Of a stretch of 32,000 nucleotides of DNA, positions 1 to 32,000 are shown in pieces. Origin of the DNA: Trichodesmium erythraeum IMS101 (GTDB taxonomy: Bacteria; Cyanobacteriota; Cyanobacteriia; Cyanobacteriales; Microcoleaceae). The translations under genes and the position numbers were made by a program. Within the stretch, counting starts at the first letter, position 1, and each line of letters begins with the position of its first letter. The DNA lies in NCBI RefSeq assembly GCF_000014265.1, contig NC_008312.1:1590001-1622000 (forward strand). Reading direction: 5' to 3'. The notes below the pieces were generated by a model. That model searched no databases. It had not been told where the DNA came from and saw nothing but the letters and a program-made list of their open reading frames with translations.

Positions 1-1381
1 TTTTTTTAATTGCATTTGCCATTTTTTCGACAGCGATCGCTAAGTATCCACTTGCTACTTCTTCCGGTTTTCTACTATCACCTATTTTTGCTGTTAATTG
101 AGCAAACTTTTCTTGAACAATCTCTAAATTCAAGGGTAAATTTCTATCTTTACCAAAGACCTTAGGAAAAAATTCTGGCTGTATTTTTCCCACCATTAAA
201 TTACAATCTGTCACTGTTAAAGGTCCGCCTTTTCCATAAGCAGCCGGCCCAGGATTTGCTCCTGCAGATTCAGGTCCAACACGATAACGGGCACCATCAA
301 AAAATAAAATTGAACCTCCACCAGCAGCAACAGTATGTATCGACATCATAGGAGTTCGTAGACGTATTCCAGCAATTTCTGTTTCAAATTCTCGTTCATA
401 TTCTATTATTTGATTTGCAGCTCCAGCATAATGAGCAACATCAGTAGATGTGCCACCCATATCAAAGCTAATTATTTGATAAAAACCTGCATTTTTACTT
501 GTTTGAACTGCTCCAACAATTCCACCAGCAGGACCAGATAATAGACTATCTTTGCCTTGAAATTTATGAGCATCTGTTAAACCCCCATTTGACTGCATAA
601 ACATTAATTTAACTAAGTTAATATCTGGGGAATTGCTACTATTTAAAACATCCTTTCCCTGTTTCTTATTACCTCCTGATTTTTCTAGTAAAAAATCACG
701 AACTTGATTAACATATCGTCGTAAAATTGGTGATAAATAAGCATCAACTACAGTAGTATCTCCCCGACTAACTAATTTCATTAAAGGACTAACTTCATGG
801 GAAACAGATACTTGAGTAAATCCAATTTTTTCAGCAATTTCTTGAATTTTTTGTTCGTGTTTTGGGTAGCGATAACCATGGATCAATACAATAGCACAAC
901 TTCTAATTCCTTCATTATATGCTGTTTGAAGTTGAGAAATTAACTCTGTTGTTTGAAGTGGAATTATTTCTTCGCCTTTAGCTGTATAACGTGACTCAAC
1001 TTCGATGACTTTTTCATAGAGCATTTCTGGCAAAATAATTTGTCGAGCAAAAATATTAGGGCGGTTTTGATAACCAATTCTTAGTGCATCTTTAAAACCT
1101 TTATTAATGACTAAAACTGTGCGATCGCCTTTTCTTTCTAATAAAGCATTTGTAGCAACAGTTGTACCCATTTTAATTACTTCTATTTCTTTTAAAGGTA
1201 TAGGTTGATTCTGAGAAATTTTTAATATTTCTCTAATTCCTTGAACTGGTGCATCAGGGTAGTGTTCTGGATTTTCTGATAGTAGTTTATGAATAATAAT
1301 TTTACCCTCGGGAGATTTAGCAACTATGTCTGTGAATGTACCCCCACGATCAATCCAAAATTTCCAACGGTTATTAGTCAT
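1..1381 (-). CDS. Hydantoinase/5-oxoprolinase family protein, N-terminal part (partial; continues past the window edge)
   Basis: Not in the ORF track because it is open at the window edge. Manual minus-strand translation from the ATG at 1381-1379 gives MTNNRWKFWIDRGGTFTDIVAKSPEGKII...MGTTVATNALLERKGDR...FDMGGTSTDV...AAGGGSILFFDG with no stops down to base 1. These are HyuA/oxoprolinase-type motifs. Confidence 0.75.
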   Translation of the reverse strand, partial: MTNNRWKFWIDRGGTFTDIVAKSPEGKIIIHKLLSENPEHYPDAPVQGIREILKISQNQPIPLKEIEVIKMGTTVATNALLERKGDRTVLVINKGFKDALRIGYQNRPNIFARQIILPEMLYEKVIEVESRYTAKGEEIIPLQTTELISQLQTAYNEGIRSCAIVLIHGYRYPKHEQKIQEIAEKIGFTQVSVSHEVSPLMKLVSRGDTTVVDAYLSPILRRYVNQVRDFLLEKSGGNKKQGKDVLNSSNSPDINLVKLMFMQSNGGLTDAHKFQGKDSLLSGPAGGIVGAVQTSKNAGFYQIISFDMGGTSTDVAHYAGAANQIIEYEREFETEIAGIRLRTPMMSIHTVAAGGGSILFFDGARYRVGPESAGANPGPAAYGKGGPLTVTDCNLMVGKIQPEFFPKVFGKDRNLPLNLEIVQEKFAQLTAKIGDSRKPEEVASGYLAIAVEKMANAIKK

Positions 1382-1705
1382 CAATATCTTAGTTATATTC
1401 ATATTTATTTTATGTATAATAATTATATCTTTTTTAGTCAAAATTTGTAAAATTTATAGCTGTGCTACCTAATACTTAAAATAAACTACAAATCTATAAA
1501 AACTAGTATCCAATAAGGATATAGCTGACACACTTTTTTCGCCAATATGATTTGATAGAAAAAAATACTGAAAAAGTGATGGCAGGTAAAGTGCTAAAAA
1601 ATGGGGTTTAGGCTATATTAAATCTCTAAAAATTGTGTATAGAACAACATGTTTATTACAATAATTGGGGAGATTTTGCCTTTTCTTTACAATTACTTAG
1701 AATGA

Positions 1706-3103
1706 TTAATTTAATAGAAATCTCAGGATAAATACTAAAGCTAAAATCCACATAACACTTGTAGTTTCCTGTGGTTTACCTTGAAAAGTTTTTAGTAAAG
1801 GGAAAGTAATTAGACCAAAAGCTAATCCTTCAGCAATAGAATAACTTAAGGGCATCATAATAATCGTTAAAAAAGAGGGAATAGACTCTCCAGGATCATC
1901 CCAAAGAATATTCTTGACAGCACTCATCATTAAGATACTAACAATCAGTAAAGCAGGTGCAGTAGCAAAAGTAGGAATAGCAGATAATAGAGGAATAAAA
2001 AAGATAGCAACAACAAATAAAAGTGCTGTAACTACTGCAGTAAATCCGCTACGCCCTCCTTCAGAAATCCCTGATGCGGATTCAATATAAGTAGTAACAG
2101 TGGAAGTTCCCATAATTGCTCCAGCAGTTGTACCAATAGCATCTGCCATTAAAGCCCTATTTACTCCAGGAAATTTCCCTTTCTTGTTAATATATCTTGC
2201 CTTGGTACCTAGTCCAGTAAGTGTACCTACAGTATCAAATAGATCTACAAAAAGAAAAACTAATACAATACGAAAGATTTCCCAAATATTAATCTGCCAT
2301 ATTTGGGTTAAACCGACAAAAGCTTGACCAAACAAATCTGTGGGCAATTGTGGTATACTCATAATACCTTTAGGTGGGGGAGTTAACCCAAAAATCCATC
2401 CTAATAATGAGGTGGCAATAATGCCCCAGAATAAAGCACCTTTGATCTCTCGAACGACAAGGGCAAAAGCAATTAAAATTCCTGTGATCGCCACTAAAGT
2501 TGTTGGTTGAGTTAAATCTCCTAAAGTGGTTGTGGTTGTCTCAGATGGAGCAATTAAACCTGCGTTCTTAAGAGCAATATAGGCAATAAATAAACCAATT
2601 CCTGCGGAGGTAGCGTGTTTAATACAGTCGGGAATAGCAGTAATAATTTTATTGCGAACGTTAGTAACAGTTAACCCAATAAAGATTAATCCCTCAAGCA
2701 AAATTGCAGCTAAGGCAACTCGCCAATCAATCCCTAATTCCAAAACTACAGAAAAAGCAAAATAGGCATTTAGTCCCATACCAGGAGCTAGAGCAAAAGG
2801 ATATTTAGCATAAACTCCCATAATCAAGGTTGCTATCACAGCCGAAATTGCTGTAGCAATTACCAATTCTCCAAATAAATCTCCAGGCTTTTCTAGAAAA
2901 ATGGCATTAGATAAAATGCTAGGATTGACCACTAAAATATATGACATTGTCATAAAGCTAGTAATTCCAGCTATAATTTCGGTACGAAAATTAGTCTGAA
3001 GTTGTCTAAATCGAAAAAATCTAGCTATAGGATTTTTGTCTAATGCAGAGTTTGATTCATTTGTAGAAATAACTTTCTTTGATTTATCTATTTCTTTAGT
3101 CAT
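1706..3103 (-). CDS. NCS2/AzgA-like purine (adenine/guanine/hypoxanthine) permease
   Basis: 465-aa ORF, multi-pass hydrophobic. Motifs FRTEIIAGITSFMTMSYILVVNP and APGMGLNAYFAF are typical of the AzgA/PbuG branch of xanthine/uracil permeases. Confidence 0.85.
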   Translation of the reverse strand: MTKEIDKSKKVISTNESNSALDKNPIARFFRFRQLQTNFRTEIIAGITSFMTMSYILVVNPSILSNAIFLEKPGDLFGELVIATAISAVIATLIMGVYAKYPFALAPGMGLNAYFAFSVVLELGIDWRVALAAILLEGLIFIGLTVTNVRNKIITAIPDCIKHATSAGIGLFIAYIALKNAGLIAPSETTTTTLGDLTQPTTLVAITGILIAFALVVREIKGALFWGIIATSLLGWIFGLTPPPKGIMSIPQLPTDLFGQAFVGLTQIWQINIWEIFRIVLVFLFVDLFDTVGTLTGLGTKARYINKKGKFPGVNRALMADAIGTTAGAIMGTSTVTTYIESASGISEGGRSGFTAVVTALLFVVAIFFIPLLSAIPTFATAPALLIVSILMMSAVKNILWDDPGESIPSFLTIIMMPLSYSIAEGLAFGLITFPLLKTFQGKPQETTSVMWILALVFILRFLLN

Positions 3104-4182
3104 TTTAATCAGCTAATTACTAATAATTTAAGGTCTCTGTCACAATTGAATTTGGGTAACACTAACAAGAGTTGCTCTGTTTAAGCTGAAGAGGAGGTAA
3201 ACAATAGCTTGGGAATGTGCTTTAATGATAGTTTGGGAAATCCAATTGATTTACTATAACCAGACAGTGCAAAGTTTTTGGAAGAACTATTGCTCAGTTA
3301 GCCTTACAGTACTTCCCTTAGAATTAAACTCATACTTTGATAGCTATAGCTGCTGTATAGACTCTCACAATAATACTTTTATTCTTAAGCACCAAATAGT
3401 TTTTTAGGAAAATTTTGTAGTCTTCAGTTAAGGTTGTCTTGAATAAAATAATTAAGCGTTCGCGGAGCGTGGCGGAGTAACTGGTCTGCATAAAGCAAAA
3501 CGTGAAGATCCCCGAAATTTTCATGCTCTATACTATAGCAGATTTTGGGCAAATGATGTACGGCTGTATTTGTTAAAAATAATGTATTCGGGCATCTTAT
3601 CCCCGTAACTAAACCTTATACAGAAAGAAATAGCTGTATGTATAATGTCTTTTTGTATGTCCTGATCATATTGCTTCAAATAATACTTTTGTCAATCTGA
3701 TCACCTCAGATAATCTTGTGCCCTCAACCACTCAATTGTTTTCTCTTTTTCTTCGGCTTTAAACTCACCAAATCTTCCAAAATAGCTGAAGCCTTAAATT
3801 TTATGTGTCATAAACCATTGTCAAAAGTGCTGCTTTCCCATTCACTCATCAAACTATGATAAATATTTAACAATTATTTGACTTTATGCAAGGATTTTCA
3901 TACAAAATTATTTTTACTGCCAAGGGTCTTTTAATTTATTTGGACTATACATATTTGATTGATAAAATTATCCAGTTCATCTAGAGTATTCCCTTTTTAT
4001 CTTTTTCATACGATATGTTATTATTAATATTATATCTGTTGCAACCAATATGGGATTGCTATAGTTTTGTTTTTGGCAGTAAAAGGAAACTAATATATAA
4101 ATATCACTATGTTTACAGAACTATCTATGAGTTTATTTTTTTATTATCCTTATTACTGATGAGTAAATACTTATATTTTTTG

Positions 4183-4482
4183 TTATCTACTAGCATTAAT
4201 TTGTAAAGCAGTTATTCTCTCAGAATTAGCGAATACTCCTTCTCCTTCCATTTGACTTATAGGTGGTTTAATCTCTATTTTCATAATTTTCTCAGTATAA
4301 ATACAAACTGTTTGATCCATTAAATGAAAGGTAATCCAAGGTTGTTTAAGTAAGTCTTGTAATTGTGTTTGAAATTGTTCTACATTAGCTGGGAAACTAA
4401 AGGTTTCTGTATTACCATCTATATAATAAAATTTTATTTGGATACTACTTTCTTGAGTATATTCAGCAAATGAACCTTTCAT
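4183..4482 (-). CDS. Hypothetical protein (99 aa)
   Basis: Clean ORF with non-low-complexity composition in an otherwise ORF-free AT-rich spacer. I recognise no family. Confidence 0.45.
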   Translation of the reverse strand: MKGSFAEYTQESSIQIKFYYIDGNTETFSFPANVEQFQTQLQDLLKQPWITFHLMDQTVCIYTEKIMKIEIKPPISQMEGEGVFANSERITALQINASR

Positions 4483-4647
4483 TATATTTACTCCTAATCA
4501 TTTGAAAATGGTATAATAAGCAGTAATAAATTAATCAAATATAGTATAAACTTTTGATATAGAAAAAAAACTTAAAATTTTTTAAGAAAACCAGACAACC
4601 TGAATAATAGTTACCACTTAGTCAATAAAATTTATACTAACCTATCC

Positions 4648-5790
4648 TTGGTCGTTATGATTAAATCTACTCATATCTCCCAGACAGCTACAACCTTACT
4701 ATCTCTAAACATAGCCCCTACTCAAATTATTCGAGGTAAAAATGCTCTGGCCCAATCAGGAGAGGCGATCGCTCGTATTGGCCATCATCCCCTAATCGTT
4801 GGGAGTCCTCGCTCTTTGAACATCATCCTGCCCCACCTCCAACCCTTATTACAAATCCATAATTTAAAATTCACCCAAGCTAACTATGGTTCAGACTGTA
4901 GTGAAACTAGTTTAGCCAATCTTTCTCAAGCTGTAGCCACACAAAAACCAGACCTAATAATTGGTATTGGTGGTGGTAAAGCTCTTGACACAGCAAAACT
5001 CCTAGCTTATAAATGTCATTTGCCCATAATTACCATTCCCACCTCAGCAGCTACTTGCGCAGCTTGGACAGCATTATCAAATATCTACTCAGACCAAGGG
5101 GCCTTCTTATACGATATAAGTTTAGCTAAATGTCCAGAATTGCTAATTCTAGATTATGGAATTATTAAAACTGGCCCTTCACGGACTTTAGTGGCTGGTA
5201 TTGGAGATGCGATCGCCAAATGGTATGAAGCTTCAGTCTCTAGTGGCCATTCAGAGTCAACAATGATTATTTCTGCTGTCCAACAAGCCAGAGTACTAAG
5301 GGATATCCTTTTTCAAAAATCAACTTTTGCCCTAGAACAACCAGGAGGAGAAACCTGGCAAGAGGTTGTAGATGCAACAGTATTATTAGCAGGTTTAATT
5401 GGAAGTATTGGTGGTGCACAATGTCGGACTGTGGCAGCCCATGCTATTCATAATGGCCTCACTCATTTATCTGCTAGCCATGAAAAATTACATGGAGAAA
5501 AAGTCGCTTATGGTATATTGGTTCAGCTAAGGTTAGAAGAAATGCTACAAAGCAATCAACTAGCTGCAACTGCTAGACAACAACTGTTAAAATTCTATAA
5601 TCAGATTGGTTTACCAAAAAGCTTAAATGACTTAGGCTTAAAAGAAATTACTTTATCTGAATTACGCCATGTTGCTGAAGTTGCTTGTCATCCAAATTCT
5701 GACATTCATCGGTTACCATTTAGAATAATTCCAGAGCAATTAGTAGCAGCAATGGTTTCTACAACAGTCCCATTAGAGCTAGAGAAATAA
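4648..5790 (+). CDS. Iron-containing alcohol dehydrogenase / glycerol dehydrogenase-like oxidoreductase
   Basis: GIGGGKALDTAKLLA nucleotide-binding motif, plus HAIHNGLTHL and HGEKVAYG metal-ligand histidines of the GldA/Fe-ADH fold. The ORF track starts at TTG 4648; ATG 4657 is an alternative start. Confidence 0.8.
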   Translation: MVVMIKSTHISQTATTLLSLNIAPTQIIRGKNALAQSGEAIARIGHHPLIVGSPRSLNIILPHLQPLLQIHNLKFTQANYGSDCSETSLANLSQAVATQKPDLIIGIGGGKALDTAKLLAYKCHLPIITIPTSAATCAAWTALSNIYSDQGAFLYDISLAKCPELLILDYGIIKTGPSRTLVAGIGDAIAKWYEASVSSGHSESTMIISAVQQARVLRDILFQKSTFALEQPGGETWQEVVDATVLLAGLIGSIGGAQCRTVAAHAIHNGLTHLSASHEKLHGEKVAYGILVQLRLEEMLQSNQLAATARQQLLKFYNQIGLPKSLNDLGLKEITLSELRHVAEVACHPNSDIHRLPFRIIPEQLVAAMVSTTVPLELEK

Positions 5791-6126
5791 AATTTCAGAA
5801 CTAACTCATATATTGTTGATATTACTACAACCTCTCAAATGTAGAATGTAGAAATTTTTTATAGTTTTTTCTTATTCTAGATGTTTAAAACTTCTAATAT
5901 ATTGATGTTAATCAATTGATTAATAATGAATATAGAAATTCACCTATTGGTTTTGAAAATCTTTATAACATCGTAAATTAGTAAATAGATTTATCCGATA
6001 TTTATAGTATCTTTAATAGGTTGAAATATTCTTATAAAAACTTACCGAACAATTGGGTCTTTTGCCTCCCCCTTCTTGGGAAAATTTTTAGTTCGTTTTA
6101 AATAAATCAATAAATATGTTATCACT

Positions 6127-7305
6127 ATGTATTCGATTAACCCAGCAAAAAGGGTACAAGCACTACCACCTTATGTTTTTGCCCGTTTAGATGAGTTGAA
6201 AGCTCGTGCCCGTGAACAAGGACTAGATTTAATTGATTTGGGAATGGGGAACCCGGATGGGGCTACCCCTAAACCAGTTGTAGAGGCTGCCATTGCTGCT
6301 TTACAAGATTCTACCAATCACGGTTATCCACCTTTTGAAGGTACTGCTAGTTTCCGCAAAGCAATTACTGATTGGTATTTTCGTCGTTATAGTGTAAAAC
6401 TTGACCCTGATGGAGAAGCTTTGCCACTTTTGGGTTCTAAAGAAGGCTTAACTCATTTAGCTTTGGCATATATAAATCCAGGAAATTTAGTTTTGGCACC
6501 TAATCCTGCCTATCCCGCCCATTTTCGTGGTCCTTTAATTGCTGGTGGTAAGGTTCATAGCATTCTACTGAAACCAGAAAATGATTGGATTATCGATCTG
6601 GCAGATATTCCCGATAGTGTTGCAGAGCAGGCAAAAGTTTTCTACTTTAATTATCCTAGTAATCCTACTGGTGCTACAGCTCCACGAGAATTTTTTCAAG
6701 ATATTGTTACTTTTGCGAAAAAGTATGAAATTTTGCTAGTTCACGATTTATGTTATGCTGAGTTGGCTTTTGATGGTTATCAGCCTACCAGTTTATTACA
6801 GATTCCTGGAGGAAAAGATATTGGTGTAGAATTCCACACTATGTCAAAAACTTATAATATGGCTGGTTGGCGAATAGGTTTTGTAGTCGGTAACTCTAAC
6901 GTTATTCAAGGGTTACGTACTTTGAAAACTAATATGGATTATGGTGTTTTTAGTGCTTTACAACTAGCAGCTAAAACTGCTTTGCAGTTACCGGATGAAT
7001 ATTTATCTCAGGTTCAAGAACGTTATCGCCAACGTCGAGATTTTCTGATTCAAGGTTTAGGCAAATTAGGTTGGAATGTACAAAAAACTATGGCAACTAT
7101 GTATTTATGGGTTCCTTGCCCACCAGGTATAGGTTCTACTGATTTTGCTTTGTCTGTCTTACAAAAAACTGGGGTCGTGGTCACTCCTGGAAATGCTTTT
7201 GGTAGTGGTGGTGAGGGTTATGTGAGGATTAGTTTAATTGCTGAGTGTAAACGTTTAGATGAAGCATTAAATCGGTTTAAGAAAGCAGGTATTTATTATC
7301 AATAA
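6127..7305 (+). CDS. PLP-dependent class I/II aminotransferase (aspartate/alanine/LL-DAP-like)
   Basis: 392-aa ORF. N-terminal ALPPYVFARLDELK, NYPSNPTG and the PLP-lysine context SKTYNMAGWRIG are typical of this fold. Confidence 0.85.
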   Translation: MYSINPAKRVQALPPYVFARLDELKARAREQGLDLIDLGMGNPDGATPKPVVEAAIAALQDSTNHGYPPFEGTASFRKAITDWYFRRYSVKLDPDGEALPLLGSKEGLTHLALAYINPGNLVLAPNPAYPAHFRGPLIAGGKVHSILLKPENDWIIDLADIPDSVAEQAKVFYFNYPSNPTGATAPREFFQDIVTFAKKYEILLVHDLCYAELAFDGYQPTSLLQIPGGKDIGVEFHTMSKTYNMAGWRIGFVVGNSNVIQGLRTLKTNMDYGVFSALQLAAKTALQLPDEYLSQVQERYRQRRDFLIQGLGKLGWNVQKTMATMYLWVPCPPGIGSTDFALSVLQKTGVVVTPGNAFGSGGEGYVRISLIAECKRLDEALNRFKKAGIYYQ

Positions 7306-7721
7306 ACATCGTGAGAAATCATGTAGAGATATTCCGTGAAACCTCCCTAGCAGAGTTTTACTAGCTATTAGATTTTGCTAGATGAATGCTTGATTCCTCC
7401 CGGACTGTTACGCGCGGGGGGCTATTAGCAGCCGAAACTCTGATACAGGTTGACTTTTTTCACTTAGCACGTCCTCCGTGATCCAAAAGCCAGGTGCTTT
7501 TTATGTCCCGCAGCAAAACCTAATACTAGTCTTATATTTGCCTGGTGCATCCGTTTTTTTGTCTCGGACTGCCCCCACAATTAAACAAAAGTATGGAACG
7601 AGTTGGAAAAACTTTACTGCCAAAGTCAAGACCCAATAGAAGGAAGTAGATTATAAATCCTCTGGTTAGTAGCTTTATGCCACAAAGTAGGACCAGTGGC
7701 TGAGATGACTTAATTATCAGC

Positions 7722-7895
7722 ATGGTTAAATTTTCAGAAATTTTAGGGCGCTATAACCAATTGCAATTGGGTTTTGATGAATTAAAAGATCGTCGCCATC
7801 AACATCAGGGGCGCGAGACTAAACTCTCAGAAATAGACCAACCTGAGCACATGGCAAGCACTATAAGAGCTACCCGTAGATGGAAGTTTATATAA
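7722..7895 (+). pseudogene. ISAs1-family (H-repeat-like) transposase N-terminal fragment
   Basis: A 57-codon ORF reads MVKFSEILGRYNQLQLGFDELKDRRHQHQGRETKLSEI... It resembles the DDE_Tnp_1-associated N-terminus (F..L.DxR....H.LS[DE]I) of ISAs1 transposases. No catalytic part follows. Confidence 0.35.
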
Positions 7896-7999
7896 TGAAC
7901 CCAAAAAAAGTTGGTGTAGAAGGGCGAGGCTTTAAACTAAATTTTTGGGTAAGTTTTTGTATTAACATTCTGTGTATGCTATTACTTTTATTGTTCTGA

Positions 8000-8430
8000 T
8001 TAATTACTTACTGTGTCATCAAAAATTAGATATGCTGTTGTATATGGGACAATTTATCCTTTAACATTTCGCCATAAATTTTGTTTTTAAAGACTCATAT
8101 CTTAAATCAGGATTGATTTTATCATGGCTGGTATTTTCGATTTGGGTTTGCTAAGGAGCGTGTTCCTATAATTCCTGTAAGATTTAAGTAAATATTAATG
8201 AGTTACAGCATAATTAAAATTCATATTTTGGCCAGTAATATAATTATGTCATTTCCATCCAAGCCAGACCCTTGAGAAGGAGTTAAAAAAATGGAATTAC
8301 CCAGAGCAACTACTAGCCCATGTCTTTTGGTGATCAATTACAGCTAATATTTTCCTGTTCCGTACTACTGTTTTTCGCTCCTGCACTTATGTTAATGACC
8401 ACGGCCAATAGTAACATCTGTAATAGATAT
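8000..8430 (-). pseudogene. IS5-family transposase remnant, C-terminal half (separated from its N-terminal part by the IS at 8431-9814)
   Basis: The minus-strand frame gives ...TKRHGLVVALGNSIFLTPSQGSGLDGNDIIILLAKI*, matching the IS5/IS1031-type motif TKIH..VDALGNP..F.LT.GQ..D. Multiple stops lie on both sides, and the lower boundary is approximate. Confidence 0.45.
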
Positions 8431-9814
8431 TTAGCGGGACTTTAGCAAATTTCAAGCCCAAACAAACCCTAAACTCTCTTTATGAGCGGTAAATACGTCG
8501 ATGTTTTCATCTAACCACTCAACAAAACGATAAGATATTGCGGTACGAAATGCTTCTAAAGTATCAGTAAACGTATTTAATGGTTTGTTAGCCCAACGCC
8601 TTCTTATACCTCCTGTTAACTGATGCCAGATAATAAATGTATAAGCACAAAATACTAAAATAAAATGCCTTTTAAGGCTGATTTTATCTCTGACTTGATA
8701 TTCTCTTAATCCTAACCATCCTTTGGCTTCCCTGTAGAAAACTTCCACCCAATTTCTTTGAGAATAAGTAGAATATATCCACTCAGGAGTTACATATTTG
8801 TCTTCTCTATTAGTGATATAATAGTTAATATCAGTGGCCTCAGAAAAACTTTTAGCATTCATAACGATAGCTATAGTTTTTTGACCTGACATCCTAGATA
8901 TTTCTACTTCTAATGTAGCTACCCAAACTTCTCTAGCATTTTTTGTACTTAGTTGAACTAAGTTGAAAGCTTTCTGAGGTATACTTTCTGCCAGCTTGTC
9001 TAATCTAATTTCCTCTTTAATGTCATCTTGTTTTTTAATGATGACTTTTCGATTTTTAGCTAATCCTCCTATATAAGTTAAACTTCTTTTCTCTAGTTGA
9101 TTTAAGAATGATGTATTGTTACCATAGCCAAATTTCAATTAACACAATTTCTGGTTGGTGTCCTCTGGACAAACATTGATCTACTAGAGACATTGCACTC
9201 GTCTGGTTTCTTGACAAATTCTGGGTCTTTTTTTCCTTTTGGAAAAGAATCAGCTTTCTGATACAAAGCTATGTCTAAAGGTAGACTTTTAACTCCATCA
9301 TAAAGATGAGTTGTCACCACGACTACACCATTATCTGTTTTTCCTATTTCTCCTATATATTGCCGCCCTACTCCTGCAGTAAAATTACCACTTTTTCTGT
9401 GGCCTGAATCGTCTATAATTAAAGCAATAGGATCGAGAAGGTTTTGTTTGGCGACGTTCCCACATTACTTGAAGACGACGCTCATTCACAGCATCTACAG
9501 ACCAATTTGCTCGAACTAGAAAATGCCGTAATTTGTGGTACGTGTGACCTACAGTGTTGTTGGCAATTTGAGACAAGTTTTTTCGATCGCTTTCTCAAGA
9601 GTAATCCTCCTATATATTCCCTAAACCCTGTTTTTTGGGCTTTTGTTTTAAAGACATTGTTAAAGCGATCGCACCATCGATGGAAACAAGAGGGCATGGC
9701 CACTGAAGTTGTTTCTTTCATCAAACTTTTCCCAGGCCAGTAATTAACGTAAAATACATATCAGGTATACATTATACCCTTTTTTTTACTATTTTTTCAC
9801 TAAAGTCCCGTTAG
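8431..9814 (-). mobile_element. IS4/IS701-like insertion sequence (about 1.38 kb) with a degenerate transposase
   Basis: Imperfect terminal inverted repeats share the core CGGGACTTTAG (8435-8445, and its reverse complement at 9800-9810). The interior encodes an IS701-type DDE transposase in three shifted frames. Confidence 0.65.
8452..9724 (-). pseudogene. IS701-like DDE transposase, frameshifted
   Basis: ORFs 9482-9724, 9385-9576, 9135-9320 and 8452-9138 are collinear pieces of one transposase. They carry the N-terminal W.DRF..VF...Q...F..YI.GLL motif and the C-terminal YSQRNWVEVFYREAKGWLGLREYQVR motif, split by at least 2 frameshifts. Confidence 0.65.
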
Positions 9815-9825
9815 GATTCTGTATC

Positions 9826-10008
9826 TTCAGCTAAAGCTTGAAGTAGTCTTTCCTTCTTGGAATTCCTGCTCTATAGCTATATAGAAGAGCCTCCACAAAG
9901 AGTTGGTCGTCTCTTTCTGTCCATCAATCAATTCCTTCACACCTTGATAGTAAATTTTTAACTACTTCCCATTGGCGGTCCCACAAACCATAATGTTCTA
10001 CTACTTAA
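9826..10008 (-). pseudogene. IS5-family transposase remnant, N-terminal DUF4096-like part
   Basis: The minus-strand frame gives LWDRQWEVVKNLLSRCEGID*WTERDDQLFVEALLYSYRAGIPRRKDY. This matches the LSD.QWE.I.PLL...GRP..DDR..L.AILY.LRTG.PWRDLP pattern and contains an internal stop. It directly abuts the right end of the IS701-like element. Confidence 0.5.
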
Positions 10009-10974
10009 CGCAGTCTTTTTTTGTTGTTTCTGTAGTTATAGTAGTGAGCTCTCGCATCTTTAAAGTCTGAAACCTCTAAAGATAGTCCAAATCCTCTAAA
10101 GTAAGTCTTTATTAACAAAAAATTATAAGTAGACCAACACATTTGGCTATATCATTTTTTATTATCATACTATACTCATAATGTCAATCTCTTCTTTAAT
10201 TGATAATATACCCTAGTGTCAATGGGAGTATTTTTGTATATATTCTGAATGGGAGATTGTTTTTGCTGGATAGATGGAAGGTAGGTCACAAATTTAGTAA
10301 TTAAATTTTCAAGGGATGACGAGGAGTCCCAGTGGCGATCGCTTAGATAGTCGGAACAACTAAGTTGGAAATATCGAATTGTAATTGGTTTTAATTAGCT
10401 TTTATTTGCTGCTTTAGCTTGTTACATACTTGAACTCATACTTTTAAAATTTTGAATTATTTATATATAAGGGTTTATAAACTAAATCTTAAGGAGAATA
10501 ATCATCTGATCATTCCCACACTTTCTTGATGGACTACCAGGTTTTGTTTATAAATGGTCTTTTGAAGCTAAACTGCTGAACCTTCTAAATAGTAGTATTT
10601 ATGGTCTATCAAAACTGATATGATCTCTAAGGTATTAATTTTTTTTACAATAAATAAAATAATCAAGCTACTTTTTATTTATTGTAAAAAGTAGCTTGGT
10701 TAAAATCACAAATACTGTGATAGATTTATTAGCCTATTGTTTGTTCTAGAGAAAGTCAGTCGTTAGAGGTAATGGTACAAATTCAACCCTATCTTGCAAC
10801 TGTGGAATCATTAAAAATCTATAATTTATCTCTACTTTGGCTATTGTGGTTATATGGTAGAAAAATTACCTCTCAATATTAGATAGTGGAATACATGAGT
10901 GTGATAGTCACTATACATAATTAGGGTATAAATGCAAGTATAAATTTTTGGCAGCTTAAGGATAAGTGTCATTG

Positions 10975-11100
10975 TGTGAAGCTAGCATAGGAGCTGAAGA
11001 GAGTAAATTCCCAAAAGTGGGTGCTATAAGGCAGAAAGCCCCTAACAGCGATGCTAGGAAATTTCGCCATGTCTCGTAAGAGTAGCATCAAGAGGATTTT
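10975..11100 (+). promoter_or_regulatory. Candidate cobalamin-type riboswitch / structured leader upstream of hupE
   Basis: CTAGCAT (10982-10988) can pair with ATGCTAG (11051-11057). ATGCTA can alternatively pair with TAGCAT (11084-11089). The enclosed GAGUAAAUUCC and GCCCCUAACAGCG loosely resemble the GGUGAAAUUCC and GCCCCCGCAACUGU cores, and AGCAUCAAGAGGA loosely resembles a B12 box. The match is weak and was not folded computationally. Confidence 0.3.
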
Positions 11101-11166
11101 ATTGAAGCTATAATACCCAGCAAAATCAAAACAAAATTATTAAGACAATAAATCTACGAGGTTAGG

Positions 11167-11847
11167 ATGACATACAAACACAGTAAATTTACAAAAATTA
11201 GAATGGGTAATCAGCTAAATAAAATTTTGACTATTGTAATAGTTACCTGTACAAGTTTAATTTTTTTCAGCACTACAGAATTAGCAATGGCTCACCATCC
11301 AATGGGGGGTAAAATACCAGCTAATTTTTGGGAAGGTTTAATTTCTGGTATGGGACATCCAATTATTGGCATAGATCATTTGTCTTTTGTCGTTGGAGTT
11401 GGATTAATTGCAGCAGGAATGTCTAACTCTATATTAGTTTTAGTATCTTTTCTGGCTACAGCAATGCTAGGAACAGGTATTCATCTTCTTAGCATTGATT
11501 TACCTTTGACAGAAATAGCGATCGCTATTTCTGTGGTTGCTTTGGGTGCAATGTTAGCTTTCAAACAAAAACTAAATACTCCTTTAGTGATTATCTTTGC
11601 TGCTATTTCTGGTATATTTCATGGTTATGCTTATGGAGAAGCAATTATTGGTTCAGAAATGACTCCATTATTAGCATATTTGATAGGTTTTACTGCAATG
11701 CAATTATTCATAGCATTATTTGCAATGAAGTCTGCTGAATTAGTTAGTAGTTATTGGCAAAACCAATTTTTTAGATTAATGAGTTTTTTAGGTTTATTTA
11801 TAAGTACTATTGGACTGGTGTTTTTCACAAAAGCTATTTTGAATTGA
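11167..11847 (+). CDS. hupE: HupE/UreJ-family Ni/Co transporter
   Basis: 226 aa with a signal-like N-terminus. It carries the AHHPMGG motif, GIDHLSFVVGVGL and FHGYAYGE, all hallmarks of HupE/UreJ. A GAGG SD sits 6-9 nt upstream. Confidence 0.85.
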   Translation: MTYKHSKFTKIRMGNQLNKILTIVIVTCTSLIFFSTTELAMAHHPMGGKIPANFWEGLISGMGHPIIGIDHLSFVVGVGLIAAGMSNSILVLVSFLATAMLGTGIHLLSIDLPLTEIAIAISVVALGAMLAFKQKLNTPLVIIFAAISGIFHGYAYGEAIIGSEMTPLLAYLIGFTAMQLFIALFAMKSAELVSSYWQNQFFRLMSFLGLFISTIGLVFFTKAILN

Positions 11848-12685
11848 TATTATGCATGGTTTTTAAGTTAGTAATGTATATTTTTTTTGCGTTGCGGAAT
11901 AACCATAATACTCTAGAATTTAGTAGATAGAAACAAGTTTTTATATTAAGCTTTTGATAGTTATACTAAATTTAAAAATGGAATCAGTAGTAATCTAAAA
12001 TTAGAATATCGTTAGAAACAATTAAAATTAGGTACATGTTTATTTTTCTTATTTTATATTCCTGATTAAGGTTTGTACTTAATGAAGTTTACTATCTATA
12101 TTTAATTGAATTGTTATGAAGCTATGGTTAATTGTATATACCAAAAGTTATTTGGCAGTTCCAAATAGATAACTCTAAGATAATTTAGGAAAATATATTT
12201 TATTAATCTAATACCTCTTATTAGAAGGATTAGCTGATATATAATTAATATGATTTATAATTATTATTCAAAATTTCAATTCAAGTTTTTTTCTTTAAAT
12301 ACAATAAGAGAATATCTAATATAATTTCTGGGTTAATATTTATTGATATGGTGATTTATCGTTTGTTTGTCAAAGTTTATATGTTTATAAACACTGTTAA
12401 TGCTTATATTTTATTTCCTCTAAATTAAACAATTTATGACTTCACAAATGCATAACCGAATCGACCCAAAGTTTTTAGATATAAAAAAAATAAAGCGTGA
12501 ATTTAAAGATATTTAACTCAAAAATAGTACTGCTAGTTTTTATAATTATAAATAATGCTTAATATTATCAGTAATAAGCTTAAAGCTAATCCCTAAAAAG
12601 TTAACTTTTTGATTTCTTGTTTTTTCTCTCTTTTCTTGACTTATTAATTTTTTCAAATAACTTTCAATAAATTACTAATAAAATT

Positions 12686-13732
12686 ATGAGTGCTAAAATT
12701 CCAGTTACTGTAATTACGGGTTTTCTCGGTAGTGGTAAAACTACGACAATTCGCCATTTATTAAAAAATAATAAAGGTCGTCGCATTGCTGTTTTAGTGA
12801 ATGAATTTGGTGAAGTTGGTATAGATGGAGATTTATTACGTTCTTGTCAAGTTTATGATGAGGAAGGTATTATTAATAATATTGTTGAACTAAATAATGG
12901 TTGTCTTTGCTGTACTGTGCAAGAGGAATTTTTTCCGACTATGCAAGAACTATTAAAACGTCGAGAAAAAATTGATTCTATTTTAATTGAAACTTCTGGG
13001 TTAGCTTTACCAAAACCTTTGGTACAAGCATTTCGTTGGCCTCAAATTAAGACTTCTGCTACGGTGGATGGAGTTGTTACTGTTGTTGATTGTGAAGCTG
13101 TGGCAAATGGTAGTTTGGTTGGAGATATTGATGCTTTGAAAGCTCAACGTCAAGCTGACCCAAATTTGGATCATGAAACCCCTATTGAGGAATTATTTGA
13201 AGATCAGTTAGCTTGTGCTGATCTGGTTTTATTAACTAAGGTTGATATGGTGGATGAAGCTACTTCTGATAAAGTACAAAATTGGTTGAGGGAGCATTTG
13301 CCTAAAACTGTGAAAATAGTTCCTTGTATTGGAGGTGAAATTAATCCAGATTTATTGTTGGGTTTTAATGCTGTAGTTGAAGATAATTTAGATTCTCGTC
13401 CTAGTCACCATGATACTCAAGAAGAACATGAACATGATGATGAAATTAATTCTGTACATTTAATTTTGGATGAAGAGTTTGAACCCCAAGGGTTAGTTGA
13501 AAAGTTGAACGGTTTAGTGACAAATTCTGAAATATATCGGATTAAAGGTTTTGTGGCAGTGCCAAATAAGTCTATGCGTCTGGTTTTGCAGGGGGTGGGT
13601 TCACGCTTTGATTTTTTCTATGACCGTCTCTGGCAAAAACAGGAGACTAGGCAAACTAAGTTAGTTTTAATTGGTCGTTCTCTACAAAGAGAAAAAATTT
13701 ACTCCGAGCTGGTTTCTAATTTCTCTAATTAA
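12686..13732 (+). CDS. cobW: CobW-type G3E GTPase (cobalt chaperone, COG0523)
   Basis: P-loop GFLGSGKTT, metal motif GCLCCTV, NLDHETPIEELFEDQL, His/acidic stretch SHHDTQEEHEHDDE and C-terminal RIKGFVAVPNKSMRLVLQGVGSRF. It is collinear with what I recall of Pseudomonas denitrificans CobW. Confidence 0.8.
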   Translation: MSAKIPVTVITGFLGSGKTTTIRHLLKNNKGRRIAVLVNEFGEVGIDGDLLRSCQVYDEEGIINNIVELNNGCLCCTVQEEFFPTMQELLKRREKIDSILIETSGLALPKPLVQAFRWPQIKTSATVDGVVTVVDCEAVANGSLVGDIDALKAQRQADPNLDHETPIEELFEDQLACADLVLLTKVDMVDEATSDKVQNWLREHLPKTVKIVPCIGGEINPDLLLGFNAVVEDNLDSRPSHHDTQEEHEHDDEINSVHLILDEEFEPQGLVEKLNGLVTNSEIYRIKGFVAVPNKSMRLVLQGVGSRFDFFYDRLWQKQETRQTKLVLIGRSLQREKIYSELVSNFSN

Positions 13733-14209
13733 ATGAAATGTTTTCTATTCTTTTTTTGGAGAGATTGGATATTTCATATTAGTGATTTTTTTCTATTTTA
13801 ACTTTTTTTTGTTGAATAAAAAATCTAGTTTATAGGAAAATAAATACTACTATATTAATAGTACCATAGAGGATTTCGCTTACATAGTCAAATCCTCTGA
13901 TTATGAAAATATTAAAGCTTTACAAAATAAATATTTCTAACCCTCCTCAACTGTTCTGATCATTATTTATATAGAGTTAAGGCCACCATATTTTTATGGA
14001 TTAACTACAAGATTTAGTAATGATTATTTTCTCTGGTTTTCTTGGGGCGATCGCTTGTTTTTTTATAGTTATTTTAATTTGGATTGAGACAAGTTTTTTC
14101 TTACTATAATTAAGTTTCAGTAGAAAAAGTTTTCCATTCTTATTTGTAACGACTAGAATTTTTACTGTTGAATAAAAAGTCTAGTATATGGTCAGGTAAA
14201 TCTAAAATA

Positions 14210-14238
14210 ATAATATCACAATTAGCTTGAGAATGCTA
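14210..14238 (-). promoter_or_regulatory. Sigma70-type promoter of the dispersed promoter/box module (orphan copy)
   Basis: On the minus strand: TAGCAT, a 17-nt spacer, then TGaTATTAT (extended -10). It is followed at about +20 by the box ACTAGACTTTTTATTCAAC (plus-strand coordinates 14168-14186). It fires toward 13.8 kb, where no ORF exists. Confidence 0.5.
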
Positions 14239-14272
14239 GCTTATTACAAACAGTCAGGAAAAAATATGACTT

Positions 14273-15049
14273 TCAGCGTGTAGCAGTAGAAATAGTTTTT
14301 CCTAGTGACATTAAAGTTCGTTTAAAATTTTCAGCACGACTGCAGAAATCATCACCTTTTCCTAAATCAAATGCCATTCCTTTGACTCCTGATAATAACT
14401 TTAAATAAACTTGACTTTCGGCATCTTGAGTGGCAATAACTAAATAAAATTGTTCTATTCCTGTAGTTTGAATAGCTGTTACCACTTCCTCAATATTTTT
14501 AGTTTTTTTATCTGGAATATGTGGAGGAGCATCTGTTACTAAAACAATAGCTTTATTACTTTCTAAATCAAAGGGTTGAGCCAATGCCAACATGACTGCA
14601 TCTAAACTACTTTCTGGCACATCTCCCCCTCCATAAGCTTTAATTTTAGCAACTTTTTGGCGGAAAAGAATGGGATTATTTGTAAAGACTTTTCTGTCAA
14701 ATTTTAAGAGTTGATGTTCTTCATTAATGAGGCGATCGCGAAATTCTATTAAACCCACTCTAACTCAGACCCCATCTTTTTCGATAGTATCAGCAAATTC
14801 CATGATTGTTTCTTTTATCCCATAAATTTCACCTTGCATACTGCCAGTACAATCTAACACAAACATGATATCTGCTTTGCGTTTTATGTCTAAAGTTTCT
14901 GCTCTTTGCCTCAGAGTTTCAATAAATTTTTCTCGGGAATAACTTTTAACAGTTTTTGCTGCTAGTTTTGTCTCCAATTTTAGACCACACTCATTACAGA
15001 ATTTAGCAGTATCTAAATTTGAGGCTCCACATTTAGGGCAAGCTTTCAT
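14273..15049 (-). pseudogene. Zinc-ribbon + von Willebrand A (vWA) protein interrupted by one in-frame TGA
   Basis: ORFs 14765-15049 and 14273-14758 are in the same frame, separated only by TGA at 14765-14767 (...EKDGV*VRVGLIEFRDR...). The N-terminus has the CPKCG...CNECG zinc ribbon. The MIDAS motif is DCTGS in FVLDCTGSMQG, and a later VLVTDAPPH strand follows. Confidence 0.75.
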
Positions 15050-15056
15050 TGTTTTA

Positions 15057-16238
15057 TTAACTCCTATCTAAAAACACAAACCTTAAAAATACATCTCCCA
15101 CTTTAATCATATTCCCATGTTTAATTTCCACAGGATAATTATCAATCATTTTACCTTTCAACATAGTACCATTTTTACTACCTAAATCTCGGACAAAATA
15201 ATTATTTTCCTTTCTCATAAACTCCAAATGTTGTCTACTAATAGTTGTATCAGCTCCGGCAATATCTACACGACCTAAAATCAGACTACCACTATCATTA
15301 ATATTTACAAAAGTACGAGCTCCTTTGTTATTTCCAGATTCTACTATTAATAAGGGGTATTCAAAATTTAAAGCTATGGGTAACTTGGGATATTCAAGAG
15401 GAATTTCTAAATCACAAATCACGTCTTCTACTGACTGATAACGTTCTTCTGGATTAATCTTCATCATCTGGGATAATACCTGCTCTACTTCTGGGAAAAA
15501 ATCACAGTAAAAATCATTCAAATCTATCCCTATTTTTGGTGTTGGGGTTTGAGTTAAATACTTGATAAAATCTTCTAGTTTATACCAACCGGAATGACGC
15601 CAAAAATTTTCTCCCATGGCTAACTCATAAAGAATATGACCGAGAGAATAAATATCACTTTTAGCATCGGCAACTTTGGCTCCTTCTATCAAAAATTCTG
15701 GAGCCATATAGGGAGGTGTATCTATTATTTCTTTGCTCATGGTAATATTTTGATCTTTAAATTTGGCAACTCCAAAGTCGATAATTTTTGTTTGCATATC
15801 ATTGCTAATAATAATATTTGCTGGTTTTAAGTCTCTGTGAATAATGTTGCATTGATGAGCTGCAGATATACCTAATAATATTTGTTTAAATATTTGTTTT
15901 TTTTGTCGGTTATTGAGGGATTTTTTTTCTAAGAGTTTGTCTAGGCGTTTGCCGGGAAAGTATTCAAATAATATTAGATAGGTATTAGCATCCCATTCTT
16001 TTAGACCTAATAAGGGGATGATGTTTTCTGAGGGGATGTTAACTGCTGCTTCTAAACGAATTCTTTCTACTAAGGTTTCTTCTGGTTTAATTCCTTGAAT
16101 TACTTTTAAAATATAGTTTTTTTTGTGGCTATGGTCTATTGCTTTCCAAGCGGAACCAAAAGTACCTGTTCCTAGAAGTTCTAATAATTCAATTTCGCCT
16201 ATTTTATTAATATTGATAGGAATTTTTCCACCTACCAT
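15057..16238 (-). CDS. Ser/Thr protein kinase with C-terminal FHA domain
   Basis: G-loop GTGTFGSAWKA, HRDLKPANI, IDFGVAK and PPYMAPE. The C-terminal FHA signature is LILGR...ISRQHLEF...FVRDLGSKNGT. The ORF is intact at 393 aa. Confidence 0.9.
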   Translation of the reverse strand: MVGGKIPININKIGEIELLELLGTGTFGSAWKAIDHSHKKNYILKVIQGIKPEETLVERIRLEAAVNIPSENIIPLLGLKEWDANTYLILFEYFPGKRLDKLLEKKSLNNRQKKQIFKQILLGISAAHQCNIIHRDLKPANIIISNDMQTKIIDFGVAKFKDQNITMSKEIIDTPPYMAPEFLIEGAKVADAKSDIYSLGHILYELAMGENFWRHSGWYKLEDFIKYLTQTPTPKIGIDLNDFYCDFFPEVEQVLSQMMKINPEERYQSVEDVICDLEIPLEYPKLPIALNFEYPLLIVESGNNKGARTFVNINDSGSLILGRVDIAGADTTISRQHLEFMRKENNYFVRDLGSKNGTMLKGKMIDNYPVEIKHGNMIKVGDVFLRFVFLDRS

Positions 16239-16242
16239 TAAT

Positions 16243-17400
16243 TCTAAAGTTTTTGAAATTTTAGGTTATCAGTTTTTCAGTTATCAGTTTTCCAATTATC
16301 AGTTTTTTGATTTATTAGTATTAGTACCTCCAGTTAAAACTTCAGTTCAGAGTTTTTTTCAGTTATAAGTTTTTTCAGTTATCAGCTTTTTTAGTTATTA
16401 GCTATTAGTATCTCAAATTCAAGCTTCAATTATCAGCTTTTTCATTTCTTAGCTTTTTCATTTCTTAGCTTTTTCAGTTATCAGCTTTTTCAGTTATCAG
16501 CTTTTTGATTTATTAGCTATTAGTACCTCCGATCCAAGCTTTAATTATCAGTTTTTTTCAGTTCTTAGTTTTTTCAGTTATCATTTATCAGTTATCAATT
16601 ATCAGTTTTTTCAGTTATCAGCTTTTTGATTTATTAGCTATTAGTACCTCCGATCCAAGCTTTAATTATCAGTTTTTTTCAGTTATTATTTATCAGTTAT
16701 CATTTATCAGTTATCATTTATCAGTTTTTTCAGTTATCAGCTTTTTGATTTATTAGCTATTAGTACCTCCAGTTCAAGCTTCAGTTATCAACTTTTTTAG
16801 TTGTGAGCTATTAGTACCTTCAGTTCAAGCTTTAATTATCAGTTTTTTTTCAGTTATTAACTTTTTCAGTTATCAGCTTTTTCAGTTATCAGCTTTTTTA
16901 GTTGTTAGCTATTACTACCTCCATTTCAAGCTTTAATCATCAGTTTTTTTTCAGTTATCAGCTTTTTCAGTTATCAGCTTTTTGATTTATTAGTTATGAG
17001 TACCTTCAGTTAAAGCTTCAATTATCAGCTTTTTCAGTTCTTATATTTTTCAGTTCTTAGCCTTTTTAGTCATCAACTTTTTCAGTCATCAGCTTTTTTA
17101 GTTATTAGTTATTAGCACCTCCAGTTAAAGCTTCATTTATAACTCAGTTATTAACCTTTTTTTACTTATAATCTTTTTTAGTTATTAGCTATTAGTAACT
17201 TCAGTTTAAGCTTCAATCATCAGCTTTTTTTAGCTATTAAATTTTTCAATTATTGGCTTTTTTAGTTATCAGTTTTTCAAGGGTTAACTTTTTTAGTTAT
17301 TAGTGATTAGTCTTTCCACTTAAAACTTTAGTTATTAGTTACTAGGTAAGGATTCAGGTATACAAAATAGGTAAGTATTCAGTTATTAGCTTTTTTTAGT
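16243..17400. repeat. Nested tandem-repeat array B (STRR-like) between the PP2C and kinase genes
   Basis: About 10 units of roughly 90-125 bp share the core TTAGCTATTAGTACCTCC..CAAGCTT. They are padded by 16-mers (TTTTTCAGTTATCAGC) and heptamers (TTATCAG/TTATCAT). For example, 16492-16611 and 16612-16731 look nearly identical. Confidence 0.85.
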
Positions 17401-17554
17401 GAGTAGCTGGGGTATTGAAAAATTATTGATTGGTCAAATTATTAATTGAGAGAGAATTAAAATTTACTGTCAAACTACACTGCTTTAACTTTAGAAGTAA
17501 TTATTCTCTATTAATTCCTAATCACTCAGTTCTTGCCTAAAAAAATATGTTTGT

Positions 17555-18409
17555 TTACCATTTTTTTATTGATTGAATTACTGTTTCATTATCTGCACTT
17601 TTTCCAAGATGACGCCATACAATTAAAGTCTGATTATCCGTTTCCCCCCCCTTGCTGAGATTGACTAATTAATTTCTTAGAGATTTTTTTTAAATCTCCT
17701 TCTGATAGGATATCTTTTAATTCTTTTTCCTGGAAATTACTACTCACTCCATCACTACATAATAATAGTAAATCTTCTGCATAAAGCGAAACATAATGTA
17801 TGGGTAAATCTGGTGGTAAATTATCACACCCTAAATAAAATTCTAACATATTCTTTCCCTCGTGGTGAGCTGCCATTTCTGAGATAATTATTCCTCCTCG
17901 TCTTATGGCACTTGCTAATGTGTGGTTGTCGGTAATTTGTCTGATTTTTTGACCATAATTTTGATGAGAATAATGATAGATTAGGCTGTCTCCTAAGTTG
18001 GAAATAATTGCTATTGCTTCGGAGATTAAGGCAACTGCTAATGTGGCTCCAGATTTATCCCAACTATTGTTTTTTATTATTCTTTTTATATGAGCGTTTG
18101 TTTCGGCGATCGCTTCTTTTATGGCTATAGTTAATGTTTCTATAGTTGGGAGTTTTTTGCTTTTTTCTTGGTTGTTAATACTGGGTTCAAATACTAAGGT
18201 TTCAAATAGGCTGAGGCTGATCTTTTTAGGACTTCTCTACTGATTTCTTCTCCATGTTCGTAACCTCCTATTCCATCTGATATTGCTAATAATGTTAATG
18301 GGCTTTGCTTTGGGTTTGGGGTGAGTTGGCAGATGATGAAGCTGTCTTCGTTTTTCGGTCGTTTGTTAGTTTCGCTACGACTTACATATTCAATGTTTGT
18401 TGTTTTCAT
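17555..18409 (-). pseudogene. PP2C-family Ser/Thr phosphatase with two frameshifts
   Basis: Three collinear frames. (1) MKTTN...NEDSFII...LLAISDGIGGYEHGEE (18409-18194). (2) ...GATLAVALI...NLGDSLIY...ITDNHT...LLLCSDGV... (to 17634). (3) DNQTLIVWRH...KKW* (to 17555). The shifts lie near 18195-18210 and at the C8/G8 run 17644-17651. Confidence 0.8.
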
Positions 18410-19153
18410 TTTTGGCTCTTGGGATTAAAATTAGATAATTTTATAGTTTTTGCTTTTTGGTTTTAATATTTTAAATTTTACGGTTTTTCTGCCGTTGTTA
18501 AATTGGCAAATTTTTCTGAGTTGCTGAATGAGGTTTCAATGTTTTTGGCGCTTTTTTGAGATTTTGTGATATCCTATACATAGGATATAATTTTCTACGC
18601 TTATACTTTAATTCATTTTTATGGCTTTTAATTCTTATTCTGCCGTTGTCTTGGTTTGTTTTTTTCTGATTCTTCTTTGCTCAAAATGACTAATTTTTCT
18701 CTGGTGGTTTTGGCGGTTTTGACAAATTATTTTTTGTGTGATAAGAAAACGGAATTTTTTTGATTTTTAGCAGTGGTTTTATGTTGAATAAAAAGTCTAG
18801 TGCGTAGGCGATATAACCTAAATAACATGATAATACCAAAATTTTCTTCGGGATGCAACCCTGATTTTTTGGTCGGCGCCAGTTTTTTGAGCTCCAGAAA
18901 ATGAGGATAAAAATATACCCTAGTTCAATTAGTGTTGATAAGAGCAAAAGCAACTACTGCTTTTATCATTCTTCCAGGAATTGAAAAGAATCAAACAACC
19001 TTTCGGCAAACCCACTCAGCTGTCTAACTCTGGTTGATTTTCGGAAGCTTGATTAAAAACTCAGGAACTGAGTGGATTCTTCCACACTCTTGATAAATTC
19101 CCATTTACCAGTCTATTATTCTGCCGGATTCTTTTTTTCTCTGATTCTTCTTT
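18263..19153. repeat. Left arm of a 0.89-kb inverted repeat (PP2C codons 1-49 + about 410-nt leader + promoter module)
   Basis: The reverse complement of 18263-19153 matches 27165-28054, with only scattered single-base differences in the stretches I compared by eye. Confidence 0.85.
18830..18858 (-). promoter_or_regulatory. Predicted promoter of the PP2C-kinase-vWA operon (module copy)
   Basis: On the minus strand: TTGCAT (18858-18853), a 17-nt spacer, then TGgTATTAT (-10 at 18835-18830). The box ACTAGACTTTTTATTCAAC is the reverse complement of 18783-18801. The leader to the PP2C ATG (18409) is about 410 nt. Confidence 0.55.
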
Positions 19154-19154
19154 A

Positions 19155-22100
19155 GAAAATTTGAGTAGAGTTATCCATATTTATGAAATTTTTAGCAGAA
19201 GACCAACACCATAATTTAAATTTGAAGACCTCAAAAGTTTCCCATTATAATCACCTACTTATTTCTTGAAATTTTTAATTCTAGACTTGGAATTTTGAAC
19301 TTTGAATTTTTGAATTTTTGAATTTTAAATTTTGAATGTAGGATTTTTTTCCTTTTCCCTTTTCCCTCTTTCCTTTTTTCCTTAAACTTCATAAAATTTG
19401 AGTAGAGTTATCCATATTTATCAAACTTTTAGCAGAAAACCAACACCATAATTTAAATTTGAAGACCTCAAAAGTTTCCCATTGTCATCACCTACTTATT
19501 TCTTGAAATTTTTAATTCTAGACTTGGAATTTTGAACTTTGAATTTTTGAATTTTTGAATTTTAAATTTTGAATGTAGGATTTTTTTTCCTTTTCCCTTT
19601 TCCCTCTTTCCTTTTTTCCTTAAACTTCAGAAAATTTGAGTAGAGTTATCCATATTTATCAAACTTTTAGCAGAAAACCAACACCATAATTTAAATTTGA
19701 AGACCTCAAAAGTTTCCCATTATCATCACCTACTTATTTCTTGAAATTTTTAATTCTAGACTTGGAATTTTGAACTTTGAATTTTTGAATTTTTGAATTT
19801 TAAATTTTGAATGTAGGATTTTTTTCCTTTTCCCTTTTCCCTCTTTCCTTTTTTCCTTAAACTTCAGAAAATTTGAGTAGAGTTATCCATATTTATGAAA
19901 TTTTTAGCAGAAGACCAACACCATAATTTAAATTTGAAGAGCTCAAAAGTTTCCCATTATAATCACCTACTTATTTCTTGAAATTTTTAATTCTAGACTT
20001 GGAATTTTGAACTTTGAATTTTTGAATTTTTGAATTTTAAATTTTGAATGTAGGATTTTTTTCCTTTTCCCTTTTCCCTCTTTCCTTTTTTCCTTAAACT
20101 TCAGAAAATTTGAGTAGAGTTATCGATATTTATCAAACTTTTAGCAGAAAACCAACACCATAATTTAAATTTGAAGACCTCAAAAGTTTCCCATTATCAT
20201 CACCTACTTATTTCTTGAAATTTTTAATTCTAGATTTGGAATTTTGAACTTTGAATTTGGAATTTTAAATTTTGAATGTAGGATTTTTTTCCTTTTCCCT
20301 TTTCCCTCTTTCCTTTTTTCCTTAAACTTCATAAAATTTGAGTATAGTTATCCATATTTATCACACTTTTAGCAGAAAACCGACACCATAATTTGAATTT
20401 TAAGAACTCAAAAGTTTCCCATTATCATCACCTACTTATTTCTTGAAATTTTTAATTCTAGACTTGGAATTTTGAACTTTGAATTTTTGAATTTTAAATT
20501 TTTGAATTTGGAATTTTAAATTTTGAATGTTGGATTTTTTTCCTTTTCCCTTTTCCCTCTTTCCTTTTTTCCTTAAACTTCAGAAAATTTGAGTATAGTT
20601 ATCCATATTTATCACACTTTTAGCAGAAAACCGACACCATAATTTGAATTTGAAGAACTCAAAAGTTTCCCATTATCATCACCTACTTATTTCTTGAAAT
20701 TTTTAATTCTAGACTTGGAATTTTGAACTTTGAATTTTTGAATTGTAAATTTTTGAATTTGGAATTTTAAATTTTGAATGTAGGATTTTTTTCCTTTTCC
20801 CTTTTCCCTCTTTCCTTTTTTCCTTAAACTTCAGAAAATTTGAGTAGAGTTATCCATATTTATGAAATTTTTAGCAGAAAACCGAAACCATAACTTAAAT
20901 TAGAAGACCTCAAAAGTTTCCCATTATCATCACCTACTTATTTCTTGAAATTTTTAATTCTAGATTTGGAATTTTGAACTTTGAATTTGGAATTTTAAAT
21001 TTTGAATGTAGGATTTTTTTCCTTTTCCCTTTTCCCTCTTTCCTTTTTTCCTTAAACTTCAGAAAATTTGAGTAGAGTTATCCATATTTATGAAATTTTT
21101 AGCAGAAGACCAACACCATAATTTAAATTTGAAGAGCTCAAAAGTTTCCCATTATCATCACCTACTTATTTCTTGAAATTTTTAATTCTAGATTTGGAAT
21201 TTTGAACTTTGAATTTGGAATTTTAAATTTTGAATGTAGGATTTTTTTCCTTTTCCCTTTTCCCTCTTTCCTTTTTTCCTTAAACTTCAGAAAATTTGAG
21301 TAGAGTTATCCATATTTATGAAATTTTTAGCAGAAAACCGAAACCATAACTTAAATTAGAAGACCTCAAAAGTTTCCCATTATCATCACCTACTTATTTC
21401 TTGAAATTTTTAATTCTAGACTTGGAATTTTGAACTTTGAATTTTTGAATTTTTGAATTTTAAATTTTGAATGTTGGATTTTTTTCCTTTTCCCTTTTCC
21501 CTCTTTCCTTTTTTCCTTAAACTTCAGAAAATTTGAGTATAGTTATCCATATTTATCACACTTTTAGCAGAAAACCGACACCATAATTTGAATTTGAAGA
21601 ACTCAAAAGTTTCCCATTATCATCACCTACTTATTTCTTGAAATTTTTAATTCTAGACTTGGAATTTTGAACTTTGAATTTTTGAATTGTAAATTTTTGA
21701 ATTTGGAATTTTAAATTTTGAATGTAGGATTTTTTTCCTTTTCCCTTTTCCCTCTTTCCTTTTTTCCTTAAACTTCAGAAAATTTGAGTAGAGTTATCCA
21801 TATTTATGAAATTTTTAGCAGAAAACCGAAACCATAACTTAAATTAGAAGACCTCAAAAGTTTCCCATTATCATCACCTACTTATTTCTTGAAATTTTTA
21901 ATTCTAGATTTGGAATTTTGAACTTTGAATTTGGAATTTTAAATTTTGAATGTAGGATTTTTTTCCTTTTCCCTTTTCCCTCTTTCCTTTTTTCCTTAAA
22001 CTTCAGAAAATTTGAGTAGAGTTATCCATATTTATGAAATTTTTAGCAGAAGACCAACACCATAATTTAAATTTGAAGAGCTCAAAAGTTTCCCATTATC

Positions 22101-22825
22101 ATCACCTACTTATTTCTTGAAATTTTTAATTCTAGATTTGGAATTTTGAACTTTGAATTTGGAATTTTAAATTTTGAATGTAGGATTTTTTTCCTTTTCC
22201 CTTTTCCCTCTTTCCTTTTTTCCTTAAACTTCAGAAAATTTGAGTAGAGTTATCCATATTTATGAAATTTTTAGCAGAAAACCGAAACCATAACTTAAAT
22301 TAGAAGACCTCAAAAGTTTCCCATTATCATCACCTACTTATTTCTTGAAATTTTTAATTCTAGACTTGGAATTTTGAACTTTGAATTTTTGAATTTTTGA
22401 ATTTTAAATTTTGAATGTTGGATTTTTTTCCTTTTCCCTTTTCCCTCTTTCCTTTTTTCCTTAAACTTCAGAAAATTTGAGTAGAGTTATCCATATTTAT
22501 CAAACTTTTAGCAGAAAACCGAAACCATAACTTAAATTAGAAGACCTCAAAAGTTTCCCATTATCATCACCTACTTATTTCTTGAAATTTTTAATTCTAG
22601 ACTTGGAATTTTGAACTTTGAATTTTTGAATTTTTGAATTTTAAATTTTGAATGTTGGATTTTTTTCCTTTTCCCTTTTCCCTCTTTCCTTTTTTCCTTA
22701 AACTTCAGAAAATTTGAGTAGAGTTATCCATATTTATCAAACTTTTAGCAGAAAACCGAAACCATAATTTAAATTTGAAGACCTCAAAAGTTTCCCATTA
22801 TAATCACCTAATCATCACCTACTTA
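19155..22825 (+). repeat. Tandem array A: 15 full + 1 partial units of 228/237/251 bp
   Basis: The unit marker GAAAATTTGAGTAGAG recurs at 19155, 19392, 19630, 19867, 20104, 20332, 20583, 20834, 21062, 21290, 21527, 21778, 22006, 22234, 22471 and 22708. Each unit has a (T)GAATTTT microsatellite and a 34-nt pyrimidine tract. The array ends 19 nt before the target-1 ATG. Confidence 0.95.
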
Positions 22826-22843
22826 TTTAACTGAAAAAATATC

Positions 22844-24713
22844 ATGCGTTGCCTAAACTGCTATACCGATGGTATCCCACTTGAGACAGAAATATGTTCC
22901 AACTGTGGCGCATACCTACCATCACTGACCCGAGACCTTCTCAAACCAGGAACTCAACTTCGAGCCCAGACCTATCGAATAGACTACCCCTTAGGTCGAG
23001 GAGGGTTCGGCGTTACCTATTGAGGACACCACACATTATTAGAACAAATAGTCGCCATCAAAGAATACTATCCCCAAAACTACCCCCTGCGACACCCCAC
23101 CACTGGCGGCTTCACCATTCCCACAAACCAACAGGAAATATTTCAACGGGGTTTACAAAGATTTCTCCGAGAAGGGAAAATATTAGCCCAACTAAATCAT
23201 CTTCACGTGGTGGGGGTAACTGACTTATTTAAGGAAAATGAAACAGCTTACATGGTGATGGAGCTAGTTACAGGAAAAAGTCTCAGAAAAGAATTAGACT
23301 CTCAACCCCAGAAAAAATTTCCTCCTCAAAAAGTCAAAAAAATAATTACTGACCTCGTATCAGCATTATCCGCAGTACATAAAAAAGGAATATTTCACCT
23401 GGATATAAAACCCGATAATATTTTGCTAACTCCAGAAGGGCGGTTAGTATTAATTGACTTTGGCTCAGCACAACAAACCTTTGGTACTTCCATGGCTACT
23501 TCCAGCACTCGGACTTTTACTGAAGGTTATGTAGCTCCGGAAGTTCTCGCCGGGGGAGAAGTAGGAGTAGAAAGCGATATTTTTGAAGTCGGAATGATGG
23601 TTTATGAAATGTTGAGTGGGCAGTTACCTCCTAATGCTTTGGAACGTTTATTATTAAAAGCAAAAGGAAAAAGTTGGGAACCAGAAGGTTTAGAGTCATC
23701 TTGGCAAAAGCTGATAATGTCGGCTTTGGTTTTGGAAAAGGAAGGTCGCCCTGGAAATGTTGAAAAGTGGTGGGAGATAAATTTTCAGGAAAAATCAACT
23801 GACAGGACTCAGGAGTCAAAATTGAAAATATGGGAATTTATACAGAGAAAGAAAGATGTAAATTCTCCACCCCGACAAAAATTTAGTTTTGAGGTAATAA
23901 AGGTTAATTCCCGGGGTAAAGAAATTGACCGTCGTTCCTACGAAGCAGAATTTTTCGCAGAAAATTTAGGTAGGGGAGGGGGGTAGTCTTGGAAATGGTT
24001 TATATTCCTGGGGGAAGTTTTCTCATGGGGTCGCCGGAAAATGAGGCGGAAAGATACTCAATAAACTCTGATGAAGGTCCCCAACATCAAGTAAATCTCC
24101 AGCCTTTTTATATGAGCAAATATTCTATTACTCAAGACCAGTACCAAGCATGGGAAATAATCCTTCTTACTTTAAAGGAGGAAAACGCCCAGTAGAAAAA
24201 GTGAGCTGGCACGACGCTACAAAGTTTTGTCAGAAGCTATCATCAAAAACTGGGAAAATTTACACACTACCTAGTGAGAGTCAATGGAAATATGCTTGTC
24301 GCGCCGGGACTACTGCTCCTTTTTATTTTGGAGAAACTATAACGCCTGGGTTAGTTAACTACAGTGGTAACTATCCTTACGCCAATGCTCCTAAAGGAAA
24401 ATATCGAGGAGAAACAACAGATATAGGAAGTTTTCCTCCTAATGCTTTTGGTTTATATGATATGCACGGCAATGTTTGGGAATGGTGTCTAGATACTTGC
24501 CACGATAATTATAATGGAGCACCTACTGATGGAAGTTCTTGGGAAAGTGGGGGTGATAGTAATGACAGGTTGCTCCGTGGCGGTTGCTGGATCCACAATT
24601 CTAGATTTTGCCGGAGTGCCTGGCGCAACTATCTCTATGCCGACTACCTCTCCAACGATAGGGGTTTTCGAGTCATCTCCTCTTCCCCGGTGGTTTCTGG
24701 CTTTCATTCCTAG
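22844..24713 (+). pseudogene. DGR target 1: zinc-ribbon / Ser/Thr kinase / FGE-sulfatase (C-type lectin fold) protein, disrupted
   Basis: Collinear along its full length with the intact paralog at 29340-31193. It carries an in-frame TGA at 23021-23023 (the paralog has CGA Arg in GVTYRGHH). A frameshift sits near 23965-23990 (an extra 5 nt relative to the paralog). A second frameshift sits near 24145-24152 (4 nt missing). ORF pieces 23207-23986, 23989-24195 and 24150-24713 belong to it. Confidence 0.85.
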
Positions 24714-24721
24714 TATTCTTC
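24572..24721 (+). other. DGR variable repeat VR1 (3' end of target 1, runs 8 nt past the stop)
   Basis: Gap-free alignment to TR at offset 2031. There are 15 mismatches, 12 of them at TR adenines. The 3' IMH-like part is identical to TR except at 24680 (C in VR1, G in TR). Confidence 0.85.
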
Positions 24722-24730
24722 CACTTTTTA

Positions 24731-24775
24731 CTTTTCCCCTTTCCCCCTTTTTCCTTCTTTCCTTTTTCCTCTTTT
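24731..24775 (+). repeat. 45-nt uninterrupted polypyrimidine tract just downstream of VR1
   Basis: CTTTTCCCCTTTCCCCCTTTTTCCTTCTTTCCTTTTTCCTCTTTT. Related tracts occur in every array A/A' unit and about 50 nt downstream of the target-2 stop (purine strand at 29251-29289). No such tract follows TR. Confidence 0.8.
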
Positions 24776-25166
24776 GAGTCCCGCTTTAGCCGGCCGAAAT
24801 TTTTTTTCAAATTTAGGGTTGTTATGGCTTAGGCCATAGATAAGAAAGCCAAGGTCCCAAAATTTGAAGTAGGTTGGGCCTCAGAACGAAACCCAACATT
24901 CTCCCAATGGCAATAACGGCCTTATACCAAGGACTTATCTTGATACTGAAATATGAAATACTGAAATTATTAGGGGGTAAAAGTTTTAAAAGTTGAAAGT
25001 TTTAATCCATGACTTTTGATTTTGGTAAGGGGGGGTTGACTTCTAAAAACCGTGAAAAAAAAAGATTAATTTCATGGGAAAGAAACTGAAAAACAGTTAG
25101 CTTTAGGTTTTCTATTGACTCTTTTTGCACTTCCCCGAAATAGTATAAAAATTTAATCGCTATAGA

Positions 25167-25469
25167 ATGAACGAATTATCAATTATCCAAAAAACTTACG
25201 ACTTAATCATTTGGTATGTACCAATAATTAACAGACTACCTAAAACTCACAAATTTCAAATTGGCGATCGCTTAGTCAACAACTTATATAATTTTCTAGA
25301 ACTACTAATTATTGCCAAATATGCCTCAGAAAAACTCAACATACTAGAATCTCTAAACCCCAAACTAGACATAGTTCGTTATCAAAACAGAATTATTTTA
25401 GACTTCCAAATAATCAACAATAAACGCTACGAATATATCAGCCAAATAATCACAGAAATAGGCAAATAA
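25167..25469 (+). CDS. avd: Avd-like DGR accessory protein (four-helix-bundle, 23S-rRNA-IVS protein family), probably truncated at the C-terminus by a TAA
   Basis: 100 aa, helical. N-terminal YDLIIWYVPIINRLPKTHKFQIGDRL matches the Avd/IVS-protein pattern. Directly after the stop at 25467-25469 the same frame continues as LGIWIKQQKPKNP* (to 25511), resembling the usual Avd tail ..LGGW.K. Confidence 0.7.
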   Translation: MNELSIIQKTYDLIIWYVPIINRLPKTHKFQIGDRLVNNLYNFLELLIIAKYASEKLNILESLNPKLDIVRYQNRIILDFQIINNKRYEYISQIITEIGK

Positions 25470-25521
25470 TTAGGAATTTGGATTAAACAACAAAAACCGA
25501 AAAATCCTTAAACCATCAAAC

Positions 25522-26581
25522 ATGAAAAGACAGAAAAACTTATATCCCCAAATTACATGTTTTGACAACCTCCTCCTCGCAGCAAAAAAATCCCAGAAAG
25601 GAAAAAAATATAAACAGAATTTTCTGAAATTTAACTACAACTTAGAATTCATAATTACTACAACTAAAAACAGAATTATAAACTAAAACCTATCAACCAG
25701 GAAAATATAACACCTTGAAAATTATCGAAAGAAAACCCAGAATAATTTCCGCAGCTCCCTACCGAGACCGAATCATCCATCACGCCTTATGTAATATTAT
25801 TATTCCCATCTTTGAAAAAACATTTATCTACGATACTTATGCCAATAGAATCAATTTTGGTACTCATAAAGCCCTAAGTCGCTTCACCAAATTTTCCTGT
25901 TCCAGCTGTTACGTTTTACAATGCGACATAGTTAAATATTTTCCCAGCATCGACCATCAAATTCTCAAAGAAATTATTCGTCGCCAAATCAAATGTCAAG
26001 ATACTCTCTGGTTAATTGAAAAAATTATTGATGGAAGTAACCAACAAATTCCGGTATTAACTAAATTTCCCGGAGACGACTTACTCTCTTCAATAAATAG
26101 GAGAAAAGGTTTACCCCTAGGAAATTTAACTAGCCAATTTTTCGCCAACTTATACCTCAATAATTTCGATCATTTCATCAAAGAAGAACTGAAAGTCAAA
26201 AAATATCTACGTTATGTCGATGACTTTGCTTTATTCTCAGACGACAAAAAATTTCTAGTTATTGCCAGACAAAAAATTGAAACATATCTAGCCAACCTCT
26301 GCCTCAAGATTCATCCTATTAAAAGCCAATTATTTCAAACAAAAAAAGGAGCTAACTTTGTTGGTTTCCTAGTATTGCCAAACCGCATTAGAATACGTTC
26401 AGAAAATTTAAGAGCTGCCAGAAAAAAAATTCGACAATTACACGCACATTATCGACAAGGAAACATAGAATCTAGCCACATCCAAAAATCTCTACAAAGT
26501 TGGTTTGCTCATTTAGACCATGGCAATACCTGGCGCTTGAAACAAAAAATACTAACTTTTCTCAATACTATGGGAGAATAA
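25522..26581 (+). pseudogene. DGR-type reverse transcriptase, N-terminal region disrupted
   Basis: MKRQKNLYPQITCFDNLLLAAKKSQKGKKY..NYNLE reads in frame 1. After a 1-nt frameshift near 25648-25655 the sequence continues as [46 protein letters not shown]..., with an in-frame TAA at 25679-25681. It has the DGR-RT motif [17 protein letters not shown] and RYVDDF. It is collinear with Bordetella bRT as I recall it. The longest open piece is 25715-26581. Confidence 0.85.
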
Positions 26582-26599
26582 TTACGGGACTGACAAACC

Positions 26600-26752
26600 A
26601 AAGCTCCGTGGCGGTAGCTGGAACCACAATTCTAGACATTGCCGGAGTGCCAGGGGCAACTATAAAAATGCCGACAACCTCAACAACAATAGGGGTTTTC
26701 GAGTCATCTCGTCTTCCCCGGTGGTTTCTGGCTTTCATTCCTAGTATTCTTC
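26600..26752 (+). other. DGR template repeat (TR), 19 nt downstream of the RT stop
   Basis: Homologous to VR1 and VR2. Adenine-rich, and in the target frame it reads ..GGSWNHNSRHCRSARGNYKNADNLNNNRGFRVISSSPVV. The ORF-track entry 26500-26769 is an out-of-frame reading of it. Confidence 0.85.
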
Positions 26753-26763
26753 ATTGCCTGAGT

Positions 26764-27208
26764 TGGTAAATGGGAATTTATCAAGAGTGTGGAAGAGTCC
26801 AGTCAGTTCCTGAGTTTTTAATCAAGCTTCCGAAAATCAACCAGAGTTAGACAGCTGAGTGGGTTTGCCGAAAGGTTGTCTGATTCTTTTCAATTCCTGG
26901 AAGAATGATAAAAGCAGTAGTTGCTTTTGCTCCTATCAACACTCATTGAACTAGGGTATATTTTTATCCTTTATCCTCATTCTCGGGAGCTCCAAAAAAC
27001 TGTCGCCGACCCAAAAATCAGGGTTGCATGCTGAAGAAAATTTTGGTATTATCATGTTAGTAGGTGTAGCTCGCCCATACACTAGACTTTTTATTCAACA
27101 TAAAACCACTGCTAAAAATCAAAACCGCCAAAACCACCAGAGAAAAATTAGTCATTTTCAGCAAATAAGAATCAGAGAAAAAAAGAAACCGGCAGAATAA
27201 TAGACTGG
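26764..27208 (+). repeat. Extra tandem copy of the about 440-bp promoter module, beginning 11 nt after TR
   Basis: 26764-27208 and 27209-27650 are direct repeats (TGGTAAATGGGAATTTATCAAGAGTGTGGAAGA...). They differ by substitutions and small indels. Confidence 0.8.
27024..27052 (+). promoter_or_regulatory. Module promoter, copy in the extra tandem unit
   Basis: TTGCAT (27024-27029), a 17-nt spacer, then TGgTATTAT (-10 at 27047-27052). The box ACTAGACTTTTTATTCAAC is at 27081-27099. Confidence 0.5.
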
Positions 27209-27458
27209 TAAATGGGAATTTATCAAGAGTGTGGAAGAATCCACTCAGTTCCAGAGTTTTTAATCAAGCTTCCGAAAATCAACCAGAGTTAGACAGCTGA
27301 GTGGGTTTGCCGAAAGGTTGTCTGATTCTTTTCAATTCCTGGAAGAATGATAAAAGCAGTAGTTGCTTTTGCTCTTATCAAGACTAATTGAACTAGGGTA
27401 TATTTTTATCCTCATTTTCTGGGGCTCAAAAAACTGGCGCCGACCAAAAAAATCAGGG

Positions 27459-27487
27459 TTGCATCCCGAAGAAAATTTTGGTATTAT
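27459..27487 (+). promoter_or_regulatory. Module promoter, duplicate of the PP2C operon promoter
   Basis: TTGCAT (27459-27464), a 17-nt spacer, then TGgTATTAT (-10 at 27482-27487). The box is at 27516-27534. Confidence 0.5.
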
Positions 27488-27907
27488 CATGTTAGTTAGG
27501 TGATATCGCCTACGCACTAGACTTTTTATTCAACATAAGACCACTGCTAAAAATCAAAAAAATTCCGTTTTCTTATCACACAAAAAATAATTTGTCAAAA
27601 CCGCCAAAACCACCAGAGAAAAATTAGTCATTTTGAGCAAAGAAGAATCAGAAAAAAACAAACCAAGACAACGGCAGAATAAGAATTAAGAGCCATAAAA
27701 ATGAATTAAAGTATAAGCGTAGAAAATTATATCCTATGTATAGGATATCACAAAATCTCAAAAAAGCGCCAAAAACATTGAAACCTCATTCAGCAACTCA
27801 GAAAAATTTGCCAATTTAACAACGGCAGAAAAACCGTAAAATTTAAAATATTAAAACCAAAAAGCAAAAACTATAAAATTATCTAATTTTAATCCCAAGA
27901 GCCAAAA

Positions 27908-28054
27908 ATGAAAACAACAAACATTGAATATGTAAGTCGTAGCGAAACTAACAAACGACCGAAAAACGAAGACAGCTTCATCATCTGCCAACTCACCCCA
28001 AACCCAAAGCAAAGCCCATTAACATTATTAGCAATATCAGATGGAATAGGAGGT
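27908..28054 (+). pseudogene. Truncated duplicate of PP2C codons 1-49
   Basis: Reads MKTTNIEYVSRSETNKRPKNEDSFIICQLTPNPKQSPLTLLAISDGIGG, the same as 18409-18263. Homology stops at 28054, where array A' begins. Confidence 0.85.
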
Positions 28055-29339
28055 AAGGAAAAAAATTCAAGATTCAAAATTTAAAATTCCAAATTCAAAG
28101 TTCAAAATTCCAAATCTAGAATTAAAAATTTCAAGAAATAAGTAGGTGATGATAATGGGAAACCTTTGAGTTCTTCAAATTCAAATTATGGTGTTGGTTT
28201 TCTGCCAAAAGTTTGATAAGTATGGATAACTCCACTCAAATTTTCTGAAGTTTAAGGAAAAAAGGAAAGAGGAAAAAGGGAAAAGGGAAAAGGAAAAAAA
28301 ATCCAAATTCCAAATTCAAAAATTCCAAATTTAAAATTCCAAATTCAAAGTTCAAAATTCCAAATCTAGAATTAAAAATTTCAAGAAATAAGTAGGTGAT
28401 GATAATGGGAAACCTTTGAGGTCTTCAAATTCAAATTATTGCGCCGGTCTTCTGCTAAAAGTTTGATAAGTATGGATAACTCCACTTAAATTTTCTGAAG
28501 TTTAAGGAAAAAAGGAAAGAGGGAAAAGGGAAAAGGAAAAAAAATCCTAAGTTCAAAATTTAAAATTCCAAATTCAAAGTTCAAAATTCCAAATCTAGAA
28601 TTAAAAATTTCAAGAAATAAGTAGGTGATGATAATGGGAAACCTTTGATGTCTTCAAATTCAAATTATGGTGCCGGTCTTCTGCTAAAAATTTCATAAAA
28701 AATATGGATAACTCCACTCAAATTTTCTGAAGTTTAAGGAAAAAAGGAAAGAGGGAAAAGGGAAAAGGAAAAAGGGAAAAGGAAAAAAATTCCAAATTCC
28801 AAATTCAAAAATTCCAAATTTAAAATTCCAAATTCAAAGTTCAAAATTCTAAATCTAGAATTAAAAATTTCAATAAATAAGTAGGTGATGATAATGGGAA
28901 ACCTTTGAGGTCTTCAAATTCAAATTATTGCGCCGGTCTTCTGCTAAAAGTTTGATAAGTATGGATAACTCCACTTAAATTTTCTGAAGTTTAAGGAAAA
29001 AAGGAAAGAGGGAAAAGGGAAAAGGAAAAAGGGAAAAGGAAAAAAATTCCAAATTCCAAATTCAAAAATTCCAAATTTAAAATTCCAAATTCAAAGTTCA
29101 AAATTCCAAATCTAGAATTAAAAATTTCAATAAATAAGTAGGTGATGATAATGGGAAACCTTTGAGGTCTTCAAATTCAAATTATTGCGCCGGTCTTCTG
29201 CTAAAAGTTTGATAAGTATGGATAACTCCACTCAAATTTTCTGAAGTTTAAGGAAAAAAGGAAAGACAGAAAAGGGAAAAGGAAAAAAATCCTAAATTCA
29301 AAACCTAAAATTAAAAATTAAAAATCCAAAAGAAAAACA
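28055..29339 (-). repeat. Tandem array A' (inverted copy of the array A family), about 5 units of 232-257 bp
   Basis: The marker CTCAAATTTTC (reverse complement of GAAAATTTGAG; two copies read CTTAAATTTTC) ends at 28245, 28495, 28727, 28984 and 29241. These units have diverged somewhat from array A units. The array abuts the target-2 stop codon at 29340. Confidence 0.9.
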
Positions 29340-29481
29340 CTAAGAATTAAAAGCAGAAACCACCGGGGAAGATGAGACAACCCGAAAACCCCTATAGTAG
29401 TAAAGATCATCGGCATTGTAATAGAAGCGCCAGGCACTACGACAATTTGTAGAATAGCTGTCCCAGCAACCGCCACGGAGC
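29340..29481 (-). other. Variable repeat VR2 (TR-homologous 3' end of target 2)
   Basis: Gap-free alignment to TR 26603-26744 gives 30 mismatches, 15 at TR adenines and 15 elsewhere (mostly C->T). It is TR-related but not a clean product of this TR. Confidence 0.6.
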
Positions 29482-31193
29482 ACTCTTTTACGATTACTAC
29501 CTCCAGTTTTCCAAGCACTTCCGTTAGTAGGTGCTCCATAATAATTATGGTGCCAAGCATCTAAACACCATTCCGAAACATTGCCGTGCATATCATATAA
29601 ACCAAAGGCATTAGGAAGAAAACTTCCCACATCTGTTGTTTGTTCCCGATACTCTCCAAATGGAGCATTGCCGTAAGGATAGTTACCATCGTAGTTAACT
29701 AACTCAGACGTCATAGTTTCTCCAAAATAAAAAGGAGTACTTGTCCCGGCACGACAAGCATATTCCCATTGACTTTCGCTGGGCAACCTGTAAATTTTCC
29801 CAGTTTTCGACGATAGCTTCTCACAAAACTTTGTAGCGTCGTGCCAGCTCACTCTTTCTACTGGGCGTTTTCCTCCTTTAAAGTAAGAAGGATTATCTCC
29901 CATAATAGCTTGGTACTGATCTTGAGTAATAGGATATTTGCTCATCAAGAAAGGCTTAATATTAACTTGATGTTGTGGACTTTCACTATCGAATCTTTCG
30001 TCCTCATATTCCGGTGACCCCATGAGAAAACTTCCCCCAGGAATATAAACCATTTCCAAGACCAACCCACTATCTAAATTTTCTGCCAAAAATTCTGCTT
30101 CGTAGGAACGACGGTCAATTTCTTTACCCCGGGAATTAACCTTTATTACCTCAAAACCAAATTTTTGTCGGGGCGGAGAACTTATATCTTTCTTTCTGTT
30201 TTTAAATTCCTTTGTTTTCCATCCTGACTCCTGAGTCCTTTCAGTTGATTTTTTGTGAAAATTCATTTCCCACCACTCCTCAATATTTCCAGGGCGACCT
30301 TCCTTTGCCAAAACTAAAGCCGACATTAGCAACTTTTGCCAAGACGACTCTAAGCCTTCAGGTTCCCAACTTTTTTCTTTTGATAATGAACGTTCCAGAA
30401 CATTGGGAGGTAACTGCCCACTCAACATTTCATAAACCATCATTCCTACTTCAAAAATATCACTTTCTACCCCTACCTCCCCCCTGGCGAGAACCTCCGG
30501 AGCCGCATAACTCTCAGCAAAACTCTCAGTGCTGGAAGTACCCATCGAAGTACCAAAAGTTTGTTTTGCCGAGCCAAAGTCAGTCAATACTAACCGTCCT
30601 TCTGGAGTTAGTAAAATATTATCGGGTTTTATATCCAGGTGAAATATTCCTTGTTGATGTACTGCCGATAATGCTGATACAAGGTCAGTAATTATTTCTT
30701 TGACTTTTTGAGGGGGAAATTTTTTCTCAGGTTGAGAATCTAATTCTTTTCTGAGACTTTTTCCTCTAACTAGCTCCATCACCAGGTAAGCTGTTTCATT
30801 TTCCTCAAATAAATCAATTACCCGCACCACATGAGGATGATTTAGTTGGGCTAATATTTTCCCTTCCTGGAGAAACCTTCGCAAACCCTGTTGAAATATT
30901 TCCTGTTGGTTTCTGGGAATGGTGAAACCTCCAGTGGTGGGATGTCGCAGGGCGTAATTTTGGGGATAGTATTCTTTAATAGCGACTATTTGTTTTAATA
31001 ATGTATGGTGTCCTCGATAAGTAACACCAAACCCTCCTCGACCTAAGGGGTAGTCTATTTGATAGGGCTTGTCTCCTAGTTGAGTACCTGGTGTTAGGAG
31101 GCCTCGGATTAGTGATGGTAGGTATGCGCCACAGTTATAACATATTTTTGTCTCAAGTGGAATACCGTCGGTATGGCAGTTTAAGCAACGCAT
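29340..31193 (-). CDS. DGR-type target 2: zinc-ribbon / Ser/Thr kinase / FGE-sulfatase (CLec-fold) protein, intact
   Basis: 617 aa. Zinc ribbon CLNCH...CYNCG. Kinase motifs GRGGFGVTY, HLDIKPDNILL, DFGSA and AAPE. FGE-sulfatase motifs RVSWHDATKFC, RLPSESQWEYACRAGT, GLYDMHGNVSEWC and LRGGCW. VR2 lies at the extreme C-terminus. Confidence 0.9.
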   Translation of the reverse strand: MRCLNCHTDGIPLETKICYNCGAYLPSLIRGLLTPGTQLGDKPYQIDYPLGRGGFGVTYRGHHTLLKQIVAIKEYYPQNYALRHPTTGGFTIPRNQQEIFQQGLRRFLQEGKILAQLNHPHVVRVIDLFEENETAYLVMELVRGKSLRKELDSQPEKKFPPQKVKEIITDLVSALSAVHQQGIFHLDIKPDNILLTPEGRLVLTDFGSAKQTFGTSMGTSSTESFAESYAAPEVLARGEVGVESDIFEVGMMVYEMLSGQLPPNVLERSLSKEKSWEPEGLESSWQKLLMSALVLAKEGRPGNIEEWWEMNFHKKSTERTQESGWKTKEFKNRKKDISSPPRQKFGFEVIKVNSRGKEIDRRSYEAEFLAENLDSGLVLEMVYIPGGSFLMGSPEYEDERFDSESPQHQVNIKPFLMSKYPITQDQYQAIMGDNPSYFKGGKRPVERVSWHDATKFCEKLSSKTGKIYRLPSESQWEYACRAGTSTPFYFGETMTSELVNYDGNYPYGNAPFGEYREQTTDVGSFLPNAFGLYDMHGNVSEWCLDAWHHNYYGAPTNGSAWKTGGSNRKRVLRGGCWDSYSTNCRSAWRFYYNADDLYYYRGFRVVSSSPVVSAFNS

Positions 31194-31284
31194 GATTTTA
31201 AGAGGTCAAAAATTAGATAAGAGTTTCAAAGCTTTCCGTAATTATAGTGTGGAGAATTTCCTGAAAAAGAAGGAAAAATGAGCA

Positions 31285-31313
31285 TAGCATCTTCAAAATA
31301 ACTATGATATAAT
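31285..31313 (+). promoter_or_regulatory. Array C unit 1 promoter
   Basis: TAGCAT (31285-31290), a 17-nt spacer, then TGaTATAAT (-10 at 31308-31313). Confidence 0.5.
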
Positions 31314-31530
31314 TTATGTATAGTTATAAATGTGGCACTATACTAGACTTTTTATTCAATGTAAAAAAAGCGATCGCTACAACACAACAATATATAAAAG
31401 GAAATTTAAGACATTCGAATGTTAGACAGTAAAAGATGTCAGAGAGCTTAAAAAAAAAATAACAACTAAATCATTATTACTTGCATTTTTTTTCATTCTG
31501 TGAAGCTCCAAAAAAAAGGAACAACGAGGG

Positions 31531-31559
31531 TAGCATCTTCAAAATAACTATGGTATAAT
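31531..31559 (+). promoter_or_regulatory. Array C unit 2 promoter
   Basis: TAGCAT (31531-31536), a 17-nt spacer, then TGgTATAAT (-10 at 31554-31559). Confidence 0.5.
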
Positions 31560-31779
31560 AAATAATGGGTATTCAATGCATATACTAGACTTTTTATTCA
31601 ACGTAAAAAAAGCGATCGCTACAACACAACAATATATAAAAGGAAATTTAAGACATTCGAATGTTAGACAGTAAAAGATGTCAGAGAGCTTAAAAAAAAA
31701 ATAACAACTAAATCATTATTACTTGCATTTTTTTTCATTCTGGGAAGCTCAAAAAAAAAGGAACGAGAAACAACGACGG

Positions 31780-31808
31780 TAGCATCTTCAAAATAACTAT
31801 GGTATAAT
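31780..31808 (+). promoter_or_regulatory. Array C unit 3 promoter
   Basis: TAGCAT (31780-31785), a 17-nt spacer, then TGgTATAAT (-10 at 31803-31808). Confidence 0.5.
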
Positions 31809-32000
31809 AAATAATGAGGATTAAATCCATATACTAGACTTTTTATTCAACGTAAAAAAAGCGATCGCCACAACACAACAATATATAAAAGGAAATTTAA
31901 GACATTCGAATGTTGGATAGTAAAAGATGTCAGAGAGCTAAAAAAAAAATAACAACTAAATCATTATTACTTGCATTTTTTTTTCATTCTGTGAAGCTCC

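What the first reader, a model, noticed from the sequence alone, without database searches (positions are those of the whole stretch)
18263..28054. About 0.89-kb near-identical inverted repeats bracket the whole DGR cassette: a potential invertible 8-kb segment
18263-19153 and 27165-28054 are reverse complements of each other, with only scattered single-base differences where I compared them. Each arm contains the module promoter, the about 410-nt leader and exactly the first 147 nt of the PP2C gene. The left arm is part of the real PP2C gene. The right arm is a truncated duplicate that ends abruptly in array A'. The arms enclose array A, target 1, avd, RT, TR and one extra promoter module. 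Homologous recombination between the arms would flip this segment. In the flipped state target 2, the arrays, target 1, avd, RT and TR would all be co-directional with, and immediately upstream of, the PP2C/kinase/vWA operon. The current state therefore looks like one isomer of a flip-flop that couples or uncouples the DGR from the signalling operon.
Basis: partly seen in the sequence, partly recalled or inferred. Interest (0 to 1): 0.75.

Follow-up and report, generated by a model that had tools for sequence, protein, structure and literature searches.

The report
Inverted repeats marking a DGR-cassette inversion
Two real, nearly identical 0.89-kb inverted repeats flank a mutagenic retroelement (DGR) cassette in a Trichodesmium erythraeum-type genome and mark an evolutionary inversion of that cassette, but nothing shows that it works as a regulatory flip-flop switch.

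Summary
Window 18263-19153 and 28054-27163 are reverse complements: 891 aligned nt, 10 mismatches and one 1-nt indel (98.8%). Each arm holds a ~490-nt "module", a ~250-nt upstream region and the first 147 nt of a PP2C gene.

The window matches the published T. erythraeum DGR locus. In every other Trichodesmium lineage where a contig spans the region (MAG_R01, MAG_R02, MAG_R03, two JGI contigs and others), target, avd, RT, TR, module and the PP2C, kinase-FHA and vWA genes all run in one direction. The arm sequence there is single-copy or a direct tandem duplicate, with no inverted repeat.

So this window carries a derived inversion of 19154-27162. The arms are an inverted duplication of the sequence at one breakpoint. 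Both new junctions recur in independent wild assemblies, so this is not an assembly artefact.

Ongoing switching is unproven. Short-read contigs show both linkages across the arms, but the identical stretches exceed the assembly k-mers, so those linkages are arbitrary. The window has no invertase gene. PP2C, vWA, target 1 and RT are pseudogenes here.

Best reading: a recombination-prone scar of an inversion, not a dedicated switch. Interest is moderate.

The parts
18263..19153 (-). Left arm of the inverted repeat. In PP2C sense it reads: module (19153-18661), upstream region (18660-18410), first 147 nt of PP2C (18409-18263).
   Evidence: 98.8% reverse-complement match to 27163-28054.
27163..28054 (+). 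Right arm: module, upstream region and a truncated PP2C' (27908-28054). It ends abruptly in array A'.
   Evidence: Junction J2 (28054|28055) is found in 8 independent contigs.
19154..27162 (.). The 8,009-bp enclosed segment, inverted relative to the arrangement in other Trichodesmium lineages.
   Evidence: L102, L103, L100, L128 and L011 have this segment in the opposite orientation relative to PP2C/kinase/vWA.
17634..18409 (-). PP2C phosphatase gene, frameshifted near 18194-18200 (pseudogene in this genome).
   Evidence: three-frame translation. Intact orthologues of 258-284 aa hit Pfam PP2C and PP2C_2 above cut-off.
16258..17335 (.). Array C: tandem repeats of about 115-120 nt between PP2C and the kinase gene.
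   Evidence: D5-D7, D9. Absent from L101 and L103, where PP2C abuts the kinase gene.
15057..16238 (-). Ser/Thr kinase with an FHA domain, intact (393 aa).
   Evidence: Pkinase 1.2e-46, FHA 1.9e-14.
14273..15049 (-). Zinc-ribbon/vWA gene interrupted by an in-frame stop (94 aa + 161 aa).
   Evidence: The intact 258-aa orthologue is in L103.
19154..22836 (.). Array A: about 16 tandem units of 228-251 nt, abutting the distal end of the left arm (junction J1, 19153|19154).
   Evidence: D1/D2. J1 is found in L107, L115 and L132.
22844..24721 (+). Target 1 (kinase + FGE-sulfatase/CLec), a pseudogene with an in-frame stop and frameshifts. VR1 is 24572-24721.
   Evidence: VR1 vs TR: 15 mismatches, 12 at TR adenines.
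25167..25469 (+). avd accessory gene.
   Evidence: bAvd 2e-13.
25522..26581 (+). DGR reverse transcriptase, disrupted (stop in 'TEL*TK' and a frame change).
   Evidence: L103 reads 'TELETK' at this point. PMC4143802 reports the IMS101 RT as pseudogenised.
26603..26752 (+). Template repeat (TR).
   Evidence: (D13).
26764..27162 (+). Extra module (E), a direct tandem copy of the arm's module that starts just after TR. The full repeat unit, measured start-to-start, is 26764-27205, so its last ~43 nt overlap the start of the right arm.
   Evidence: 92% overall, 97% over the first 207 nt. The E + M tandem is also present in MAG_R01.
28055..29331 (.). Array A': 5 units, inverted relative to array A.
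   Evidence: (D3, I6-I25).
29332..31193 (-). Target 2 (617 aa, intact), outside the arms. VR2 is 29332-29481.
   Evidence: 32 mismatches to TR, only 16 at adenines.

Best explanation
The two arms are the scar of an evolutionary inversion in the T. erythraeum lineage.

The ancestral locus, still seen in other Trichodesmium, read in one direction: target 2, short array, target 1, avd, RT, TR, module E, module M, upstream region, PP2C, kinase-FHA, vWA.

In the lineage of this window the segment from inside the array to the E|M module boundary was inverted. The 891 bp lying between the two staggered breakpoints at the PP2C end (the E|M boundary and PP2C codon 49) ended up on both sides, in inverted orientation. 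This could have been one event, by staggered breaks or replicative template switching. It could also have been an inverted duplication followed by homologous recombination.

The inversion split one array into A and A'. It turned the tandem paralogues target 1 and target 2 into an inverted pair. It also uncoupled the DGR from the PP2C operon.

Shown here: the repeat, the derived junctions, and the opposite orientation in relatives.

Inferred: the mechanism of origin. The arms remain a substrate for RecA-type recombination, and the mismatch-free outer 364 nt suggest gene conversion, so rare re-inversion is plausible. It is not a dedicated or regulated switch.
For: - IR exact and non-random.
- The window matches the published T. 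erythraeum DGR locus: kinase-FGE targets, avd, broken RT, TR with adenine-specific mismatches.
- MAG_R01 contig L102 (68.6 kb, 95-97% identity) carries the same flanking genes (aminotransferase, HupE, CobW on one side; Crp and M61 peptidase on the other). It has T2, T1, avd, RT, TR, E, M, PP2C, kinase and vWA all co-directional, one copy of the arm, and no inverted repeat of 150 nt or more.
- The same collinear order occurs in L103/L104, L100, L101, L128 and L011, with a direct ~797-nt tandem duplicate at 96% identity.
- A truncated gene copy (PP2C') and the junctions J1 and J2 are derived by their nature.
- J1 and J2 recur in independent assemblies, including MAG St11_bin5 contig L132, which runs from J1 to J2.
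- Contigs 100% identical to the window stop 33-55 nt inside the left arm, as expected for a two-copy repeat.
- The two array breakpoints lie only about 35-44 nt apart in unit phase, and J1 sits in a short stretch similar in array unit and module boundary (ATTTTC...AAG). This fits one break in a single ancestral array.
- IMS101 locus tags put the RT (Tery_1728/1729) between the two VR genes (Tery_1727, Tery_1731), as in the window.
- No recombinase in the window.
Against: - MAG_R01 and the other relatives are short-read assemblies. The R01 array is probably collapsed, and I could not check whether R01 also holds a J2-type junction elsewhere.
- The array-phase argument is weak: roughly a 1-in-3 chance coincidence.
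- One-step and two-step origins cannot be told apart from sequence.
- A 0.89-kb repeat with a 364-bp perfect stretch in a recombination-proficient, reportedly polyploid cyanobacterium (my own knowledge) may flip more often than 'rarely'. I have no data that exclude a mixed population.
- The 9.9-kb Hawaiian scaffold that PMC4143802 calls 'perfectly co-linear' with IMS101 at 92-95% identity could mean the inverted form is older or more widespread than I infer. It was not retrievable.
Confidence: 0.62

Rival explanations
1. Active homologous-recombination flip-flop. Both orientation isomers coexist within strains or cells. Switching couples or uncouples TR/RT transcription and the PP2C-kinase-vWA operon.
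For: - Long near-identical arms with a 364-nt perfect stretch.
- Differences are clustered in a way that suggests gene conversion between the arms.
- The flipped order is viable, since it is the natural order in relatives.
- Contigs with both linkages exist in T. erythraeum-clade metagenomes. TR-arm-PP2C body: L129, L116. Array A-arm-A': L107. Against TR-arm-A': L105, L106, L110, L132. Array A-arm-PP2C: L115.
Against: - Those contigs come from de Bruijn assemblies with k of 141 or less, crossing identical stretches longer than k. The linkage is therefore arbitrary, and the assembly graph is the same for fixed and mixed populations.
- L129 and L106 are identical over the inner 2120 nt.
- L116's PP2C copy is truncated at about 17995 and followed by unrelated DNA.
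- L107's first module looks like a path switch inside the shared module 5' block.
- PP2C, vWA, target 1 and RT are pseudogenes here, so a regulatory benefit is hard to see.
- The DGR-PP2C linkage is not conserved outside Trichodesmium.
Confidence: 0.2
2. Site-specific invertible element (inverton or shufflon type) driven by a dedicated invertase that recognises the arms.
For: An inverted repeat brackets a promoter-containing segment. Programmed inversions are a known way to vary expression.
Against: - No serine or tyrosine recombinase in the 32 kb. The only recombination-type ORF is a DDE transposase fragment at 8452-9138, inside an IS insertion 9 kb away.
- The arms are 891 bp and include a gene fragment. 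Invertase sites are tens of bp (my own knowledge).
- Relatives lack the second arm.
Confidence: 0.03
3. The arms are two copies of a mobile or dispersed repeat family (MITE, IS or composite element) that happened to land on both sides of the cassette.
For: - T. erythraeum is rich in IS elements and repeats (PMC4143802, PMC7517822).
- The region is full of tandem arrays.
- A module-plus-PP2C' fragment is joined to a hemA (GlutR) gene in one metagenome contig, L120.
Against: - The arm carries the 5' end of a host gene plus its upstream region, in ancestral continuity with E on one side and with the PP2C body on the other.
- There is no transposase inside the arms.
- A 24-mer invariant among the three module copies occurs in only two contigs, both at this locus (MAG_R02, MAG_R03), in one genome for each of 185,579 bacterial and archaeal species. 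No T. erythraeum genome was returned.
Confidence: 0.05
4. Assembly artefact: a spurious inverted duplication in the source assembly.
For: Repeat-rich locus. Short-read assemblies break or collapse here.
Against: - J2 is present in 8 contigs and J1 in 3 contigs from independent samples and assemblers.
- L132 spans J1 to J2.
- The IMS101 gene order agrees with the window.
Confidence: 0.03

Closest known systems
Chromosomal inversions by homologous recombination between long inverted repeats (rrn- or IS-flanked inversions in bacteria, e.g. Salmonella genome-structure variants, abstract of PMC9783417 seen; flip-flop of the plastid inverted repeat, my own knowledge)
   Same: Arms of hundreds of bp to kb, near-identical and in inverted orientation, flank a segment whose orientation differs between related genomes. 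General recombination is sufficient and no dedicated enzyme is needed. Gene conversion keeps parts of the arms identical.
   Different: The arms are not rRNA operons or IS elements. They are a locus-specific duplicate containing a gene's 5' fragment. The second copy is absent from relatives with the ancestral order. Coexistence of both isomers is not shown.
Inversions flanked by inverted duplications of breakpoint sequence (staggered-break model described for Drosophila inversions, and replicative template-switch models; my own knowledge, not tested against a paper here)
   Same: Sequence that is single-copy at one breakpoint in the ancestral arrangement (module, upstream region, PP2C 1-147) is present at both ends of the inverted segment in inverted orientation. 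The other breakpoint, in the array, shows only a small loss of about 35-44 nt. The junctions show short similarity rather than long homology.
   Different: The model was described mainly in eukaryotes. The mechanism here is inferred from end-products only. A two-step route cannot be excluded.
Site-specific invertible promoters and shufflons (Hin, Fim and Bacteroides invertons; my own knowledge)
   Same: The idea of a DNA segment whose orientation decides which genes are co-transcribed.
   Different: Those use short IRs and an adjacent invertase. Neither is present here.
Trichodesmium erythraeum IMS101 DGR (Pfreundt et al. 2014, PMC4143802)
   Same: Same locus type: kinase-FGE/CLec targets on both sides of a pseudogenised RT, TR downstream of the RT, adenine-specific TR/VR differences.
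   Different: None of the four DGR papers I searched for these terms mentions the 0.89-kb inverted repeat, the truncated PP2C copy or the inversion relative to other Trichodesmium species.

Membership tests
Diversity-generating retroelement (context of the finding) | RT of the DGR type with an Avd accessory gene | tested here: met
   RVT_1 2e-21 and bAvd 2e-13. The closest homologues are cyanobacterial RNA-directed DNA polymerase / retron-type RT proteins. The RT is disrupted in this window.
Diversity-generating retroelement (context of the finding) | TR/VR pair differing mainly at TR adenines, with the VR at the 3' end of a target gene | tested here: met
   TR vs VR1: 15 mismatches, 12 at A, where A is 34 of 150 TR bases. 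VR2: 32 mismatches, 16 at A.
Homologous-recombination (IR-mediated) invertible segment | Long, near-identical inverted repeats flanking the segment | tested here: met
   891 nt at 98.8%, with a 364-nt perfect stretch.
Homologous-recombination (IR-mediated) invertible segment | Both orientations observed in one strain or population, with the repeats kept at both ends | tested here: inconclusive
   Both linkages appear in short-read contigs, but the repeats are longer than k, so the linkage is arbitrary. No long reads are available.
Homologous-recombination (IR-mediated) invertible segment | Signs of sequence exchange (gene conversion) between the arms | tested here: inconclusive
   No differences in the outer 364 nt against 10 plus 1 in the inner 527 nt. 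Haplotype blocks are mosaic among arm-containing contigs, but these are confounded by collapsed assemblies.
Inversion with breakpoint duplication (staggered-break or template-switch type) | Arm sequence is single-copy and contiguous at one breakpoint in the ancestral arrangement | tested here: met
   L102 (MAG_R01): TR, E, M, upstream region and PP2C are contiguous, with one copy and no inverted repeat of 150 nt or more.
Inversion with breakpoint duplication (staggered-break or template-switch type) | The enclosed segment is inverted relative to outgroups, and the flanks are conserved | tested here: met
   Same outer genes on both sides in L102, and the opposite orientation of T1-avd-RT-TR relative to PP2C in L102, L103, L100, L128 and L011.
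Inversion with breakpoint duplication (staggered-break or template-switch type) | The second breakpoint is a single site, so the two flanks rejoin into continuous sequence | tested here: inconclusive
   Arrays A (reverse complement) and A' rejoin in the same orientation with about 35-44 nt of one unit missing. The chance expectation is about 0.3.
Site-specific inverton or shufflon | Adjacent invertase (serine or tyrosine recombinase) | tested here: not met
   Pfam scans of the window ORFs found only a DDE transposase fragment at 8452-9138.
Site-specific inverton or shufflon | Short (tens of bp) inverted recombination sites | tested here: not met
   The arms are 891 bp and include 147 nt of coding sequence.

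The most novel reading that the evidence does not exclude
In polyploid Trichodesmium filaments the 0.89-kb arms mediate frequent reversible inversion, so that chromosome copies in both orientations coexist. One orientation restores the ancestral operon-like continuity from the highly transcribed TR, through the modules, into PP2C, kinase-FHA and vWA. The other directs arm-derived transcription antisense into the VR end of target 2. That would be a recombination-based toggle of a DGR and its partner signalling genes.
Probability: 0.1. Interest if true: 0.7.

Novelty: new member of a known kind. Interest (0 to 1): 0.4.

Why it matters
1. The reference T. erythraeum DGR locus, used for transcriptome and metagenome studies of DGR activity, is a rearranged derivative. 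In other Trichodesmium the DGR lies directly upstream of, and co-directional with, an intact PP2C, FHA-kinase and vWA gene set. This hints that the diversified receptor-kinase targets and that signalling set work together. The linkage was broken in T. erythraeum, where several parts have decayed.

2. The 0.89-kb repeat, the module copies and the arrays explain why short-read assemblies break or mis-join here. Contig-based statements about this locus need long reads.

3. It offers a defined, PCR-testable site for measuring recombination-driven structural heterogeneity in a polyploid marine diazotroph.

Tried and rejected
- The Rfam gathering scan and the tRNA scan of the window found nothing.
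- The metagenome scan with the RT did not return the Hawaiian 9.9-kb scaffold cited in PMC4143802. It gave only two short Trichodesmium-like contigs.
- The genome scan with a module 24-mer returned only MAG_R02 and MAG_R03, with no T. erythraeum genome. Exact-protein look-ups found no contig longer than 50 kb carrying the window's proteins. I therefore have no independent finished genome of the window's own type.
- The homologue search with the 58-aa PP2C'-array fusion ORF gave a single hit. I could not ask whether MAG_R01 also has a J2 junction.
- I first read L107, L116, L129 and L102 as direct evidence for the flipped isomer. I rejected that for the near-identical (98%) contigs L107, L116 and L129, because the repeat exceeds k and L129/L106 share an identical inner 2.1 kb.
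- Haplotyping the 10 arm differences across 25 contigs gave mosaics with no fixed left-versus-right alleles. This cannot be interpreted because arms collapse in short-read assemblies.
- Deriving the window from the tandem-duplicated state of MAG_R02/R03 by one inversion does not work. It predicts a PP2C' 148-411 remnant next to the left arm, and none is there.
- The promoter and terminator consensus scan of the right arm was not informative. The supplementary TSS tables of PMC4143802 are not held.
- I tested conserved DGR-PP2C synteny outside Trichodesmium and did not find it.

Full report
**Observation**

- A local alignment pairs 18263-18864 with 28054-27453 and 18865-19153 with 27451-27163. 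That is 891 aligned nt with 10 mismatches and one 1-nt indel, or 98.8%.
- The repeat finder and a BLAST of the window against itself give the same pair.
- All differences lie in 18627-19153. The outer 364 nt are identical. With uniformly spread differences this would have a probability of about 0.003-0.005.
- The arm boundary falls 147 nt into a PP2C reading frame (ATG at 18409). In the right arm that frame runs on into array A' as a 58-aa fusion ORF.

**What the locus is**

- The window is low-GC and carries a DGR. Its parts are avd (bAvd), an RT (RVT_1), a TR at 26603-26752, and two kinase + FGE-sulfatase targets.
- TR and VR1 differ at 15 positions, 12 of them TR adenines.
- The locus matches the T. 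erythraeum DGR described by Pfreundt et al. (PMC4143802), including a pseudogenised RT lying between two VR genes.
- Contigs 100% identical to the window come from Trichodesmium culture and environmental assemblies.
- Layout on the + strand:
  - vWA(-) with an in-frame stop, then kinase-FHA(-), array C, and PP2C(-) with a frameshift.
  - Left arm, array A (16 units), target 1(+) (a pseudogene), avd, RT (broken), TR, extra module E.
  - Right arm, array A' (5 units, inverted relative to A), target 2(-) (intact), array D.
- The "module" is a repeat unit of about 440-490 nt, present three times: in each arm, plus E in tandem with the right-arm copy (92% overall, 97% over its first 207 nt).

**Comparison with relatives: the key result**

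MAG_R01.
- A 68.6-kb contig of Trichodesmium MAG_R01 (L102) is 95-97% identical to the window. It has the same outer genes: aminotransferase, HupE and CobW on one side, Crp and M61 peptidase on the other.
- Its order is target 2, short array, target 1, avd, RT, TR, E, M, upstream region, PP2C, array C, kinase, vWA, all in one direction.
- It has one copy of the arm sequence and no inverted repeat of 150 nt or more anywhere in the 20.8 kb examined.

More distant lineages (85-93% identity).
- The same co-directional order, target 1, avd, RT, TR, module, PP2C, kinase, vWA, is seen in JGI contigs L103/L104, MAG_R02 (L100), MAG_R03 (L101), L128 and L011.
- These carry a direct tandem duplicate of about 797 nt (equivalent to window 17998-18759; 96% between the copies) instead of an inverted one.
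- In L103 every gene is intact: target 617 aa, RT 373 aa, PP2C 279 aa, kinase-FHA 400 aa, vWA 258 aa.

Conclusions from the comparison.
- The collinear order is ancestral.
- The window carries a derived inversion of 19154-27162 together with an inverted copy of the 891 nt that lay at the PP2C-side breakpoint.
- That single event also explains why arrays A and A', and targets 1 and 2, are inverted pairs in the window but direct repeats in MAG_R01.

**The junctions are real**

- The two novel junctions are J1 (left-arm distal end | array A, 19153|19154) and J2 (PP2C' codon 49 | array A', 28054|28055).
- J2 occurs in eight independent contigs and J1 in three.
- MAG St11_bin5 contig L132 runs from J1 to J2 at 99.1% identity.
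- Contigs identical to the window end 33-55 nt inside the left arm, as expected for a two-copy repeat.
- The repeat is therefore not an assembly artefact. It is shared by T. erythraeum-clade populations that differ from the window by 1-4%.

**How the arms arose (inferred)**

- On the left, PP2C, upstream region and M keep ancestral continuity up to the E|M boundary and then jump into the array.
- On the right, TR, E, M, upstream region and PP2C(1-147) keep ancestral continuity and then jump into the array.
- The two breaks at the PP2C end are thus staggered by 891 nt.
- The two breaks in the array are about 35-44 nt apart in unit phase. This is only weakly better than chance.
- J1 lies in a short stretch that is similar in the array unit and the module boundary.
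- This is the signature of an inversion with duplication of breakpoint sequence, through staggered breaks or template switching.
- An inverted duplication followed by homologous recombination would leave the same product.
- Deriving the window from the tandem-duplicated state of MAG_R02/R03 fails, because the predicted PP2C' remnant is absent. The direct and inverted duplications are therefore independent events in a duplication-prone spot.

**Is it a working flip-flop?**

- Contigs crossing an arm show all four linkages:
  - TR-arm-A': L105, L106, L110, L132.
  - TR-arm-PP2C body: L129, L116.
  - Array A-arm-PP2C: L115.
  - Array A-arm-A': L107.
- I do not count this as evidence. The assemblies use k of 141 or less, and the arms hold identical stretches longer than that. 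The graph is the same for a fixed and a mixed population, so the path taken is arbitrary.
- L129 and L106, from sister samples, are identical over the inner 2120 nt and differ at 6 of 343 outer positions. This is the pattern expected for one genome with two arms.
- L116's PP2C copy is truncated and followed by foreign DNA. L107's first module looks like a path switch inside the shared block.
- Arm haplotypes across contigs are mosaic, but collapsed assemblies confound them.
- Within the window, the mismatch-free outer 364 nt suggest gene conversion. The arms probably do recombine at some rate, and rare re-inversion is plausible.
- There is no invertase in the window.
- PP2C, vWA, target 1 and RT are all disrupted, and the same disruptions occur in wild contigs.
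- The DGR-PP2C linkage is not conserved outside Trichodesmium.
- A dedicated regulatory switch is therefore unlikely.

**Comparison with known systems and novelty**

- The locus behaves like the long-repeat, RecA-type inversions known from rrn- or IS-flanked segments and plastid inverted repeats.
- Its origin looks like the breakpoint-duplication inversions described mainly in eukaryotes.
- It fails the tests for a site-specific inverton, which needs a recombinase and short sites.
- None of the four DGR papers I searched for these terms (PMC4143802, PMC7517822, PMC8867640, PMC10907252) mentions the repeat or the inversion. As far as I can see the specific case is undescribed, but it is a new member of a known kind.

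**Verdict**

- Observation: confirmed.
- Interpretation: partly supported. The flipped state is real, as the ancestral arrangement, and an inversion did occur at these arms. A present-day coupling switch is not supported.
- Interest: 0.4.

Noticed in passing
L101:2995-4575, L103:4728-6308, L100:1-1245, L128:1-1254: Other Trichodesmium lineages carry a direct tandem duplicate of about 797 nt, made of the PP2C 5' 411 nt plus the upstream region (equivalent to window 17998-18759; 96% between copies). It gives a 142-aa truncated PP2C' ORF upstream of the real gene. The PP2C 5' region has thus been duplicated independently at least twice in the genus.
   Followed up: partly
window 19040-22959, 28004-29352, 31264-32000, 16258-17335: There are four AT-rich tandem arrays: A, A' and D with units of about 228-260 nt, and C with units of about 115-120 nt. 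Array C is absent from L101 and L103, where PP2C abuts the kinase gene. The array between target 2 and target 1 is only about 0.75 kb in the MAG_R01 contig, which may be collapsed. Function unknown, with no Rfam hit.
   Followed up: partly
window 26764-26970 (also 27206-27412 and 18947-19110): The first ~207 nt of each module is the best-conserved part (97% between E and the arm copy, against 88-92% for the rest). In E it starts 12 nt after TR. Given the 265-nt TR transcript reported for IMS101, it may be the 3' portion of the TR RNA. The arm modules would then be duplicated TR-RNA 3' regions rather than simple promoters.
   Followed up: no
window 29332-29481 (VR2): VR2 differs from TR at 32 positions, only 16 of them at TR adenines. 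The intact target 2 may therefore no longer be an efficient DGR target. The broken target 1 keeps a cleaner adenine-specific pattern (12 of 15).
   Followed up: partly
window ~7575-11037 (DDE transposase ORF 8452-9138): This is an insertion relative to MAG_R01 (L102 joins 7574 to 11038). It is partly present in L112, which joins 8434 to 9811. It looks like an IS element with a decayed DDE transposase, between the aminotransferase and HupE genes.
   Followed up: partly
window 14762-14764, ~18194-18200, ~23021, ~25670-25700: Gene decay runs across the locus: an in-frame stop in vWA, a frameshift in PP2C, a stop plus frameshifts in target 1, and a stop in the RT (TEL*TK against TELETK in L103). 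The same lesions occur in wild contigs (L092, L093, L112-L121, L116). MAG_R01 has different lesions: kinase, vWA and target 1 are split, while PP2C is intact.
   Followed up: partly
L120:985-2805, L116:4331-4422, L100:410-540: There are recurrent breaks inside PP2C. In L120 a PP2C' ending at window-equivalent 18087 is joined to a glutamyl-tRNA reductase gene. In L116 a copy ending at about 17995 is followed by 91 nt of unrelated sequence. MAG_R02 has a 130-nt AT-rich insertion at 18087-18090. These could be rearrangement hot spots or chimeric contigs.
   Followed up: no
window 13803-13845, 14159-14201, 18775-18817 and each module: The motif TGTTGAATAAAAAGTCTAGT recurs downstream of vWA (twice) and once in every module. 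It is invariant among the three module copies. It could be a regulatory or terminator-like site.
   Followed up: no
L013:1-2609: This metagenome contig has a TR/VR-like segment and a module start, followed after about 830 nt by avd and RT at 88% identity. That is a different order from all other loci and suggests further rearranged DGR copies in wild Trichodesmium.
   Followed up: no

Follow-up and report, generated by a model that had tools for sequence, protein, structure and literature searches.

The window, by which we mean the whole stretch of 32,000 nucleotides that was analysed, encodes proteins identical to the Trichodesmium erythraeum IMS101 proteins ABG50396-ABG50408. It holds a DGR locus with two kinase-FGE target genes, laid out as follows:

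22844-24713, plus strand: target-1, a kinase-FGE DGR target and now a pseudogene (TGA at codon 60, at least two frameshifts), with its variable region (VR) at 24572-24721
24731-24775, plus strand: pyrimidine tract of 45 nt just past the target-1 stop, homologous to the tract of the array units below and followed by a hairpin and a T-run
25167-25469, plus strand: Avd accessory gene (ABG50406; PF22296, bAvd)
25522-26581, plus strand: DGR reverse transcriptase (RT), a pseudogene (frameshift near codon 43 and an in-frame stop; annotated remnant of 288 aa)
26603-26752, plus strand: template repeat (TR), 90% identical to VR1, with the differences mostly at TR adenines
29340-31193, minus strand: target-2, an intact kinase-FGE DGR target of 617 aa (ABG50408)
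31264-32000, minus strand: R2, a separate tandem array of 242-249-bp units upstream of target-2 that runs past the window end (Tandem Repeats Finder, TRF)

The locus is decaying, as target-1, the RT and a PP2C phosphatase gene are all pseudogenes, and the DGR here is inactive. Fragmentation of target-1 is repeated in independent assemblies, according to the gene tables of 10 among 22 contigs that carry the adjacent Avd gene. A DGR with locus tags Tery_1727-1731 and a TR transcription start site (TSS) at 2632789r has been described for T. erythraeum (PMC4143802). Its strand and locus tags could not be reconciled with the window orientation that we inferred from the order of protein accessions; it is probably the same DGR, because only one RT cluster was found from T. 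erythraeum.

The intergenic space upstream of target-1 is filled by a tandem array, R1, and a smaller part of the same array lies behind target-2. The array and the features that bound or subdivide it are:

19150-22828, plus strand: R1 on the target-1 side, 15 full units and a truncated 16th that merges into the target-1 leader (TRF, repeat families, unit alignment and difference matrix)
20583-21526 and 21527-22470, plus strand: two four-unit superunits of 944 bp (251-228-228-237), with 0 mismatches in 944 positions
22660-22699, plus strand: one example of the 40-nt homopyrimidine tract found once per unit (run scan)
22775-22804, plus strand: gene-proximal promoter-like site TTGAAG-18-TATAAT, about 40 nt before the target-1 ATG (consensus scan and alignment, a sequence match only)
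28055-29352, minus strand: R1 on the target-2 side, five units from the target-2 stop codon, cut off in the pyrimidine tract at 28060 (TRF, repeat families)
18257-19153, plus strand: flank A, the left copy of a 0.9-kb inverted duplication bounding the inverted DGR core, which holds the PP2C 5' end and one R3-type unit
27163-28060, minus strand: flank A', the right copy, 98-99% complementary to flank A and ending in PP2C codons 1-51

TRF reports the target-1 side as one array at 19150-22810, with a period of 237, 15.5 copies, 93% matches and a score of 6088. Our own dissection places the starts of units U1-U8 at 19150, 19387, 19625, 19862, 20099, 20327, 20578 and 20829, and those of U9-U16 at 21057, 21285, 21522, 21773, 22001, 22229, 22466 and 22703. 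The unit lengths are, in order, 237, 238, 237, 237, 228, 251, 251, 228, 228, 237, 251, 228, 228, 237 and 237 bp, the last unit being truncated. Every difference between the length classes (228, 237/238 and 251 bp) falls within a region of GAATTTT(T) heptamers in the unit alignment; by TRF these recur with a period of 7 in 6.6-10 copies per unit and occupy approximately 50-70 bp of each unit. Perfect identity at an offset of 944 spans 1029 nt (20511-21539). In the difference matrix, the unit pairs U7/U11, U8/U12, U9/U13 and U10/U14 have 0 differences and the remaining pairs have 2-15. The units are thus arranged head-to-tail at 93-100% identity, as in a variable-number tandem repeat (VNTR). An earlier note on this DNA had described sixteen units, length classes set by heptamer sub-repeats and a tandemly repeated 944-bp superunit, all of which hold. 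Two of its measurements needed revision: (i) the polypyrimidine tract, given as 34 nt, is present in all 15 full units as an uninterrupted run of 40 nt, or 41 nt in U2; and (ii) the array, said to end 19 nt before the ATG, matches the unit consensus up to 22828, which is 15 nt upstream of the ATG at 22844, the last plus-strand unit running out into the target-1 leader. Homopurine or homopyrimidine runs of 22 nt or more occur in the window only inside R1 units or just past the target-1 stop.

We found no coding capacity in R1, in agreement with the earlier reading: each frame has 79-94 stop codons, and the longest open stretch is 65 codons. A 28-codon ORF was considered and rejected, being restricted to the units that bear TATGAAA and not conserved. 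Whole units repeat without unique segments between them in the unit alignment, again as noted before, which sets R1 apart from a CRISPR array. R1 is also distinct from the template/variable repeats of the DGR, as the TR/VR pair lies elsewhere in the window. Its resemblance to target coding sequence is limited to approximately 13 nt at the unit start, which match the extreme 3' end.

The minus-strand half of R1 starts at the target-2 stop codon. At the far end of this half, PP2C codons 1-51 (27908-28060) in flank A' are fused to a truncated R1 unit. The five units behind target-2, the inversion that separates them from the rest, and the RT and PP2C pseudogenes had escaped the earlier note. An inversion between the 0.9-kb inverted copies (18257-19153 and 27163-28060) split the array, and R1 therefore has 16 units before target-1 and five behind target-2, a count of 16+5 that comes from one Sanger-era reference assembly of IMS101. 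The plus and minus halves differ by 10-15% and the two copies of flank A by 1-2%, a disparity that requires either heterogeneity among the units before the split or homogenisation after it.

Related lineages contain the same spacer at lower copy number. In a Trichodesmium MAG (L118, with four similar places), the target-2 stop is followed by exactly one R1 unit and then by the position of the target-1 ATG, so that the relative has a single-copy counterpart at the same position; its contig passes through the unit unbroken. In MAG_R01 (L117), which is 95-97% identical, at least three R1 units lie between target-2 and target-1, interrupted by a gap of 100 Ns. The order there, all on one strand, is target-2, R1 units, target-1, avd, RT, TR, a single flank A, R4 and kinase-FHA. 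Relative to MAG_R01, the window is forward at 22424-28060 and reversed at 16259-19153 and 29112-31262, and flank A is duplicated in the window. Copy number thus ranges from 1 (L118) through at least 3 plus an N-gap (MAG_R01) to 16+5 in the window, variation of the kind that defines a VNTR. A wild lineage with an intact RT (L121) lacks R1; its only target has an upstream region of the R2 type. A look-up of another IMS101 FGE paralogue returned just 1-kb contigs, without R1. An R1 24-mer had no match in GTDB representative genomes, and an R1 21-mer gave 21 matches in JGI metagenomes, all due to chance; both patterns fit internal array units and not the single-copy spacer, and the IMS101 genome itself lay outside the searches, so these negatives say little.

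The earlier note had linked the array to a DGR target and could assign it to no nameable repeat class. The link stands, in the sense that each unit corresponds to the spacer separating two tandem target paralogues; target-1, which the array precedes, is, however, a pseudogene. The lack of a class does not stand, as the first half of the unit is the conserved 3' flank of DGR-proximal targets, consisting of STRR-like heptamers and the pyrimidine tract. The tract in R1 aligns with the 3' flanks of target-1, L121 and L005 (local scores 49-51 vs a null of 21 +/- 3). In Trichodesmium and Okeania, DGR-proximal targets have such a tract after their stop/VR, but the TR has none after it; heptamer runs comparable to those of R1 come after target genes in loci of Okeania and Dapis. 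The target-1 promoter-like site is in the second half of the unit. As R1 repeats the whole spacer between paralogous targets, a promoter-like site and a target 3' flank are present in each unit.

We consider it reasonably probable that R1 arose by tandem, VNTR-like amplification of this promoter-bearing spacer through unequal recombination, between paralogous DGR targets arranged head-to-tail (target-2, then target-1). The ancestral single-copy spacer, of approximately 246 bp, opens with the 3' flank characteristic of DGR-proximal targets, made up of GAATTTT-type heptamers and the 40-nt pyrimidine tract; a unique block comes next, and then the promoter-like site with the first bases of the target-1 leader. 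An initial duplication would have fused the leader (...CCTACTTATTT) to the last ~13 nt of target-2 (TTTTAATTCT(T)AG...). Unequal homologous recombination or replication slippage may then have expanded and homogenised R1, with duplication of the 944-bp four-unit block as the latest event. Finally, an inversion with duplication of the 0.9-kb flank would have flipped a segment of R1x16, target-1, avd, RT and TR, with presumed breakpoints in the pyrimidine tract of one R1 unit and at PP2C codon 51. The earlier note had proposed very recent expansion by unequal recombination; the perfect 944-bp duplication and the differences between lineages (1, at least 3, and 16+5 units) fit this proposal. The sequences show the anatomy, the homology, the single-copy ancestral state and the lineage differences in copy number and orientation; we infer that recombination was the mechanism, that the pyrimidine tract served as a fragile site and that R1 is neutral. 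Overall, R1 resembles a recently expanded repeat in a decaying locus more than it does a novel RNA or defence element.

The most serious competing explanation, which we nonetheless regard as unlikely, is a functional array of ncRNA genes, with one promoter per unit and either a transcript of ~230-250 nt or a long read-through RNA. Such RNAs would control the target genes or serve as a pyrimidine- or purine-rich sponge, with the NsiR1 arrays of Nostocales and a 7-repeat array of T. erythraeum as analogues. The consensus scan speaks for it to some extent: TTGAAG-18-TATCAT or TATAAT recurs once per unit in 10 of the 16 units, with TATAAT in three (the gene-proximal site, U1 and U4) and TATCAT in the other seven, one of these with a weaker first hexamer. 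Precedent also exists, since NsiR1 consists of 12 tandem copies with a promoter each (PMC4030482) and T. erythraeum transcribes tandem arrays heavily, with 44.7% of TSS-associated primary reads coming from one tandem array and ~40% of active promoters yielding ncRNAs (PMC4143802). However, the first hexamer is weakened (TTAGAAG in the alignment) in several internal units, the gene that the promoter would serve is dead, and the single copy in a related lineage means that the array state is not conserved. The unit folds poorly, with z = +2.36 on the plus strand and +2.56 on the minus strand; on both strands, all 200 of 200 shuffles fold at least as well. No terminator-like site was found at 19150-22840 on either strand, and neither the window nor the Okeania and Trichodesmium arrays gave an Rfam match at gathering thresholds or at E <= 1. 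A repeated ncRNA was among the suggestions of the earlier note; a structured one is disfavoured by the z-scores (+2.4 and +2.6) and the lack of terminator-like sites, and transcripts of R1, if any, would be by-products without structure. In IMS101 as in MAG_R01, the best hexamers (TTGAAG and TATAAT) are those of the gene-proximal unit, a hint that the promoter, but not the array, was once under selection.

DNA structure adjoining the VR aids homing in the DGR of a Bordetella phage, and R1 might likewise act in cis, its pyrimidine tracts (potential triplex or H-DNA) and CTTCAGA(A/G)AAT forming a protein-binding or structure-forming array that would serve the DGR targets, e.g., in target-site recognition for homing, insulation or expression control. 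We rate this as improbable. The placement of the tract after the stop/VR and not after the TR favours it, as do motif arrays that flank related FGE-domain DGR-target genes in three loci (L006, L008 and L010) and occur nowhere else in the 1.55 Mb examined. CTTCAGA(A/G)AAT at the R1 unit start resembles a core common to arrays beside related targets in Okeania and another Trichodesmium, and could be a conserved functional element. R1 nevertheless scores below significance with the motif profile of the Okeania-type arrays (CTTCAGAGAATG core). One tract per target would suffice, and fifteen extra ones lie far from any VR; copy number ranges from 1 to 21 among close relatives, the DGR here is inactive, and there is no known binding protein. 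It is similarly improbable that the post-VR tract and the target-flanking arrays (core T-run-GGnGTGCTTCAGAGAATGAAAAA) are accessory elements of cyanobacterial DGR/kinase conflict loci, with R1 as an amplified version transcribed from every unit. The tract would then be, for example, a triplex-forming marker of the target site, in place of the cruciform of phage DGRs, and the arrays would be arrays of promoters or binding sites. Least probable is an assembly artefact, in which a shorter repeat would have given rise to the copy number, above all to the perfect 944-bp duplication, during reference assembly. The array, 3.7 kb of 237-bp units at 93-100% identity, is indeed hard to assemble, and all short-read assemblies collapse or break at R1. 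Yet the units carry distinct combinations of variants in an ordered pattern, and the flanks of the two array halves are distinct. The independent short-read assemblies break at the array edges, and one carries an N-gap; R1 is thus truly multi-copy in this lineage. We saw no evidence of a dedicated function for R1.

Spacer amplification, the reading that we prefer, places R1 in a known class, the tandem amplification of an intergenic segment. R1 shares with VNTRs its 93-100% identical head-to-tail units, an exact 944-bp higher-order repeat, copy-number differences among lineages and a single-copy ancestor; it differs in that its unit is the exact spacer of two paralogous DGR targets and in having later been split by inversion. 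Like the NsiR1 array near hetF in heterocystous cyanobacteria, it consists of gene-adjacent tandem intergenic units, each with a promoter-like element, in a filamentous host. In contrast, NsiR1 units encode a defined 60-nt sRNA in arrays conserved across genera (PMC4030482), whereas R1 has no terminator-like site, is depleted in structure and is single-copy in a close relative. The same genome contains another long non-coding tandem array of near-identical units, the >6-kb ncRNA array of seven repeats (736-973 bp) at IMS101 103-110 kb; its described unit size and location set it apart from R1, and its TSS has been mapped and its 260-nt RNA verified by Northern blot (PMC4143802). MITE-like repeats in the DGR loci of Thiohalocapsa PB-PSB1 are likewise non-coding tandem repeats in a multi-target locus with duplication of DGR parts and decay, but their sequences match IS-element terminal inverted repeats and fold into stable stem-loops, whereas R1 is a local, structure-poor spacer (PMC10907252). 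The GAATTTT(T) sub-region of the R1 unit, and that sub-region only, resembles the STRR heptanucleotides of filamentous cyanobacteria in being made of tandem intergenic heptamers. GAATTTT(T) is not known to be among the classical STRR heptamer sequences.

R1 accounts for one part of the non-coding DNA that makes up an unusually large share of the Trichodesmium genome, as a recently amplified intergenic spacer and not an unknown element. The locus illustrates the remodelling of a multi-target DGR: genes were duplicated, a spacer was amplified, an inversion duplicated a flank, genes decayed into pseudogenes and, in a sister lineage, the whole DGR core was deleted. These arrays also pose a practical problem, as short-read assemblies always break at them. 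If the R1 units are transcribed, up to 16 promoter copies ahead of a dead gene would constitute a natural promoter amplification. The conserved pyrimidine tract beside the VRs offers a testable lead on how cyanobacterial DGRs recognise their target sites.

Tandem Repeats Finder placed a single array of the R1 repeat family on the plus strand at 19150-22810 (period 237, 15.5 copies, 93% matches, score 6088). Anchoring on the conserved block, together with unit alignment, gave the sixteen unit starts that the earlier note had counted (U1-U16). The lengths of U1-U15 are 237, 238, 237, 237, 228, 251, 251, 228, 228, 237, 251, 228, 228, 237 and 237 bp, and the last unit is truncated. As that note had proposed, GAATTTT(T) sub-repeats set the length classes: unit alignment confines all length variation to this heptamer region. 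The tandem copy of a four-unit superunit was equally borne out, as the 944-bp block at 20583-21526 recurs at 21527-22470 with 0 mismatches, identity at an offset of 944 spans 1029 nt, and U7-U10 equal U11-U14; the remaining unit pairs differ at 2-15 positions. The array is indeed noncoding, with all six frames closed by 79-94 stops each. Each full unit does carry a pyrimidine tract, as an unbroken run of 40 nt rather than the 34 nt first given. The array was also said to lead directly into the start codon of target-1, a kinase-FGE target gene of the DGR; it does adjoin this gene, but unit similarity stops at 22828, the ATG lies at 22844, and the gene is a pseudogene. Nor is the repeat limited to the 19155-22825 interval originally reported, since five further R1-family units, 81-91% identical to the plus-strand units, occupy the minus strand between 29352 and 28055, starting at the stop codon of the paralogous target-2.

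Genes and elements of the DGR locus (window positions)
14273-15049, Zn-ribbon/VWA gene, split into two ORFs
16238-15057, minus strand, kinase-FHA gene, intact
18409-17555, minus strand, PP2C gene, frameshifted pseudogene
22844-24713, plus strand, target-1, kinase-FGE gene, with its variable region (VR) at 24572-24721
25167-25469, plus strand, Avd, intact
25522-26581, plus strand, DGR reverse transcriptase (RT) gene, pseudogene
26603-26752, plus strand, template repeat (TR)
31193-29340, minus strand, target-2, 617 aa, intact

Six proteins of the window exactly match IMS101 proteins in the range ABG50396 to ABG50408. Codon 60 of target-1 is TGA, and this gene also contains frameshifts; the RT gene has one frameshift and an in-frame stop. 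Because independent assemblies show the same target-1 fragmentation and a 288-aa RT remnant (gene tables of 10 among 22 Avd-bearing contigs), these are real pseudogenes. RT (373 aa), PP2C and VWA are all intact in L121, a locus from a wild metagenome lineage. In IMS101, the locus is decaying. Pfreundt et al. (PMC4143802) probably described this same DGR, since we found only one RT cluster in T. erythraeum; the strand and locus tags in that paper are not reconciled with the window. About 10 kb from the R1 array lies a DDE transposase fragment (PF13701/PF01609; 8452-9138, minus strand) that scores below or near the Pfam cut-offs.

The two parts of the array are bounded by inverted copies of a 0.9-kb flank. 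Flank A (18257-19153, left of the plus-strand array) is 98-99% identical to flank A' (27163-28060), and the pair encloses the DGR core (sixteen R1 units, target-1, avd, RT and TR). Flank A' adjoins the minus-strand array, and its last part, PP2C codons 1-51, runs directly into an R1 unit truncated 11 nt inside the pyrimidine tract; flank A meets the plus-strand array directly past such a tract. In L117, from Trichodesmium MAG_R01 (95-97% nucleotide identity to the window), flank A is single rather than double, and one strand carries target-2, R1 units (broken by a scaffold gap of 100 N), target-1, Avd, RT, TR, flank A, PP2C, the R4 array, kinase-FHA and VWA. The window aligns to L117 forward over 22424-28060 and reversed over 16259-19153 and 29112-31262. 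This gene order and alignment indicate that, relative to MAG_R01, IMS101 has its DGR core inverted and one flank duplicated, and that the inversion cut a single array into 16 + 5 units. The 8-kb segment could still be flipped by recombination between the flank A copies, and long pyrimidine tracts may have favoured breakage, as both of the inversion breakpoints within R1 fall at such a tract.

Parts of an R1 unit, in order from the target-2 stop codon
1, target-like end: about 13 nt, TTTTAATTCT(T)AG, similar to the 3' terminus of the target CDS
2, GAATTTT-type heptamers
3, 40-nt pyrimidine tract
4, block CTTCAGAAAATTTGAGTAGAGTTATCCATATTTAT...
5, promoter-like site, TTGAAG-18-TATCAT or TATAAT
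6, leader sequence, CACCTACTTATTT, running on into the target-1 leader in the last unit

The promoter-like site is best (TTGAAG + TATAAT) in the gene-proximal unit of both IMS101 and MAG_R01. Our scan listed it for 10 of the 16 units, reading TATAAT in three of them (U1, U4, U16) and TATCAT in the other seven; U2 carries TGTCAT, and the first hexamer is weakened in several units. In L118 (11842-12100), which comes from a further Trichodesmium MAG and has four similar counterparts, the target-2 stop is followed by exactly one R1 unit and then by a deletion junction at the target-1 ATG, which leads into R4 and kinase-FHA on a contig that is continuous through the single unit. This lineage, represented in at least 5 assemblies, is without the whole DGR core: target-1, avd, RT and TR are deleted, as are flank A and PP2C. 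L121 carries a single target, preceded by an R2-type region, and no R1. Copy number is 1 in L118, at least 3 in L117 and 21 in IMS101. Comparison with L117, L118 and L121 thus shows the R1 unit to be the complete spacer that arose through duplication of the target gene in the lineage of IMS101 and MAG_R01.

DGR-proximal targets in both Trichodesmium and Okeania end in a stop codon that leads into a pyrimidine tract of about 45 nt, a hairpin (CCCGC-TTTA-GCGGG) and a T-run (window 24714-24810; L121 2136-2230; L005 1443-1540; L006 11980-12075). R1 retains the tract without the hairpin, and its tract is significantly similar to the post-stop sequence of target-1, L121 and L005 (scores 49-51 versus a null of 21 +/- 3). 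The tract seen behind these targets is missing from the TR. The conserved 3' flank is thus far a candidate target-site feature of the DGRs in these cyanobacteria. Separately, tandem heptamer runs (GGAGTCA, AGAATTC, GTAGGGA, AGAAGTC) start right behind the stops of genes with an FGE domain in six loci (L012, L016, L017, L020, L024 and L025; Okeania and Dapis, with L016 from a cyanobacterial MAG that is unclassified), and resemble the GAATTTT heptamers behind target-2.

Other tandem arrays at the locus
R2, 31264-32000, minus strand, 242-249-bp units upstream of target-2, past the window end; also L001 9009-9930
R3, 26764-27658 (L117 16506-17348), 435-442-bp tandem duplication directly after the TR
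R4, 16266-17310 (L117 18665-19990), 1-kb array whose 16-nt and 115-nt units consist of TCAGTTA-type heptamers

Each R2 unit carries GGAGCTTCACAGAATGAAAAAAAA, HIP1 (GCGATCGC) and GTTGAATAAAAAGTCTAGT, and the gene-proximal copy has TTTACA-17-TATAGT. R3 contains a small hairpin with a T-run (TCGGGATGCAACCCTGA-T7) and the motif GAGCCCCAGAAAATGAGG, and is homologous to terminal units of Okeania arrays (L008 ~7190-7330; L006 ~13362). R4 lies directly upstream of kinase-FHA; L121 has no R4 between PP2C and kinase-FHA, and carries a 351-bp array behind an FGE gene. Related DGR-target genes with an FGE domain are flanked by arrays of 72-82-bp and 192-bp units in Okeania (L006 8315-9769 and 12530-13381; L008 32-311 and 2783-3260) and Trichodesmium MAG_R02 (L010 11171-12540). 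These arrays share a core, T-run-GGnGTGCTTCAGAGAATGAAAAA, whose orientation is plus on the upstream side of the gene and minus on the downstream side, and have no Rfam match. Across the 1.55 Mb of sequence analysed, a profile of this core matched only these three loci, plus R2 and R3 weakly. R1 starts with the related CTTCAGAAAATTTGAGTAG and does not score with the profile.

The best-supported reading of the R1 array is a VNTR-like amplification, by unequal recombination or slippage, of a spacer bearing a promoter-like site. The main rival, a transcribed ncRNA or promoter array, is kept because T. erythraeum transcribes other arrays very strongly; we consider it rather unlikely, as R1 has no terminator-like site on either strand, its unit folds worse than 200/200 shuffles in either direction (z = +2.36 for the plus strand, +2.56 for the minus strand), and it has no Rfam match. 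The same three results speak against a structured RNA. The array state is not conserved, with a single copy in a close relative, and the gene behind it is dead. A second rival, that the array acts in cis as DNA, is less probable still. A misassembled copy number is a minor concern, and quite improbable.

The R1 array is real and its origin explained, as a lineage-specific tandem amplification of the inter-target DGR spacer, split by inversion. In mechanistic terms, unequal recombination or slippage would have amplified the spacer between two DGR targets, and an inversion would have split the amplified array, in a locus undergoing rearrangement and degradation. Abundant repeats and non-coding DNA are typical of the T. 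erythraeum genome (PMC4143802), and R1 belongs with intergenic repeats of the VNTR type, in a cyanobacterium rich in repeats. The finding is of modest interest, and two leads deserve a test: (i) the pyrimidine tract beside variable regions, and (ii) transcription from each unit.

Follow-up and report, generated by a model that had tools for sequence, protein, structure and literature searches.

Diversity-generating retroelements (DGRs) have their mechanistic prototype in Bordetella phage BPP-1, where the gene order is mtd-avd-TR-brt. The cassette analyzed here, DGR1 of the marine cyanobacterium Trichodesmium erythraeum IMS101, has in common with it the adenine-specific transfer from template repeat (TR) to variable repeat (VR), the pairing of Avd with a reverse transcriptase (RT), the position of the VR at the 3' end of a target gene with a C-type lectin (CLec) fold, and an identical stretch at the 3' end of the repeats. 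Unlike the phage element, DGR1 is ordered target-avd-RT-TR and is, in our reading, inactivated, and a search behind VR1 revealed neither a GC-rich hairpin nor a cruciform; no convincing structure was detected downstream of VR1 or VR2. Its target is an intracellular-type kinase fusion, whereas that of BPP-1 is a phage tail fibre. The same combination of a Ser/Thr kinase with a C-terminal CLec domain is an established theme among cyanobacterial DGR targets, as the initial annotation of the locus had noted, e.g., in Nostoc PCC 7120, Arthrospira and others (PMC7517822). Degraded RTs and targets listed as "Kinase, CLec (Degraded)" are also on record elsewhere, e.g., for Arthrospira O9.13F (PMC7517822).

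The second DGR of IMS101, DGR2 (Tery_1728/1729; Pfreundt et al. 2014, PMC4143802), shares with DGR1 the genome and the CLec/DUF323 target family, which is often kinase-fused. A 265-nt TR RNA, 12 targets and a stop at codon 39 have been reported for it; its RT is a pseudogene, and resequencing saw no change in the VRs (PMC4143802). DGR2 lies elsewhere, however, at 2.63 Mb, its TR sequence is unrelated, and none of its published data on TR RNA and remote targets apply to DGR1. Of the tabulated remote targets, 17 of 18 have been assigned to TR2 (DGR2) and only one to TR1 (PMC8867640 Table S2); two protein searches did not return remote VR-bearing paralogues of IMS101. An identification of the present locus with the DGR of Pfreundt et al. 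2014 was considered and rejected, since a comparison of coordinates and TR sequence with PMC8867640 Table S1 assigns that work to DGR2.

The window, i.e., the whole 32,000-nucleotide stretch analyzed, is chromosome 1,590,001-1,622,000 of IMS101 and contains DGR1: adding 1,590,000 to its coordinates gives the positions that PMC8867640 Table S1 lists for RT (1615715-1616581), target 1 (1614150-1614713) and target 2 (1619340-1621193), and the TR printed there has the same sequence. The Avd, RT and target 2 proteins exactly match ABG50406.1, ABG50407.1 (Tery_1035) and ABG50408.1 of IMS101. Locus, TR and targets had all been catalogued before (TR sequence and target coordinates in PMC8867640 and PMC7517822), and the element as such adds nothing new. 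The published tables contain only a 288-aa RT open reading frame (ORF) and a 187-aa CLec fragment and leave degradation unrecorded (PMC8867640, PMC7517822), and Tery_1035 was scored "RT Degraded? No" (PMC7517822 Table S1). In contrast, the present analysis finds RT, Avd and target 1 broken or truncated and the TR drifted (Table 1). The useful result is a correction, as the intact DGR RT of the model strain IMS101 in the literature is an N-terminally severed pseudogene and its score as "not degraded" (PMC7517822) appears to be wrong. DGR1 is a genuine DGR that rewrote VR1 in the recent past and whose cassette is now most probably a relic, with a second, convergent kinase-CLec paralogue bearing VR2.

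Table 1. Features of the DGR1 locus (window coordinates)
Feature	Position	Strand	Basis
Target 1 (VP1, Tery_1033 in PMC7517822), kinase-CLec pseudogene	22844-24713	+	tblastn, DNA alignment, Pfam
VR1, variable repeat	24572-24721	+	Alignment to TR; final 142 nt of target 1 plus 8 nt
avd accessory gene, 100 aa (ABG50406.1)	25167-25469	+	NCBIfam, Pfam, DNA alignment
DGR RT pseudogene (Tery_1035)	25522-26581	+	tblastn with intact orthologue P0004; DNA alignment with L099, L014 and L019
TR, template repeat	26603-26752	+	Alignment; same sequence as the DGR1 TR of PMC8867640 Table S1
Conserved TR 3' flank	26753-26903	+	95-97% identity to L099, L100 and L002
VR2, degenerate frozen variable repeat	29332-29481	-	Alignment to TR
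Target 2 (VP2, ABG50408.1), intact 617-aa zinc-ribbon Ser/Thr kinase + FGE-sulfatase/CLec	29340-31193	-	ORF, Pfam, exact IMS101 match

The DGR nature of the locus is apparent from the comparison of TR and VR1. Recomputation of the gap-free alignment (offset 2031) gave 15 mismatches in 150 nt at exactly the positions listed in the initial annotation, 12 of them at TR adenines (eight A>T, three A>C and one A>G) and three elsewhere (C>T at 26637, G>C at both 26655 and 26711). With 34 adenines in the 150 nt of TR, this enrichment is highly significant (Fisher p=8.9e-7), and similarity drops at once beyond the limits of the repeats. VR1 covers the final 142 nt of the ORF 24150-24713 and 8 nt of flank. 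The target-frame translation of TR is LRGGSWNHNSRHCRSARGNYKNADNLNNNRGFRVISSSPVVSGFHS followed by a stop, and 11 of the 12 A-site mismatches fall on codon position 1 or 2. The 3' homology that had been described as IMH-like comprises the final 61 nt (26692-26752 versus 24661-24721) with a single mismatch at 26711; separate IMH and IMH* versions were not definable in the TR/VR comparison, and in sister lineages TR and the respective VR1 differ here only at two bases past the stop codon. In each TR/VR1 pair of the four lineages compared, mismatches cluster at TR adenines (p 1e-4 to 1e-6).

The sister lineages also allow the individual changes to be polarized. Measured against their TRs, the TR of the window has acquired substitutions at 26637 (A>C), 26655 (C>G), 26666 (C>A), 26745 and 26747. 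The first three lie in the coding part and occur neither in VR1 nor in any sister TR. Because the sister TRs have A, C and C at these three positions, 26637 is, judged from the sister templates, a true A-site change masked by a later TR mutation, while 26666 and likewise 26655 are to be read as TR mutations, the former (C>A) only mimicking an A-site change. With the consensus TR as the reference, the A-site count stays at 12 of 15.

VR1 was still being rewritten in the recent past. Between the VR1s of the window and of the orthologous locus L099, 20 of 150 nt differ, 18 of these at TR adenines (p=4e-12), beside 422 adjoining nucleotides that are 98.3% identical; recent activity follows from this contrast. 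Compared with orthologous VR1s in general, 17 to 28 differences were found, mostly at TR adenines. It is scarcely conceivable that the similarity of TR and VR arose by ordinary segmental duplication or by gene conversion of the 3' end of a paralogue, i.e., without retrohoming: the window does contain many repeats, patchy conversion-like tracts connect the two target paralogues, and the derived TR bases 26745 and 26747 match VR1, but the adenine concentration in all TR/VR1 pairs of the four lineages and in all orthologous VR1 comparisons, together with the location of the repeat beside avd and an RT of the DGR clade, speaks against such an origin, which the A-specific pattern effectively refutes.

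By analogy to BPP-1, the TR and its conserved 3' flank would have been transcribed, an RT-Avd complex would have copied the RNA into cDNA with misincorporation opposite template adenines, and the cDNA would have replaced the VR with the identical 3' stretch as a guide, thereby rewriting AAY codons on the presumed ligand-binding face of the C-terminal CLec fold. Conservation of the flank stops at about 26903 and exceeds that of the RT gene, which is about 92% identical to L100. Judged by this pattern, the flank may be the portion of the DGR RNA that RT and Avd bind. Within it, a 14-bp hairpin is possible at 26843-26887, with a z score of -1.85 and no covariation. No Rfam family matched in the whole window, and a promoter and terminator scan of the + strand around TR detected nothing, including no sigma-70-like site before TR.

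The central lesion of the cassette lies in the RT gene. Codons 1 to 42 can be read from the ATG at 25522, after which an extra T at 25647/25648 causes a +1 frameshift, and two TAA codons follow at 25652-25654 and 25679-25681. The frameshift and both stops sever the first 64 conserved residues from the annotated 288-aa ORF (ABG50407.1), whose TTG start at 25715 was itself created by a TTC>TTG change at 25717. RT homologues comprise about 352 aa, and the 64 N-terminal residues are present in all of them. The best structural match in the PDB is 8ub7, a 328-aa RT chain that aligns from residue 2 (E=6e-49) and which we take to be the DGR RT of Bordetella phage BPP-1; the missing 64 residues pair residue by residue with its N-terminus. 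Group II intron (7e-14) and retron-type RTs (1e-12) score far lower, the NCBIfam models for group II, retron and Drt RTs all remained far under their cut-offs, and the motifs LGNLTSQ and YVDD are present. The proposed RT of DGR kind between VR1 and TR was thus confirmed, and an affiliation with a non-DGR clade was not found, but the intact full-length frame of a functional DGR RT is missing. Since the whole Pfam RVT_1 domain is kept in the 288-aa ORF and an AGGA motif lies 12 nt upstream of the mutation-made TTG, a truncated protein may, to judge from these signals, still be made.

Avd has also been shortened. The predicted Avd-like gene passed the NCBIfam cut-off for NF033474 (DivGenRetAVD; 110.5 bits, cut-off 80) and matched Pfam bAvd (PF22296), which corroborates the proposed order target-avd-RT-TR. 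A GAA>TAA change at 25467 introduces a premature stop and removes 14 C-terminal residues relative to the 114-aa orthologues of L002, L099, L100 and L014. This loss may be tolerated.

The gene that carries VR1 is a pseudogene. The region 22844-24713, which had been taken for a target ORF, is broken by a TGA at codon 60 (23021-23023, read directly; CGA in the paralogue), a duplicated 5-bp AGGGG (23972-23976) and the loss of 4 bp, TATT, between 24149 and 24150. A tblastn search with the intact paralogue recovered target 1 in three frames with one in-frame stop, and DNA alignment with the paralogue and the orthologues L099 and L100 identified the two indels as lineage-specific. Pfam detected Pkinase and FGE-sulfatase domains on the fragments (PF03781, 4.9e-42 on the 187-aa fragment), and the intact paralogue, target 2, exhibits the CLec C-terminus fused to a Ser/Thr kinase with a CxxC...CxxC N-terminus (Pkinase 9.6e-45, FGE-sulfatase 7e-52). 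The proposed C-terminal FGE-sulfatase/CLec fold of a zinc-ribbon Ser/Thr kinase is hence well founded, and the published "CLec-only" proximal target represents the tail portion of a kinase-CLec gene that has been broken. At the target 1 frameshifts, variants in other contigs consist of blocks identical to target 2, which may reflect gene conversion or chimeric assembly and were not counted as evidence of polymorphism.

These lesions are not sequencing errors, because they recur in many independent assemblies. An intact cassette in the living organism, with frameshifts and stops caused by faulty sequencing or assembly, is highly improbable, even though homopolymer runs abound in this AT-rich genome, and some indel variants in other contigs as well as an RT frameshift of L099 in an A-run are possible artefacts. 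Three lesions (TGA, TAA and TAA) are base substitutions and the Avd stop is another, while two of the indels span 5 and 4 bp and the third is a T within "TT". The RT lesions recurred in each of the 10 contigs with RT coverage and the codon-60 stop in each of the five with coverage of target 1; these contigs were assembled independently, from different samples and with different assemblers. The exact 288-aa RT was recovered from 19 contigs of many samples, the GenBank annotators called the same ORF, and the 100-aa Avd has been deposited for strain GBRTRLIN201 too.

The host gene of VR2 is intact, whereas the repeat itself is degenerate, with 32 mismatches to TR that are distributed equally between A and non-A positions (16 each), several of them within the 3' homology. 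It differs from the L099 orthologue at only 1 of 150 nt, and the VR2 peptide is constant among the listed cluster members save for one T/R difference. VR2 ceased to serve as a substrate before the other steps of decay. The lineage comparison dates the events in the order active homing, loss of VR2 as a substrate, nonsense mutations in RT and Avd and, finally, drift of the TR.

The window TR was invariant in 10 independent assemblies. VR1 has one and the same sequence in six assemblies, that of the window included, and lacks the newest three TR substitutions, so that present-day diversification is not apparent, although consensus assemblies mask minority variants and six identical VR1s leave room for diversification at a low level. 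The dN/dS ratios between the window and L099, all based on small counts, were about 1.2 for RT (9 nonsynonymous and 2 synonymous changes), about 1 for target 1 and 0.61 for the intact target 2; Avd has 4 nonsynonymous and 0 synonymous changes. A DGR that is still active, either because the 288-aa RT starting at TTG 25715 works with the 100-aa Avd or because an RT acting in trans uses the TR, and that diversifies VR1 or the remote target Tery_3426, is unlikely. Such activity would fit the catalytic motifs (SQ, YVDD) and complete RVT_1 domain of the ORF, its newly created start codon, the well-conserved TR 3' flank and the published score of the RT as not degraded (PMC7517822). It is, however, difficult to reconcile with the loss of 64 residues that are present in all homologues of about 352 aa and match the N-terminus of the closest solved RT, with the absence of the three newest TR substitutions from a VR1 that is the same in six assemblies and resides in a pseudogene, and with dN/dS values of about 1 or above for RT and Avd. 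Moreover, Tery_3426, the sole remote TR1-type target, was scored as not hypervariable (PMC8867640), and the other DGR RT of IMS101 has been reported as pseudogenized (PMC4143802). The lesions rather suggest a relic cassette from which mutagenic homing probably no longer takes place. The initial interpretation holds for the DGR nature, the gene order and the CLec fold; its further picture of a functioning hypervariable sensor with a kinase as output does not stand, as RT, Avd and target 1 are broken, VR1 has not been updated and VR2 is frozen.

With the DGR1 RT broken and that of DGR2 reported as a pseudogene, IMS101 would be without an intact DGR RT. This is relevant for studies of DGR activity in IMS101 and for metagenomes in which VR variability is read as current activity. 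The comparison of lineages moreover illustrates how DGRs die. An independent and repeated loss of DGR1 across Trichodesmium, to which the differing RT lesions of the T. erythraeum, L100/L101/MAG_R02 and MAG_R01 lineages would point, can only be proposed tentatively. If it is true, IMS101 has no working DGR RT at all, the "hypervariability" of T. erythraeum VRs in mapped metagenome reads would represent standing variation frozen at different times, and the locus would be a natural case of diversified kinase receptors that were "locked in" through the loss of their diversifier.

A scan of genome contigs with the 19-mer TCTTCCCCGGTGGTTTCTG recovered eight loci, among them the orthologue of MAG_R02, though not the source genome. 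Metagenome contigs searched with the RT yielded mostly distant DGR RTs, the only close ones being L019 and L021, too few for a population test. L019 has an intact RT, and TR is absent downstream on its contig. L014 represents an intermediate state with the frameshift and the first TAA, but with the second codon intact and a full-length Avd. In the lineage of L100, L101 and MAG_R02, the RT has an early stop and an early frameshift, and L100 and L101 carry a 190-bp insertion. MAG_R01 exhibits yet another RT frameshift near codon 272 and another frameshift in target 1.

From its sequence, the locus appears to be a recently inactivated diversity-generating retroelement (DGR), a known element that the initial annotation had identified correctly. 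Avd, RT, and target 2 are exact matches to T. erythraeum IMS101 proteins ABG50406.1, ABG50407.1, and ABG50408.1, and the element is tabulated as "DGR1" of IMS101 (RT, 1615715-1616581; target 1, 1614150-1614713; target 2, 1619340-1621193; PMC8867640, Table S1), each published coordinate being the window coordinate plus 1,590,000 and the printed TR being identical to that of the window. This places the window at positions 1,590,001-1,622,000 of the IMS101 chromosome. It is also listed in PMC7517822 (Table S1), where the RT is Tery_1035/ABG50407.1 ("RT Degraded? No"), VP1 is given as the unannotated, CLec-only Tery_1033 and VP2 as ABG50408.1 (Kinase, CLec); the element as initially described was therefore already known. 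The DGR of Pfreundt et al. 2014 (PMC4143802) was considered as the same locus and rejected, because it is DGR2, sited at 2.63 Mb, and its TR differs from that of DGR1. Among the 18 remote targets in PMC8867640 (Table S2), 17 are assigned to DGR2, and the sole one assigned to TR1, Tery_3426, was scored not hypervariable.

Features of the DGR1 locus and its surroundings (window coordinates; target 1 lesions are relative to the paralogue and orthologues)
Feature	Position	Strand	Description
Transposase-like ORF	8452-9138	-	228 aa
Zinc-ribbon/VWA gene	14279-15049	-	One internal stop
Kinase-FHA gene	15057-16238	-	Intact
Degenerate short tandem repeat block	16266-17310		16-nt TTTTTCAGTTATCAGC-like units, periods 83-195 nt
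PP2C phosphatase gene	17561-18409	-	Three frames plus stop
Inverted repeat (~450 nt), copy 1	18653-19110	-	
Tandem array	19150-22810		237-nt unit x15.5 (93% matches)
Target 1 (Tery_1033)	22844-24713	+	
Target 1 lesion	23021-23023	+	Codon 60, TGA for CGA
Target 1 lesion	23972-23976	+	5-bp duplication
Target 1 lesion	24149/24150	+	4-bp deletion
VR1	24572-24721		
Avd	Between VR1 and TR		100 aa; NCBIfam DivGenRetAVD, 110.5 bits (cut-off, 80 bits); Pfam bAvd match
Avd lesion	25467		GAA>TAA; 14 residues of the 114-aa orthologues lost
RT lesion	25647/25648		Additional T past codon 42, versus intact orthologues
RT lesions	25652, 25679		GAA replaced by TAA
RT ORF, annotated	25715-26581		288 aa, between VR1 and TR; closest solved relative, 8ub7
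RT start-codon change	25717		TTC>TTG, giving rise to the TTG (25715) with which the annotated 288-aa ORF begins
TR	26603-26752		
TR 3' flank	26753-26903		150 nt
Possible hairpin	26843-26887		14 bp
Inverted repeat (~450 nt), copy 2	27206-27664	+	
PP2C, second copy	27908-28060	+	First 51 codons
Tandem array	28063-29287		257-nt unit x4.9
VR2	29332-29481	-	
Target 2	29340-31193	-	Intact, 617 aa; CxxC...CxxC N-terminus, Pkinase, C-terminal FGE-sulfatase (CLec)
Tandem array	31264-31999		249-nt unit x3

The element belongs to the DGRs on account of its Avd, its DGR-type RT, and a target with a C-terminal FGE-sulfatase (CLec) domain. The best match of the RT among solved structures was the 328-aa RT chain of 8ub7 (E=6e-49), which we take to be the Bordetella phage DGR RT; a group II intron RT and a retron-type RT gave E-values of 7e-14 and 1e-12, respectively. 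More than 100 cyanobacterial homologues of ~352 aa each share 65-69% identity with the RT of the window. The ungapped alignment of TR and VR1 reproduced exactly the 15 mismatches counted in the initial annotation, position by position, with 12 at TR adenines and three elsewhere (26637, 26655, and 26711); adenine makes up 34 of the 150 nt of TR (Fisher p=8.9e-7). Hence, the adenine enrichment and the DGR affiliation of the RT, on which that annotation depended, were both recovered. Similarity is lost directly beyond the repeat limits. Translated in the target frame, TR reads ...NYKNADNLNNNRGFRV..., and 11 of the 12 adenine changes hit codon position 1 or 2. VR2 is the sole additional TR copy in the whole window and has 32 mismatches, only 16 of them at adenines.

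The proposal of a hypervariable ligand-binding module wired to a kinase output was over-optimistic with respect to a working sensor, as RT, Avd, and target 1 are all broken by frameshifts or stops. The RT N-terminus is open in one frame in the intact orthologues (protein P0004 and contigs L019 and L021) and in P0034/L099, and each of the 64 residues that the lesions cut off has its counterpart among residues 3-66 of 8ub7. The whole Pfam RVT_1 match still lies within the 288-aa remainder, which is probably the reason why the RT was scored as not degraded. Orthologues of target 1 are unbroken with 617 codons in L100/L101 and carry one frameshift, other than those of the window, in L099 (Trichodesmium sp. 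MAG_R01). Since the split from L099, dN/dS has been ~1.2 for RT (9 nonsynonymous and 2 synonymous changes), ~1 for target 1, and 0.61 for the intact target 2, with 4 nonsynonymous and no synonymous changes in Avd, all of these being small counts. All three nonsense codons of avd and RT represent one type of change, GAA>TAA (G>T).

Sequencing error does not account for the lesions, since they recur in contigs from many samples: the exact 288-aa RT is present on 19 contigs, the additional T and the TAA at 25652 in 10/10 aligned contigs, and the codon-60 stop in all five contigs covering target 1, and the 100-aa Avd has also been deposited for strain GBRTRLIN201. Contig L014 (run ERR1726644; equivalent to window 24692-26721) shares the additional T and the TAA at 25652 with the window, but its codon at 25679 is still GAA and its Avd extends over the full 114 aa; this allele is an intermediate stage of decay. 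In contigs L009-L013, variant clusters in target 1 (equivalent to window 23819-24156) are base-for-base identical to the paralogous target 2, and the frameshifts are each apparently repaired within them, reflecting either conversion of one paralogue by the other or the assembly of short reads into chimeras.

The order of events can be read from three sister-lineage TRs (L099, L100/L101, and L002 [MAG_R02]), whose bases at 26637, 26655, and 26666 are A, C, and C, respectively. The window TR thus has derived substitutions at 26637 (A>C), 26655 (C>G), and 26666 (C>A), and its bases at 26745 and 26747 are derived as well. VR1 retained the ancestral C at both non-A sites (equivalent to 26655 and 26666), and DGR homing copies non-A bases faithfully, which argues that VR1 has not been rewritten since the TR substitutions. 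Against the consensus TR, the coding part of VR1 has one non-A mismatch, 26711, which arose in VR1. Between the window and L099, 20 of the 150 nt of the orthologous VR1s are different, 18 of them at TR adenines (p=4e-12), despite 98.3% identity of the adjoining 422 nt, which points to mutagenic homing on VR1 at about the time when these close lineages separated, or later. VR2 seems to have dropped out as a homing substrate before VR1, as indicated by its 16 non-A mismatches, several of them inside the 3' homology stretch. It differs from that of L099 by 1 nt, and its peptide is essentially constant among the cluster members listed.

DGR1 orthologues elsewhere in Trichodesmium have RT lesions unlike those of the window. 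An A-run near codon 272 is short of 1 nt in L099; L100/L101 have codon 10 turned into a stop, their frame shifted near codon 29, and ~190 bp inserted past codon 92; and L002 has its frame shifted near codon 29. This hints at a recurrent loss of DGR1 among the lineages, although some lesions are known from single MAG assemblies, and the A-run frameshift of L099 may be an artefact. The DGR1 RT that is recorded as intact in the literature appears not to be so, which is a correction to that record. Since the DGR2 RT has been reported as a pseudogene (PMC4143802), IMS101 is probably without a functional DGR RT. The orthologous locus of L019 (JAAUYK010220387.1) encodes an intact RT of 348 codons and has ~193 nt of unrelated sequence (1101-1293), including a triplicated CTGAAGCACTCCAGGAAAAAGT-like motif, in place of TR and its 3' flank.

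The locus bears the mark of a past adenine-specific transfer of information between TR and VR1, and it contains Avd and a DGR-type RT. By analogy with BPP-1, TR and its 3' flank would be transcribed, RT-Avd would make a cDNA with misincorporation at adenines, and this cDNA would replace VR with the shared 3' stretch as a guide. The TR 3' flank is 95-97% identical across lineages (RT genes, ~92%), but its hairpin fold was not significantly better than that of shuffled sequence (z=-1.85) and had no supporting covariation, which leaves the flank as a candidate RNA element only. The Rfam scan matched no family, and neither a promoter-like site nor a hairpin past the VRs was found.

Large tandem arrays surround the targets and explain the ORF-free 6 kb. 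The 237-nt array ends 34 nt upstream of the target 1 ATG, the related 257-nt unit lies in reversed orientation just beyond the 3' end of target 2, and the 249-nt unit lies just upstream of its start. The inverted repeat brackets the first array, target 1, avd, RT, and TR, and, relative to the flanks on either side, this entire segment runs in the opposite direction to its counterpart in L099, which suggests an inversion through recombination between the repeats. The neighboring signaling cluster (14279-18409, minus strand) is partly decayed; the degenerate repeat block separates its kinase-FHA gene from the PP2C pseudogene. The ORF at the left of the window matches DDE transposase models only weakly, over the C-terminal portion of the models, and is probably an insertion-sequence remnant; its flanking genes are closer together in L099.

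Follow-up and report, generated by a model that had tools for sequence, protein, structure and literature searches.

The window analysed here, 32,000 nucleotides from the genome of Trichodesmium erythraeum IMS101 (positions 1,590,001-1,622,000), contains DGR1 of this strain (RT Tery_1035), a diversity-generating retroelement (DGR) locus made up of a target gene and avd together with RT and TR, and a second paralog that resembles a target lies close by. Very probably, DGR1 has been pseudogenised naturally and recently, an ordinary outcome for elements of this kind. Recent inactivation is favoured because the lesions are derived, mixed in type and nested among strains, and because they are accompanied by relaxed selection and by a VR1 that no longer varies. 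Neither a full-length target 1, nor a full-length Avd, nor a functional RT would be producible from the DGR1 locus.

Identity and layout of the locus

The translated proteins of the window match the IMS101 entries ABG50406, ABG50407 and ABG50408 exactly, and both the window coordinates and the TR sequence agree with 'DGR1' in Table S1 of PMC8867640 (Table 1). In the literature DGR1 (Tery_1035) is one of a pair of DGRs known from T. erythraeum IMS101. PMC8867640 assigns two proximal targets to this DGR and leaves variation of both their VRs in Tara reads unreported; the locus is also covered by the survey PMC7517822. As catalogued, truncated ORFs are entered as RT and target with their fragment status unmentioned, and no statement of DGR1 decay was found in the literature searched. 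The annotation is corrected here in that the 288-aa RT and the 187-aa 'target' of DGR1 in the literature are pseudogene fragments. The RT pseudogene published in 2014 (Tery_1728/1729, stop at codon 39) was considered as the same locus and rejected, since strand, codon position and accession order do not fit and Table S1 of PMC8867640 assigns the window locus to the other element, DGR1.

Table 1. Features of DGR1 and its surroundings in window coordinates, with the corresponding entries of PMC8867640 Table S1.
Feature	Positions	Strand	Basis	Entry in PMC8867640 Table S1
Target gene 1 (Ser/Thr kinase fused to FGE-sulfatase/CLec domain), pseudogene	22844..24713	+	Paralog/orthologue alignment; Pfam Pkinase and FGE-sulfatase on fragments	Target_1, 1614150-1614713 (window 24150-24713)
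VR1, variable repeat at 3' end of target 1	24572..24721	+	Comparison to TR	
avd accessory gene, nonsense-shortened (100 aa, not 114)	25167..25511	+	Pfam bAvd; NCBIfam DivGenRetAVD	
DGR reverse transcriptase Tery_1035, pseudogene	25522..26581	+	Three-frame translation; 9-orthologue DNA alignment; tblastn with an intact orthologue; Pfam RVT_1	RT, 1615715-1616581 (window 25715-26581)
Template repeat TR1	26603..26752	+	Identical to DGR1 TR in PMC8867640 Table S1	DGR1 TR
Paralogous kinase/FGE-sulfatase gene (Target_2, ABG50408), intact	29340..31193	-	617-aa ORF; Pkinase and FGE-sulfatase domains	Target_2, 1619340-1621193 (window 29340-31193)
VR2 of Target_2 paralog	29481-29332	-	Comparison to TR	

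The components of the cassette are those of a DGR. The repaired RT belongs with the RTs of the DGR clade: it has the Bordetella phage bRT (PDB 8ub7) as its top PDB match, followed only then by group II intron RTs, it matches Pfam RVT_1, and the SQ dipeptide visible in its motif 4 is DGR-typical (PMC3521204). The accessory gene product scores 51 bits on Pfam bAvd (cut-off 40). Once repaired to 114 aa it reaches 124 bits with NCBIfam DivGenRetAVD, for which the cut-off is 80, and its repaired frame stops 10 nt upstream of the RT ATG. In target 1, PF03781 (FGE-sulfatase) spans the C-terminal fragment and VR1 terminates at the stop codon, so that the VR occupies the 3' end of a target with a ligand-binding fold of the CLec/FGE-sulfatase type. 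Mismatches at TR adenines characterise VR1 and not VR2. The intact frames of an active DGR were not found, as RT has one frameshift and two stops, Avd one stop, and target 1 one stop and two frameshifts. A gathering-threshold Rfam scan of the whole window gave zero matches, and scans around avd-RT-TR for consensus promoters (8 sites against 7.1 expected) and for terminators remained at background level.

Lesions in target 1, avd and RT

Each lesion listed in the initial annotation was recovered, several of them now to the nucleotide. In target 1 there is a TGA at 23021-23023, where the paralog, the Red Sea MAG_R01 and the thiebautii-type orthologue have CGA; the insertion suspected near 23965-23990 is one of 5 nt (AGGGG) at 23972-23976, and the deletion near 24145-24152 is one of 4 nt (TATT) between 24149 and 24150. 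The gene is broken across three frames, with ORFs at 22844-23023, 23207-23986, 23989-24195 and 24150-24713, and it is only the last of these fragments that appears as 'Target_1' in the literature. A GAA>TAA change at 25467-25469 ends Avd prematurely, and the frame does run on past this stop as had been proposed, continuing LGIWIKQQKPKNP up to the TAA at 25509-25511. At site 25467 most orthologues have GAA, one has CAA and three have GAT, and 114-aa Avd proteins were found in the Tara contig L090, MAG_R01 and JGI contigs. In RT, the 1-nt frameshift reported near 25648-25655 is an extra T at 25648/25649 (GAATTCA versus GAG/GAA-TCA in nine orthologues), and the in-frame TAA at 25679-25681 (codon 53) is GAA in orthologues. 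A seventh lesion, overlooked earlier, is a further in-frame TAA at 25652-25654 (codon 44), immediately after the extra T and again GAA in orthologues. The annotated 288-aa RT ORF begins at TTG 25715. The description of the surroundings as undegraded was only partly right, since the neighbouring PP2C phosphatase gene is interrupted by two frameshifts and the Zn-ribbon/VWA gene contains an in-frame stop.

Short homopolymers, namely the G run 23972-23982 and the TT of 25648-25649, contain or adjoin some of the lesions, as could be expected if the stops and indels were sequencing or assembly errors in the reference genome. However, short-read assemblies from several samples agree on them, three of the lesions are base substitutions rather than indels, and the different isolate GBRTRLIN201 encodes the same 100-aa Avd. 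Five independent assemblies (L085-L089) have all four Avd and RT lesions plus the TGA, and one of these, L088, also has both target frameshifts and thereby all seven lesions in a sequence that matches the window at 4418/4420 bases; judged by sample names and coverage, several comparison assemblies apparently come from cultures of closely related strains, so that as samples of nature they are only partly independent. Strain 21-75 and MAG St11_bin5 have a 288-aa RT ORF that is ~99% identical to that of IMS101 and falls in the same 90% cluster. Reference error is thus a negligible explanation, and the earlier judgement that general sequencing error is unlikely was borne out by independent assemblies.

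Paralog-like patches that remove the +5 or -4 lesion in L085-L087 and L089 were considered as natural alleles or gene-conversion repair and were rejected. Of the contigs from sample SAMN05368344, that of the paralog (L095) has a patch resembling target 1 and that of target 1 (L085) has a paralog-like patch in the adjacent stretch, and such reciprocal patches fit bubble collapse between the 87%-identical paralogs during assembly.

Comparison with orthologues

Orthologous loci of Okeania, other Trichodesmium MAGs and Nostocales have no extra T, and each of the three TAA sites is a sense codon there, in most cases GAA. The predominance of GAA, with few CAA or GAT, and the lack of the extra T in orthologues mark these lesions as derived mutations and not recoding signals. 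It had been considered that expression of the cassette needs recoding, and it could in principle still function by readthrough at the TAAs and the TGA and by programmed ribosomal frameshifting at the indels, given that the ORFs are open and well conserved outside the lesions and that every stop is a single-base change from a sense codon. Nevertheless, RT alone would require one frameshift and two readthroughs within 11 codons, Avd one more readthrough, and the target one readthrough and two frameshifts (+5 and -4 nt). A gene under recoding is expected to have a conserved site and purifying selection on the downstream frame; here the sites are unconserved, orthologues having GAA or CGA and no indels, and two of them are polymorphic even within ~99.6%-identical sequence, the wild contig L090 having GAA there. 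TAA also terminates the RT gene and the repaired Avd frame, and the dN/dS of about 1 or more since the Red Sea split (see below) indicates lost constraint. Orthologues with identical lesions and ongoing VR diversification would have pointed to recoding, but the orthologues are free of the lesions and VR1 is static in the assemblies. Taken together, these observations make recoding extremely unlikely.

The possibility that a truncated RT initiating near 25715 is the working enzyme was likewise raised initially, and the 288-aa product from TTG 25715 does keep the RVT_1 core (profile 8-203 of 205), is an annotated protein in IMS101 and has near-identical annotated 288-aa ORFs in 21-75 and St11_bin5. 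This is highly improbable, however, since the 64 N-terminal residues that it misses align one-to-one with residues 3-66 of bRT (8ub7) and are conserved across cyanobacterial orthologues, and conservation that reaches as far as bRT suggests that this segment is an integral part of DGR RTs. The 288-aa ORF has also lost otherwise conserved arginines (FSRSSRY to FSCSSCY) and has accumulated 12 nonsynonymous against 2 synonymous changes, while Avd is shortened too and VR1 is static.

VR1, VR2 and TR1

The adenine-mutagenesis signature of VR1 is nearly as clean as had been described. TR and VR1 differ at 15 positions over 150 nt, and 12 of these are TR adenines (hypergeometric P = 9e-7); the other three are elsewhere, and two of them are mutations in the IMS101 TR itself. 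Measured over 140 nt against the less mutated TR of the Red Sea MAG_R01, 12/13 VR1 mismatches are at adenines. In AAY/AGN codons, the adenine mismatches of VR1 fall on the first and second positions, with one on the third. TR1 has five lineage-specific substitutions relative to the MAG_R01 TR (window 26637, 26655, 26666, 26745 and 26747).

At the level of assembly consensus, 12 cluster members and six further IMS101-type assemblies that span VR1 all have the same VR1 sequence, so that the variation at TR adenines among close genomes that marks an active DGR was not seen. In the 12 cluster members framework substitutions occur elsewhere with VR1 unchanged, and contigs assemble straight through VR1. 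Variation of VR1 was seen only in comparison with the more distant MAG_R01 and thiebautii-type lineages: 20/140 positions differ between IMS101 and MAG_R01, 18 of them at TR adenines, compared with ~1% difference in the coding sequence that flanks VR1. Judged from these consensus sequences, below which rare variants are possible, VR1 is apparently now frozen and its adenine signature historical. Scans of metagenome contigs with a TR-derived pattern (N at adenine positions) and with the invariant 3' part of TR/VR gave no match, and neither did an exact look-up of the thiebautii-type target-1 protein in the protein collection for VR variants.

The 18 adenine-site differences from the Red Sea lineage show that DGR1 worked until shortly after the IMS101-type and Red Sea T. 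erythraeum lineages had parted. By analogy with the family, an Avd-RT complex would have copied TR RNA into cDNA with errors at adenines, and the mutagenised cDNA would then have taken the place of VR1, where the kinase/CLec target gene has its 3' end. VR2 is an old former target; over 150 nt it has 16 A and 16 non-A mismatches to TR, some of them in the 3' homing region, and a single non-A base distinguishes it between IMS101 and MAG_R01.

TR1 is well preserved (five changes in 150 nt relative to MAG_R01), and TR1 and VR1 share the same 3' end. For the second DGR of IMS101, wild populations have an intact RT and the targets are variable in Tara reads (PMC4143802, PMC8867640). One may speculate that an RT encoded elsewhere, for instance the intact wild DGR2 RT, uses TR1 in trans and still rewrites TR1-homologous VRs, as the initial annotation had allowed, but this is very unlikely. 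It is known from BPP-1 that the RT-Avd complexes of DGRs recognise cognate RNA that flanks the TR, which counts against use in trans. Every IMS101-type sequence recovered has the same VR1, including the Tara-derived contig L092, and the one base that separates the VR2 of the two lineages is not an adenine. Furthermore, Tery_3426, the sole remote locus homologous to TR1, is marked in PMC8867640 Table S1 as lacking hypervariability, and the RT of DGR2, the only other DGR RT of the genome, is reported to be a pseudogene in IMS101 itself (PMC4143802).

Selection and order of decay

Since the split from the Red Sea lineage, dN/dS has been ~1 or more for RT, Avd and target 1, with nonsynonymous to synonymous changes of 12:2, 7:0 and 15:3, respectively, counts that are small at 14 (RT) to 18 (target 1) substitutions per gene; the long-term dN/dS of RT versus Okeania is 0.14. 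These ratios indicate that selection on DGR1 has probably been relaxed since the IMS101-type and Red Sea lineages separated. Constraint was lost and lesions then built up stepwise. The Tara contig L090 has GAA at 25467 and 25679, yet it retains the extra T and the TAA at 25652, and the retention of the frameshift and the first TAA together with GAA at the two other TAA sites indicates stepwise decay. Alleles with the ancestral GRGVVLEM sequence have no 5-nt insertion. By breadth of sharing, the extra T of RT with the codon 44 TAA and the target TGA may be the earliest lesions, and the less widely shared 4-nt target deletion, Avd TAA, codon 53 TAA of RT and 5-nt target insertion may have followed, an order read from few contigs, some of which have assembly artefacts. 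Lesions that are common to GBRTRLIN201, 21-75, St11_bin5 and a Tara Oceans contig are older than cultivation. Of the initial proposal of a very recently inactivated DGR, recent inactivation is therefore supported and 'very' has to be qualified.

Relation to other DGRs

DGR2 (RT Tery_1728/1729; Pfreundt et al. 2014, PMC4143802) resides in the same organism and resembles DGR1 in its C-terminal FGE-sulfatase/CLec VR targets, in a TR downstream of RT, in an RT that is a pseudogene and in VRs that were unchanged upon resequencing in culture. It differs by having just one stop (codon 39), a TR unrelated to that of DGR1 and 17 remote targets, with hypervariable targets in Tara reads, whereas DGR1 has seven lesions spread over three genes, static VRs and a single remote locus homologous to TR1. 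The inactivation of DGR2 has been attributed to cultivation; the DGR1 lesions, in contrast, are common to other isolates and wild contigs and are no culture artefact. This sharing with other isolates and a Tara contig indicates that DGR loss in T. erythraeum is natural. The T. erythraeum genome is known to be rich in pseudogenes. Since the DGR2 RT was already reported broken and the DGR1 RT is broken as well, IMS101 is without an intact DGR reverse transcriptase, which is relevant to anyone studying DGR activity in this strain.

DGRs that combine an inactivated RT with an A-only TR/VR pair have been described as a class and read as recently inactivated (Schillinger et al. 2012, DiGReF, PMC3521204). 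Inactivated DGRs are in general excess, and in another study stops or truncations led to the removal of more than half of the candidates (Wu et al. 2018, PMC5758913). DGR1 shares with the DiGReF class the nonsense and frameshift mutations in RT and TR/VR mismatches almost only at adenines, but its decay is further along, with Avd, the target gene and TR also hit, and comparison to sister lineages allows it to be put in order and given a relative date. Activity of a DGR should not be read from a clean A-only TR/VR signature. Otherwise DGR1 is an ordinary case of frequent DGR decay.

With the mechanistic prototype, the DGR of Bordetella phage BPP-1 (bRT-Avd-TR-mtd), DGR1 has in common that an Avd homologue is present, that TR-to-VR mismatches are adenine-specific and that the target has its VR at the 3' end, and its RT aligns to bRT residues 2-338 (E = 6e-49). 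Unlike the phage system, DGR1 is chromosomal and non-functional and has its TR downstream of RT, and its target is a cytoplasmic-type kinase/CLec fusion rather than a phage tail fibre.

Parallel loss of RT in Trichodesmium

The DGR1-type RT is broken in every Trichodesmium lineage sampled, with lesions that differ per lineage. One may speculate that these losses reflect not neutral decay but repeated selection to stop diversification and lock a useful VR allele, in the manner of 'diversify, then discard the mutator', or, as a variant, that TR1 is kept for occasional use in trans by the wild DGR2 RT; we consider this reading unlikely. The IMS101-type RT has the extra T and two TAAs. In the Red Sea MAG_R01 the RT frame shifts by -1 inside a poly-A run close to codon 272; in the thiebautii-type RT codon 10 is a stop, the frame shifts near codon 28 and 192 nt are inserted. 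The VR1 sequences of these lineages differ from one another almost only at TR adenines.

Identity of the locus and its lesions

The diversity-generating retroelement catalogued as DGR1 in the IMS101 genome (PMC8867640 Table S1) displays every defining feature of such elements: a reverse transcriptase (RT; Tery_1035), Avd, an adenine-biased pair of template and variable repeats (TR/VR), and an FGE-sulfatase/CLec domain, here C-terminal in target 1. What it fails is function, with seven lesions across three genes. The closest solved relative of the RT is the Bordetella phage bRT (8ub7, E = 6e-49), the repaired Avd scores 124 bits on DivGenRetAVD, and the TR is identical to the catalogued one. 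Three proteins of the locus match T. erythraeum IMS101 entries exactly: Avd (ABG50406, 100 aa), the RT ORF (ABG50407, 288 aa) and a kinase/FGE-sulfatase (ABG50408, 617 aa). The window corresponds to genome positions 1,590,001-1,622,000 on the plus strand. The RT pseudogene of 2014 (Tery_1728/1729; TR transcription start 2632789r; stop at codon 39) was rejected as the same locus; it belongs to DGR2, a separate element of the same genome.

Features of DGR1 and its surroundings; genome positions as catalogued in PMC8867640 Table S1
Feature	Window position	Strand	Catalogued genome position
Target 1	22844-24713	+	1614150-1614713 (+; last fragment)
avd	25167-25511	+	
RT	25522-26581	+	1615715-1616581 (+; 288-aa ORF)
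TR	26603-26752	+	
Intact paralog of target 1 (Target_2)	31193-29340	-	1619340-1621193 (-)
Inverted repeat, arms	18257-19153; 27163-28060		
Tandem arrays	19150-22810; 28063-29287; 31264-31999		
Zinc-ribbon/VWA gene	15049-14276	-	
Ser/Thr kinase-FHA gene	16259-15060	-	
PP2C-type phosphatase gene	18409-17558	-	
Duplicated PP2C 5' end	27908-28060	+	

Aligned to its 87%-identical paralog, target 1 shows a TGA at 23021-23023, where the paralog has CGA, an insertion of 5 nt at 23972-23976 and a deletion of 4 nt after 24149. The three lesions leave the gene as four ORFs in three different frames, and the direction of each change is upheld by the orthologues of Red Sea MAG_R01 and a thiebautii-type JGI contig. 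In Avd the reading frame is cut at TAA 25467-25469, a codon that is GAA in most aligned orthologues, and runs on beyond it for 13 codons. In the RT, one surplus T lies at 25648/25649, followed by a TAA at 25679-25681. These six lesions, claimed in the initial annotation, are confirmed and slightly extended by a second RT stop, TAA at 25652-25654; orthologues have GAA in place of both RT stops. All three TAA stops are of one mutation type, GAA to TAA (G to T), and the wild contig L090 shows only 8 differences in 2030 bp, two of which are at these stops. In a sequence rich in A and in GAA, the shared mutation type may be coincidental.

Independent support for the lesions

Sequencing error as the source of the stops and indels is excluded, since the lesions recur in independent assemblies. 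Five of these (L085-L089) share the TGA together with every lesion of Avd and the RT; one of them, L088, has only 2 differences to the window in 4420 bases. GBRTRLIN201 has an Avd of the same 100 aa, and strain 21-75 and MAG St11_bin5 have a 288-aa RT ORF about 99% identical to that of the window. Contig L090 (Logan; run ERR1726644, which we take to be Tara Oceans) is 99.6% identical to the window and has GAA at 25467 and 25679, yet the surplus T is retained, as is the TAA at 25652. A genuine allele (GRGVVLEM) lacks the 5-nt insertion. Expression by recoding, suggested initially, is rejected, as it would require seven separate events, and the sites are neither conserved nor fixed.

Certain contigs lack the 5-nt or 4-nt lesion within short paralog-like patches. 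Within a given sample, target 1 and paralog contigs swap such patches (ENA assemblies L085-L087, L089, L095, L096), and in SAMN05368344 a target-1-like patch in the paralog contig adjoins the stretch where the target 1 contig is paralog-like. This reciprocity led us to reject the patches as alleles; they are best explained by assembly bubble collapse between the 87%-identical paralogs. Such artefacts lead to genes wrongly called "repaired" or "broken" in public protein collections, e.g. P0008, P0018 and P0027.

TR/VR signature and timing of the loss

TR and VR1, the variable repeat of target 1, differ at 15 of 150 nt, 12 of them TR adenines (P = 9e-7), and with a single exception these 12 fall at first or second codon positions. 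VR1 differs from that of MAG_R01 at 20 of 140 positions, 18 being TR adenines, while the coding flanks differ by about 1%. VR1 is identical in 12 of 12 members of its 90% cluster, which differ from each other elsewhere (G/E, I/V, R/G, M/I, T/A), and contigs assemble through it uninterrupted. Taken together, the adenine-site differences, the similar flanks and the static VR1 indicate that DGR1 rewrote VR1 after or around the split between these T. erythraeum lineages and has been silent since. The recent inactivation first proposed is supported, with the qualifier that it is natural and older than cultivation.

Nonsynonymous to synonymous changes since the split from MAG_R01 stand at 12:2 for the RT, 7:0 for Avd and 15:3 for target 1, counts that are small yet agree with each other; the long-term dN/dS of the RT against Okeania is 0.14. 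The 288-aa RT ORF (start TTG 25715) is without 64 N-terminal residues; the missing stretch aligns to residues 3-66 of bRT, and its conservation extends to all cyanobacterial orthologues. That this truncated form is the working enzyme is rejected: a conserved part is missing and it is under relaxed selection.

Relative to MAG_R01, five TR substitutions occurred on the IMS101 side, and these account for two of the three non-adenine TR/VR1 mismatches. The TR 3' end reads …CCTAGCACTCTTC in other lineages and that of VR1 …CCTAGTATTCTTC (compared with MAG_R01 contig L091:11221-11223). At 26745 and 26747 the IMS101 TR has the VR1 version, so that both 3' ends are now identical; either two C>T changes or a conversion event in which VR1 overwrote the TR could account for this.

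VR2, the paralog's repeat, has 16 non-adenine mismatches to TR over 150 nt, part of them within the 3' homing region, and its single difference between lineages is non-adenine. VR2 ceased to be a target long ago. Use of the TR in trans by an RT elsewhere is rejected, as VR1 and VR2 are static and the sole remote TR1-homologous locus is listed as not hypervariable (PMC8867640 Table S1).

DGR1 orthologues in other lineages

The RT orthologue is broken in each other Trichodesmium lineage sampled, by different lesions every time. In MAG_R01 the frame shifts by -1 within a poly-A run close to codon 272, and target 1 has lost 4 nt; the thiebautii-type contigs (L093/L094, JGI 3300044449/50) combine a stop at codon 10 with a frameshift near codon 28 and an insertion of 192 nt; at least two frameshifts affect MAG_R02. 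Two Okeania-related MAGs (L002, L027) have an RT stop or frameshift, and the RT of Okeania SIO2C9 is intact. A protein search found no full-length RT orthologue above 86% identity. In MAG_R01, adenines account for 9 of the 10 differences between VR1 and its own TR; for the JGI contig the figure is 10 of 11.

DGRs that combine an inactivated RT with A-only TR/VR pairs have been on record since 2012, when they were taken as recently inactivated (PMC3521204), and a 2018 survey dropped over half of its candidate DGRs owing to stops and truncations (PMC5758913). DGR1 is a new, well-documented example of a known phenomenon; the locus is catalogued, and no mention of its decayed state was found in the papers searched. 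The practical value lies in a corrected annotation, and IMS101 has no intact DGR RT.

Genomic surroundings

The arms of an inverted repeat (about 0.9 kb, 98-99% complementary) enclose an 8-kb segment with a tandem array and the DGR1 cassette. Relative to MAG_R01 and the thiebautii-type contig L093, IMS101 carries this segment in inverted orientation; those two contigs are collinear in the order paralog, target 1, avd, RT, TR, PP2C/kinase cluster. The large non-coding arrays comprise a 237-bp unit in 15.5 copies immediately upstream of target 1, a related 257-bp unit in 4.9 copies in opposite orientation, and a 249-bp unit in 3 copies; at the matching place in MAG_R01 the 237-bp-unit array spans only about 380 bp.

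The zinc-ribbon/VWA, Ser/Thr kinase-FHA and PP2C genes form a conserved cluster in which the kinase gene is intact. In IMS101 the PP2C gene has become a pseudogene: compared with the MAG_R01 (284 aa) and JGI (279 aa) proteins its frame changes twice, and its first 51 codons are duplicated within the inverted repeat. An in-frame stop (…DGV*VRV…) interrupts the zinc-ribbon/VWA gene, which the JGI contig has in intact form (258 aa) and which is called as separate genes of 73 aa and 176 aa in MAG_R01.

Follow-up and report, generated by a model that had tools for sequence, protein, structure and literature searches.

A recurrent promoter-leader module with a near-invariant 19-base box in a DGR-bearing region of Trichodesmium erythraeum IMS101

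Trichodesmium is a major marine nitrogen fixer. Among cyanobacterial small RNAs (sRNAs), the NsiR1 and Yfr2 families form intergenic tandem arrays whose units have their own promoters and share a conserved single-stranded motif; RNAs of this type have a conserved body and defined 3' ends with terminators. About 40% of the Trichodesmium genome is non-coding, and much of that fraction is heavily transcribed for reasons that are unknown (PMC4143802). One example in strain IMS101 is a set of highly expressed non-coding RNAs from tandem repeats with units of 736-973 nt at genome positions 103000-110200, which show no similarity elsewhere in the genome apart from a duplicated fragment of Tery_0080 (PMC4143802).

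Promoters themselves can also be repeated. Putative mobile promoters, described by Matus-Garcia, Nijveen and van Passel in 2012, are highly similar, promoter-bearing non-coding segments of 50-100 nt that precede non-homologous genes; they were called at a cut-off of at least 50 nt at 80% identity or more, before non-homologous genes of one genome, are common to several genera, have an unknown mobilisation mechanism and in a few cases may hold post-transcriptional signals (PMC3575422). The Correia elements of Neisseria are promoter-carrying MITEs with terminal inverted repeats and a very high copy number (cited in PMC3575422).

Here we describe the anatomy, distribution and duplication history of a promoter-bearing module that recurs in a 32,000-nt stretch of the T. 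erythraeum IMS101 genome (hereafter the window), and we regard it with good confidence as a conserved promoter-leader cassette spread by duplication. Like NsiR1 and Yfr2 arrays, its units stand in tandem, each with its own promoter and a shared single-stranded motif, but the module is conserved over its first ~50 nt only, shows no terminator and in some copies is an mRNA leader. It resembles putative mobile promoters as a reused promoter before non-homologous genes, shared between genera, and differs from them in that most module pairs fall slightly under 80% identity (0.67-0.85), in its leader, predicted to be transcribed, whose box is better conserved than the flanks, and in its many tandem copies without genes (PMC3575422). 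The non-coding array at 103000-110200 is a different locus, although it too is tandem, ORF-free and placed beside the 3' end of a convergent gene of the same organism, and each of its units has its own TSS, as is predicted for the units described here (PMC4143802). Correia elements likewise are short dispersed repeats that bring a promoter to neighbouring genes; the module differs in showing neither terminal inverted repeats nor a very high copy number. The module belongs with known phenomena, namely reused promoters or multicopy leaders, and provides a concrete unit within the non-coding fraction: a locally copied promoter and leader that probably launches non-coding transcripts.

Anatomy of the module and its eight copies

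The module is ~115 nt long and joins a predicted strong promoter to a short leader, the last part of which is a near-invariant box of 19 bases. Its 5' part contains an A-tract, GCTC(C)AAAAAA, a -35 element T[T/A]GCAT, a 17-nt spacer and an extended -10 element TGnTAnnAT. The 3' part is a leader of ~45-50 nt, predicted to be transcribed, with the box (A/G)CTAGA(C/T)TTTTTATTCAAC at its end and, immediately 3' of it, a conserved (A/G)CAAAAAA that belongs to the module. Inside the window the stretch from the -10 to the box looks variable; among relatives it is fairly conserved (ATGTTAnTGGGGTAACTCGCCCATAC).

A search of the whole window with the box, ACTAGACTTTTTATTCAAC, returned eight sites and none besides, against a mean of 0.02 matches in shuffled windows; a profile search likewise found exactly eight modules and no further degenerate ones. 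These are the eight sites at which a preliminary description had placed the repeat. The box, which it had called invariant, is exact in six copies and carries one mismatch in the other two (13811-13829, minus strand; 31342-31360, plus strand). T[T/A]GCAT, a spacer of exactly 17 nt and TGnTAT[T/A]AT occur together in seven of the eight copies, upholding the earlier promoter geometry; the copy at 13811 keeps TGGTACTAT with a degenerate -35. The features of a sigma-70-type extended -10 promoter (a -35-like hexamer, a spacer of 17 +/- 1 nt, TGn and TAnnnT) are all present, and the seven start positions proposed earlier were re-derived as sequence predictions. The earlier figure of about 28 nt from -10 to box fits four copies; in three the distance is 24 nt. 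The copies are as follows.

26994-27107, plus strand: module copy 1, PP2C type; -35 TTGCAT 27024-27029, extended -10 TGGTATTAT 27044-27052, predicted +1 ~27059, box 27081-27099
27429-27542, plus strand: module copy 2, PP2C type; -35 27459-27464, extended -10 27479-27487, predicted +1 ~27494, box 27516-27534; downstream a ~390-nt leader, then the truncated PP2C ORF, then a 257-nt array
18775-18888, minus strand: module copy 3, PP2C type; -35 18858-18853, extended -10 18838-18830, predicted +1 ~18823, box 18801-18783; predicted promoter and leader of the row PP2C (frameshifted), kinase-FHA, Zn-ribbon, vWA
31259-31369, plus strand: module copy 4, array type, unit 1 of the 249-nt array; -35 TAGCAT 31285-31290, extended -10 TGATATAAT 31305-31313, predicted +1 ~31320, box 31342-31360 with one mismatch
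31514-31611, plus strand: module copy 5, array type; -35 31531-31536, extended -10 31551-31559, predicted +1 ~31566, box 31584-31602
31766-31860, plus strand: module copy 6, array type; -35 31780-31785, extended -10 31800-31808, predicted +1 ~31815, box 31833-31851
14159-14245, minus strand: module copy 7, cobW-adjacent, directly past the vWA stop codon and facing the 3' end of cobW; -35 TAGCAT 14238-14233, extended -10 TGATATTAT 14218-14210, predicted +1 ~14203, box 14185-14167
13803-13895, minus strand: module copy 8, cobW-adjacent, degenerate; poor -35, box 13829-13811 with one mismatch

Local duplication and the DGR neighbourhood

These eight copies do not count as independent: recent tandem and segmental duplication has multiplied three locus types, with identities of 98-99% for an inverted repeat and 97% for tandem units. 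Such an origin of the recent copies disfavours a transposition of the MITE or IS kind. The repeats, and the genes among which they lie, are listed below.

26764-27647, plus strand: two tandem ~442-nt units (unit 1 26764-27205, unit 2 27206-27647), each a copy of the sequence 3'-adjacent to TR, with a terminator-like hairpin, followed by a module
27163-28060, plus strand: right arm of the ~900-nt inverted repeat, 98-99% identical to 18257-19153; contains a module, the PP2C leader and a truncated PP2C N-terminus (ORF 27908-28084)
18257-19153, minus strand: left arm of the inverted repeat; runs on into the full-length, frameshifted PP2C 18409-17564
31264-31999, plus strand: 249-nt units in a tandem array; every unit combines a module with a body of ~130 nt that lacks ORFs and contains a HIP1 site (GCGATCGC)
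14273-18409, minus strand: gene row behind module copy 3
18409-17564, minus strand: PP2C, frameshifted
16266-17335: repeat array within the gene row
16238-15057, minus strand: Ser/Thr kinase with FHA
15049-14765, minus strand: Zn-ribbon protein
14758-14273, minus strand: vWA protein
24572-26752, plus strand: DGR core adjoining the modules (PMC4143802)
24572-24721, plus strand: VR
25167-25469, plus strand: bAvd
25715-26581, plus strand: RT, its upstream part from 25523 cut off by a stop
26603-26752, plus strand: TR

The window corresponds to the locus published for the DGR of T. erythraeum, a mutagenic retroelement, with avd, a stop-interrupted RT, TR/VR and kinase-FGE targets (PMC4143802). In three genera a module lies directly 3' of TR in the same orientation, a placement shared with the cis elements of DGRs (TR, VR and the 3' homology region; PMC4143802). 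Unlike these, the module lies beyond the TR-RNA, whose published length is 265 nt (PMC4143802) and which, by our placement on the window, ends ahead of the module at a hairpin near 26820. On this placement the TR-RNA start 2632789r would lie near 26556 (about +/-30 nt), and the predicted module starts would fall near genome positions 2632286r, 2631851r, 2628025r, 2627779r, 2627530r, 2640522f and 2645142f. TR and VR form a separate pair, to which the module shows no sequence relationship; the box search and the module profile found no box-like sequence elsewhere in the window, TR and VR included. Most modules do not adjoin any DGR.

The downstream content is as first described, with one copy before the PP2C/kinase/vWA operon and the others before a truncated PP2C or ORF-free DNA, except that the PP2C behind the 18783 copy is frameshifted, being split across at least three reading frames in the IMS101 window. 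Downstream of the 249-nt array there is only IS630-like debris. Across genera, the genes that follow modules encode PP2C, RecQ-like DEAD/Helicase_C, NB-ARC/NACHT-WD40 (STAND NTPase), oxoprolinase-like and ZnuA-like proteins, at distances of 26-32 nt to the recQ-like start and ~370 nt to PP2C. By these positions several copies would clearly be mRNA leaders. The other modules, which are the majority, have no ORF inside 1-1.5 kb downstream. The gene set is heterogeneous, so that a shared physiological theme is only suggestive. Genes on the DGR side (the PP2C/kinase/vWA row and, in relatives, the RecQ-like helicase) are linked by a common cis signal.

Distribution and conservation among relatives

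The same ~115-nt module is present in Trichodesmium, Okeania, Dapis and other Microcoleaceae. In all 69 copies from these loci, promoter and box share a strand and keep a constant spacing, with the promoter elements conserved at ~0.9, and in a metagenome sample anchored on the promoter and picked without regard to the box, the box stood at the fixed distance in 21/21. The earlier suggestion of a shared operator or RNA leader thus holds in outline: promoter and box always occur together, before unrelated genes or ORF-free DNA, in several genera. As far as sequence can tell, the transcripts that carry the module probably form a set with shared control.

The most constrained part of the module is the box. 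Over 21 copies, identity to the consensus rises from 0.64 upstream through 0.80 in the first 21 nt of the predicted transcript to 0.92 in the box, reaching 0.98 in its last 12 nt, and falls to 0.52 at 8-24 nt past it; conservation ends sharply ~8 nt past the box, after the A-run. Comparison of these genera still gives identities of 0.60-0.86 at four-fold synonymous sites, so conservation of orthologues is by itself no proof of selection, and a selection test on orthologues was uninformative, with four-fold sites at ~0.8. The argument for selection rests instead on the contrast between box and flanks among paralogues: dispersed copies within a genome are 0.67-0.85 identical overall, mostly 0.67-0.78, while the box is near-invariant, which points to purifying selection on the box.

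The same contrast bears on whether the module reflects shared descent only, that is, an ordinary promoter region that was duplicated, with a box kept invariant by youth or gene conversion. Recent duplication does account for many of the copies in the window, and the genera are close. Against this, the box is 0.92-0.98 identical among paralogues that fall to 0.52 just beyond it, and gene conversion would homogenise the flanks as well. We consider shared descent alone highly improbable.

A selfish or mobile repeat would be one end of a non-autonomous mobile element whose promoter points outward, the box being kept as its recombination or transposition site and not for the host. The unit boundaries are sharp, unrelated genes lie downstream, IS debris is close by, and some pairs within one genome attain 80% identity across stretches longer than 50 nt (L019 and L029, 0.80 over 115 nt; L022 and L023, 0.83 over 53 nt). 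The remaining evidence makes such an origin very unlikely. Terminal inverted repeats were not found when the 5' 35 nt were compared with the reverse complement of the 3' 35 nt (5.96 versus 5.39 in shuffled sequences, n = 28). Among the sequences examined there is only a handful of loci per genome, syntenic between genera, where a MITE would give many dispersed, near-identical, non-syntenic copies. The dispersed paralogues are old, at ~70-80% identity, and the recent copies are all tandem or segmental. A phage origin was also rejected, as the six matches to viral contigs all lack the module context. The preliminary option of a mobile repeat, in its MITE or IS-end form, finds no support here.

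Reading of the box and the array copies

We consider it more likely that the box is read on RNA than as a DNA operator; the observations fit either. The explanation we favour, which as a whole is offered tentatively, is a clade-specific promoter-leader cassette whose box would be read on the RNA as a linear signal. The module would be the promoter and leader native to genes of a conserved neighbourhood linked to the DGR (the PP2C row and, in relatives, a RecQ-like helicase), and old paralogues stand before a small number of further genes and many stretches that lack ORFs. Extra copies in the window would, from their promoter signals, fire into the truncated PP2C fragment, repeat arrays or IS debris. 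RNA polymerase would start ~7 nt past the -10, giving all module transcripts the same leader, with the box unpaired at about +19/+23 to +37/+41. There it may act as a linear recognition signal for a putative trans-acting partner shared by all of them, which may be an RNA-binding protein, a nuclease or an RNA with complementary sequence, such that box-bearing transcripts would be handled jointly and orphan tandem copies would add much box-bearing non-coding RNA. Should the box prove to be a control point, it would provide a way into the regulation of the DGR neighbourhood and into the role of orphan copies as functional elements versus debris; if it does not, the module still illustrates cleanly how a promoter can be reused and amplified in tandem within a genome rich in repeats.

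Three results point to a linear signal and away from a fold: RNAalifold on 48 leaders gave 0 pairs, a candidate hairpin was 53.6% paired versus 53.3% in shuffles, and complementarity to the box downstream was not in excess (mean z = +0.27, n = 63). A structured leader or attenuator, with GUUAG:CUAGAC pairing around a GC hairpin and then a U-run, was rejected because no consensus structure emerged, single-sequence folds were inconsistent and the likely +1 falls inside the proposed 5' arm. At no module was there a plus-strand terminator-like site, in the sense of a GC-rich stem followed directly by a U-tract; the U-run of the box sits 7-11 nt from a weak GGGG/CCC stem. An anti-box was also set aside: RNAalifold pairs the box of the PP2C leader with GAGAAAAAUUAGUC ~100 nt downstream, and all of these pairs are invariant. 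Rfam gave no match at the gathering threshold in the window, with only chance-level matches (E of 5 or more) in 26500-28100, and no tRNA or tmRNA was found in the window. A small ORF, MLxGxxRPYTRLFIQ, was discarded for in-frame stops in several copies: the ATGTTA frame is interrupted in the window copy whose box begins at 27516 (ATG TTA GTT AGG TGA), in a copy from L016 and in the five copies of the GCATGA variant found in L051, L052 and L054. Its ATG lies merely 2-4 nt past the -10, and 3-nt periodicity is absent from the conservation of the module.

As a DNA operator, the box would be bound just past the start by a transcription factor specific to the clade, which would block RNA polymerase or modulate it, and all module promoters would make up a single transcriptional regulon. 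The distance from box to -10 is fixed in all copies, the box is strongly conserved without an RNA fold, and it lies within reach of the promoter, where a repressor bound at +23 to +41 could block RNA polymerase. Read directly, however, the 19 nt show neither a dyad nor clear direct-repeat symmetry. Known cyanobacterial operators include GTA-N8-TAC (NtcA), RGTACNNNDGTWCB (LexA), 7-1-7 (Fur/Zur) and HLR1; by eye, the box has no convincing match to these consensuses, and a literature search did not return its sequence. In L005, three near-identical copies lack the -35 part and have a box with one change, and an exact box at L005:5899 has no visible promoter. These boxes fit read-through RNA better, although they are recent duplicates. 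Overall, we regard an operator as unlikely.

The array copies raise a further alternative, a multicopy trans-acting sRNA, in which a processed 5' RNA (+1 to ~+50) would carry the box as its seed and arrays would raise the dose. Each tandem unit has its own predicted promoter and the shared, invariant and unpaired motif, conservation ends sharply directly past the box and A-run, and most copies have no downstream ORF. Yet past the box there is no intrinsic terminator or defined 3' end, no conserved RNA body and no stable protective hairpin, no box-complementary target appears in the sequence examined, and several copies are clearly, by position, leaders of predicted mRNAs (recQ-like, PP2C). We hold this to be improbable.

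Within the favoured linear-signal explanation, a more specific and decidedly doubtful extension is that the box would be the shared 5' tag of a clade-specific post-transcriptional regulon around the DGR. One factor would read the unpaired 19-nt box on the leaders of the PP2C/kinase/vWA row, the RecQ-like helicase, the STAND NTPase and others, and the orphan modules, amplified in tandem and polymorphic in copy number, would supply abundant decoy RNAs that titrate this factor. If so, expansion of a non-coding repeat would tune the expression of a signalling or conflict island.

Contig ends of public assemblies coincide with repeat boundaries, for which reason they were rejected as a proxy for transcript ends. 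Local duplication is both recent and polymorphic. The ~442-nt unit after TR is present twice in the window and once in other assemblies, and the 249-nt array has two units in L047 and four in L046, an assembly identical to the window, in which the fourth unit lies directly past the window end.

Promoter-box modules and the island that carries them

The 19-nt box ACTAGACTTTTTATTCAAC occurs at eight sites in the window and nowhere else in it (six exact, two with one mismatch), against a mean of 0.02 matches in dinucleotide-preserving shuffles. It closes the leader of a module of about 115 nt and is followed directly by (A/G)CAAAAAA, a conserved part of the module. A scripted check found T[T/A]GCAT, a spacer of exactly 17 nt and TGnTAT[T/A]AT in seven of the eight copies; the eighth (13811-13829, minus) keeps TGGTACTAT with a poor -35. 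A homologue-derived profile recovered these eight and revealed no further degenerate modules in the window. The alignment with flanks bears out the eight sites and the anatomy claimed in the preliminary description, and its seven predicted +1 positions (27059, 27494, 31320, 31566, 31815, 18823 and 14203) were reproduced exactly by counting 7 nt past the -10. Its distance of about 28 nt from -10 to box applies to four copies, the other three having 24 nt, and the segment between them, previously described as variable, shows fair conservation in relatives (ATGTTAnTGGGGTAACTCGCCCATAC). The eight copies group into three loci:

18783 (minus), 27081 and 27516: PP2C type
31342, 31584 and 31833: array type, units of a 249-nt tandem array
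14167 and 13811 (minus): cobW-adjacent type, flanked by the vWA stop codon and the 3' end of the convergent cobW

The surrounding DNA is cyanobacterial and matches the published diversity-generating (DGR) locus of T. erythraeum IMS101, a mutagenic retroelement described with a stop-interrupted reverse transcriptase (RT), a template repeat (TR) downstream of it, two neighbouring genes with variable repeats (VR) and an abundant 265-nt TR-RNA (PMC4143802). Positions 29212-32000 match a public assembly contig at 100% identity, and HIP1 sites (GCGATCGC) are present in the window repeats. The DGR features are:

25167-25469: bAvd gene
25715-26581: reverse transcriptase, its N-terminal part severed by a stop
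26603-26752: TR, a 150-nt pair with the VR (90% identity)
24572-24721: VR, the partner of the TR
29340-31193 (minus): kinase-FGE-sulfatase target gene, intact
22894-24713 (plus): kinase-FGE-sulfatase target gene, fragmented

Segments 18257-19153 and 27163-28060 are the two arms of a ~900-nt inverted repeat (98-99% identity). Its left arm continues into a full PP2C gene, split over at least three frames and followed by genes for an FHA-domain kinase, a Zn-ribbon protein and a vWA protein; at the end of its right arm, a PP2C N-terminus of 58 codons (27908-28084) continues into a 257-nt repeat array. Tandem units 26764-27205 and 27206-27647, 97% identical over their first 207 nt, each begin with a copy of the sequence just 3' of the TR, including a terminator-like hairpin, and then hold a module. 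Other assemblies have one such unit after the TR where the window has two. An identical assembly carries four units of the 249-nt array, which has only IS630-like debris 3' of it, and a metagenome contig carries two. Given these repeats and unit counts, the high module copy number in the window is recent, local and polymorphic.

Conservation of the module among cyanobacteria

When one genome per species was scanned, 39 DNA stretches proved to hold the box, 26 of them from Trichodesmium, Okeania, Dapis, Microcoleaceae and related cyanobacteria. The other 13, from unrelated taxa and without module context, are about the number that we estimate for chance. A profile search of the cyanobacterial loci yielded 69 module copies, in all of which promoter and box share a strand at a fixed distance. 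What lies downstream is unrelated (L-numbers denote stretches from other genomes and contigs):

Genes downstream of modules, with distance from the module
RecQ-like DEAD/Helicase_C protein: 26-32 nt (L004, L008, L012, L029); 349 nt from the nearer module (L025)
PP2C operon: about 370 nt (window, L006, L011, L032)
NB-ARC/NACHT-WD40 protein: 229 nt (L031)
Oxoprolinase-like protein, judged from sequence without a domain scan: 166 nt (L034)
ZnuA-like protein, judged likewise: 448 nt (L023)
No ORF within 1-1.5 kb: more than half of module copies

Module positions are syntenic. The order is avd-RT-module-module-recQ in Okeania L004 and target-avd-RT-TR-module-PP2C in another Trichodesmium (L006), and modules are convergent to cobW in Okeania (L007, L039), Dapis (L027) and a cyanobacterial MAG (L019).

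Because this first set had been fetched with the exact box, a second sample was drawn from metagenome contigs with a pattern spanning only the -35 to ATGTTA. In all 21 complete, distinct copies, the box or a close variant (ACTAGAC.., ACTAGAT.., GCTAGAC.., GGTAGAC.. or GCATGATTATTTATTCAAC) stood at the same distance. The contexts recur in this sample (RT-module-module-recQ; modules convergent to cobW, with HupE beyond; vWA, then a module), and conservation peaks in the box.

Mean identity to consensus in the promoter-anchored sample
40 nt upstream: 0.64
21 nt from ATGTTA to box: 0.80
Box, 19 nt: 0.92
Box, last 12 nt: 0.98
8-24 nt past the box: 0.52

Between the window and its relatives, cobW and the FHA kinase still show 0.60-0.86 identity at four-fold degenerate sites, so conservation of orthologous copies is uninformative by itself. 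Modules ahead of unrelated genes within one genome are more telling: they are 0.67-0.85 identical overall, with unrelated sequence just past an almost unchanged box. Since the flanks of these paralogues have diverged around it, we read the box as being under purifying selection, and the promoter elements and the CTCGCC motif as under the same to a lesser extent. Gene conversion is an unlikely cause of the invariance, as it would homogenise the flanks too; plain young duplication is a less likely account of the family.

Possible role of the box

The module is thus a genuine promoter-leader cassette, non-random and conserved in evolution, with a conserved extended -10 geometry, a co-inherited leader, a box more constrained than its surroundings, unrelated downstream content and recurrent tandem amplification. 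It has no conserved RNA structure: RNAalifold predicted no pair across 48 leaders, the only plausible small hairpin paired in 53.6% of cells (53.3% in shuffles), and single-sequence folds were weak and inconsistent. In the PP2C leader RNAalifold finds a pairing partner for the box about 100 nt downstream, an invariant GAGAAAAAUUAGUC. As half of a general long-range helix, however, the box was rejected, its complementarity to the next 250 nt being no better than in shuffles over 63 copies (mean z = +0.27). Nor is it coding, with stops in its frame in several copies and conservation lacking codon periodicity. No known RNA family or tRNA matches it.

With transcription starting about 7 nt past the -10, the box would span about +19/+23 to +37/+41 of every transcript, unpaired, and would serve as a linear recognition signal for a common trans-acting partner. 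We favour action at the RNA level, because the site is long, asymmetric and wholly transcribed, because conservation breaks off sharply on its 3' side, and because a few array units have kept it despite decay of their own promoter. A DNA operator, in which the same site would be bound as duplex, appears about half as likely. A selfish repeat is less likely; terminal inverted repeats, as expected of a MITE end, are absent, and no visible phage origin was found. Cyanobacterial tandem sRNA gene arrays are alike in having a promoter for each unit, but the module has neither a terminator nor a conserved RNA body; a processed short sRNA is likewise a less likely reading.

Among published concepts, promoter reuse ('putative mobile promoters') comes closest: promoter-bearing segments of 50-100 nt common to non-homologous genes, sometimes across genera, whose spreading mechanism is unknown (PMC3575422). 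The modules fit this idea, mostly falling just under that study's 80% identity threshold (PMC3575422), and add a conserved leader. They follow the TR directly in three genera, yet are no defined DGR part, and the box sequence was not found in the literature searched. The modules form a new family within a known concept, their regulatory role being a specific hypothesis.

Decay, arrays and rearrangements near the modules

The island seems to be decaying in IMS101, with the PP2C gene (17564-18409, minus; at least two frameshifts), the RT (25523-26581, plus; in-frame stop) and one kinase-FGE target broken; the decay of the RT has already been pointed out (PMC4143802). DDE transposase remnants lie nearby, an IS4-like ORF at 8452-9138 (minus) and IS630-like debris just past the right window end (L046, 900-1200).

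The ~900-nt inverted repeats flank a 237-nt array and the whole DGR. Since related Trichodesmium MAGs (L006, L011) carry target-avd-RT-TR-module-PP2C-kinase-vWA on a single strand, the arrangement in the window appears to be the product of an inversion between the two repeats. In metagenome contig L066, array units join directly to a module unit, followed by truncated PP2C and array again; this is consistent with the other isomer or with some other rearrangement, which means that the DGR segment may change orientation in populations. The ORF-free arrays at 19150-22810 (237 nt x 15.5 copies) and 28063-29287 (257 nt x 4.9 copies, inverted) are one family. Each unit combines heptamer runs of the (AAATTCC)n-like type with AAGGGAA runs and, opposite in strand to the modules, a promoter-like site TTGAAG-18-TATCAT; the intact kinase-FGE gene adjoins the shorter array with its VR end. 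A further array (16266-17335; 16-nt TTTTTCAGTTATCAGC motif, higher-order units of ~115-195 nt) separates the PP2C pseudogene from the FHA-kinase gene, within an expected single operon.

Two other non-coding elements accompany the modules. The A-rich PP2C leader of ~390 nt behind the module (27535-27907 and 18782-18410 minus; also L006, L011, L018, L032 and L039) shows 83% mean column identity between Trichodesmium and Okeania, several invariant 15-25-nt blocks (e.g. AGTCATTTTGAG, ATTGAAACCTC and TTTAAAATATTAAAAC) and, by RNAalifold, invariant pairs only; it is possibly structured or protein-bound. The other, a second small conserved element, is a segment of ~53 nt upstream of the module (26854-26906, AGCTGAGTGGGTTTGCCGAAAGGTTGTCTGATTC...) with a possible GAAA-loop hairpin, also conserved in Okeania/Dapis loci (L007, L018, L027), beside modules or elsewhere.

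Tandem amplification of the module recurs across strains. Trichodesmium MAG_R02 has eight units of ~190 nt (L036, 4511-5958), the last with the same post-box sequence as the module ahead of the recQ-like gene in L012, and elsewhere (L005/L035) at least 14 units, full and promoter-less mixed. In Okeania sp. SIO2F4 (L007, 5789-6638), two to three tandem CobW_C C-terminal domain pseudo-copies lie between the cobW stop codon and a convergent module array, whose transcripts would be antisense to them; similar fragments occur in metagenome contig L059 (1345-1649). These repeats recall the Tery_0080 fragment repeats of the most abundant ncRNA array of IMS101.
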